NCBI GenBank assembly: GCA_002189035.1 | Contig: NEEC01000007.1 | Span: 2,542,001-2,606,000, forward strand | Direction of reading: 5' to 3' | From: Utricularia gibba | Lineage: Eukaryota > Plantae > Magnoliophyta | DNA length: 64,000 nucleotides | Shown here: positions 1-64,000 of the stretch, in pieces | Position numbering within the stretch: the first letter of the stretch is position 1 | Layout of the letters: the number at the start of each line of letters is the position of its first letter | Notes under the pieces: model-generated | The model's input: the letters and a program-made list of their open reading frames with translations, nothing else | Database searches by the model: none | What the model was told of the DNA's origin: nothing | Translations under genes and position numbers: made by a program

Positions 1-1399
1 GATACTTTTTTTAATTAATAAACATTATTAAAAATGATTTTTGAGAATAAAAATAAAGCATCAGAATCTGCACAATAGCTCACTTTTACATTCACAACTT
101 ATTTTTTAAATCATAATTTTAAAGTTTCATTGTAAAATTAGAGAATATGCGTGTTTTATAAAATTATTAATTTTTTATTTAAGAATGTGTAAAATGAACA
201 CCAATATTTGGTGGAAGCTTGCAAGTGCAATAACGCCAAAAAGTGTGGATCATGTTGCGCCACGTGGAAGGAATCGGAAACACCAGAATTAGTGGTAGGG
301 TTTCCAACTCCTCCTCATCGACTCTCCTTGTAACTAGAATGTGTGGTCGTGTCGTGCTGTCAGTATATCCAAATCTAGAATCTGAATAAATTTATATTAA
401 AATTTCACAATCAATTTTGAAGAACTAGATGATTATCTGTCACTCTAAAAATAGCAATGAGAGCTTATAATGATTCCAAAATATATCATATGATCCAAAT
501 TAGAAATCCACCAAAAAATTGAACATTTTTTGAATCCATGCTATTAAAATAAGAGTGATTTTTTTTAATCCGTACTTTTCAAATATAATTAATTTTAAGA
601 TTATGAAATTGTTTCATGATATAGAATGTAAAATTAAATTCTTTTAATTTAGAAAAATTAAATAAGAAACCACTTCAACAAATTCAAGTGACACAACAAG
701 TCGTAACTAATTGAAATATGATTTTATAATTGCGTATTGGGGAGTCGGGTTCAGGGTAGATTTCTCACACAGTGAAATGACAGTGCCCACATTTCTAAAT
801 TACCAAGATGCGGTGGGCATCATTGCAACGCAGTCAACTACGTGGACATGAAATTTGTCTTTAGTTTGGTGTCAGTTTGTTAGGATGGATGAGTAGGCCA
901 CGGGTGGCTCCTGCGTCAGGGGGCGCCCATCCTGGTGGCTAAACGACCTCCTCCCTTGTCCATACCTATCTATGCCTGCCCACCGCCAACCACAAAACTA
1001 GGAACCCCGGGCCGGGGCATGCACCATTATTCTCCTTTATTCCCTTCTCCACTACTTCTGGAAAAATAATAAAATGGAGCATCCACATTAACATACTTTG
1101 GGGTGGAAGTTTGTGGGTTGAGTTCACACCGCAAATGAATTACATTACAAAAAATTTGACAAATTTTGTATTGAAATTAAAGATTCGATAGATTAAACAC
1201 AAAAAACATAAGTTACATTAATTTTAATTAATTATTAGTAATTTATAATCTATTATATACTTGATTATATCATTTTAATTTTTTGATATGGGATTGGTTT
1301 ACTCTAAAGCATCTGCAATTGATTAATTTAACAAGGCATACAGTTGAGAAATTTGTGCGTGCACTTTGTGAAGCACTTGCATGGGATGAATAGAGTAGA

Positions 1400-2870
1400 G
1401 GAGATGGATGTCTTCTTGACATGTAATCATGAAAACGAATCATATTTCATATCATTATGATTATAGAATGAATATATAATATGATATCAAGACGTGGATT
1501 CGAAATTGGGGCATAAACTTAATCTGGGCATCGATGTACCATTAGGTACTCGATAGAGACTACTCGCATGAGATGTTGCATTCACAGTAACAGATGCGGT
1601 TCAGCTGTGCTGATCATGCACTAAACCTCAAGATGTTGACATACCCCGATGTCAATTCTCTGAAACAAACACTCACACGAGATGATATGATGTAAAAACC
1701 CACGATCCGGGACTAGATAGATAATCTGCCGTCTGTTTCTTTTACACGAGAGGGTTGAATTTGACTATAGGGAGATCATTCATGGAAAGATACCGAGAAA
1801 TGGGTAATGGAGAAGGCCCACAATAATTCAGACCCACCTCACGTTCTCGCCATTAATGCATGGCTAACAGCTGAGTACGTGGGTCTCCATTATCATCCTC
1901 GATCCTGAGAGCTCATATCAGATCCGGCGTGCACGATCACAAGTGAGATGGCGAATGCAACCATCCTCAGGTTCACGCTTGCTTCTTTTTGGCCCTTTCA
2001 TGTTTTCATGGGCTGTGTAGTTCATGCTGTTGAAATTCCGGATATGATACCTCGGACTAATGCGAATGTAAGATCTAAATATACAAAAAACGTATATCAT
2101 AATATAAAAGATTAAATTTTTATATATTTTATTATTTTACTTTTATTTCTTAATATGGTATTGTGTATTTTGACACAGGTTTTGTATGAACAACCAGTTA
2201 GTAGTATGTTGCATATTCAATTTTTTTACAGTAACTCCACGATATAAAAAACATTTGAAAGCAAACTGAAATGATCCCACGGCTTCGTGTGTGTCGGTGG
2301 CTGAAGAAATTACGCCAGGCACCCAACTGGGCATTAAAGAAGTTGGCCCGGCCCCCTATTATCTCCTTCAATGAGGCTTCAATAATGCAGCAAAAGCATT
2401 CAATTTGGGTTCGCCGGAAATCTCAAGCTATCCAACAATCAATTCCCGGCGACGGAGGGGCTTCAAGGGGTCTCCCTTATTGTACACGTTGAACCCCCTG
2501 GACCCGTTTCGAGGGTAAGATTACACATGGTTTACTTACAAATTAACGTCAAAGCAGATAATTATGCTGAGCTACCTCATGATTTCGCGTTGGCTGCTCG
2601 TTATCCATACTGGGAGTTTCGATCATTCGCATTTCCAAGGTTTCTGGTTATCGTATGTATTAGGGTTCAAGACTCTCTCCGAACATGGAATGCTACACTA
2701 CAGAACAAGCAAAAAAAACGAAGGCCTCACGGTCCACAAGAGAAGTTGGGCTGGTGGATGCAGAAACTGAACGAAGCACAAAAGCATTGGGTACAATGAG
2801 TTCCAATGTGTGCTTAAAAATTGCGACAATGATGAAAGTATTTTGAGCGTTTATGTGGATTTATTGCATG
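1400..2870. mobile_element. Possible decayed TE or gene remnant (unassigned)
   Basis: GC-richer, coding-like stretch inside AT-rich intergenic DNA. All frames are broken by stops and no domain is recognisable. The assignment is a guess. Confidence 0.2.
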
Positions 2871-4139
2871 TGTTGAGGTTGTTGCACAAATAGCAAAAGT
2901 ATAGGGAAGCTTGGAAAAAATTATGATGTATTGAAGCTAATACTTTACAACTTTTTTTTCTTTATCTATCTTTACACATATTCATAAAAAAAAAATCAAA
3001 ACAATCTATCATAATCATTTTTTCTAGTAACTTTTGAACAAGATAATTCTAATCATGGAATTATCCTATTTAATACTCTTATTTAGTATTTTTCTCACCT
3101 TCATTTGCTTTCTTCACCTCTATCCCCTCTCTAACTAGTGAATACTCAGAAGTTGCAACACATACATTTAAAGAAATTTGCATTCTTTAGATGAGTATTC
3201 ACCTCTATGCATTATTTCTCCTTGCCCTGATTCTTTGGATTTGTCTAAATGTCTTCATCACAAAACATCCATAGTTGTAATGAATAATCATATGACATCA
3301 ACTCAGGGTTAAATGTCTCATGGCACCTCTTAAACTCCTAGCCCTCAGTTTGTGGCACGACAAAGTAAGTGTTAAGATTCATTCATTGAAGTCGACGACT
3401 TTTCTAATATTTTTTCAATTAAAATTGATTCCAAAATAAATATAAAGTATTCAAATCGGGTATTTTATTGTTTTTTGTATTCAATATATTGCAACTAGTG
3501 GCATCGAGCATGAAGTAAAGGTAACCTGAAACACCTCTTGTAGCACCCATTCGCTTCTCCTCTTCTCCCCCACATCTTCATCACTGGTAGCCCGTAATTC
3601 GGCCCAATATAACCGAGTGAAGCATGACTAGTCACAACAGTTAGTAAAATCGGTCGTAGCCGGCCCGTGGCCCGTTGACGTAATGGGTAATTTCCAGTCC
3701 TTAGTACAGGCCCATATCTCATCAACTTATCATAATGCAATAGTGTATACTTTGTAATTATTTATGATAAAATTAATATTAGATTAATTATACGATAAAT
3801 TTTATGGATCATACTCTTAACGGCTTGTGGTGGATCTAAATATGGCTTGTGAGCAATGCGCTTTAAAAATTTAAACCCATATTTTGAAAAACAAAAATAT
3901 AACGTATAATTTAAATAAAATTACCTCACTACTAACTTTTATCCAAACCCAATTTTTGTTTTGTATTAATTAATAAAAACATATTCTGTCAAAACTTTCA
4001 AAAATACTTGCTGTCCTTTTTGCATGACTATAAATTCAAATAATTATAATAAATAATATACAAATATACTATGGGACTTTTTTTATTTCAATAATTTTTT
4101 TGAAATGATTCTTTTTAATTTTTTATTCTTTAATTGCTC

Positions 4140-4470
4140 CGTAGTAAAATTATGAATTCAGATTTTATGATTAATTTTAAAAATTATTGAATTTTTTGAA
4201 TTTGATTATAATTAAATAAGGTATTAATTAGAAATATTATACTAGTAAATTTTTATTTATTTTAAAAATGCATTTGTATAATTAAATTAAATTAAATAAT
4301 AATTTAATATATTAAAATTTATAACATGAATTTTATTTATCAAATTATATAATATAATTTTATACTTTTCCACCAAATAATTTTATAATCTCAAATTGAT
4401 TCCATTCAAATAATCATAAAACTTGTTCCATTCTATATCATATACAATTTCAAATTACACAACATTATCT
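4140..4470 (-). repeat. AT-rich dispersed repeat, copy A (MITE/non-autonomous TE-like)
   Basis: 4151 tatgaattcagattttatgattaattttaaaaattattgaattt is a near reverse complement of ~53366-53409. 4381-4440 matches the reverse complement of ~28050-28115. Boundaries are approximate. Confidence 0.55.
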
Positions 4471-7400
4471 GCATAAATGAGTTTCACTTTCGTTTTATGA
4501 TCAGAAATATCACTTTTAGATTAAAAAAAAGAGAGAAGAAATATGAAATTTTTATTTAGACCCAATTTTTAATTTACAGCATAAAAGTTATCTACCAAAA
4601 AAAGATTCATTAATTTTTTAATTAATGGAATCAACGGTTTCGAATTTTTAGGTAGAAACGGATGAACCCACAATTATAACCCTGAAACGACATTTCTTGT
4701 AGGGTGATTTAAAAAATTGAATGTCTTGAATTTTTTAATAAAAAAATGAATATAGGACGTCATAATTTTTTCGAATGTTCACCACAGCTGGAAGGAGCGT
4801 GTGGGAGACCCACTTCACAAGTGAAAAGGTGGCGAGTAAAAAAGACTTGATCGGACATGGGCACCGAGGTTCCCGTTTCCTTGTCGACACGGAATGCGCT
4901 CGCTCGCTGCCTCTGGGCACCGCAGTGCGGTGGCACGAACTCGGAGCTCCACCGCCGCGGCCCTTGGGGTTGATTTAATTGCCCACCCGCATTTATGGTG
5001 ACAGCTGCTGCTGTCGTCTTTGGATTTCGAAATTCACCTGCCAGTTAGCACGCAGCAGCATTAATAGATAGGGAGGGAATGCGAATGAGGGCGCCACCGC
5101 TGGGGCTGCTGTTTTCAACCCAATCTGATCTGAGAGCTGGACACGCCCGCCCGCCATCCCTGTAAAACATTCTTGTTAGAATGTCGTAAATAGAACACCA
5201 ATAACGAGAAAAGATTAAAATCTAAATCACATAACACATATTGTATTAAAGTATTTCTCGATCTTCCAAAATTCATTAGATTCTTCCCTCCTCTCCAATT
5301 CAAGAATTTCCTACACGGCCCAGCTCTAACAGCAAGGCAGCATGGCTTAATGGTTTAGTGAATGAGATAGATCACCACCATCCTCTCGCGACTTGAGCGT
5401 TGCTGCACTGAATGAAGATTAATTAGGTCGTTGATCCACCGTGCAGAGATTGGATCAATTAAACGCTTTCGAATAAGATAATGAAAAAACGGTTCAAACT
5501 ATAATATCTATTATAAAAGTGGTCTTGCATTTTGAATGTGTAATAAAAATAGCCATTGTGTAAAATATTGATTGCAGTGTGTGAAATAAAAGGGTTCGAT
5601 GATCACTTTTCTAAATCACTCTAAAGCCATATGCTTGCTTATTCACCTAATGACAGAATCGTTTATAAAATTAACCACCTTGCATTTATCTCTCACATAT
5701 TAAGTATAAAAAATTACTAGGATGGGCAATTTCACATTCATTTGACAGTGCGTATTTTTTAAAATCACCCCCTAATGACACTATGTTGAATAGCTGTAGA
5801 ATGGGAACAAATTTACTGAAATTGAACTGAATCTACTTTCGGAACACTCACATTATATTACCAAGTGTTGTATCCATTTAATAAGCCACGGCCTGTGAAC
5901 AGAAGTCATTAAGAAATCGTGATGTGTTTTTTTTTTCTCAGAAAAAGATTTGATGGAGAATCACCTGCAAATAACCCATTTGATGCTTGATACAAGCAAA
6001 CATTAAAAGTATTATTCTGATTTTTCTATTAGCAATTCATCTTATATTTATTAATTGCATGTTACCTTTTTTTTTACTCCAATTGTAAGTTTTCCTCAAC
6101 CCTTGTTTGTATTGTGTTAAAACAAATAATTCCCTATCATTAACTTAAAATTAAATATTCAAATATATAAAAAATTAAAAATCATTAGTAGTTGATCATA
6201 TTTAATATTTTATAATATAATATCCGTTTATTATATATTGAAGTTTTATATGTAATAAATATGATCATGAATTTCAATATTCCACACCTTCCCCTCTACG
6301 GTGCCTCCCCGGCGCTGCCGGAGACCTGTCCGCACCCTGCACGTTCAGTGTACTGATCGAGCAGGAGCCCAAGGAACATGCACTAAACATCGTACTCTTA
6401 ACTCGTCTGAAAACTAAGGAAGATGTGTAGAAAAAGGAAGATGTTTGCTGGAATTAAGAGGGCAATGCTTGCTGGGATCTTCTGGTCGTCAACTCCATCC
6501 ACCAGCGCACGAGGGCTGAGCCATCAGCTAAAGCGCCAATTCCTTTACTGCTGTAGGGTTTTCTTAAAATGCAATAAAAAATATACGTGTATTTCTCTTT
6601 CTCTCGTAGGTTATGTCGCTCTTTGTCCATATCTCTTTTACATAATTTTCCAAAATATAATACCCAAAAATGCAAGTTTTCACTTTAGAAATCCACATGT
6701 AATGTAATTGAATCATTCCAAATCCGTACGGGAACTAACCCAAAAAAACGGACTATGAACATGAAGATGTCGGATTCGGGCAGACGTTGCTCTCTCCAGA
6801 CCAAACCAAATTGAAGATATTCGGACAAGAGGTAATTTCCAGACATTGATTTACTCATATCCATTCTAGTACTTCTTATTTCAAAAATTTATGAAGATTA
6901 ATCATATTTAATATAATTTTTATATCTTAATGTGTGAAATAAAAATATCGACAAGATCTATAAATTACCCTCTTTCAATGAACCTTGATGGTTTCGGAAT
7001 ACAACACATTGGTCTATTAAAAATGTGATCATCAAGTTTTTAATGTGTGAAAAAAATAGATATTCATAATATAAGAATTTTAACTAAAGCAGTATTATGA
7101 AAAATTCTTGATGTTTTCACTTTTGAAAAATAAAAAGTAAAAGTATAAATTTTTTGAAGAAATCGAAACATACATGTCATTTTTTGAAAAAATTGGATAA
7201 CGAAGATGGGGATAGGGTGAAAAATATTTTCCAAAATATAATGACAAAAAAATTGCTTTATTATTTTTAATTCTGTCTCATTTTGAATTATACCCAAAAA
7301 ATATTTTTATAAAAATAATTACTTTTAATAAAAATAAAAGTAAAAAACAACACTAAAAATTTTCCAAAACATAGTTCAAGTATATCACATGTATGGATGG

Positions 7401-7669
7401 GCATTTTCTAAATGAGCCTACAACACAGTTGGTGATAGCAGCTGTTTTAGATCGATCACTTATTGAAAAAAACGAGGCGCACACTGTTTTCAAATCATCA
7501 ATTTTTATTTATTATATCCAACAGTTTTTTATTATGATTTATGTGTTTTTTTAATAATATTTTATATTTAATAATAAACATAATTAAAGCATGCAATACG
7601 AATTTCAATGCCCAACCAACAACAATAATCCGTAGCACTTCCGATCGTCATTTCCTTAAGATGTAATTA

Positions 7670-7860
7670 ATATGTCGGGCCCCACAGCGATCCGAAAATC
7701 TTATCCCAGTTGCCATCTGTCACATATAATGTGTCTGGCGCCGACGTGGCGCGCTGTCTCGCCATCTGTTTTAACCGGCATTTATACGTCCACTCTATTT
7801 AATGTATAATGTGCTCCATTGACAGCCCCAAGAGGTAAATTGGCATTATAAAAAGAAAAA
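7670..7860 (+). promoter_or_regulatory. Motif cluster plus TATA box with no annotated gene downstream
   Basis: TGTCGG 7673, TGTCTG 7732, ACGTGGC 7744, TGTCTC 7755, GCCATCTGT twice (7712, 7761), TATAAAAAG 7847-7855. Confidence 0.4.
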
Positions 7861-10043
7861 AGAAAGAAAGGGGTACAGCGGCAGCCACCTATTTCGACTG
7901 CTGCAGTGTCACAGAAGCAGGTAAATGGGGAGCTACCCATATACAGACACACGCACTTGAGCTCATGGTAAAAAAGAAGAATGGACAATGAACTTGGTCC
8001 GAATGTCAAGTTGTGGGACAATACAAGGAGCATGGCGCTGTCTCAGGCTTCATTACATGCCAAATCACATGGCGTAAGGTAAGATTGGACCATATGATTT
8101 GGTTTGTCAAATTAATGCTTCGAGAACTAAAAAGAAAAGAGTGTCGATTTTATTACACCGGAACACACATGCAGACATGATTCACTGTGGGCTGGGGTTT
8201 TAATATTGCCCCTGCTCATACTTTTTTCATACTGTCTTTTGATTATATTATTCATGGCAACTGGAAATGGAAGGTACAGTACAGTGGGGGGTGAATGTCG
8301 CGGAAAGGAATCATGATCCAATGGGGTTTTCAAAGGGATATTAATATCATCTTTAATCATCCTAAAATGTTGATTTGGTATTTAAGTAAATACTGATGTG
8401 TCATTTCAAAAAATGAGGTAAATATTTCCGAAAATGATGAAAATTGCTTCTCATTTTTTTAGGAACGGAAATAAATAAATAAATCACCAAAAGGAAACAT
8501 TTTAAAATATAGTTTGAAATCTTTTATTTTAATATTATGATTTTCGAAAATGAATATAAAGATAAATAAAACTTAATAAATAAAATTCAATGACACAATT
8601 TTTGGAAATATCATGTCAATATTTCCGAAAATTGATAAAGATGCTCTTATGGCATCTTTGGCTCGACTAAATCATTCTTCGATTTCATGATGGATGTTTT
8701 GGATGATCTAATCCTAGATGAATACACAAGATGTCATTTAGAAAATTGGTAATTGTCGTATTTTTTTATGTATACTCAATTGAAAAAATTACATATAGGG
8801 TGAATTTTTTTCTCACCCAATGCATGAAGCATGACTACTTTTCTAAATCATTCAGACACAAGAAGCATCTCATAAGTTTGTTGGAAATAGGATCATATAA
8901 GCAAATCTAAAAATTATTATAATTATACGATATCATTCACAACAATATATGATATAATATTAAAAGTATCTCTCTGTTGAATCGCATTTAAATCATTTTT
9001 GTAGAAGTTTGCACAACACAAACCGGAGTGATAAATCTTTTGGTTTAGAAACATTTCTGATGTCGGTTGAAGAAAAATAAAATTTGAATATTCTATTGTT
9101 TTGAGTAATGTTTTAATAATGATATGTAGGTTTCGGATTCAATTAACACATATGTGAATTATTTATATTTAAATAAAAATAATATATATAGCTATAATTA
9201 GAAACATATTTGATAGATACATTGTATAAATATATATTAAAAATATTATTATATTTTATATACGTATTTAAAATATATGTAACGAAGGAACGTAAATTCT
9301 ATTGATTACTAAAAATCATATACGACAAGAATTCTGATAAACTCTGTTTATATAAGTTATGCAATTATTTTATAAATCATAGCACGTGCACGAAAAAGAC
9401 ATATTTCTCAATCATATTTATAGACGTACACAAAACCCATTAAACATAGTCCATAATTTCATTTAATAGTATGATCGTGTGTGCACAAAAAACATCCATT
9501 ACACGCCAATACTAAAACCTTCGTGAAATTACTGCTTTATGCAATAAAGCATCCCCTTACCATTTGAGTTTGTAATCAAATTCTGAACTCTCTACACAAT
9601 TTGCACATTATAATGAATGATAATTGGCATTTAATGTAGCATATATTTATAAAAAATTAAAAAAATTATCGTGATTCATTGGTTAATTTTTAAAATAAAA
9701 ACAATTAATGTGTTTTTCCTACTGGAAAACCTGTTTACATTGTACTTTGTTGACGACGTGACGAGAGCATGTTAAATATAATGGGGTTTCACTTTCATTG
9801 TACTTAGCAGAGGAATAGAATATAAAATAATGCAGAAATAGAAGGTGTTCTGTTAATGTTTGAAAATGAATTCAATTTGATCTTTTACCCATCAAATAAT
9901 AGGGTTACAAACTTATTACTATTGTTTGAAAATTTTCAGATTTCGAAATGGGTCCGAAAAACGAAATTTCAGAGGAAATTACCAAACTTTAGGATATTTT
10001 GTTTCATGATAAACTGAAATTTCCATGAAATTGAAAACATTAG

Positions 10044-10657
10044 TAGATTGCATACGAGTTGAGTCGAATCGAGTGGACCTTCTCCAGTTTTTTCGAGCTC
10101 GGCTCATGTAAAAATTTGATGGTCCGCTTGTTTTTGAGCTTGACTAGGGAGTTTGGTTTGTCGAGATGTTGAGTGGATGAATGAATTAGAAATTTGGACA
10201 TACCAAGAACATTACGTGAGAAAACTGGTTAATTATGATATAATTTATTTAACTAAATGTGTGAGAGAACATTTTTCTAAATGACCCTCAAGTGGATTGA
10301 GTCTTATTTGCGAATCCAAATAACTTCATCCCACATTAGAATTAGTTTATTAAAATTTCTTGTATACAGAGTAAGAGAGGTGCAAAAGAGTCGAGCAGCT
10401 GACACAATTTGGTTTATAGACTAGCAGAAACAAACCCCTACATATTAGGTTTCAAGACAAGATTTTGCAAGTGGGCTAAGCAATATGTGTTAGGCTATGG
10501 TGATATGGGAAAGAATACTCATGGATTGCGACCAGATCGGGAACATGGAACCTCATTTGGAAATGTTCGAATTCGTCTCACGATTATTTCAAACTCGACC
10601 ACGAACTTCTATTGAGCGAGCTCAATCTCGCAGACTAACTCAACTCATTTGCAGCTC
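10044..10657. mobile_element. Degenerate MITE (hAT-like, GAGCYCGGCTC-rich family)
   Basis: Imperfect terminal inverted repeats: gattgcatacgagttgagtc (10046-10065) versus aactcaactcatttgcagct (10637-10656), about 15/20 matches. Subterminal cgagctcggctc-type motifs. No TSD is visible. Confidence 0.5.
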
Positions 10658-11183
10658 GGATGAATTTGAAAAGTAACAATGTTACTGTTATTGTCTATTG
10701 AAAAATAATTATCACATATATAAAATTTTGATATTTAGGAGTGAGAGAGAATGTTAGAATAGTTAGTTTTGAAAAATAAACTTGTTGGTCTAGTTACAAA
10801 ATAACTCCATGTTAAAGAATTAGAAATCAGAAACCCCTAAAACTGAGAATTGCGAGTTGAGACAAGGGCATGGACTTGGGGGTTTTAAACATTGATCATC
10901 TTACCGAAATAGGTTTTTTAGGTAACATTGCTTTTGAGGGTTTTCTTTTCTTTCTTTCTTTCTTTTTTTTTTCTCATGGTTTGCGAGACAGCTCACGAGG
11001 ATCCAGCTAGAAGCAACAGTTCTGAATTATTGAAAAAAGAAGGAAAACTGAGAGGTCATAAGTTGCATTAATGCACAACTCTATCCTGCGTAGCAGAGAA
11101 ACCAAACATTAAAGAGATGCCTTTCCCGATATTAAATTTCTGGCTGAATCCCTCAGCTAACCACATTGCCGCTAATCACACTG

Positions 11184-11204
11184 CTTCTTCTTCTTCTTCT
11201 TCTT
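11184..11204 (+). repeat. (CTT)7 microsatellite about 90 bp upstream of the WSD copy 1 start
   Basis: Read directly from the sequence. Confidence 0.95.
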
Positions 11205-11291
11205 CTGCTGCTTCCTCTTCCTGCTCCTAGTCTTTACTCCCTCGGTGCAGCTACAAACTCACTAATCAAACAGCGAAAAGGGGCACTCACT

Positions 11292-13637
11292 ATGGTTGCG
11301 GTTCAAGGAGAGGAGCAATGTGTGCCTGCAAGTCCTTTCTCCCGGCTCATGCATACACCCAACTTCAATCTCAATGTCATCACCATCATGGGCTTGAGCT
11401 GCACTCTGGATGTCGACTGGGTCAAGCACTCTATTTCCCAGAGCCTTGCGAAGCATCCCCGCTTCTCCAGTCTCCTTGTGAGAACTCGCTTTCTGCACTG
11501 TCTATGCAACATGCTTTCTGATGTTCATCCGTTGTGCAGGTTGTCGAGGACGAAGCCAAGTATAAAATGTCGTGGAAGCCGACAGAAGTGAACATCGACG
11601 ATCATGTGTTGGCGCCGGATTTGGATCCGGAGATTGAACACGAAAAGGGCGACAAATTTGTCGATGAGTTCATTACAAAAGTGGCTCAGACCCAATGGAT
11701 CTCTCGAAGCCTCTCTGGGAGCTTTACCTGCTGAATGTGAAAACCAGCAACTCCGTCTCCACTGCGGTGCTGAAGCTCCACCACTCCATCGGCGACGGGG
11801 TTTCACTTATTTCTATTCTCTTAGCTTGTGGGAGAAGGATCTCTGATCCCGAAGCTCTCCCAGTGCTTCCCACAAACAAAAAGCGCCCTCCTCAAGCAGG
11901 GAAAAAGAGAGCGTTCATCAGCTTTTTCTTTTCACTCATTTGGAGATTCATCTTGATGATCCATTACACACTACTGGATACCATGGAGTTCTTCGCTACT
12001 GTTTTTATACGTAAAGATTCAAACCCCATCAAAGGGGAAAAAGGGATCGAGCACTCTTCGAAGAAATTCGTCCATAGAGTTCTCAACTTGGAGGATGTGA
12101 AGCTTATCAAGAATTCAATGAACTCAGTGAGCACGCTGACCGTCTTCCCTGTTCTCCCCAACTCTTTTCACTTTGAAATCAATGTTTTTGTTTTTAGCTG
12201 CAACCCTCACCTCACCTAATCTACGCTTTCATGTTTATTTGTCTGTGACATTCTCAGACTGTTAATGATGTGATGTTTGGGATAACAAACGCAGCTCTCA
12301 GCCATTATATTCATAGGAGATACACCTCCGGCGACCCACCTCCAAAAACTGGTACGTTACACTCACCCCATTTCTACACAAGATTCATTATTTTTTGTGG
12401 GTCGAAATACCAGATCTGGTGATATAATTCACAAATAATCAGGGCTGCAGTAAAATCATGAAACCCAAGCCACTTTATTTGTGACCCCATCCACCGAATT
12501 TCATTTGTCCACGTCTATTATGACTGTGGCACTTGCTTCCTCAACGAATCTCAGTCCTTGTACACCTTATCATTCATTTTTCTTTTTATCACAGAGGATG
12601 GAAAAGTTCAAACAGCGGTTTCATTGAAATCGATGGGCATTCGCGGGGTTGCAGCTTACAACATGAGGCCATCTGCAACAGTTCAAGTTCGTAATGTCAT
12701 TGTGTTAGCTTGATCTTTGTCTTGGAGAGAGAAATGTCGCTCTCAGGCGGGTTTTCTTTTACTTGAATTTGAGCAGGATGCGTACGAAGTAATGCAGCGC
12801 AGAAATGATTTGGACTTGAAGATATGGGGGAACATGGTGAGCTTCATATTACTTCCTCTCAAGCTGCGTCTGCATCAAGATCCCTTATCTTACATTCGCG
12901 ACGCAAGCGTTGTCATGAACAAGAAGAAGCTCTCGTACCAGTGCATCATCGAGTACCACATTGTCAAGATGCTCATCAAGATCCTCGGAATGATGGTAAT
13001 CATTTATATTTAATACGTTCGTTCCCCTTGTGCAAAATCAACCCTTTTTTTTTCTTTAAAAACAACTGCATCTATTTCAGAAAACTGCCTTTGTGGTGAA
13101 TGCGTTTCTATCCAACGTCACCTTCGCGTTCTCCAGCGTGATGGGCCCTAAGGATGAAATCAGCTTCTTCGGGTACCCACTCACCTACCTCGCCCCCACT
13201 GTCTATGGATTCCCCGTGGTAAGTTCTCCTCGGTTACTCAGTTGATTCGTCGAAAATTGTTTGTCGGTTTGTCCAAGTTAAGACAGTGATGTAGCTCCCC
13301 ACCGTTACAACTTGCATTTCATGTGTGATGCCAATGGGATTGGCATCTTAAATGCGAACCATCTATTCATCTTAAAGAAGCAACAGCTGTGGGTGCATAT
13401 CATTGACTGAATTCAGGGCTATTTCATGTCTGTTTTCTCACTGTCACTTGGTGGCCTTTGCGTCTGTGGGTGCAGTCCATACTGATCCATTTCCAGAGCT
13501 ACGCGAACAAGCTGATAGTGTCAATGGCGCTGGATGAGAAGCTGTTCCCAGATCCACACCAGCTGTGTGATGATTTTCAGAACTCGCTTCAAATGATCAA
13601 GGAGGCTGCCGTAAGGAAAGATGCCCATCAAAAGTAA
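11292..13637 (+). CDS. WSD1-like: O-acyltransferase WSD1-like (wax ester synthase/DGAT), copy 1; 1-nt frameshift in exon 2 as assembled
   Basis: Seven GT-AG exons: 11292-11477, 11540-12126, 12258-12351, 12595-12686, 12777-12995, 13081-13218, 13476-13637. Motifs HPRFSS, PLWELY, catalytic HHSIGDG, TVNDV, FFGYPLTYLAP, IHFQSY, DPHQLCDDF. Exon 2 is 587 nt versus 588 nt in copy 2. Confidence 0.92.
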
Positions 13638-15249
13638 TCAACTCCAATTTCAAAAATGTACATTTTCATCACTACCTTCTTCTGTTCAAAGTAAATTCAT
13701 TTCATTTGTATTCGTACTGCATAATTAAATCACGAATACACATGAAAAGCATACTGTTTGGATGAAAGAGGTCTTGCTGTTTAAGCATCACATTTGCATG
13801 GTTGCACCTCAAAGCTTCTTCGAGTGTTGCAAAACAGCTGGACACCACTGCCAACGTGTTTGAAAGGAGTGATCTGGGGATCATTTAGATGCATTTTATT
13901 TTATGTATAAAGATAAAACATTTCTATTATCTGTGGCTAGTTTTCTTACATAATGTATGAGAAATCATCACATTTATAATTCATCTGTGATTGAGTCTAG
14001 GGCCCAAATTTTGAGAGCATGTAAATTGGCCCCCGATGTTCAAAATGTGCATAATCACATTTGTAATTTTCAACAATTTCCCTAATTTTATAATTTTTAG
14101 TCCTTGCTTTCTAAACCACTACGTCATTAGCGACACTAATGAAATTCTTGAAGGATCAAATTGAGCTTGAGAAATATTTTTCATAAAATAAAAGCGAAGT
14201 CTTTGTAACAAAATATTTGAAAAAATGTATTATTAGTGGAAAAATTATGTGGTTAATGAGACTGTAACATGCCCTGACCTTCCCTCCCCTCCGATCAGGG
14301 AAACTGGGCTGCTTCTGTGCATGTGTTGGGCATCAATCTGGGGTACGAATGCTAATAAAAGCTGCCTCTTAGATGTCGTCATCGTCATCGTGCACTATAT
14401 CACTTGATGGAGACGCATGCTTTGGTGGATCAGGATCAGGGTGAAGGATAGACATCCTTGCAAAAGCAAAAGCAGCTAAATGGACAGCCTCTCTTCGAAC
14501 CTCCCCTTGGGCTTGGAGTTGGGGCTCCACTTTATTGTAAATCAAACAGTAAAAAGAAGAAAAATATCAAAACATCAAGCACGTTAAACGTTGTTCTAAA
14601 GCATTTGTCAACTCTTCATAATTCAAGTGATCTGCGAGAACTCTCACTCCTTTAATAATAGTGATATGGGATATCCATCCTTTTTTTAATATATTATTCC
14701 AACACACTTTGTTTTTTTCAACTCGATTGGGAGAGGTGTTGAGGGATGATTGCGTTGTTGCCGGGTGATCGACCATCCATGCCCTTGAGTGTGAGGGATC
14801 ATTTAGAAAAATGACCATTTTCATTTTTTACTTGTACTCTACTGTAAAAAATTAATACTGAGAATAATTTCTTTTGTTTTCATCAAAACTTCCCCTCAGA
14901 TGCCGCATTGATTTATGGCTCTCTAACATTGCACTCTTTGGTTTTGCTACTAGCATCCTCGCTTTGTCTCCTTTCTTCATGTTAGAAATCACCTCTCCTT
15001 CCTTCAGATTCATCTTCTCTGTTCGAGACGTGTCTGGTTCAAAATTGTTGTCGGCGGGGTGTTCTCTTTTTTAATTCTTGCATTATCTCCTCAGACAAAA
15101 AAATAAAAAGATTCACATTGTGTTGTCTGTTCGATTCTAATATGTAGACATCATCTTTGTTTGTTTTTCATTGGGTGGTCCACTTTTCTCTTCCCTAACT
15201 GCTACCATGTGTTTTGACATTTGAAAAGATTGTGCTCCTTCTTCCATCT

Positions 15250-16350
15250 TATCCTGCCTACTTTAAATTGCATGGCATATCAGTTGTAACAAATAAAATG
15301 GCTGGACCCCAACATTTGGTGCAACTCTTACTAATCAACCACAATATTGAGGTATATGCTAAATACTTGATTTATTCTATATTTGATACGAAATACAAGT
15401 TCATACAAAAATCGCAAAAGACTCGAATTTACATCTGAATCATGCAATTTGATAACATAAAATGTGTGTCCTCAGTTGATCAATGAGCTTCTTGGATACT
15501 AACTACTCTCAAGTCATTGAGTTTGCAATTCAAAACAACTTGTATATCATCCTTTTCATCTGCATACCATACATAGTGAAAATGTATAGAACACAAGGAT
15601 TGTAATTTTGAACAAGGATTGGAGCAAACTCAAATTATCTTTGATATCAAGCATGTGATGGAAGGTTAGAAATAGACATAATATTAGGTTTTTGTCCAAT
15701 AGATGAATTGCGAAAAGGTTACTCATGAAAATGTATCTGGGGTCATACCAAATGACTATAAACAAAGAGGCAACAAATGATATATAGTATGAATAGCAAT
15801 TGTTAAAGATTGCATGATAATGAACTTTTAAATACTAAATGAACATCTACAAGGGGATTGCAATGAATTCAAAAGAAGAGATACTACAATAGATGTTGAC
15901 ATAAAATAAAATATTATCTATGATAACGATGATTGTTCCATGTGACTTATGTCATTAAGAGTAGAATGAAACATGTGAGATGCAAATTATTAATTTGGAG
16001 AGATGAGTGTCATAGAATGTTAACTTTAATACAGACTGAGAAATTAATAATATATTATGAATCATAGAGAATTTAAATTGGTGATAGGTTATATGCAAAG
16101 AATGTCAAGGCTAGGATAAATAATTTCTTCATCCTTTGCTCTAATGCAAAGATGTGAAAATTTTTTGGAATCATTTGGAATGATAAAATGGTATCAACTT
16201 GTATCCTTCATAAGTCAACATGATAAATGAATATTACCACACAAGGGATGTGATTGAATGTTATAAAAATTATTTTATATGCTACATTATAGGTTATTGG
16301 GAATCGAAGAAATGCTTAACAATTAAAATAAGTTCAATATTCATTATTAA
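15250..16350. mobile_element. Possible heavily decayed transposon remnant between the WSD copies
   Basis: A/T-skewed, formerly coding-like texture with no intact frame. The family is not identifiable by eye. Confidence 0.2.
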
Positions 16351-16710
16351 AATTACTAAAGAAAATACAATTTATAAGCTATTAATATATACGAATACGA
16401 GATAATAATAATATATAAATAAATATTTATACATTAATTATTTTAAATAATAATTTAAATTTTGAACTCCTAATTAGCTCTTTTTATGCTAAAAATAAAA
16501 ATATGTATGAAAATCATGAAAAAAACAAGGATTTCTTATTTTCCTTGTTTCTTACAAAGTAAATTTTCACTAATAGAGATATTCTGCTCCAAAAGACTTT
16601 GAGATGAATTATTATAGTCATTTAGAAAAAATGGATAAGGGCACCTTTTTCACATACTAAGTTAAAAAAATTATACTACAAACAGACTATTTTCTAATAT
16701 AATATCTGAG

Positions 16711-16731
16711 ATATATATATATATATATATA
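16711..16731. repeat. (AT)10 microsatellite
   Basis: Read directly from the sequence. Confidence 0.95.
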
Positions 16732-17891
16732 ATTCAGAGTACACTTTGGATTTCCAATCAGATACATAACCCGAATATGGTGAACCAGTTTACTCGTTTA
16801 TTAAAAAATATATATGTTAAATATTATTATACAAAGTATAAGCTGATTTTAATAAAAATTAGCATATTAATATGCTATAAGAATAAAATTTGAAATAACT
16901 TCAATATAAAATCAATGAATACATATATTAATTATAAAAAATAAAAATAATATTACATTCAAATTATCTAAGTTCAATATAAGTATCAAACAAAATAACA
17001 TTATAAACAAGATAGTTCAATGAAGATATAATTGTTAATAATCCATTTAATCTTCATTTGAACTCATGTTGCTCATTTGTAGCTAAAACAATAAAGATCC
17101 AAATTATCATCATCTCCTATCATTAATCCTTAAAATTCTTAAACTCAATGTCATAAAAAAAAACATGTTTTTCTAAATAATTTTAAACTCAATGTCTACA
17201 TAAACATTCTCCCTATGTTTAAATGGATTGATAGAAAACACAAAAAGAAAACAATGTGATAAATGACGCAACTTGAAATTAAATTTTTAGAAATTTGATA
17301 ATTTTATTGATTAACTGACCCGTTTTTTCCGGGTAACGGTGCAACCCGGTGAGTTACCCTTCTGGTTTGAAAGCATAGGAGTACAGAAGAGCATGTTGGC
17401 TGGCTCCTCCATGATAACTTCACAATAAACAAAGACGTGTAAATCTAAAAATGGTGACTGGATTCTGAAAAGAAAAGACCCTGAGTTGACATCCCAACCT
17501 ACTACACACACCAACAGATGTCTTGGCCTATAAATGTGCAATGCCCCAGTTGCCTTTCCAACGCCCGCCATTCAATGCAGTTTGCATATTTTATGTCTAT
17601 GTTGTGATCTAATTATTCGTGCTGCATATTTTATTTGCTTTGACTTCTTCTTGATCTCCATCCGCCCACACCATTCATGGTTTTTTTTTTCTTTTTATAT
17701 TGCTTCTGGTCGAACGCAACAGGAAACACCAATCCGGGCATTTAAGAGAGGCCACTCCTGGAGCCACACATTACGTGAATTTCCCAACTAACCATTCGGG
17801 CACTTATGGCATCTACTTCTTCCTCATCTGCATTGCTTCTTCACTCCTGTATAAAACATGGTGGTGAAGATGGAGGAGATTGCATCACAAA

Positions 17892-19909
17892 ATGGTTTCT
17901 GTCGAAGGGGAAGACCAGTCTGTGCCTGCGAGTCCATTTTCCCGGCTCATGCACACGGCCAACTTCAATCTCAGCGTCATTACTGTCATGGGTTCCAATA
18001 TGACTTTGGATGTCAACTGGCTCAAGCATTGTGTGTCCCAGAGTCTTGCTAAGCATCCCCGCTTCTCCAGTGTCCTTGTGAGTGCTGTGTGTCTGTGTTT
18101 TCTGTGGTACTTGTGATGTTCTTAACGAGTTTCTGTGTAGGTTTACGAGAACGAAGCCAAGCATACGATGTCCTGGAGGCCGGTGGAAGTGAACGTCGAC
18201 GATCACGTGTTTGTTCCGGATTTGGATCCGGAGATGGAGCACGTGAAAGGAGACAAGATCGTCGATGAGTTCATCACGAAAGTGGCGCAGATCCCAATGG
18301 ATCTCTCGAAGCCTCTCTGGGAGCTCTACGTGCTGAATGTGAAAACCAGTAACTCCGTCTCCACGGCGGTGCTGAAGCTCCACCACTCCATTGGCGACGG
18401 AGTTTCTCTGATTTCGATTCTCTTAGCTTGTGGGAGAAGAGTCTCAGACCCCGAAGCTCTTCCCGTTCTTCCCTCAAGCCAGAAACGTCCGGTTAAATCA
18501 GAGAAAAAAAGGGCATACCTCAGCTTGTTTTTCTCTCTGATTTGGAAGTTCCTTTTGATGCTTTATTACACGTTTGTGGATACTGTAGATTTCCTCTGCA
18601 CATCGTTTACTCGGAAGGACTCGAATCCCATTAAAGGAGACAAGGGAATCGAGCATACTCCCAAGCGATTCGTCCACACAGTTCTCAGCATGGACGACAT
18701 CAGGATCATCAAGAATTCAATGAACACGGTACAATGCCTTGTTCGAACCAACCTCATCATAGGCTTTCGTTGTCTTAACACACACCTAACCAATGCTTGT
18801 TTGCCCGACAACCCCCTTTTCAGACCATTAATGACGTAATGTTTGCCATAACAAACGCAGCCCTCAGTCATTACATTCACAGGACACACTATAATTCTCC
18901 AAATGGTACGCCATCTCATTATTGTTCCACTGTTGTCTGTAGTGACGAACGAAGCAGTTTCATAGAAAAATATAAAAAGCAACTCTTTCCCATCTAAATA
19001 TCTTCTTTGTTGCAGATGACGCTGAGCTACAGAAGGTGGGCATTCGGGGAGTCGTTGCATACAACATGAGGCCATCTGCTGCAATTCAAGTATGTAATTT
19101 TCACGAACTTACACTGGTTTTCTTACATCAGTGGACTTCAATGTGGATGTTTTTTGAACGTCATTTCGGGGCACAGGACATGTACGAAGTGATGCATAAT
19201 GGGAAGCAATTGGACCTGCAAATGTGGGGAAACATGGTCGCATTCATACTGCTCCCTCTGAAGCTGCGTATTCACAAAGACCCCTTGGGGTACATTCACG
19301 AAGCACAAGCTGTCATAAACAAGAAGAAGCTCTCTTACCAGTATCTAATCGAGTATCACATTGTGAAGTTCCTTATCAACGTCCTCGGGATGAAGGTACA
19401 TTGTTGCTCTTTTCTTTTCGCCTCCGTCCTCCGTGCCCCTCTCCATAGCAATGATTCTCAAATCAAGACCTGGTCAAGCGACCCGGTCATCATCTCATTT
19501 CACGTCGATGACAACTTCTGGTTGTTCTCAGAAAGCAGCATTTATGGTGAATTCATTTTTGTCCAACGTCACGTTTACTTTCTCGAGCGTGATGGGACCT
19601 ATCGACGAGATCACCCTCTTCGGATATCCCTCACTTACCTCGCTCCAAGCGTCTACGGATTCCCCGTTGTAAGCCCAATCGCCATTGAAACTGTCATGCA
19701 TTTCATTTGGCGTTTCCTTTGAGTGACTGGTGCTGTTCCTGCAGTCAATATTGGTCCATTTCCAAAGCTACGCCAGCAAGCTGATAGTGTCGATGGCGCT
19801 CGACGAGAAGCTATTCCCAGAACCCCATCAACTGTGTGACGACTTCCGGAGCTCTCTGCAGTCAATCAAAGATGCTGTCTTGAGGAAAGAAGGCATCGAG
19901 ATGAAGTAG
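17892..19909 (+). CDS. WSD1-like: O-acyltransferase WSD1-like, copy 2; 1-nt frameshift in exon 6 as assembled
   Basis: Seven exons: 17892-18077, 18141-18728, 18824-18905, 19016-19089, 19177-19395, 19532-19668, 19745-19909. Intron positions match copy 1 and HHSIGDG is intact. Exon 6 is 137 nt versus 138 nt in copy 1. Confidence 0.92.
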
Positions 19910-20389
19910 GCTCTGGGGTTGTTCAGGATTACACAATAAAATTGTACTCACTTTCTCTGCTTTATTTATTTGTTTGTTTCCAGTTCGATGTTCTGGATTC
20001 TGATGTTAACATCGAAATTGGGAGTTCAAAAACCCTGTAGAAATTCAAATTTCACACCAACCAAAACTGTTCTCCTCCAGAAGCCTTCCATGCGAGAGGA
20101 TTAACACCACAGAGGAGAGATTTCTGTTTCAGGCCAGATCACCTTGAGCTCCATATTTTTCTGATTGGGCCGAGACGGGCCGGGCCGACCAATACCCACG
20201 AGTCCGGTCGCATGGACCGGCAGGGTGAATAAGGTTTAAAAAAATGATGACCAAATACACCTTATTAGCGTTCAAAAAAAAAGGTACAAATAAATAACAC
20301 AAACGCTAACCTTGAAAAATAAAAATAAATAAATAAAATTGGAGTAGTTAGTGCCAAGAAAGTGTATCGAACGAGACTCGATACTTTAT

Positions 20390-20650
20390 TAGGGATTGAA
20401 GATAGGATAATCCAAACCAGAAACCGAACCGATAACTGAATAAGTTTATAAATTGATAATTTAAATCAAATCTTATTTAAAACGAAAATGCATAAACTTT
20501 ATTAAATTATTTAAAAATGATTAATTCGATATATAACTGAATTAACCGATGATCAATTTATGCCAAATTTCACTGATCAAAACGGAACCGAATTTTTCAA
20601 TTTAGATTCGTTGTGATTCGTTTAATCCATTTTTTTTGGTTATTAACCTA
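20390..20650. mobile_element. Degenerate AACCG-rich MITE-like element
   Basis: Starts taggg and ends accta, with repeated aaccgaaccg/aaacggaaccg subterminal motifs. TIRs are weak and there is no TSD. Confidence 0.3.
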
Positions 20651-22791
20651 AATTTGCTGAGTCCTTTTTCGGAGATTCTTTTTCACATGCAAAAAAATTA
20701 CACTGAGACCTACAAATCTCCTTCATGTTGCGATGTTACGAGGACCATGTTGCATGCAGATGACGTAAGTGATTGGATCGGACGCCTATCTTTTTTGTAA
20801 GGCCCAGAGACGTGCAAGCTTTGGAAATGGGCAGATGTCATCTAGGGCATCCGCCATTGTTGGTATCGTGCATGCTTGACAGGTGGTAATCTTTGGGCGC
20901 TTGAGTGTATTATAAAAGTGAATACTATATTTTGAATGTGTGAAAAAACAATCAATTTATTTTGAAAAATTTGTTCTCAAGCTCATTAAGATTAGGATTA
21001 CACTCATATATTCAACTGATTTTTGAGATCGAGATAGTTTAATCATTTAGAACAATATGTTATGTGAATGAGGTTTTGATTGTTTTTCTTTTGTCTGTGT
21101 TTGATTTACAACAGAAATAAATTGATTGTTTAGAGAGAATAATCCATCATCGATTGATTATTATTGTTACATTTTGATAAAAATTAATCTTCATTTTTTA
21201 ATGTTCACTAATGTAATCTGTCCCATTGTTTTACGTGTCGAATATAATTAGCTTCTTAAGTTTGGTGTATCAAGTCTGATTTTAATAAAATTAATCTCCA
21301 AAGATCAGAGATTATTTATGTCAAATCATTTACGTAAATAGTGAATATTAAATTATTGTGAATAATTTTTTTAAATAATGAATATCCATTTTATCATTAT
21401 TTTGAAACATTAGAAATTAATTATATCAACATTTAAAAAATGTGAATTAGCATTAAAATAACAAAAATTATTTTAATAATTTTCATAAATAATGAAAACT
21501 AATTACGGCAAACACCCACGAGTGTTGGGCGGCGCTTAGCGGTTATTTCTTGTGCTTCTATTTTTTTAATTTTAATATAATGTTCCTTTCCTAATTTCCA
21601 CACGTTTTTATTTGAAAAAAAATACTATTTTATAATTTAAAAATTACAATGAAGCCCACCATACTCCAACCAATAAGTCACGAAAACAAGGCAAATATGA
21701 CAAAGAAAAAAAATACTTCGCATCATTTTATTTAGAAGATGATTTCTGAACCCCATCTTAACAATGAGAAATATTTGTCACCTCTTTTGGGTAAATACAA
21801 CCAGAATCATAAATTAAAGAGAAGCCGATAATGAAAGAAGAGTTTTTTTTTTTTTTTTTCTGTTGAACTCAAGAGATACAAAATACTAGACTTGAGTTTT
21901 TAAAACGAAAAACTATTTTGAAATTAAAGATAAGAGAAATTAAACTTAATTGATTATTAATTATTCCTAATTTATTACATAATTGATTATTTCACTTTCA
22001 AATATGGATATGAGAATACTTGTTCTAATAAACCAAAGTTTCATTGTAGAATTTCAGGAAGGAAAATTCCAAAGGTTCGTCAAAGTGAGCCAGCGGAGTT
22101 TGTGGATTCAGTCATTGAAGACGAGGGTGGCAGCGTTAGATGGATGGAGATTTTTTCTCCATTCAGATCAAAACTCTATTATTTGTTGAATTTGACTTGA
22201 TGATGCATGTAGTCATTGTTGAGTCTCTGAGTTGCTTATTTCCACTAGCAGACATTGAGTGATGCTTGACTTCTTTCTCCGGTTCCAATCTTGACCCATT
22301 CGCCAGGTTCCCTCGTTAAAATTTCATGTGTTCTTCTTCCATCATCTGTGTGGATTTGATCGGGCGAAGCAGACATGATGCGTTCTGTGTTAGAACAAAA
22401 ACTGAAAGCTGTCTGAATCAAGGATAATATCTATTTATCAGCAAATTTGGATGGCATAGAAGATGACTCATCTTAAAATCACTGTGTTAGAGAAGACATC
22501 TGAATCGTTGATTTCTTGGTGTAATCCACTATGTTTTTTCTGGTGCTGGTCTGAAGCAATCTAGTGATTAAATATGGGACTGGTGTGCATGGTTACGTCC
22601 ACACAAGGCCTGTGAAAAGAGTTCCGGGGAGGGAACAGACACCAATAATTTTCGTGTGTGTTGTAGCAGTCATAATAATTATAAGATGGGACTTTTGTGT
22701 TTCAAGATTCCGGGTCCAATACATTATTTTACAGATCGTGGATAAGCTCTTGGTGTGCTGCTGCTTTCAACTCCAAAGGTTGAACCAGCAA

Positions 22792-22822
22792 CCCCAACCC
22801 CCCCAACCCCAACCCCAACCCC
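22792..22822 (-). repeat. (CCCCAA)n / (TTGGGG)n tract; G-quadruplex-type motif on the minus strand
   Basis: Five C tracts of 4-7 nt separated by AA: 22792-95, 22798-804, 22807-10, 22813-16, 22819-22. Confidence 0.85.
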
Positions 22823-23494
22823 ACCTGCTGAAGCCAGTCCCAGTCATCTTCGGCACACATCCTCACACTTCTCCTTGCCCTTCATATTAGAACAACCAAC
22901 GTTGAAATTTAAGATCAGATTAATTAAATGAGCATATGTGAATTCAAATTCAAGTATATAATAAACATGAATTATATTAAAAAATATTAAATTTAATCGA
23001 TTACTTAATCTACAATATCTTATATATCTTATTATTTTACTTTTAAATTCTCATATAATATCGTTTATTATAATAATCAATACTACATTTGAATTTAAAA
23101 ATAAAATAATCAAATATATAATAATTTATTAATGAATAGTTTGTATCTAAGATTTTTTTATTTGAATATTTTCTAATTTAATTTACGTTTTATTGTATAA
23201 TTGTATTTTACGTTTTCTCGTCCAATACTTAATTTCAACACTTCAAACTCCTCATACCTACGTCAACGCCGTATCGGACTCCACCACCCGCTACCCTTTC
23301 GAACATCGTTTCTTTGTTGCCTTATTTCATCATCCAGGATTGCGTATTTGCACCTAACTTATCAGGGTTGGAGTACACATGTGGGTTGAATCCCGACTTC
23401 TGTTCTGTGGGATCTACTTGTTTTGAATGCGAACTTGAGAGGAATTAGAATACAATCCAGCATTAAAAGAAGAAGAAGGGGTGTAAAGGTTACA

Positions 23495-25094
<1,600 letters not shown>

Positions 25095-28029
25095 GGTGAC
25101 GCCGGAGGACGACGACACAAGAAGAGAGGGAAATGAGGATACGGTGGGAGGAAATGTCTGCTCCTAATATATTTGTAGTTACTTTGCGGGGCAAAATAGA
25201 GAAATAATATTCTCGTTCTGCAATTATCATAAACTTTGCAACACGGTAATAATTTTCAATTTGGTTCCCATTGTTCTCCATATTTCGTCTGAAGCATCCC
25301 TATCGCTTTGTGTTCACAATGTCATGTGTCACAGTTGAGATCATCTTCAAATTACTTGCAATTAAAGTTACGATAACGAAATATCAATATTTTATTATTC
25401 AAATTATTGTTTTCACAAAATAAAATAATAGAATAATAGAATACGATAGAGAAAAAACCATAGTATAAAAATAAAATATATGAAAGAAAGACGTAATGTT
25501 TGCTGTTGCGTCCGATGTGACCCATTATTCACACAATTCCATTTCCACGATTATATAGCATTTAACACACGTTCTAATTAGTTGATAATCACTTGTCGGC
25601 CAATTAAAAATTAAAATTTTTGCTTCCACTACTAAAACGCTGCCCCCATGAAGTCGACACTTATGGCCTAATGACCTACCCGTGTCCGACACCAATAATT
25701 AACATTTTTTTTTTTACTTTCAATTAAGTATTTATTTAATCAAGATATAACGGTACAACATATTTTACGTTTGTTAGCGTAACACCACTCGGATGCCATC
25801 ATACTAGCTAGAGACGGAGATTTTATCGAAAGAGGAGTGAATAAATACCAATATTATAACATATTATTATCGAAAACAAATTTTAGAAAACACAATTCAT
25901 TCAATGTAATCTAAATTATAATTTATGATTTTTATATTTTTAAATTCATATATGAAACTATTATCATTAAAAGTACGAACAATATCTTTTTTCATAAAAA
26001 AATGGGTGCAACATAGCTACCATCACTCTCCTCATAGCTCCGTCCTTGATACCATCACCAATGCAATAGTAATTTGATAGAGTTAGTTTAATTTATAAAT
26101 AAAAAGATTTAAAACTCGTTTAATTAAGAAAATTTATGTGAGATAAAAGATTCTGTAACATATATATTGAGAAATATTTTCATTAAAAAAATGTAATTTG
26201 GAGACACAACCAAAATTATAAAATTCAGTATTTGAATTTTTTTTTTGATAGAATTTGAGGATATCATCTCATCTATTTATAGTGTTAGAGTTACAAACAC
26301 ACGAAAACTCATGTGCACGCTTAATTGCACGCAATAGACAAAAGGGGAAACTTCACATGACATAGTTCCGTGGATGATTAGGGAGGGGATTAGACGAAAT
26401 TAAACATGATTAACATAAAAAGAGAATTCTTCCCAGTTTAATGCATTTCCATATTTGACAGAGTTGTAATTTTGAAGAAAAAAATATAAATAAATAATAA
26501 AACTGAAAACCATAATGTGCTAGGTCAGAGAGAGGGCCCAGTGCTGGGCTGATTCGTGGGCCATGAGCCTTTTGGGCCCGGTATCATGTGGCTGCCTATC
26601 TCTTTTCGTACGACCCTCCAGAAGTAATCCTCATGCCTGTTGCCTGTGTGCTAGTTATTGGAATATAATAATATTTTTCCTGTAATACATTTATAGCCCT
26701 TGCCTCATGTTACTTGCCAACGATATGCCATGATTAGAAACAATTTCGATCGAAATTGAAGGATTTTCAAAATTTCTTTTTTTTTTTATGATTTGAAGTT
26801 TTTACGAATTTAAAATATTAGTAATAAATGGAGGGGGACTCACTTGGCTGGCCATTTTAGAAAATGTTTATTTATTTTTCCATATTATATATATATTTTT
26901 GGTGGTAATAATAAATACAATTTTCAAAGCGTACACGTGACAATGGTCCATACGAATGCATTCATTTTCCCATTAATAATTGCTATAAAAAGGGAATTCG
27001 TCATATTTAAAAAAAATATTTGATTGGTTAGCCACTTGGGGTGGGCTCCACGTCCCCCCGCCCTCCCGGCTCACAATTATTTGTGATATCGTGGTTCCAC
27101 AGGTAGACTCCGGCTACGCGGTGGATGCTGATTGGTGGGCTGCGTCGGAGCAGGAGACGCGGTCGTGGGTTGATCCCCACCACATTAAACGCGTATGAAA
27201 ATCAGGCTGGAAAAGTTGCATATAATTTGAGACTCGTAGTATTTCTTCACGTTTTGATTTGGAAAAAAGAAAGGATCGGAAAGGTTGTCCAGGGTCCCAG
27301 GTGGTGCAGAAAATTCAAAGAAAGAGGGTCAGGAGGGGATGATGTACGGGGAAAAATGGTGTTAGTTTAATGTGTAAAATAAGCATATAAAAGCTTCTTC
27401 TGTGGGGGTGCAATGGCAGAAATAGGAGGGCGACAGTTGAGGAGCAAGGGTGGCCATATCTGGGTGGAGGTCGAAAGGGACTTGTGAGGTGGAAGAATTC
27501 TAGAATTCCTCACATTCTGTATAATGTGATGGAGGGATGATGCTCAATGAGGAGTGACTTCCTGCAACAACAGAAAATTTGATGTCGGCAAATCAATCAG
27601 TCACAGATTGTTTGGTGCAACTGAGTTCAAGAACACGACTACCCATACCACACGGGATCTCTTTATTTGGTCAGTAACCCACATTTCTTTGTTTGTAAAG
27701 TTTTTTGTTGTTGAAAATATGGTATCTTTACACAAGGAGTAAATATCAATGATTTCTTTGTTCTCAACAGAAAAAAAAAATACAAAGCTCATAGCTTTTG
27801 GATTTGACTCTTACTTATCTTCTCCTTTTCTTTCAAATTTCTTTTTATGTCTCTTCTTGCATCGATGTAACCCTCTTCCTTGCAAAAATTATAAATCCAT
27901 TTTAATGATAGAAACAGTTGAGAATCGGTGATTCTTTTGCTTGCAATGAGGATATTCATGGTATGTTCCCTTCTTCTCATACCTTTTAAGCTTTGCTTGG
28001 AACGCTTGGTCTATCTCATCTTTCACTCT

Positions 28030-28345
28030 TGGCCTATTTTGTAATTTGAAGTTGTGATTCAAGTTATGTAGAATATAATCAATTTTAATATTATATGAAT
28101 AAAATGAATTTGAGATTGTAAAACTGTTTTAAAGGATAACATAAAATTATATTATAAAATTTAATAACATAAAATATATATTATAAAGTTTAATATATTA
28201 AATTATTATAATATGATATAAATGTATTTTTAGAACGTATAAAACTTGAATGTTATTATTATTTTAATTAATCTCTGTAACAGAAATTTAAGAAATTCAA
28301 TAATTTCTATATTTAATCACAAAATATGAATTTATGATTTTACGC
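28030..28345 (+). repeat. AT-rich dispersed repeat, copy B
   Basis: Shares colinear blocks with copy C (tattataaaatttaata, tatattataaagtttaata, aattcaataattt, tcacaaaatatgaatttatg) and with the reverse complement of copy A. Confidence 0.55.
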
Positions 28346-28940
28346 TGCATGGAAAGGCCTACAAGGCGCAGGATAAGATCACGCACTACATCTATGTTTG
28401 TGCACTACAGCTTTTGGGAACCAATTTCTGGGAAAGTAGTATGAGGAAAAAATTTCAAAAATATATAGAAGAATGAAAAAAAATTATATACATTAATATG
28501 TAAATTACAATTTTGCCTTTTATATATTTAGATTAATATTAAATAAATATATATTAATAAACGACGTTTGTGTGTGATAAAGTCTGGTCTCTACCGTTTC
28601 TTACTACTCTACATGACCTTGGAAGCATAATTTAACAGAGTAATAAAGGATAAAATCGATAATGTATATTGTAAAAGAGAAATTATTTTAAACATAATTT
28701 ATTGTGCATGTTAAATTATCCAAACATGTGACAGAGTTTAATGATATAGGCCTGTAATTTTGAGTGTGCATGTCAAATTGTCCAAACATGTGACATTGAA
28801 AATGAACACATAAATTCAAAAGTAATGATAATATTCAAATAATTGCGTTGTGGACCAAATACGCCGAGAGGCTCAAATTCTATCCATTGCAATAACATGT
28901 TCAGCATTGCTACACAAGCCCACTGATACAGGGTCCGTTC

Positions 28941-30167
28941 TCAACGCTTAACCCCGACGAACGACACGGCTGCCGGATCACTGTTTCCCGCGGCAACATC
29001 GCCTCCGAGCGGTGGCTCGAATTGACGAGGGTGAAGGCTCAAGGAGTTGAGGTAATCATCCATCAACTCATTGTCGAAGCTCATTGGAAGAACAGGCTGC
29101 TGCCTCCTTACTCCTCCTAGCACATCGCACCAATTAGGTAGATATGAGTCGACTTCCACCCCAAGGGATGGCACACGAGAGCCCACCTCCGTGTTGGAGC
29201 TTGAGGCCATTTCAGCATTCACCATTGCCCCCTGTATCAATTTCAAACTAAATACTGAAAACCAGTAAAGAAGCTCACTCCTGAGCCTAAAGAATTTGGA
29301 GCAGAAACCCTAACTAGCTCAACCTGAGAATCAAGATGCCCGTATGTCTCAGCTGCAAATGCATTGGCCATGTACTCGTACCAAAACCTGTACAAAATGT
29401 AACTCCAAAGTTTGATACTTGGTTCGATCTAGAGGGAGTTATTCGCTTTGTTCTAGATTGAGTTCTAGCTATTAAACTCAACTCTGAAGCAAGCAAAACA
29501 CTGCTCTCACCCGGTGCCATCAGATGAGCTTGAGAATGAGCATCCTTGGCCTTGGTGGGTTAGTTGTGGAACCTTGATAGGGAATGCAGCATCTGTTGCC
29601 ACAAGAGAATTCAGCTGAATAAGGAAGTGAAATGATATTGAGAAAATAAGGCTTACGATATTCTAAGGGTATGCTCTCTCGTTTCCACAGTCTTTTCCCT
29701 ATCTTTCCAAGCCTGAACTTCTGCAACACAAGCAAAAGTAAATAAAAAAGCCAAAGTAGAAAAATAAGAATACATCAGCAGTAGTTATTCAAACCTGCAA
29801 GTGGCTCTTGAGATGGTGTAGAGAGATGCCTTCCACATTCATCAAATTCAAGATTGTTTTAGGTGTTGCCTCTGGAAAAATTGCAGCAAGTGAACCCAAA
29901 GCAAAAAAAATCAGTTTTTAAAACCAGTAGAAACTAATCCCTGAGAAATGATTTATATATTGAGAATGGTTTGAGATCCCAGAGCAACAAACTGCTTGGT
30001 CCGCCAAGTTGATGGACGGCCTTGAGAAACAAATGGTGCAGCTCTGGCGTCCACCGCAGCCTGGGCTTCTGATCGGCTTCCGGCGGCTCCTCCTCGTCGT
30101 CGATCTCCACATCCGGTACGTGGAAGCGACGGCGGTTGGGTATGGTGGGATTGGGTTCCGGCCGCAT
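28941..30167 (-). CDS. GARP/G2-like Myb transcription factor (PHR1/PHL-like Myb domain)
   Basis: Exon 1 30167-29993 (KPRLRWTPELHHLFLKAVHQLGGP), 77-nt exon 2 29871-29795 (KATPK...HLKSHLQ), exon 3 29720-29657 (KFRLGK). Exons 4-6 (29592-29511, 29387-29324, 29231-28941) are inferred from GT-AG sites that keep the frame open and are less certain. Confidence 0.85.
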
Positions 30168-31391
30168 CCGCCTCCGCCTCCGGTTCGGGATTTGCTAGGC
30201 ATTTGATAGTAAGCGACAATGGTGGGAAGGGGGAGCTCAATCAGCAGGAGTAATGTCACCCATAAAAGACGAAATGGGGAGGTGCGATTTGCATGTACTC
30301 GCTCCTGCATTAATGCGTTCGTTGAGAAAATCACAAGTCGGTGCTCTAGCAGAGCAATCAAAAATAAAAAAGGAAAAAATCACAAAAATAAGGCGAAAGC
30401 CAACAAATAAGATATCCAAAAATTGTATTTTATAAAAAAAAAAACTGATTAATTTATACATTATCATTATTTATTGAAAAATACAATATTTAGCGCGAAT
30501 AAAACTATTCCAATTAAGATGAAAAATCAGCAAAAATTTGTTTCAGAGTAAATTAAATACATTATTTTATTTAACATGACCAAACAGCGGAAATACCTAA
30601 TATAATAATTTAATAATATAACAATCATAAAATATTAAAAAATAATACACATAATTAGTAAAATATTTATATCAGTATCCAAATAGTTTATAAAGATCAT
30701 ATCTCAAAATAAATCAATTAACAAGTTTAAAAAATTTATTACAATTGAAACCATAGCCTTTGCCGACAGCAGACGGACGACACATGCCCAAAGTTTTAAG
30801 GTTTGACTCATCATGTATTATAATCCAATCTAATGAAAAAAGTAATTATAGTAATTTGAATATCCAATATATATTTAATAGGAAAATATATCATATTTTT
30901 GTAATATGTGCATAAAAACTAGAAAATAAAGTCTTTCTTTGGTGTCATGATAAGGGCTGAAATTTTAGGTCTTCCATATCCATGGTAGCATTATTTTCTT
31001 TGGTACAAAACGCTCGTTGCAGATGGAGAGAGATATCCCAAAGCAAACGTGGGAGGAAGAAACGAGGAAGAAGCTCAGTGTCTGAATACCTTCACGCATA
31101 GGTGAAGCAGCTTCAGTGTCTTTCTTACACAAAATAGACGGGGCACAAGTTGCATTAGCTTCCTTTGTCTACTTCTTACTCAAGTTGACGGCAGTAACTG
31201 TAGTGGTGTGTCTTGTTGGACTTCGTGGGATTGCTTTAAACAGGTGTTTCTAACAGTAAAGCCTCAACAGGACCGGAGCAGTTACAGGTCCAAGCTGATA
31301 TCATCAGTACAGGAGAAATATGACGCGAAGATGCAGAGAGAACGGATGCCCATGTAGATATTTACATCAGAAGCAGACATCCAGGGAGAGA

Positions 31392-34300
31392 TCAAAACTG
31401 CGATGATACACCTGGGAAGGATGATCGGAGAGTGTCGAAGAGGGAGGTGGCGGATGCACTCTGAGAGAGAGTCATCTTCAGACGCCCCAGGAGTTCACCT
31501 TCACCATCTTTGGCCTGAGACGCAGCTTCTGCAGCTTCCTTTTCCATCCCAACTCTTGCATACGCCTGCATTCAATTTACACCGCCGCAAAGCTTCAGCA
31601 ATGGAAAAAGGAATGAAAATCTGGTGAGGTTCATCATGTTCGTTCTTGCCTCGGCTCGCTCTCGAGGATCGGAAAGTTTAGGGATGTATTTGAGGGCTTC
31701 ATTCTTCTCACCAGCATCAGTGCAGGCCTCAACGAAAGGACGGTAACCTGCAAAAGATGGATGTTTGCGAGATGCTTATAAGGCATGGGGGAAAGAAGCA
31801 CGATGGACAAACCTATTGGTGGTCGCCTTTCTTTTGAGAAGGCTTCAAGGGCACCCCAGTCCCTAATTGTTGCAAGGGCGAACACTTTAAGCCAGTACCA
31901 TCGTTTTTCTGAAACCTGAATACCCAAAACTTGACGTCAAGCAATGAGGGGCGAGAGCATATGAAAAGAAGACCAAGTAGCAGTTCACTAACCTTGAAGG
32001 TAGTCCTGACTTTATTTGCAGCCTGGTGATTTCCCAGAACAATGCATGTACGTATCGTGTCACTGATACTCGAATCAACGAAAATAGCCTGCTTTGTTGT
32101 AGCTTCAAGTTCATGTTGTATTCTGCAGGTAATCGTGATACTGTGAGAATGCTAACGCGTATAAGCTTATATGCACATGAACAGAGAATAGCAGCAAACC
32201 TTAACAGCTCTGCGTGTTCCTCGGCTGCCTTGGCCTCAAACATGTGCTCCTTTGTGTTCTTGAAAAGTTCATGTGCCTTCTTAAGCACAATAATACGATG
32301 ACCCTTGATCGGATTTTTTGCATGTTTCCATGATTCCGCCCACAGAAGAAAAGCCACTTCCTGCATGAGCATGTGAATGGAGATCGAGAAGGAAAAAAAA
32401 AAAAGGTGCTGCAAAAGAGATGGACATGGGCTTCTAAGTTATATACCTGGAGTTGACCAGCAGATAAGAAGAAGTCCTTCAAGAATTCATGCTTGAAACT
32501 CCTGAATGAGAACCAAAAGGTAAGAACAATAACAAAATGATCGAAGAAACTCCTTTGAGCTTCACCTTGCGTATGCAATGAACAGATCGCGTGCAAGCGG
32601 CCTGGCCTGAATTGTGATGAAGAATTCCAAAGGTGCTCTCTGTATTATTACAGGAAACAGATAAGTGATTTACTTTACTTAAAAGCACTAGAACTGGAGA
32701 AATTTTTTTTTTGACAGTCAGTAATCAAAATTCACCGCACCTTTTGCAATATATGAAACAGCACAAGATAAACGAGATCTGTGTCACCGATTTCAACTGC
32801 TTTTTCCAGTGCATTATCTTCCTCTCCAATGCTTAAAAGGAGAGGAATCTGAAAGAGAGAAGTGACAGTGAATTACAAGAGTTCAATAAGGCCAATATGC
32901 ATGTGGAAGAAATAAATATTCCGAGGAAGAAATGGAAGGCCATAAATTTACCTGCTTTGAACCATGTGGCTCATGTTGAACTAGCATAGCAGCTAGCTTT
33001 CTCCGACCACACTTATCAGCATGAGCAGCAACTGCTGCATATGATATACCTTTGCATATCTTGAGCTGATATTTGAAGACAGAATCATTGCAATTGTAAA
33101 ATCATGTTATCTTGGATACAACCACATAATACGAATTACATCAAAATATAAAATCACTTGATATAAAAACTAGATGGTAAAAAGCATGCCTTCTCAAGCA
33201 GTATTTCAAGAAGAGAAGAATCAGGAATTGCTGAGGATTCTGATATTTTGGTACAAGTCCAGTTCATCAAAACAGATTCCTGCTCATAAAAAAAAATGAG
33301 GCTAATACTAACTGTTTCAGCAGAAAATGCTGCATAGATAAACTTACTTGATTCAGTGAAAGAAATTCTGATATCCGAAAAGCTAGAAGATGTTTACGAG
33401 CATATACCAACCGGTTGATGAGAACAGCAGGTGTGAGCACCTGCATGAGGACACAAGATTCAAACTAAGAAATTTTTTTGACGAGTGTCATTATTGGTAA
33501 CTGCAAAACTCAAGAATTATGATTCACCTTGTACTGCTGAATGCTTAGAGGAATACCAATATTGATGCTGCGAACATCATTCAAGACACGCAATATTTTA
33601 CACATCTCTCGTATGCTGTCACGCTGTACATGGCTGTCAAATCCAACTGAAGATCATTAACCAAACAATAATCAGAATATGAAACCTTTAACAGCAAACA
33701 CTAACAATTATACTAAAAAAGTACGAGAGAATCTCCTAACTATTGGCATATAAATAACAGTACAAATTTGAGAAGCATCAGACCTTGCAAAAGTCTGGCC
33801 ATAGCTTGCAGCTCTCAGCAGTGTTTGCTGCAGGCGTTTATCAAATTCATAACCAGCGGCATCAATACATGCCTCAACAGCTTCTGGAAGTGAAGAGTGG
33901 ATCAACCTTAAATTTTCATCAGCCTGAAAGCTGTATGACATGAGCCTCCACTCAAGAATCATCATATAGTGAACATACAGAACATTTATTTTTTGGGAGA
34001 ATTAATCAACAAAAAGGCGCAAGAACTCAAGTGGAAGATCTGGGTTCTTTTCCATCTAACTCAGCTAACCCACACCCCAGCTTTCAGAAAGGTGATACAT
34101 TATTCCAAACGCTACATTTCTACAAGAGCTGTGAAAAAAGCACATGAATCAAGGTTCACACCTTTCAAAAAATTTTGCAAATTACCTTAGCGCTTTTCCT
34201 GTCAAAATGGTCAAGGGCATCGTACAGAAGAGCAGCAGGTGAGGTACTTCCTATTTGAAAGATAGATACTGTAGAGTCAGGAACTCTATGCAGGAACTCC

Positions 34301-35574
34301 ATTCTCTTGTCTGAGAGTATACGCACTCCATCATTTTCTGGGATAAGAATAATCGGTTCATCATATATGTATCGAACTGGATCTCCGAAGGGACCCACCA
34401 TTAATAACATGTCATCCCAGTACAGCAAGATACTGTCCAATCCACACCAAGCCAGTTGTTCAGGAGGAAGGCTTGACTACGCAAAAAATAAGGAACACCA
34501 AAGAGGAAAAAAAACAGCATGAGTACAATATACAACCCAAACAAGCACTAACAGAAAGGACTAGATGACAGTCATGTAGAACGGTTCATCAGGAACCAAA
34601 TCTCTATGATGTTAAGCCAAACGAGAAACAGAATAATGGACATTGGACTTCTTTTATTAAAGCTTAATCCACTAAATTCCCCTCAAACTTCACTAAAGAT
34701 TCAAAGACAATTCATCAGAGGAATTCCATGGTTAATTATTCGATCCAAGAATGATGATCGGTGTTTGCATAATTCTTGACAAACTCATTAGTAAATGTAC
34801 CTCACAGGTATACTCAATTATCACATTGGAAAAATCCACTGATAATACAAGAAGCCTCCCATCATGAGTGAAACATGCAACATACTCCCCTCTTCTAGAA
34901 ACGACCATCTTCTGGAAGGGCCCAACTCCTGGCGCCAGTTGCTGCACCTCATCCTCTTCGACCAACAAAACATGATCATCAACACCCATAAGCAGCTCCA
35001 CATCCCCAGATTTCGTGCACTGAGGATCAATCACCGCCATACAATGTGGAAGCGCTGCCAAATTACAATCCGGCAACTTAACTGTCTTCGGCATCTTCAA
35101 ATCCGGTATTGAGAAAATCTCAAAAGCCTCGTTTATACAAACCACGCCGTTCCCTGAGAAAACGCATTCAGCAACGCTGTTCTCAACGCACTCTTTGCCC
35201 AATGAAAAAGTTTTCACCAACTCGGCGTGGATATTGTAAAAATATACAGAGCCGTCCTGCGTGATGCAGACGAGAATTAGGTCATCAGTCCATGACATTC
35301 CGATAAGGCGACCCCCAGGGTTCTTCCAGATCGTCTCGGAGATGAGAACCCCGGAGGCGGTGAATATCCGGAGCTTGCGAAGCGCCGATTCGGCGTAAAG
35401 CTGGACGATTTTCGCATCGTCCCGAATCACCGCAATGGGTCCGCCGAATGGGGCGCAGGCGATCTTGTTCCGCGCGAGGTCCACGTTCTTCCACTGCATC
35501 TGGTAGATCTCCGGCTTCCGGTAGTAGCGGTTGTAGAGGAGCTGCCACTCCGCCGCTACTGAAATCCCCCCCAT
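31392..35574 (-). CDS. VPS16: Vacuolar protein sorting 16 (VACUOLELESS1), HOPS/CORVET subunit
   Basis: N-terminus MGGISVAAEWQLLYNRYYRKPEIYQMQW. Internal segments ILLYWDD, ADENLRLI, PLARDLFIAYAR, KEHMFEAKAAEEHA, VSEKRWYWLKVFALA. C-terminus AYARVGMEKEAAEAA...FDTLRSSFPGVSSQF*. Multi-exon; exon 1 is 35574-34801. Confidence 0.96.
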
Positions 35575-35765
35575 CCCCCAATTGAAAAAGCTCCTACCTT
35601 TACTTCAAAGCCCTCATCTTTTATTCAGTAGTTCTCTGATGATGGTGTAGGCGAGGAACGAGAGAACAAAGGTAACCTCCTCAAATAATTTTCATTTTAA
35701 TTCTTGAAAATTTGATTTTTAATAATTTAGTAATTACACATAAGCCGGACTATTTTTAAATAATA

Positions 35766-36254
35766 TGTTCTGATAGTACCCTGACGCAGTAAAGACGTAC
35801 AATGAAGATTGTTAAGTTGAAGCGTCTGGGTCGATAGGATTCGATGAGGATCGGAGATCTCCGAGCGCACACGGCGAACTGAAGATTGTAGAGAGGAAGC
35901 AGACCTACAAAGGGATGAGAGGGAAGCTTCCGCGGCTTTAATGGTGGATAACTGTTGCAGGAGATCTTGGTGGCGATAGATCACTTGATGGCGAATTTGG
36001 GTATCAAGGAGCCGGAGTCACCCTTGAAGTTTTTCGATTCTCGAGGCGGCGGAGCCGGAGGAGAGTGCGGTGGAGGAGAATTGTGTGGGGTTGAAGTCAG
36101 GGGAGAGAAACGGGGAGAAAATTGGGTCAGATGAAAAGCTACCCAAGTTGGAGGTCGCAGAGGAGAGTTTTGACGGAACGGAATTGGGGGCGCCGGCTGC
36201 GACGAGAGCGGATGACCTCTGCATTGGAGATCTGGAAATGGCTGGGGAAGCCAT
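35766..36254 (-). pseudogene. COG5: Truncated COG5 (conserved oligomeric Golgi complex subunit 5) 5' fragment with an in-frame stop
   Basis: A single frame gives MASPAISRSP...SDPIFSPFLSPDFNPTQFSSTALSSGSAASRIEKLQG*LRLLDTQIRHQVIYRHQDLLQQLS...SLQSSVRRVRSEISDPH...LQLNNLH...TIRT, matching the plant COG5 N-terminus as I recall it. TGA at 36018-36020. Homology stops after ~163 codons of an ~830-aa protein. Confidence 0.9.
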
Positions 36255-36542
36255 GATCTGCAGTTATTTCCGCTCCTTCAATCGGATGAAAGCACCACAA
36301 GTCCTCCTCCCTCCCTGCAAATACCTTCCATCGGAGCAAGACGCTGGTCTGGAAACATCACTTGCCAATCCATATTAAATGACAAAACGCCTGTACTGTT
36401 GAACAACGATACAAAGTTGGGTAGTATCAAGAATTGATGATCCCTGGAGACAAGTAGTGTATGCATGCATACACAGCTCTGTTCTTCTACTTGAGCCAAA
36501 AAATTAGATATCATACTAATTCTTATCAGGTTCAAAGGAAGA

Positions 36543-39500
36543 TTAGTTGGAGGATGACTTTTCCTTCTTCCCAGCCAGAATCATGGAAATCTGGAGGCCT
36601 CTACTGAAAGCTTGGTTGAAGAGCAACCTCGTTTGGAACTCGGACACGAAGGGGAACCATGATAAAACGACGATAGGCATGAAAATAACGAGACCCATTA
36701 TCGCCTCATATGCTCTAGCTAGCTCCATTACTGAGCTCCATATTCCCACTCCCTGCAAACAAGGTCTGATTGCTTGGAATATCTGCAAAGAGGAGTGATC
36801 ACAGTTGATTGATTGGTTTCATAAGAAGATGAAATCTACTTGTGAATGTGGTCTAGGATTTACCAGAATCATGGCCCATCCTGTGGGCATGAAGGCCAAG
36901 ATGGAGGCGAAGATGTCGCTAACGGCGAGACCACAGACAACAAAGAGTACAGTCATAACGGATATGAACCCGAGGAACAGTAGAGCTTTCAGAATCCTGA
37001 ACATGAGCTGGAAATCCGTGCCAAACTTTCGTCTTCCCATTGAGACCATCTATAAATGCAAGGGTGTTGGTGCTAAGAAGACAATGTGAATCATTTGGTG
37101 CAGAGTGATGTACACTGAACTATGAAAAAGGGGGTACCTTCAAGACTAGAAGGGCAGTTAACATGACAAACCAAGATAGCCCATAGACCTGTAAAAGATA
37201 TATGGCACTAGTTATCAACCATTAACATGAATCAAAGACAATGAATTCAAAAGTAGACGGTTCCATAGGTCTTTACCAGAATATTCTTGCTATTCTGTGA
37301 TATCCTGAGGTGATAAACAATCCCATATTGGTAAATGAAAAACCGCAAACAAAGGATGATCTCAAGCAATCTGCCCCTGATATTGGTATACTTCAGGTGT
37401 TCCTGTTCTTCATTCCACCAAGATTCCCAGCTTTTGTCTGGTGAAATCCCAATGCCGCCACGGTTTCCCATCCACCTTTTCCAGTCTGCCCAATCATCAA
37501 CTGTTTTTTGCCACTCAAATCCGGATGGATTGAAGATAAAGGGTGCAAACAACCAGGAAGCCACAAGGTACCACATTGAGAATGTTATGAAGAAGTACAG
37601 AGTGGAGCCACGATAGGAGTGTCCATATACGTCGTATACAATTAAAAGTATAAGCAGTTCCAGCCCTTTTACGAAGTGGCTGCGAGAGTACATCCTGTAG
37701 TTATCTGCAAACTTGGCATGGAAGACAACAAAACCACGGCCTGTGGCACGATATTTTGAACCTCCATGTAGAATTGTTCTTCCATAGTAATGAGCTTTTG
37801 TTCCCAGCTGAAACGTAAAGAAGACAGAAGCCAGCTGCAGCTGCATCACAATAAAGTCACCAATAGCCTTTCCGAATCCCCTTTCAAGCCCTGTTTCCAT
37901 AACCATAGGTAACACAAGCAAAAAACCCAGCTGAAAAAATGACTGTGTAGCTAAGGCCTGCTCCAGGGCATTACTCTGACGAACAGATGGATCCTCTAAA
38001 ATCCGCCTCTCTAGTCCACTCAAGACCATATATAGTCGACCATATAGGAAGACATACACAGTGAGAACTGTGACCTGAAATAATTTCTACATTAATACCT
38101 CAAACATGGGTGGACTAAGGATGGGCCAGTGAACTCGAGAGAACTTTCTACTTTCTATTTCAAATATTCCACCAGAGAACTCAATAAATTTGCACAGAAT
38201 ACCATGGTCATAATATGCGAATGAATATGCAAGCCTGTAATCTGGATATACACTAACTTCCCTACATATCATAAAAGATAGAACATGTGTGCAAAATATG
38301 TAATAATGAAGGAACTAGGACAAGGACGCAAACGCACATACCATGCTGCTGAAGTAAAAGCCAACTGTGGTGAAGTAAAAAGACAACATCCTGTAGAAGT
38401 CAAATCTTCGTCCAAGACGAAATACATCTCGGCAAAGAGTTTGCTCTCCATTCCCATTAGCAACCTTTGCCTCAAACAAAGAAATCTGATTCATGCCAAC
38501 ATCTCGGCCCTTGCCTACTTGAATGTATTCATGATGTGTTACATAGCCCCTTCGAAGTGTTGAATTGTAACCTGAGAATGTAGTAACTCAATTAGATGAT
38601 AAAAAAGGTAAACGTATCCTGAGAAAAATGTTTCAAGTTGATTTTACCAGCAAATATGTCTTCACTCAGGTTGATTGTTTTTGATGCTTTACTTATTCCA
38701 CCTCTTGTAAGGTGAAAAATTCTGTCAAATATATCAGGGTGACCGTAATGGAACCTCACCCTGATACGAAGTTTGAAATATTAATGTGATTATCAAAAAA
38801 ATTGCTTGTCCTCAAAGAAAGGTGATGCTCCAGTGAGGCTATTTAATACTGGAAATTTACCTTAGTGGACTAGCCAATATTCTCTGGCCAATTGTCACAA
38901 AACTCGTCTCTTGGTTCGACATAAACCAAGCAAGAGAAGAAACACTATGGCCCAAGGAAAAGGTTAAGTAACAAGTTTTACGTTAGTTCCTTGAGAAAGA
39001 AGGTATTTGGCTAAGCCTTCTATAGAAGACTGCATACCTTCCAGTGAAAATATGCTCCCTCAATCCTAATATAGTGGGTCTTCGCCCTCCACGACGAGGC
39101 CTCTGAAATTCCTCCAAAACATTGCGCATCTTGAAGGCTTCCTCAAAATAATTATCCTGCAGAAAAAATTAAGATGTTAGTATCACATTACTATTGGACC
39201 CACAACAGGGAAGAAAAATGCAAAGCATCTGTTATCAGACTACTGCCAAATAGTCACCAACCTGATTCATATCTATGGTTTGCAAGGCTTCTCCTCGTGT
39301 AAAAATGATTGCATGATTTTGATTTTCAGGCTTCCCTTCACCAACTTGTGTAGGAGGACCAGGAAGTTTGATACGATATATTTCCTGGAATTTAAAGCAG
39401 ACATTGCACACTGACCTTACTATTGACAGGAGCCAGGATAATAACAAGTTTATTTTAGCTTAACAGCAAACCTCATCCAACTTGTCACCTCCCTTCACCA

Positions 39501-42500
39501 GCACAGAATAATGAACCTTCACAATTTTATCCTTCACAGTCCCATCTTTCACGGTCTCATCTTTCACAATCTCTTCCCTCTCATCTATATAAGCAACCCG
39601 CAGCGATGAATACCTTAAAGATTCATCAAGTATTGTGAAGATTCAGCCCGTTTGTTGAGGTGAAAAAAAAAGAGAGATCAATCTTGAGATGCATCTTACG
39701 TGCGCATTAGATTCAAAATATTGTTATAGATACTTCGCTCTTGGGAATCACTGGATTTCTTCTGTGCGCCATAGACCTGACAAGAAACCACATACGTGAA
39801 TTTGAGATCTGCTAATGCTCGTGCTCTTTCTTGGAGAATTCTGTAATCCCTGTGGTTAGCATCAATTGCTCTATATCCCTCGAAAATTGCTGCAGAGGCA
39901 GGAAAATACTTTCATGGAATTAGTGAATGAAACTGGAAAATGAAAGCTGGTGAAAAAACGCATATGTGAAACAACCATTATCATCAGCAAAATCCAGAAA
40001 GCATTGAAGCTCCAAGGCCTCTTTATAGTACATCATCCCTCTGACTGGTGCAGGAAAAAGAATGCATATTGTAAATAAGATGCATATACCATCAAAAAGA
40101 TCACATAGTCATGTATTTCACCTGTTCGTGCAAGGGTCTGACCCCTATAAGATACCCATTGACGGTCCAGTTCAGATCTGTCCTTGTCAGCATAGCCAAG
40201 TTTGGGATCGCGGATCCGCTCCTCATAATTTTTCCATTCATCTGTAAGGAAAAAATGGTATTTTAGGACTTCAATATCCTGAGGATATGATTCATCTTAC
40301 ACCCAAAAAAAAAAAAGAAGTCTCACCAGGATATATTTTCTGAAGATAAAATAGGATTGTAATTCCATCTTCATTTTCCCTGTTAAGTTCCTCTGTTGAA
40401 TACAGAACTGGTTCTTTGTAGTATGGCGTCAAAACACTGAAACACAGAAGGATGTTTCTTACTTTGCTATAAAGCTTGGCATTATTACATGTATCTTTCA
40501 GAAAACACATTTAAAATCTGGTGAAAAAAGTGAATAGAAAATTTGACATATTGAACGGAAATAAGAATCAGATAAGAAATTACCTAAAAGAGAGCATATT
40601 ACGAACTTTCGGGGCACTAGGCATGATCATAAATAAAGAGTTGGCAAAAAAAGTAATCCGGCGCCTTGCATCTATATTCACAGGGACATTGATTGCAGAT
40701 TCTTTCACAGTTAAGAGCAGATGAAGCCTGACAACCTGAGAAATAAGATTCAACACACAATGAAGCTATAGAAACAGAAGAAGAAAACATGAACAAGGAA
40801 ATTTGAGAGTTATTTCATACCTTTTCCATCCAAGAGCTACTCTGGAGGAGATCAATCCTCACTTGTTCAAACCTTTGCTGTTTTCTTGCATCATTAGTGA
40901 TTTTCAATACCCTAAAAGCGGAAAAATCAATGATTTATTGATATTTGAACATATAAGGACTACAGAAATAAGCTAAGAAATATTAGTGGTACATACACTG
41001 GACCACTAATCATTACATCTTGAATTATTATCTCCATGATATCCTGAAGCCTCTTAATTATCTGAAGCCGATACGCCTGCTGGTCTTCATAGTCAGCCAT
41101 CTGCCAAGCGAAATAAAGAGCAATAGCATCATAGAAAGTACAGAGAAATATACTGTAATCAGAAGTTTGATTTACAGACAAAACATACAAGAAGGCTTAA
41201 AAACTTGTCCAATTCATCACTTAGAGGAGGTAACCCCGTCATATTGAACCCCTTCAAGAATCTTCGCTGTTCTATGCTGCCTTCCACTTCTTGGCATATT
41301 TGCCAAACCAGTCTGACATGTGAAAAATGTTTGATGAGGGAAGTCGCACAACAGAATTACAGGTTTTCCGTAGTCCAAAGGAAAGAAACTAGCCTTCCAG
41401 TTTGAATGCTAAAGGTTAATCTAACCAGAGGTTGTTCTTACTTTCTGTCTTCATCATCTAAAAGCAGGTCACGGAGCAAATCCCTAAGGGTCTGATAGCA
41501 CTCAATTACCGCAAAATACATAAAATCATCATATTTAATTTTTCTGAAGAGTTCGTCATCTTCCGCCTCAGTGAAATCTTTTGCCATGTCCAATGCAATT
41601 GGAATCTAAATGCAGTAAAGAGATAATGAGACATAAAACGAAGCACATATGCAGGTAAAGCTGGAAAATAGGTATATTTAAACCTTGCTGGCAAGCAAGA
41701 AAGGTGGCCATTGGACAACAGATACATCACTTGATGAATATGGAACGAGTAGTAGATCTTTCTCCCTGTATAATTATTTCAATGGAAAACGCTCAACTTG
41801 GTAAATCAATAGTATGCTTCTCATATCTAATTCATAGATCTAGATCAGATTAAGGAAATAGGCCCCTAGGTATTGGCTGATAAAACTAACCTATGGCTTA
41901 TCAAATCCTCATTTCTCAAAGATAATATGAACTCATTCCACATTTGGGAGAACTTGGCAATCTTGATTCTATCCAAGGGATCATCCTGAAAAATAGTTAA
42001 GGTGAGATAGTAAAGTTAACAGTGTCTCTAAATGAGGACATGGCTGAAAAATATTTCAGGCATCAAAATTGGGCAGAAAAATAAGGATAACACAGTACCT
42101 CCTCATGTCTAATTTCACCTTTTGAGTATGGAACAAGACGCCTACTGAAAGCTCTTGGAACAGACTCAAACCGTGCCCTTAAGATACCAAGTGATCTTAT
42201 CTACAATTACAGCACCGGCACAAGACTGAATCAGAAAATACTACTAAATCTAATCTATATAAACCAAGGGCAGGGAAATCACTAACTTCGCCAAGGTGGC
42301 TGAATGCGCCATAGATTCCACCAACTACAGTTGAGAAGATAGCATACCATATTTGTGTATCCATGTAATAGACCTGGATGCACACTCTACTTTAATGGGT
42401 GAAAATCAATATGTTACAAGTGACATTTCACATTGATTTCAATGTATTTTACCAGAACAATTGGAGCCCATACTGCAATAAGGACACCAATATTATGAGA

Positions 42501-45500
42501 AGCTGCATGAATTCAAGTGAAAACGATTAGCCTTAGACTAAAAAGGGAAGTTCTGTGAACAATAATATTTTACCATTTGGAAAGAATTCATGCCAATCAT
42601 AGCCACTGACTCTGAGGTTCATGATGGTCTGAGTTGGTTGAATCAGTGGCAATATCTGGTTAAATTTCAATAAGAGGAAAAGGTAAATTAATAACTAATG
42701 GACTAAGCAAACAATATTCTCCATAAGAAAATGTATGAAAATTAAAAAAAAAAATTCTTACTTCAACATAGTAGCTGAAAGCCAGTTTGCAAATTAAAAG
42801 GGTTATCCAGAAAAGTGTGTATCTGTGTAAGCAGAAGGGTTAATAAGTATGGGTTTAAAAAATGGTTATACTGCAGTAAGGATGGGTTTTGTCCTACTTC
42901 AGAAGTGAAAATACGTCTTCGTGCATTCCTCTTCCAACATACTGTTTTGGCTACAATCCAGGAAATATTAACCAAGAATTACTAAGACATTCAGAACCAA
43001 GTAAAAATGATAATTACCTACCTGTGCCCACCACATTATTAGTATAATAATTCTCCAGTTTGAGCGCTCTAAAGATCTCTTCAGATAAGGAAACAGAAAC
43101 AACACAGACCCAAGTACATTGGGCACCAAATAAATAGCAATGCAATAGTAATATAGGGGCTGTCTCTGCCAGTCAGCCCCTAAACTATTGAGGAATCTCA
43201 GTATCCCACTGGGGTTTGGAACAGCTCGAGAATAAGTTATAGGCAAGACTACTACCCAGAATGCAGCAAATGCAAATTTGAGAATATACCGGAGCATTTG
43301 ACTAAGTTTCAGGTTTCTCCAAGCATTATATAGGAGAAATATGTCGAGTACCGCTGTGCATTCAAGGATAAAAACTTAGAATCTCTTTGTCACTCAAATT
43401 CCACACAGGTAAAAATCTGACTAATTAGTCAGGAAACTGGCGGATGATTGATAACAAATGACAAGGTCAAAAGCATTAAAGAGCAGAACAAAGAAAAATG
43501 CAAACATTGGTAGGAAAGAAGGTTCAAATAAACAGTAAGATACCTCGCCATAAGTTCATTATTGCAGCCGTAATGAAAATGCTCAGAACATCACGAACCA
43601 CATTAGTGTCAAAAGGAGGTCTTGAGTATATGCTTTGATTCCATGCAATAATTACCATCGCCTGATATGAAGTCCATAACAAGATACATGTCAATCAGAA
43701 AATAAACAAATATAATGAATTCCATAAGAAAAATCAAATGCTTAATGGTCCTTTTGAACCAGTTCCATGCATAAGAAAACAAAAATGGGAACAAAAGATC
43801 ATGAAGCTTCACCAAAAAACGTCTTGTATCCATAAGAAATATAGCATTATAATGCACCTGTAGAGTCATTGTAAAAAAAATCCACAATCTGTCAAAGCTC
43901 CTGTAAAGGTGCCAAAATGTGCGGACTTCAACAAAATTTGTCTTGGGTTTTCTTTTACCCACAGGCTGTTTCATTCCCTGTAATGATGTCCATATTGAGA
44001 CAAATACCAAAAGGAAAAGATATACAAGTACCATAGGTATCCGATGAGAATGTTCTACAGAACCAACAGTTTATTCATCAACAATCAGCAAAAACTTAAT
44101 TTAGTTAAGCAATTCAGTTTTAGAGAAAAAAAAATCTAGGAGTTTCGAAAATTGTCTAATTTGACTGCAACAGGGAAGTCTCATGAGTCATTTCACTCCT
44201 TACTCTGACTTGGCTGCTCTCACGAAAGCATATTGTCAAGTAGGCAGAAAAATGGTGCTACTCTCGACTGGAAATTGGTTAAAAGATATGCACTATTCAA
44301 GAAAGAAAAATATGCATTACAGAGGACACTGTACTACAAAGCGTTAATAAAACAAGACTGAGGTTTCCAATAGATAAAATGTCACTTGCCCGTCTTTTTG
44401 GCATTGTCACAGTCGAGTGAACAAAAAAATCAGAATCTTTATTCCATGGCCACTCCAACTTCAAACATTTCTTATTCCTGAAAATGAAGAAGAAAAGGCT
44501 AGAAATCATACATAATAGATGGAAAAAAATACGAACTCTGAAAGATACCTTGTTCAGTAAAAAAAAAAGACAGTTTCTATAGATGCACTAACCAAAAGTA
44601 CTCATTTAGATCATCATAATTTCTCCATTCTGAATGGCTTGCTTTGCCACCATTGTTTCTTCTAACTTCCTTGGAAATATAAGAAAGTGACTCAGATAAA
44701 TAATATAAAAATGAAAAAAACTCTGAAGTTAAGCAAGGAAATCAGAAACGTACTTTTCTCATAACATCATAAACTGGCACCACAACATCCCTCAGGAATG
44801 ACTCTTCACTTGCAGCACTTATATGTGTACGTCCAGAAGCATGTTGAGCATTACGGTACAGAGTCTCATACATCTCATATGCCATCTAAAATGCAATAGT
44901 GATGTTAATGGATCCAGAAAAATTTCAACAACTTTCTGGAACAAGCAAGTGACTGTGCAATGAATGAACGGAATTTCTGGAACTTCTTGTAACACTTTCC
45001 AAGAAAGAACAAGCTTACCATTTGATATGCTTGCAGGAAAAAAAACAAGCATTCAAAAGAAACTTTGTTTATGCAACAACTAGACTTGTGTATGAGTTTC
45101 CATAACCAAATGACTTGTTCCCAATGTGCAAAGGAAATCTAGCTTTCTCAGAGTAATATAATACTTTGATTCAAGGAAACATACACGGTGAAATATATAG
45201 CATATGCATTCAGGCATGAATCGGATATTTGAGGCTTCACCCCAGATAAGAAGATAAAGTCCAGTGTAGAGAAGCTGTGACTGCTGCCTCCTTTCACCCC
45301 ATGGACATCTTCAAGAAACATGGAGCCCACATTTAATATAAATGCACATAAAAAAGCATGTAACTGCCAATCAGAATTTTCAGTATAAGCATAATAAGTG
45401 TACATACTCCAAATTTTGTGAAATGTGCAAGTATTTGCACCATAACTTGTAATTCTTAAATATCTTTTCCATCAACTCCTGAACTGTGCTGCTATCCAAC

Positions 45501-47434
45501 TGCATACGAATGATTCAAGTGACAGGAACTTTTTGGGAAACGAGAAAGCATTACACTGTGTCATTTTAGTAAGAAACCACAGAACACTCACAAGCTCATA
45601 ATTCTCCTGAAGATTCTTGCTCCTGACGTCCATATTGGCAATAAGCAATATTAAATGCTCTCGTTGATTTGCTGCATTTCCTTTCTTCATCATCAGCATC
45701 AGAATAGAAGTGTTACAACTTATCTGAGCGTTTTTGTGATGACAACTAAAATAGAGAAACTGAAATAATAGCATCATGTGCTAACTATGCCATAACAGGT
45801 GGCTGCTAGTTTTTGCCGCTTAGCAGTTAAGCAAACTAATAAAAAATATGATAATATGACTAAACCAAAAACGTTCTTGCTAGTTTTACGAGAAATCACT
45901 AGAGTACTCAACCTTACCTGGAAACCAAAGCGCAAAGCAAGCCACTCAACAATATCATTCACTGGTCTCGGCTGTCCTTCACGCATTTTAATCATGGGAA
46001 GACTATCTACATCACAAATTGCTCGAAGGGCTGCCTTTATCTGATCATCATAGAAATAGATATAAAAAAAAGAGAGAACAGTTAGGATAAAATCTGAAGT
46101 AGATCTGCACATGACTTGCAACTCAGTGTATTTTTTATACACCAACCTCAGGGAGTTCCATAATAGCTGGTTTAACTCCAACAGCATATAAGGGCAGAAT
46201 ATTGTAATGCTCATACTGCCCCCTTTTCTCTTCAACATCACTGGCATATCTCTGAGTCTGCATTATTATGAGTATAGAATGCAGTCACTACTCAGTCCGT
46301 AGGAATAGATAGACTACATATGAATGCTCTATAAAAATAAAATAAATGAAACCTCAGGATCAATTTTTTTTTCAGGAACAACTGTCCTCAGAACATCATA
46401 GAGCACAGTAGCAAATTGACATATCTTGACCATTTCCTCTCTGTCCGAACAAATACACAGGTGTTAGATTTATATCATAATATATAAGAGAGGTGATTGC
46501 ATTCTTGAAAAGGAAACGAAACCAAGATGAAGAAGCATTACGGTTTTTTCTTATGCTGACCATGCAAAATATTTTTCACATAAAACATCTGATAATATTT
46601 TTGAATTTCCTGGGGATCAGTTTTTGTAAGAATAGGCTTTGTATGTTCTTCTTCCTGCACCAATTGAAATTCAATCATGAGCAAGCTACATTGTAAACCC
46701 TTCAGTATTTTAAGGAGAAAAAGTAAACGGCCACTACCCGCGGAACACAACATATGCTGATAAATATAGTGTCACAACAAAACCCACATCGTCATACCTA
46801 CCCTTTCAAGTCTATGCAGCAGATATGTCTTGAACTGACGGACACCTCGGCCACTGGATGTTGGGTCCATCCGATGAGCCTTCTCAAATGCATGGAAACG
46901 ACCTAGTTAATTGGGGGAAAACGTGAGAAGCAAAAACACAGCAACTGATAGAATAAGAAAAGATACTTAAGGGATCATTTCTAAAGGTATTCAGTTGCGA
47001 AAAGATCATGCATCAGAGATGACAAGTAAAAATCACAAAAGCTAATCTAGACTGACTGCTCCGACCACAGAAGTCATATGATTTCGTAATGTCTAGTATA
47101 ACCCATCAGCAACTAGAAGTTAAGCCACCAGCTTAGCAAGCAAATGTGAGACACCTCCCATAATACCAAGGAAAACACTATCTATAAACATTGCAAATAA
47201 AGCGGCTCAGAAAAATATGATATTCTCACATAAATAAGCAACTCGAGGATTCTCAATCTCGACTTCGTTTGCCACTCTCAGAATGGGAGCAATTAATGCC
47301 AAAGAATCAGGCACTTGCTCGCTATCCACCGCAGGAGTATCATCTGCAGGGTCCACCATTGTGGCTACTCTTGACAGTCTAGAGAACGATCTTGGAGGCC
47401 CCCCATCATCCATAGTCCCACTTGAACTCGCCAT
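36543..47434 (-). CDS. CALS7: Callose synthase, CalS7/GSL7 type (phloem clade)
   Basis: Starts MASSSG...[11 protein letters not shown]...RVAYLC. Motifs [111 protein letters not shown]. About 40 exons, not all checked. Confidence 0.95.
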
Positions 47435-49776
47435 GTCAACAACGATATCCCTATTCAACAACAAAGCAGCGTTGCTACTCCTCGTCCACTCTTACTGCCC
47501 GATGTTCTCCAACACAGCTTCATCAGGAAAAAAACAAAAGCCCGCATGCATATAATACACAACAAGAGTAAATCGTACAACAAGATTCGTTGGTGAAAAT
47601 GGGAAGCAACCCAAGTTTTTTCCTTTATATTTTTTTACTTTTGAGATTTCTCCGAGGCGAAGAAAAGAATGTTAAGTGGACTTGGATAATCCGTGTCCTA
47701 CCTCAATGATCTGCTGCTTTTCCCATAGTTTTGCTTTACAGCAAGGAAGTGGAGTCCCCATTGAACGGATTTGAGACGCTTTTCGTCTCTGGGGTATTAC
47801 TTTGTGATTCTTTAGTGCCAAACTCTGAACCCACTTCGCTTTGCTTTCCGCCATGGGCGAAGATACCTTTGACGACGACCTCAAGTTCCCCACCTTCACA
47901 AATGTTGGAAATGTATTGAAAGAATTCATGTCTGGGAAATAAAATATTTCTCCCTATCGCTACTCCCCTCCACGGCTAATGTACCCGCTGCGGGCGTTTC
48001 TCCCAATCGCTACCACAATTTCATCCAAATCCATTCCCAGCGCAGCGCCACCAGGCGCGGCAGATGGCAGAGTGTAGACAACTTCTGCAACTACCTTAAC
48101 AGATGAATCCTTAGATCATTCACTTTATAAACCCACCTATGCATGTAAACACTTTCGCCTTCAGCGAATCTAGCCGTTGGTGGTAGGTCCGGATTTCAGT
48201 AAGCTTCCAGTGGCAGGAGAGATCAACTCAACGACCCATTCTCTGCAGAAAAATCAACAACCCTTGCTCTGGATTGTTTAGGACGAATTACCTTTTACAA
48301 AATCTGCAGAATCGTTTTGCGTAACAACTCTGCCATACTGGAATTTCCCATCGGTAAAATGATTCCTTTTGTGCTTACCTGTATTAGCCGTTAAAACGAC
48401 CACATAAATCAGATGTCTTTAAGCAATTTCAAACGGCATTATTCACATTCAACGCCACCCATGTAGTGGGTAGCGAGGAGAAAGATAAAATTCAGGGAAT
48501 GATGTTTGAGGGTATGCTTGAGGTTCCACCATTGAAGAGCTATGATGCCTAATTGCTTCTCTTTCAAAGACCTAACTTTTGTATAAATTCTATGTGGGAT
48601 GATGGGAACATTTCAGTTTTCATTTATCATGCAGTGCAGGAAACGATTTCGTTTATATACCGTCTTGCTTCATCTGTCAAACACTTTCATTGCCAAACCA
48701 GCTCATTTTCAAAACTTCGGTCTTTGCATGAATGCTTCAACCTCTCCGGTTCAGAGGCACTCCTGATTTATTTGCCCAGTCATCTGTGCCAGCCGAGCCC
48801 TCTCTCTCAAGCTGCCCTTTGATTGCTGCTTTATTCACGTCTCAAGGACGAAGACCTAGGGAACTGAATCGAAAGCAAGTAGTAAAGGTCAGTTTTTTTC
48901 TTTCTCCTGGATCAGTATCTGTTCGCATCTGTACTTCTTTTTTGCTTGGCTGCGAACCCATACGTTTTCTTCATTTACAGTGTCCCAACAAACAGAGAGA
49001 ATTTAGAGGCGAAGTGGAGGATATTGATCGATCATGCTCAACACAACAGCCTTGCTCGGCTTCTTGGCTATCGGATCGACGGAGTTCACAGGTGATAATA
49101 ATGTATCCTTCGCAAAACAATCAGCTTCAGGAATCCAGTCCTAGTGCGAAGAAGGCACCTTCTGTCAATTCTCACGTCAATAATTGGTGTAGAGCCCGTC
49201 GTCTTTCTGATGGGAAGTGATTCAGCAGATGGGTCTTCAGCTAGAAGTAGAACGCCGGCCTGACTTGTTCTTCCGGGTTCTCGGGGACTACGCGCGCGCT
49301 ATGTTAAATACATATTAATTATATATTAATTAATATGATAGTAAAATATAATATATTTTTATTTAAAATAGTTTTTTATTGACTATAGTACGTGAGTATT
49401 ATATTAACATTATATACGTAACTATATATTTAACTATACTAATTTGCATAAAATAAATAATAAATATTTTTTTATTAAATAACATACTTTACAAAACATA
49501 ATTCATATTTTTTTCAAATCAATTATTTTTGTATACATTACTTGAAATTATATTTGATATCAAATAAATTAAAATGTCCTAGTAAACAAATTTTAAGGGT
49601 TTTCTGGAATGTTATCGTTTCTAATTAACCCCCCAAAAGCTGACTTGTGAGTAGGTAAGCTTTTTCACTTCTTCCTTTTACTATTTTCACTGCGCTTTTA
49701 TTTACTTTTACCCTGGGCGGTGCTCTCTTTATTTAGTTTACCCGGCGCATACTTCTTCCCCACCAACTGAAACAGC

Positions 49777-50605
49777 ATGGCGTCTTTTGCTTTCACTTTC
49801 TTCCTCCTCTCGGCGCCCTTCCTCCTCACGGGGGTTACTCACGGCGGCCCTCTCACTATCACCCTCGTCAACAACTGTCCCTTCACAATCTGGCCGGCCA
49901 TCCAGTCCAATGCCGGCCATATCACCCTCGAGCGCGGCGGCTTCCCTCTCTCCAGCCTCACCCATCGCTCATTCCCGGCCCCGGATGCCCACTGGTCCGG
50001 CCGCATCTGGGCCCGCACCGGGTGTACTCACGACGGTCGCACATTCTCCTGCATCACCGGCGACTGCAACCGCCGCCTCGAGTGCGATGGCGTCGGCGCC
50101 TCCCCGCCGGCAACCTTAGCCCAGTTCTCTCTCCACCACGGTCACGCCGATTTCTCCTCCTACAGCGTCAGCCTTGTCGACGGCTTCAACCTTCCCATGA
50201 CCGTCACTCCTCACGAAGGCAGGGGCCAGTGCCCGGTTGTCGGCTGCCGCGCAGATTTGCTCAAAACCTGCCCACCCCATCTACAGGTCCCTTACATACA
50301 CCCCACAGTTCTCTGAAATTTGTTTCAAAACACCTCTCACGCTTTTCGACTTCTTTACATGTCTTGGGTGGCAGTTGAGGACCCGCGGAGAGGTTGTCGG
50401 GTGCAAGAGCGGGTGCGCCGCGTTCGGTTCCGATGAGCTTTGCTGCAGGAACGAGTTCAACAGTCCGGCGAGATGCAGGGCGTCGAGTTACTCGGAGTTT
50501 TTCAAGCACGCTTGCCCGGCCACCTTCACTTATGCGCATGATACGCCGTCCCTGACGCACGAATGCTCTTCCCCGAGAGAGCTCAAGGTCATTTTCTGCC
50601 ACTGA
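49777..50605 (+). CDS. Osmotin/thaumatin-like protein (PR-5 family) with signal peptide
   Basis: Exons 49777-50286 and 50375-50605. Motifs LTITLVNNCPFTIWPAIQ, WSGRIWARTGC, YSVSLVDGFNLPMTVTP, CKSGC, HECSSPRELKVIFCH*. Resembles the At2g28790-type clade from memory. Confidence 0.93.
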
Positions 50606-50840
50606 AGTCGCTCTTTCTGTGTCTGCGGTTTGTTGTTGTAGTAGGCTGGTTCCCTCCCCGGTGGCGATGAATAAATCCTTGATTTCTTCAAGGACAAGGA
50701 TGGAAATCAAATGAGAATTCCATTTCAGAGTCTCAATCGGCTTCTGCTTCCGTTAGGAAGCTCACTTTAAACATGACACGAAACAACACCCAGTATAACA
50801 GAGAGAAACTTGAAATTGTGATATGTTCCTAAAAAAAAAC

Positions 50841-50870
50841 AGAGAGAGAGAGAGACTGAGAGAGCGAGAG
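50841..50870. repeat. Interrupted (AG)n microsatellite 3' of the TLP gene
   Basis: Read directly from the sequence. Confidence 0.85.
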
Positions 50871-51384
50871 ATCTTATCCATGTCTTGATTTTCGGATGAG
50901 ATTTCCCCAGAGAAAGATGCAGCTTTTGGGACCCCGTAGCAGCCTTTTTCCATTCCATTTTTCAGAACTTTGGACTGTTATGATGAGGCCGTGTAACAAG
51001 AAATACTTGCCAACATTCAAATATTCTTTCTAGGCCATCGTTACGAAGCCTAGGCCCATCGTTTCCGGCCCAATTGCAACATCGAACCACGAAGCCCTAA
51101 TCGCGTTGGAGTTGACTTCATGCTGTCATGTACGGATCATCTCAACACTGTCACAGTAAATACAGCCTGAAAATTCAATTGCTAGTTTGGCCTCACAAGC
51201 ACACTTCTTGATGACTACATGCCAACACGAATACCGAGCACACAGAAGGAAAACCGCACAGACAAACAGAACCACACCACACTGGTCGAGGCTTCCCCGC
51301 GGTAGCAGCTTCCTTACTTATCTGAGAAGCACCGCACACAAAGCACAACTTCATTCACGAGTCTCCGGCACAGACATTGAATAG

Positions 51385-52072
51385 TTAATTATGATTTTGG
51401 ATGAGTGACAGTTTACCGGAGGGTGAGGAGGTGAAGAGACTCAACAAGCCGCAGCAATCTTTCCAAGAAGAAGCCTCCGGCGAACCATCGGCAGCAGCCG
51501 GAGCAGAAGCGGGTGTCTCCTCCTCTCCCTTGTTTCAAAATTCAAAATCAATTCGGCGCACAAAGGTGACCTAACCTAATCCGCACTCCAAATTTTGAAA
51601 CAGATGGAAATAATATCTTAAGCTGCATTAGTTCATTTTTGTAAGGTTTATCTATTTTCAAAAGCTAAATTTTAGATTTTTTATTTGATAAATACGTGCT
51701 TTTATATTTAAAATATCTGCTAAATCCGAAATGGAGGACAACGCGGCGGATGATTGAAATCAATCTTACCTCATCATCTAGGGCTCTCGAAACTTCAGTC
51801 GTTTCCGGAGGCTCCGATGATTCTCCGGCAGCGGAGGCAACTGTGTCGGAAGTCGGCAACACGCTCTCCACTTCGCTGATCAGAGACTCCGGAAGGAAGC
51901 TTGCAATCGGTTCCTCTGCTTCGATCAAAGATTCTTTCACCGATTCGACAAACTCGGGCTTCACAGGATCCTCTCCGGCGGCTGCCTCCGCCCTGGACTC
52001 TGCCTCGACCACCGATTCGTAAATCTCTGGCTTGGCAGCAGCATCCTCAGCTTTGTACTCCGGTTCGGCCAT
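51385..52072 (-). CDS. Small acidic Glu/Ala/Ser-rich protein with a C-terminal SWxxCCGL motif (uncharacterised)
   Basis: Exon 1 52072-51770 ends at a strong GAG|GTAAG donor. Exon 2 from 51528 reads GEEETPASAPAAADGSPEASSWKDCCGLLSLFTSSPS. The true C-terminus is uncertain (possible further donor CCG|GTAAA near 51417). Confidence 0.75.
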
Positions 52073-53129
52073 CCAATTCTCGAAGGAAAATGATGGAATT
52101 GGTGGGAAGAAGCTGTTGCCGAGTGGTTCAACTTGGAACCGAATGGACAGAGCTTTCTAGTTGTGTGTTGGCACACGTTGTCGTTTATATATCTTCACTA
52201 GAGTCAGTTGAGCCATCCACTTCAAAAAAAAAAAAAAAAACGAAACACAGTTTAATATATACATTTATAATCTCATTTCCGCTTTCAAACATGCTTGAAA
52301 ACTAATCGAAGAAGTTTTAATGTATATTTAAATATACACATTTAGAAAACTTATTTATCAAACACAATTTTAATCATAATCATATATTACATATTTATTT
52401 AAATCTAAAAAATAAAAATAAAAATATTAATTAAACTAGTCTATTAAAAAAATTCAAATATGATTTAATTGATTTATTAATATGGCTATCTTATCATATG
52501 TGTATAAAAAAATTAACTGTTTTGAATATAATTTATTATTTTAATATATCTGAAATAAAATGATCCTAATTTAATATCTATCATGCTCTTCAAGGACTCC
52601 ATAGAAGGGATCAATAGCTAACAAGGAGAACCAAGTAATGGTTCTTCAATTTTATACTGAAATATATGATTCAAGGAATGAGATGGAAAATAACTCAATA
52701 ATGATGATGTATTCTATTTGTATATTTCCAAAATGATTTTACATTAAAAAATGTTTAAGAAATTCTTAATTGGATGTAGATTAGGTGGGGATGATTATTT
52801 TTTCATCATTGCCCCTTAAAAATCTAAATATTTTTATGGGTAGCTTCCATGAATCATCTATCATCCAAATTCCAATGTCAACTTGGTAAGTGTGGTTCAA
52901 AATGCTATATTTGATGGATACCTAGTTAATGAAGAGGTTAGTGAAAATTATACAGCTGTTTTATATGATATTATATGATTATATTATAAATTTTAATGTA
53001 TTAAATTATTATATAAATTTAATATAATATACATGTTTAAGATATGTAAAAAGTGAATAGTACAATTTTAAATTAGTTATACTCAAAATAATGTACGAGT
53101 GGTCAAGATTATAATTTGATATTAGTTAC

Positions 53130-53420
53130 ATGGAGTCTGCTTTATAATATCAAATTATGTTTTAGATTATATAAAATAGAATTATTTATGAAATTATGGA
53201 AATAATTAGTTTTAAGATTCTAAAACTTTTTTTTATAGAATATTATAAAATTTAATATATATTATAAAGTTTAATAATATTATAATATAAATATATTTTT
53301 AAAATATATAAAAAAATTTAATAATATAGTTTTTATAATTATTTTTTCTTTAATCATTAAAACATAAATTCAATAATTTATAAAATTAATCATAAAATTT
53401 GAATTTATGGTATCTAAAAT
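53130..53420 (+). repeat. AT-rich dispersed repeat, copy C
   Basis: Same shared blocks as copies A and B. Confidence 0.55.
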
Positions 53421-53926
53421 AGAACAGTATCATGATGTAGTAGATTGAATCTTGTTTAATTTCTACCTTTCAATCATAGAGTATGTATTCATCTTATCAA
53501 TTAAATATTATATGTTAATGATGACGGGAGTAATTTTTTGGAAGAAAAAAAAACACTTGGTAATTGGAATTGGAGATCTGGTAATGAACATTCCATTCTT
53601 TAAATACAAATTTATGGCTGAGGGCAGGGAAAAAGATGGGATTTTTAAGTGAAGAAGAATATTTTCTGCGGTTTGGTCCCAAAACTGAAGGCAGAAAGCG
53701 AATGAACGTCGAAGGGGCGCAGGGCCAAAGCCAAGAATGTAAGAATGTTGCTTGCCCATGACAGGTAATGAACGACGGTGAAAACGCTGACTTGTTTAGA
53801 ATTGTGGGGGGTGCTGCCTACTCTCCAGGACAAAGATTTATGGCTTTTTACCGCAGTTAAAACAGTTTTCCGTTTACCCATCTCGTCAATCGTGTCACCC
53901 GCAGGGGGTGAAGGAAGGAAGTATCA

Positions 53927-54700
53927 GTTATATAATACCTCTTCCCCACCTTGCTGGGGAGTGAGTTTTTGAAATGTGTGTTGTGAGAGTGCTTTTGGGT
54001 GCGACTGCACGGAATTGGAAAGGGGAGAAGGGCATGAATTGATATACGGAGGGATCTGTCTTATTCGCATTCTCTTCTTCCTTTTGGTACTCCAGATTTC
54101 TCACATTTCCCCTACCCGAAATCGAAAGGGAAAGATGTGAATTCTAGGGCTTTTTGTTGCTTCACTCGGATGGCGGTTTACCCCGTACCATCATCTCCTG
54201 GGAGCTGGTGCTGTTCTCCCTGGAAAAGGTGAAATCTTTTGTGTAACCCATGATCTGTTTTCATCTGGGGTTTGTGTTTACCCGCTTTCTGAGGGAAAAA
54301 AGAGCGAATGCTCATCTATTTGCATGAAATGCGCTGCCAATGCTATACTTATTTGAATCGTATGTGCTTTTGATGTGATCCCATTGAAGACATTAGGCAC
54401 ATGAATCCTTGTAAGCTTCAAGATGCAGTGGGGTTTCACACATTCGCATCTGAATTTCCGGGTTCTATCTGCAGGGCAAGAAGAGGCTCCGGCCCCAGTG
54501 GCTGGGAAATCCGGCCCCGGAGGACGACAACGACGACAATCACATAGGAATTGAAGGGGAGGTCTGTCTGGTGAACGAGAAACAGATAGTTGGGTGGTTG
54601 GTGTAGGGAATGAAGCAAATTGGTCCGCACATCATACTCTTTGTATACTTGTTGATGGCTGCTGCTGTGTTTTTGTCTGAGCCTTTTGACATTCTGCTCA
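53927..54700 (+). ncRNA. Candidate spliced lncRNA or small-ORF gene
   Basis: TATATAA near 53927, donor AAG|GTGAAA at 54229, acceptor TCTGCAG| ending 54474. Best spliced ORF is only 43 aa (ATG 54170). No homology recognised. Confidence 0.3.
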
Positions 54701-54838
54701 AGAAGATACAGATGACTTGTTTTGGTTGCAGGCAGCAACTAGTTTGATTGAATCACTTTGCGAGAAGCTTCGCCTCTGATGCCTGCAACTAGGCTTGTAT
54801 GGCGCTGCTGCTTCTTCCTATTTTATATTTACAATTAC

Positions 54839-54841
<3 letters not shown>

Positions 54842-54869
<28 letters not shown>
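54842..54869. repeat. (AT)14 microsatellite
   Basis: Read directly from the sequence. Confidence 0.95.
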
Positions 54870-56595
54870 TGCTATTGGGCCTGAAGGATTCGGTTCTCTA
54901 CGGCCCATAACTGTCGTCTCTTTGATGATGGTGAGCCCAAGTAGATAGGGTTGGAGTACACACGCTTTTCTTTTGAAAAAATGATTATTAATTTCATTAA
55001 TGTTTGTGTGTAGTTAATTCTACTAGATTAATCCCCCCTTCCCCGTTTAGGTTAGAGTTACTTTTTTAGTAACTTCTATTTAAGTCGTAACTAATTAGAT
55101 AAGTAGATGATAAATAAATAGTGGTGATTTGCATTGTTAATTATTTAAATAGAAATTATTTTTAAGTCCAAGAAGATAAGATTTGAAAAATATCTCAATG
55201 AATTGGTGCTTATAGAAATATATAGCATTTTGGTTACTTATGAAATAAATTAAAAAATAATTTAATAGATAAGTAAAAGTAGAAATAGAAAATAAAAAAA
55301 CATAAAAATTGGAATAGTTATAAAATAGTTTTTAAGTTTTGCTTTAAATCATGATTAAAAAATAAGTCGTGCAGACAAAAACTTTAATATTATTGTTGCT
55401 AGTGTTGGGATGGGTTGGGAACTTGGGTTTGAAAATGAAGGTTCATAAATCAAGGTTCAATGTGTTTTGTGATTTCTATTCGAAATTGAAATTTCAACCA
55501 ATTCTCATTCGAATTAATCACAACTCTAATGGCATCAAATAACTATAGAAACATTGTGAAACCATGCTCATTTAGGAGTTTTTTATATAACTATCTTACA
55601 ATAAAAAATATAATGATATGTGTTTTCATTGTATAATAATAATTATTGTAAATATTCAATTTTATATTATTATTTCATAAAAAATATCTTGTACAAAATT
55701 AGAATAATTTTTCTTTTTAAACACACTTGCCAATTTGCACGGGTCTAAATATTCGTAAATTATCTACTTCCAACTGATGGTTTTTTTTTTCAAAATTAAT
55801 TTTTAATCATTTTGAATTCGAAAAAATGAGTTGTGTGTGATTATTTTCCTGTAAAGCGGTCAACCCAAGCATGCCGAAAAGGTAAAGGCCAAAGGGGCTG
55901 ACTGTTGCAACGTTTCATTAAGAAGAGATGGTGGGGGTGGGGGCGGGGGCCGTGATCGGAGTGCGACGGCTCAGGCAACTAACTGCAAGGCCTATCATTT
56001 AATGTCGTAAGCTGCATAATTTCTTTTTAGGGTATTCACTACGAGGACCTCTCCTCGGTGGCGCTCCACTGCTCGCGCGCTTTCCCACTCTCAGTTCCAA
56101 CTTCCATGCCTGCCCGCCATTGCTGTTACTGAGAGAGATTCACCTAAACAGTAACAATGTGTTGGTTGGAAAATGCTTTTGTTGCTTTAGAAAACGCAAC
56201 AAAGAACTGGTGTTGGGTTAAAACGGAGGAGAAGAGAACCTGGGCACTGTCTTTTATTTTGTGAGATGCCGAGCTCAATTATCAGCAATGGCAATAAACT
56301 CCTCCATCAAATTTCTAGGACCACACTGTCTCATCATCGCTCTTAGGAGGCTGGATCTCTAGACTCTAAATGACATCTCAGATCCCACTTTCGAATTCTG
56401 GTTTTTCAAGTTCAGCCTCCACCTTGCTCCTAGATAAAATTCCCATTGCATACAGCAACATACGATTTTCCTGAAAAACCGTAAACTTTGTAACATGTAA
56501 TGGTGAGCACTCAGCTCAAGCAAGGGTGCTAAGTGGTTGGATTAGAAGATGATTAACTTTTTTCAAAGCCAGAGCTTGGACACAGGCGCTGGTAG

Positions 56596-56613
56596 TAAAT
56601 GATGGTAAATGCT
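56596..56613 (+). promoter_or_regulatory. Tandem L1-box-like TAAATG cores upstream of the PDF1-like gene
   Basis: TAAATGAT at 56596 and TAAATGCT at 56606. The consensus L1 box is TAAATGYA, so both are variants. Confidence 0.4.
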
Positions 56614-56765
56614 CCTGTGGTGAGCACCAGCTTGTATTTACTTCACTGTCTCCTCAGTAGTGCTCTTTATATTCCACCATTGGATGCTTCACTCTCCATT
56701 CTTACTCTTCGTCACCAATCCCTGGTGTTTTTTTTCTCAAAAGGAACCACAAGAACAAGGCATCC

Positions 56766-57691
56766 ATGGTGACCATGACAATGAAGCTGCCGCTGCCGCT
56801 GCTGCTGCTTGTTTCCATTATCATTTCCCCAGCATTTGCCTCCACTTTTGATGATGACAAGGGCTACTACTCCCAGGATCCCCACTCTCATCATCCCTCC
56901 AAAGGTCACATCTTGTTTCCAACCTCATCATTTGGTTGCTCAAATTTATTCTGCTGGTGCATGTGATGAATTTCAATTCTGAAGCTTAGTACTTATGAAC
57001 TGTCTAAAAATGGTAGGGAGTCCTCCTAGCCGGAGCTCAGGCGGTAGCTACGGCAGCCCTCCAAGCCAGAGTTCTGGAGGTGGTTATGGGAGCTCATCAC
57101 CACCGACGAAATGCGGTAGGACGCCGTCTCCGTCGAGGGCACGCAGCGGCTCAAACAACCAGCCCCCATCCTCAACTCCGGTGACCTACGCTCCACCGGT
57201 CACAACTCCAACTCCATCCATCTCTTCTCCAACTCCTCCGGTGGCTGGTCCAAACTCCCCCGGACCCTTCCCTTGCATGTAAGTATAGAGAAAAGCCACA
57301 TGCACGTAGTTGTCTCAAAACAAAGTAACCATTGTCTTACGTAACTGTGATCGATTCCTCACTCAGCTTCTGGAGAAATCATCCTACAATGGTGTGGAAC
57401 ATAGTAGGCTGGCTAGGGACTCTTGGCAATGTGTTCGGCATCCCTAGCATTCCCGGGTTCGGGCCCCGACCCAACGTGATGCAGGCTCTTTCGAACCCGA
57501 GAACAGACGGGTTCGGAGAGCTGTACCGAGAAGGGACCGCAGCGCTGCTGAACTCCATGGTGCACGCCAAGTTCCCTTACACTACCAGCCAGGTAAGGGA
57601 GAGGTTCATCGCGGCTCTGGGATCCAACGAGGCCGCTGCAGCTCAGGCTCGAGCCTTCAAGATGGCGAACGAGGGTCGGACCGGAGTCTGA
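56766..57691 (+). CDS. PDF1: Protodermal factor 1-like proline-rich cell-wall protein
   Basis: Exons 56766(or 56775/56781)-56904, 57017-57278, 57367-57691. Signal peptide, Ser/Pro/Gly-rich linker, and C-terminal domain FWRNHPT...QALSNPR...LYREGTAALLNSM...F...ANEGR. Confidence 0.9.
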
Positions 57692-58355
57692 GCCGGAAGA
57701 CGAGAAGCAATGAGATTTTAATGTGTTTAGCTGCAGTGTTGAGTTCATTTTCAGTCATGGAGTTTGAGACTAGAAGCAATGGAAGAAGATACTAAGTGAT
57801 GTATGCCTGTTTTCACTACCCTTTTACCTACTCTTTCTAACTAACCACCGCTGCATTCAAAAGTCTGGATGAATCTTCTAGACAAAGGCAATGCTTGTCC
57901 GAATTAGTTTGTGTCAAGGGTTTTCTTCCAGTTGAACAGCAGTACACAGCAACATGACCTGCATAGTCAATAGATAACCATGAACCGGTTAAAGATGATT
58001 AAACCAACTTTTCAAAAAATAGATGTACATGTCAGAGGGGACTGAAGTCTGCGGCAGTAGCACATCATTATGGTCCTTGCAGAATCTGTCAGTGCAGTTA
58101 GAGCAACAGTCAAACAATTGCTTGTCTCCCAACTTTTGGATCGAACGGAGAGGAGGCGTCCCAAAGAGTTGGGACTCTGTAAGGAACTGGATATGCATCT
58201 TACATACAAGTCAAGGGGGGATGACAGTTTAGCAGCGTATGTAGGTAGTATTGTTGTTTCATCTAAGAGTACTGAGTTACACTATCGCAACATCGAAATT
58301 TCGAAAGTCATGGCCTCCTAGGATGAGCCGTAAACAACTGACAAATACCGTATTG

Positions 58356-60431
58356 TCAACTCGATTCATAAGGTAAAGAAAACAAAGGATTGGCAGGAGT
58401 TTTTGGATCAGTTCCTGCAGGGGGGGAATGGTGGTACCTGTTAGTATTGGAACGAAAAGGAAGAGGTGGGGAGGGGGCAGATATACCTTCCATTGTGCTG
58501 CTTAGCCAGTCCTTAGAGCAGACCAACGCTTGCAGGGTTTCAGGCACAAGAGAGTTCCAGGAACGATCAAGAGGTCTATCACCAGTGTCAAATAGCGATT
58601 CTGGGGAGGCTTTTGAGATTGGGATCCCGAGGATGTTGCGAGCCATCATAGAAAGAACAGGGTATCTTGGTTCGTGAACCTTCCACCAGTTCAGTATGTT
58701 AAGATCACCACTGCGCGGAAAAACTGGCTCCTCCAAATATTTGTCCAAGTCCGATTTTGTGTTTTGATTAACTGAAGTTTCATGTAGGAACTTATCGAAC
58801 CCAGTGAGTCTGTCCTTAGCAGTACCATCACCATTTTCAGAACTCAAGCTTGATCCATGAGCAGCAGCTAATGGTGAGTAAATGATATGACCATCATAGA
58901 GTGCTTTCATACAATTTGAAACGATATCGATGCAAGCTGGTGCACTATCCCCATAAATCTGTGGATAGTAATACTCCACCAGTTTCATCTTGAAACGAGG
59001 GTCTAAGATTGCAGCGATCGCCATTATCAAGCTGCATTTCTTCCAATATTCATCAAAACTGGACTTCAGCTTTAATGCCAGAGAGCTAATGAAGTCATCA
59101 GACTTCTGGCACCATTCAATCAACTTGAGATGAATATCACAAATCTCCGCAAAAAACGAGTTTGCAGTAATATGCTTGCTTCCCACAAACACATTGGAAA
59201 CTTCACTAAAGAATTTGAGTACGCTCATAATCGACCTTAATCTGTCCCAATCCAAACCAGAAGACCATGTCGAGAACTCAGGGTCATGCTCTTGCAGTTG
59301 ACGAAAAACTTCTTTGTATTCTAAAACCACTTCAAGCATCATGTATGTTGAGTTCCACTTGGATGGGTTATCATCCAGCAAACCCCGTAGCAAATCAATG
59401 CCAAGTAACTCAACTATCTCATTCAACTTTTCATGTGTTGGCTGCGATCCCTTAACATATCGAATTGCCTCTCGAACCTTATTGATCATCTCACATGAGG
59501 TTTCCAGAACTTGTAGAACCAACAACTTGACAGTACTTGCTGCACACCGCACATCAAACAGCTGGCCTTCGCACATGAGAAACCTATGCTGCAAAAGCTG
59601 CTCTCTCATTCTGGAAATGGCAGCGTCATAAACAGATGAGTTATCCATCGTCAATGAAAACAACTTACGATCAATATCCCAACTCCTCAGACTTGTCATG
59701 ATTGATTCTGAAAGCGGTAGGTCTACTGCTTGGGAAGGATCGATCACCAAAAAGTTCAATGTCTTCTTCTTCAATTCCCAACAATCATCAATATAGTGTG
59801 CTATTAGGCATAAATATTCCATGCCCTCATTTGTAATCCATTTGTCAACACTAAGACTGACCTTTCCAGATAATTTATCCAACTCCTCGTACACTCTCTG
59901 CTTCTCACTTCTATAAATCTCCAGACAAGTAGCTTCTAAATCACTAACCGTCATTAGATCAAAGAAAGGTTGAAGATTTCGAACAAACGTCCTGAATCCG
60001 ATGTCATCAACTATGTATAGAGGATAACCATGCAATATAATCATGCGCGCCAGATCTATCTGACTCCTCCTACAATCAAAGCTCAAACTTTTTGCATACC
60101 CAACATTAATACCTCCTTCTGCAGCAACAGTGACCATTCCACTCTTCATTGATGGTTGGCTATGACTAAAGCTGGAGAGAGCTTGCGAAGTCTGCTTCTT
60201 CTTGCCCCTGGTTAACAGCTGACTCACATCATGGTTTGATCTCCTACGACAGCGAATCAAGTGGTTTCTCAAATGGGAAGTCCCGCTCGTACTTGAACCA
60301 CTGAGTACTCGCTTGCAGTGCCTACATATTGCGGAAAACGTTTCTCCCTTTTTAACTCTATCGAAATCATTCCATACTACAGATTTCAGCCTACTAGAAT
60401 TGACAACCACTGCTTCCTCTGGAACCTCCAT
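58356..60431 (-). CDS. BED zinc finger / hAT-dimerisation protein of the domesticated SLEEPER (DAYSLEEPER/RICESLEEPER-like) family
   Basis: 691-aa intact ORF. BED finger (VWNDF...CRHC...GTSHLRNHL..C), IILHGYPL, AILDPRFKMKLVEY, LNWWK...YPVLSMMARNILGIP. Probable 5' UTR intron ~60985-60450. Possible donor GAAG|GTATAT near 58486, so the last ~43 codons may be intron read-through. Confidence 0.92.
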   Translation of the reverse strand: MEVPEEAVVVNSSRLKSVVWNDFDRVKKGETFSAICRHCKRVLSGSSTSGTSHLRNHLIRCRRRSNHDVSQLLTRGKKKQTSQALSSFSHSQPSMKSGMVTVAAEGGINVGYAKSLSFDCRRSQIDLARMIILHGYPLYIVDDIGFRTFVRNLQPFFDLMTVSDLEATCLEIYRSEKQRVYEELDKLSGKVSLSVDKWITNEGMEYLCLIAHYIDDCWELKKKTLNFLVIDPSQAVDLPLSESIMTSLRSWDIDRKLFSLTMDNSSVYDAAISRMREQLLQHRFLMCEGQLFDVRCAASTVKLLVLQVLETSCEMINKVREAIRYVKGSQPTHEKLNEIVELLGIDLLRGLLDDNPSKWNSTYMMLEVVLEYKEVFRQLQEHDPEFSTWSSGLDWDRLRSIMSVLKFFSEVSNVFVGSKHITANSFFAEICDIHLKLIEWCQKSDDFISSLALKLKSSFDEYWKKCSLIMAIAAILDPRFKMKLVEYYYPQIYGDSAPACIDIVSNCMKALYDGHIIYSPLAAAHGSSLSSENGDGTAKDRLTGFDKFLHETSVNQNTKSDLDKYLEEPVFPRSGDLNILNWWKVHEPRYPVLSMMARNILGIPISKASPESLFDTGDRPLDRSWNSLVPETLQALVCSKDWLSSTMEGISAPSPPLPFRSNTNRYHHSPPAGTDPKTPANPLFSLPYESS

Positions 60432-61724
60432 AACAAAGCTAAATTCTCTCTGTATCCAAATCAGTCGACCAACAACAGGAAGCTAAGCCATTTCTCCCAC
60501 ACACAATCCAAATCTGCCAAAAAGGAAAGACCATTAGCATCGAAAGAACTTCCAAACATCCGGACAAAGAACCCCGGACCCTAAGTGAACACAAAAAAGA
60601 GGGAGCTTTCAAATTTCAATGAAGGAACGACAGTGGACATGCAAAGTGAACTGAAAGCCGTCGTTCCAATAGCCTCGTTGATAAACAAACACAAAACCCA
60701 GGCCCGAGTTCAGAAACCATTAAAACCCGACCTGCAACAACCAATTCGACCCACCCGCAATTTTTAACAAGTGGATCGGTCGCTCAAATCACCAACTCCG
60801 GATCCGCCTGACTCTTATCAGCGACGTGAATCAAATCCCGGACTTCGGGTCTGAATCCGAAACGTTTCCTACATTACACAAATTAAGAATCACCTTAAAA
60901 ATTGAGCGCCGGAAAGTGAAAAGCTTCTTACGAAACTAGGGCTCCTCTAAGGTTAGGTTCTCATTTCCGCCTCCGTAGGGCTTACCGAAGGGAGATTCAG
61001 CCGATTCCGAAGAATTCTACAACAGGGGAACACGAAATCTGGGGCCAAAACGGAACTCTTGTAAAGGGAGGAGGGAATCTTTTCGAATAAAATTTTCTGG
61101 AATGCTAACAAATATTTGCAAATAAAATTATTGGAATTCTTCCTTCATTTTCATTTTAACATCTCTCAACAAAAATCTGATCACTTTGTTCTTAGCATCC
61201 TCCTTTAAATATTCTCTAAAAGATTTTTTCTATTTGGTTGTATTTTTAGAATAAAGTAATTCGTATTGGATAATAAAAATTATTTCAAATATAATTTTGA
61301 TAGTCTTTTTAAAAAAATAATTTTTTGCAGTAATATAAATTTTTGTATATATTATACCTATGATTAATTAATGAAATTTTTATTTCTTATAAATACATTT
61401 AATTCATTTGTAAAACTTATTTATTAAACATATTTTTAATTATAGTAATATAATATATGTTTCTATGAATACAAATAATTCAGATATATAATTAATTAAA
61501 TTATTCTATCAAATGTAACTATATCATGTTTCAAATGTATTATGCCTTTTTTGCTAGGTATATTTGTGGTATCCTACCTGATTGTTTTCCTCCTGATCCT
61601 TGCCTTTGGAGGAAAAGAAGCCTTTGCCTCTTCACTGCAGATATGCTTTCCTTGCAGCAGCAACTCAGCTGGCGCTATAAGAAAAGGTTTTTGAATCTAA
61701 GGAACTTGCAGCGCACAACTCGGC

Positions 61725-62511
61725 ATGGGAGTTCTTGGAGCCATTGCAAGACACACGGATGCGATCGTCGGGTAGGTTACATGCTTCTTAGCCCCAATGT
61801 TTTTCGTCGGTTTTTCCGACGCGATTGATCGAATTGAAGCTTCTTGATGCTGTGCAGGCCAGGAGTGATGCTTCTCTATCCCCTGTGAGACATCTAAGCT
61901 TCAAAGAAGGATTAAACTCGTTGGTTTTTTTGATATGATGATGAACAAGGATCACTGAATCCGTCCCTTGTCTCAGATATGCGTCCATCAGAGCAATAGA
62001 GAGCCCTTCTAGTCTTGATGATCAGCAGTGGCTCACATACTGGGTGCTCTACTCCCTGATCACGCTGTTCGAACTTACCAGTTGGAAGATCCTTCAATGG
62101 TATGTATGGTTTTGCATCCAAAGATGATCTAAAAGGGATTAACAGCAGGGGTCCTGTTTCTCCTGCAGGCTACCATTCTGGCCTTACCTGAAGCTCCTCA
62201 TCTGTCTGTGGCTGGTCCTGCCCATGTTCAATGGGGCAGCTTATGTGTATGACTGTGTAGTCAGGAAGTACTTGAAGTTCAGGATTGAAGAACGGCCGAA
62301 TCAGCCGGGAGATCAACGACGAATCCTTCAGATGATAAACCCTGATGCCAGGAAGTCTGTTGAGAGATACATAGAGAATTATGGCCAAGAATCATTTGAC
62401 AGGGTTGTCAAAGCGGTAAGGGGGTTATTATCTGAACATTCAGACCATGAGACACATGTAAATTGAATGAAAATGCTGCAGGCTGAGAGAGAAGCAAGGA
62501 AACAGCACTAG
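61725..62511 (+). CDS. HVA22F: HVA22-like protein f (REEP/DP1/Yop1 family)
   Basis: Five exons: 61725-61771, 61858-61884, 61977-62099, 62169-62415, 62482-62511. MGVLGAIAR..DAIVGPGVMLLYPLYASIRAIESP..LDDQQWLTYW...LPFWPYLKL...QRRILQM...DARKSVERYI...AEREARKQH*. Confidence 0.93.
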
Positions 62512-62839
62512 GAGCATAATGGCTTCCGCACATGGAGAATACAAAGAATTTAGTTGATGTGGATCCTGTGTCTAGTCCTTGCTACCGTGACTGAATGGAT
62601 ATGAACTTCACTTTCTTTGTACAGCTTTATAGATATTATATGCTTTAATGCACTGGTTTCGTAGTTTTAAGGAAAACCAACGAAAGCAACAACAAATTTC
62701 AACTGATGGACCTCAGCAAGATTTCAACACAACTTCAAGAAGGTTATAGTAAGTAGCAGAAACAAAGATGGAATTCATAATTCATGAGAGTGAATAGAGC
62801 TAGCTCTTCAACCACCTATCTAAGGTAATACAAATCATA

Positions 62840-64000
62840 CTATCCTTGGATGTATTCCAGCACGTCGCACTGATTATCGAATTCCCATACAACTATTTTG
62901 CCATCCAAGCCTGTTATTAGGTGTTCTGATGAAGCGCATGTGCAGAGTGATTTGCAAAACTATATGGGTGTATACAGTTACGGACCTGAAGTGCTGAAGC
63001 GGCGGATAGTGGCGTCCCCCACTCTTTTCAAGGGCTCAACACAACTAAGATCAAAAGAGAAGAAAAGTAGCATGCAAGTAAGTGATGATCCATGGCTCCA
63101 ACACAGAGCAGTGTCGGCATTTTGTGTCTAAAGTCATAACTCTAAGCTGAGTATTTGTTTCGTACGTGATACAGTTCTCGTGTGTAGCTGAACCCGTTTT
63201 AGCAGTTCCATTGCCATTATTGCTCCCCAATTTTGGTTGACCATAGAGTTTTCCAAATTTTTCTGATAACTGAGAAAAAACCAGGTCATGTTTGCATGGA
63301 ATAAGAAAGAAAAGCATGTCATTGGAAAATGTCTGCAGCCTGTTTATGAAACAGAAGGCTTAAATAAGGAGACCATGTACCTGACTGCTATATCTTGGAT
63401 TTGGAGATACTTTTTCATCAGCCTCAAGAAATCTTAAGAAACTCCTGAAAGAACACAAGGTTAAAGTTTTCTCCGCAGGAATCATAACTTTTACCACATC
63501 CTACCAATGGAAAATAAAATGAACACTCGAGATACAGAAATACAGGTATTCAGAAAATAAAATGTGACTTCTGTTAAGCACAAACTGAACATAGAAACTT
63601 TCATTACCATAGCCCCCTATCGTCAGCTGCAAATATCATGGGATTACAGTCATACCCCACACCAACAACCAGCCTCTCAGAAATGAAGAGAATCTGACCC
63701 AAAAACATCATCATTATTTTCACCATAAATAATGCCAGAAAAATTATAATGCTTCTGAAGGTGGATGCTGACCCACATCACGAAGAGGCAAATCACGGAA
63801 TGCTACACTCTGGGCAGATGGGGAAGGACCAACATCATCAACAAAGTAAATCATTGAATTATGGCCTGAAGATTGTATTTCCATGAGCAGAAGCATGAAA
63901 AGGTGCGAGTTGTCAAACTCATTTACAATTGATATTCCAACAAAAATAATCTCAGGTAAGCGAAAATAAAATGCACGTTTATATTGACTCCGACACTAGA
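62840..64000 (-). CDS. ARPC1: Actin-related protein 2/3 complex subunit 1, 3' part (gene continues beyond the window)
   Basis: Exons 63865-63777 (GHNSMIYFVDDVGPSPSAQSVAFRDLPLRD), 63693-63608 (ILFISERLVVGVGYDCNPMIFAADDRGLW), 63444-63381, 63269-63166, 63044-62986 (RRFSTSG), 62910-62840 (LDGKIVVWE...*). The frame is continuous. Confidence 0.92.

Follow-up and report, generated by a model that had tools for sequence, protein, structure and literature searches.

Gene loss after duplication (fractionation) in maize is said, in work by Woodhouse et al. from 2010, to proceed by short deletions. In the Lentibulariaceae, genome contraction by deletion and short intergenic DNA are described for the Genlisea aurea genome (PMC3728226), and fast substitution rates in a second source (PMC5749785).

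Here we analysed a 64-kb stretch of DNA (the window) in which the front part of a COG5 gene lies between a callose synthase gene and VPS16. This piece is probably a young relic, left in place by a deletion, that now forms mostly the 3' UTR of the callose synthase gene, with VPS16 having a compact promoter of its own ~110 bp downstream. The locus resembles the uORF-bearing or chimeric leaders that arise from gene fusion in that a same-strand ORF stands upstream of the start codon of an essential gene. Unlike in such leaders, no contig links the ORF to VPS16, and the ORF follows the stop codon of a different gene, on the mRNA of the latter.

Layout of the interval and identity of the COG5 relic

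On the minus strand, the stop codon of the callose synthase gene (36545-36543) and the ATG of VPS16 (35574) are separated by 968 bp, in agreement with the ~970 bp given by an earlier note on this DNA. Read in the direction of transcription, the interval and the two exons that border it comprise the following features.

36543..36782, minus strand: last coding exon of the callose synthase gene, with the TAA stop at 36545-36543, from reading the end of the ORF
36255..36542, minus strand: stretch from the callose synthase stop to the ATG of the relic, 288 bp, transcribed; spanned continuously by X1 record 2 and X5 record 4
35767..36254, minus strand: COG5 relic, the first ~162 codons of exon 1, from Pfam, tblastn, DNA alignment and tree
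36018..36020, minus strand: in-frame TGA, codon 79 of the relic, within the EKLQEGLRLL motif of intact COG5
35654..35766, minus strand: AT-rich spacer, turning pyrimidine-rich next to 35653; uncovered by RNA contigs; occurs once in the window
35575..35653, minus strand: 5' leader of VPS16, at least 79 nt, ending at the 5' end of the X1 record 1 contig
34801..35574, minus strand: coding exon 1 of VPS16 (VACUOLELESS1-type), Vps16_N match of 119 bits

Both flanking genes were searched exon by exon, each exon singly. The ORF of the callose synthase gene closes with a C-terminus typical of the family and then the TAA; its intron joint 36782/36864 is present in spliced RNA contigs from three runs, and an exon further upstream gives a Pfam Glucan_synthase match of 178 bits. 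For VPS16, the intron joint 34476/34801 is likewise present in RNA contigs, and exon 1 shares 88% identity with VACUOLELESS1 of Sesamum radiatum over the N-terminal 141 residues and 84% over all 258 codons. The 288 bp that follow the callose synthase stop are either proximal 3' UTR or else former COG5 upstream DNA; this stretch, located upstream of the coding part, showed no similarity to the COG5 loci of other species. The spacer at 35654..35766 has a GC content of ~0.32. The transcribed leader of VPS16 holds a mini-uORF of five codons (M-R-A-L-K-stop), running from an ATG at 35617 to a TAA at 35600.

Some features elsewhere in the window were recorded on the way. An uninterrupted ORF of 691 residues at 58356-60431 on the minus strand contains a BED zinc finger together with hAT-like RNase-H and hAT dimerisation domains; it represents an intact hAT transposase or else a SLEEPER-like gene that has been domesticated. 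The plus strand carries two wax ester synthase/DGAT-type copies (WS_DGAT_cat and WS_DGAT_C) at 11166-12219 and 18168-19722, ~7 kb apart, as well as a thaumatin-family gene at 49777-50316.

Between the callose synthase gene and VPS16, the earlier note had recognized a dead 5' fragment of COG5 of ~490 bp on the same strand, with an in-frame TGA in the EKLQ motif and an end ~190 bp short of the VPS16 ATG. This description is borne out: Pfam, phmmer and tblastn agree on the fragment, and its coordinates are correct. A frame of 78 codons runs from the ATG at 36254 to the TGA at 36020-36018, after which the same frame continues to ...LLRQGTIR; the window reads EKLQG*LRLL at the stop, compared with EKLQEGLRLL in intact relatives. 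The two pieces of the relic were searched separately, with the stop coded as X in custom scripts. Against the Pfam profile COG5_N (PF10392), for which the cut-off is 31.2 bits, the second piece scored 47.9 bits over profile positions 44-119 of 132 and the first piece 18.7 bits over positions 1-33. In a phmmer search of 1.84 billion representative proteins the second piece returned COG5 matches with a best E of 1.7e-19, and tblastn with four full-length plant COG5 proteins (800-932 residues) gave a match from 36254 to about 35733-35769. The ~490 bp of the relic, ~162 of ~830 codons, take in the N-terminal variable region along with most of COG5_N. No further COG5 sequence was found in the 64-kb window, with tblastn returning nothing past residue ~175-210 and the COG5_C (PF20649) part missing.

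When the DNA was aligned to intact COG5 exon 1, homology was clear to ~35766, where it fades, and beyond this point the window continues with unrelated AT-rich DNA. As observed in Bauhinia (L005) and at a Sesamum-type locus (L002), intact COG5 genes comprise three exons, of which the first, ~1.1 kb long, codes for residues 1 to ~370. Because exon 1 is this long in the intact gene, the relic amounts to its first half, and the break falls in mid-exon and not at a splice site. The stop codon, the loss of the COG5_C part and the mid-exon break all mark the fragment as dead. A GT that follows ...LLRQ (35780/35778) was considered as the donor of exon 1 and rejected, as intact COG5 has no intron there and the homology runs a few codons beyond. 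Nesting of VPS16 in a COG5 intron was also rejected, the rest of COG5 being absent from the window.

Compared with intact plant COG5 (Genlisea aurea M569_02540, P0263; Bauhinia variegata L6164_029322, P0148), the relic aligns without gaps through the variable N-terminus and COG5_N, and zero indels separate it from intact COG5 over 120 conserved codons. Unlike the intact proteins, it carries the TGA, lacks COG5_C and has substitutions at several positions that are invariant in intact COG5. A literature search on COG5 pseudogenes in plants found nothing relevant.

A maximum-likelihood tree of N-terminal COG5 sequences placed the relic as sister to Genlisea aurea COG5 with a support of 98/97. The terminal branch of the relic is 0.29 compared with 0.12 for Genlisea aurea COG5, i.e. 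2.4 times longer, and the two sequences are 75.6% identical over 168 residues and 78% identical over the columns used for the tree. The alignment also shows that the COG5 N-termini of Lamiales are fast-evolving in general. Pairwise dN/dS between the relic and intact COG5 is 0.12-0.21, and dS is saturated at 1.2-2.8. Because dN/dS is this low, most of the divergence of the relic probably predates the death of the gene, and because dS is saturated, no dS-based date can be given. With its lack of indels and its low dN/dS, the relic looks young as far as sequence comparison goes, and as a rough estimate the excess branch length of ~0.17 amino-acid changes per site might correspond to at most ~0.07 neutral substitutions per site after the loss of constraint. 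Two expressed variants bear on its decay. One, found in run X7, is 97.5% identical to the window and keeps the TGA; it carries six nonsynonymous and four synonymous changes in the ORF-like part, including a change of P to L in the conserved DPIFS motif. In the other, found in run X6, 6 nt are deleted. The TGA predates the 2.5% divergence that separates two expressed variants. Protein searches returned no near-identical intact COG5.

Transcription across the interval and the start of VPS16

Of the 11 runs listed, nine hold the stretch or part of it, and these come from three studies of one organism. Four of them (X1, X5, X6 and X7) were aligned over 32500-38000. That they represent RNA is evident from their contigs, in which introns with GT..AG ends on the minus strand are spliced out. 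The contigs carry no poly(A) tail, and rare isoforms drop out at the contig level.

In X1, a spliced callose synthase contig of 3446 nt (record 2) runs unbroken from 36782 to 35767 with zero differences from the window. A contig of the second study (X5 record 4) is likewise continuous from 36782 through the stop codon and the relic to 35832. The relic is thus physically continuous with spliced callose synthase exons in the contigs of both runs. In the third study, X6 and X7 together cover 35814-36522, with X6 record 7 reaching 36522. None of the RNA contigs that cover the TGA differs from the window at this site. VPS16 is represented by a separate contig of 2751 nt (X1 record 1), from which eight introns have been removed and whose 5' end lies at 35653. 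At 35654-35766 no contig was found in any of the four runs, and the relic and VPS16 are never joined; the depth of X1 in the bin for 35654-35766 equals that contributed by the contigs on either side. At the level of contigs, the relic thus belongs to a 3' tail of ~776 nt on the callose synthase mRNA, although a separate relic transcript that overlapped the 3' end of callose synthase would yield the same assembly. The earlier note had assigned the relic to the promoter space of VPS16. By contig continuity it is mainly callose synthase 3' UTR, and promoter space of VPS16 only in second place.

The contigs end near the 3' side of the relic at 35767 (X1), 35832 (X5) and 35814 (third study). The X1 end coincides exactly with the breakpoint of COG5 homology, and a CA dinucleotide is present at 35767/35766. 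Possibly, the AT-rich DNA that a deletion brought in sets a cleavage site here. A fork in the assembly (de Bruijn) graph, caused by the mRNA of a near-identical intact COG5 paralog, is another possibility for the same end. At the left contig ends of one study (35814 in X7, 36150 in X6) we observed a non-genomic, oligo-like sequence of 23 nt ending in GGG. If this is a template-switch oligo, it would mark the 5' ends of plus-strand antisense RNA inside the relic. An Rfam scan of 34000-38000 gave no match.

Coverage in the third study is uneven. In X6 the relic is covered at a depth of 3-8 and the callose synthase coding exons are uncovered; in X7 the relic contig has a depth of 16.3 compared with 0.6-8.3 for the exon contigs, and a gap lies at 36415-36500. 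The better coverage of the relic in these two runs fits either 3' bias or an independent RNA. Under the latter, the relic would keep the old COG5 promoter, within 36255-36542, and make a short non-coding RNA of its own, overlapping or abutting a callose synthase mRNA with a shorter 3' UTR, and assemblers would have merged the two. We regard this as unlikely. It would account for the depth profiles of X6 and X7, the former without coding exons; however, X6 record 7 reaches 36522, 21 nt past the stop, so that transcription would have to start in or at the end of the coding sequence, X1 and X5 from the two other studies run unbroken from spliced exons through the relic, and libraries with 3' bias also lose coverage toward the 5' end. 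A different proposal, made in the earlier note, is that the captured COG5 promoter would drive VPS16, at least in part, as a chimeric COG5-VPS16 mRNA with a 78-codon uORF that might also yield a short peptide from the COG5 N-terminus. In its favour, the relic is transcribed and has the same orientation as VPS16, only ~110 bp are without contig coverage, and rare isoforms are lost from contigs. The proposal nevertheless runs against the data: the VPS16 contig begins at 35653, the upstream contig ends at 35767, the two are unjoined in every run with no contig bridging 35654-35766, and the relic contig is physically continuous with the exons of callose synthase instead. As to the peptide, the expressed variants mostly change amino acids, also in the conserved DPIFS motif, and include the 6-nt deletion; because of this, no relic peptide appears to be under selection. 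We consider a VPS16 mRNA of this kind highly improbable.

Plant core promoters are often AT-rich with a pyrimidine-rich run such as the one seen in this spacer. The spacer at 35654..35766 would hold both the end of the callose synthase transcript, with its terminator region, and the core promoter of VPS16. The idea of a tiny promoter for VPS16 survives in this weakened form, as ~110 bp between contigs; that of a regulatory arrangement not described before does not. The callose synthase gene and VPS16 are a compact tandem gene pair, for which no new mechanism is required.

Gene order in other species and the origin of the relic

A callose synthase gene of Bauhinia variegata (CM039437.1) is collinear in its 5' half, exon by exon, with 42436-47446 of the window. 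An intact COG5 of 843 residues lies 4.4 kb from the start of this gene, and 13.7 kb downstream of COG5 there is a VPS16 stub on the COG5 strand; the four genes between COG5 and the stub have no counterpart in the window. The order and orientation of COG5 and VPS16 are the same in Bauhinia as in the window, whereas the Bauhinia callose synthase gene is inverted and stands head-to-head with COG5. The three genes are neighbours in both the legume and the Lamiales window, with a different member intact in each. By contrast, the callose synthase/COG5/VPS16 neighbours were absent within 10 kb in Sesamum (L002, L003), Ilex (L009), Cornus (L006), Camellia (L007), Nelumbo (L008) and a Logan contig (L010). 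The earlier note had suggested checking the callose synthase-COG5-VPS16 order in relatives; these neighbours were recovered in Bauhinia, with callose synthase inverted. This one outgroup species suggests that the relic marks the old position of COG5 and not an insertion.

Several observations were made on these and other genomes. The Bauhinia VPS16 stub (L004:10001-11427) consists of exon 1 in three frames and exon 2 only, is annotated as two small genes, and is followed by an aspartic protease gene. In Acacia pycnantha (P0152, P0233), a single 4.6-Mb contig carries both COG5 (locus tag 014337) and a short VPS16 N-terminal model (014391). Two distinct COG5 proteins (P0266, P0277) occur in Sesamum indicum, and therefore duplicate COG5 copies exist in Lamiales. 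In wild Sesamum assemblies, frame shifts in COG5 exon 1 and VPS16 exon 1 (L002:10354-10694, L003:10420-10423) have led to split models; they are probably indel errors of assembly and not pseudogenes. An isolated COG5 5' fragment of ~250 codons, annotated as a gene of 276 residues, occurs in an Oleaceae-type genome (L001:10088-10849; GCA_912172775.2, OU503049.1). It is sister to Fraxinus COG5, with a branch of 0.22 compared with 0.018, and has no callose synthase or VPS16 gene within 10 kb; an organelle-type Proton_antipo_M gene lies nearby. Because this fragment is independent, COG5 5' stubs recur in Lamiales genomes.

Whether the relic stands where COG5 once stood can be weighed on the same data. 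The earlier note had left it at a deletion or an insertion that fused the front of COG5 to the VPS16 leader. Of the two, deletion is the likelier, given the Bauhinia gene order and the lack of transposon ends, and insertion loses ground. For the latter, a fragment would have been copied from an intact COG5 elsewhere and inserted, by transposon capture (of the Pack-MULE or Helitron type, for example) or as filler in double-strand-break repair. That COG5 5' fragments arise independently, as in the Oleaceae-type genome, speaks for such an event, and the low dN/dS to intact COG5 suits a recent copy equally well. Against it, the callose synthase/COG5/VPS16 neighbourhood in Bauhinia would be an unlikely coincidence, and the surroundings of the relic lack terminal inverted repeats, target-site duplications and repeated flanks, the direct repeats being short and at chance level. 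We hold an inserted copy to be very unlikely; because Bauhinia shares the COG5-VPS16 order and orientation as well as the callose synthase neighbour, a relic in place is much likelier. An assembly misjoin at about 35654-35766, which would put the relic falsely beside VPS16, might be read from the absence of RNA contigs across these positions and from the X1 contig stopping exactly at the breakpoint. However, the window is free of Ns, three independent studies back the connection of callose synthase to the relic, Bauhinia likewise has COG5 upstream of VPS16 in the same orientation, and an untranscribed gap between the end of one gene and the start of the next is expected anyway, which leaves a misjoin extremely improbable. 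There is also a small chance, about as small as that of an inserted copy, that this is an ancient, selectively kept neighbourhood of membrane-trafficking genes, common to a legume and a Lamiales plant that each retain one member intact and a 5' stub of the other, in which the stub and the old promoter still matter for the expression of VPS16 or callose synthase. If so, the stub could, as a long 3' UTR, make the callose synthase mRNA sensitive to nonsense-mediated decay, or it could serve as an upstream regulatory region of VPS16.

Under the likely account, a young relic left in place by deletion, COG5 would once have stood between the callose synthase gene and VPS16, and the relic would be an unprocessed pseudogene. 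A deletion, the presumed cause, would have extended from a point midway in COG5 exon 1 to one ~190 bp ahead of the VPS16 ATG. What was left, ~490 bp, would then have gained a stop codon and would now be drifting, encoding no working protein. The relic would be transcribed passively, making up most of the ~776-nt untranslated tail of callose synthase. The callose synthase transcript may end, with a putative poly(A) site, near the breakpoint at ~35767, where the AT-rich DNA starts, and VPS16 would start at or slightly upstream of 35653 from a compact core promoter placed tentatively in the ~110-bp spacer. An intact COG5 copy presumably exists elsewhere in this genome.

Significance and comparison with known systems

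For annotation, the appropriate label for the relic is a COG5 pseudogene fragment within the 3' UTR of the callose synthase gene, neither a separate gene nor part of VPS16. As a deletion relic it would offer a clean, datable case of a gene lost through deletion, in a Lamiales genome that evolves fast and has bladderwort-family affinity. Considered alongside the mirror-image VPS16 stub of Bauhinia, it suggests an old neighbourhood of callose synthase, COG5 and VPS16, a possible synteny marker. The ~776-nt 3' UTR on the mRNA of a putative phloem callose synthase, combined with the ~110-bp gap, is mildly relevant to termination and interference in compact plant genomes.

The relic shares with fractionation relics a truncated same-strand piece where an outgroup has the intact gene, a stop codon, the loss of most of the gene and, possibly, relaxed constraint. 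Unlike in maize fractionation, where deletions are of tens of base pairs, the deletion here would be large, removing the remainder of COG5 and possibly genes that lay before VPS16 (13.7 kb in Bauhinia). The contraction of Lentibulariaceae genomes is matched in the spacer, apparently shortened by deletion to ~110 bp between a transcript end and the next start, and in the position of the relic as sister to Genlisea aurea COG5. Unlike a minimal Lentibulariaceae genome, the window also holds retroelement and hAT sequence. Deletion and fast rates in the Lentibulariaceae fit a deletion relic on a long branch. In summary, the relic looks like an ordinary kind of object, a truncated pseudogene left by gene loss.
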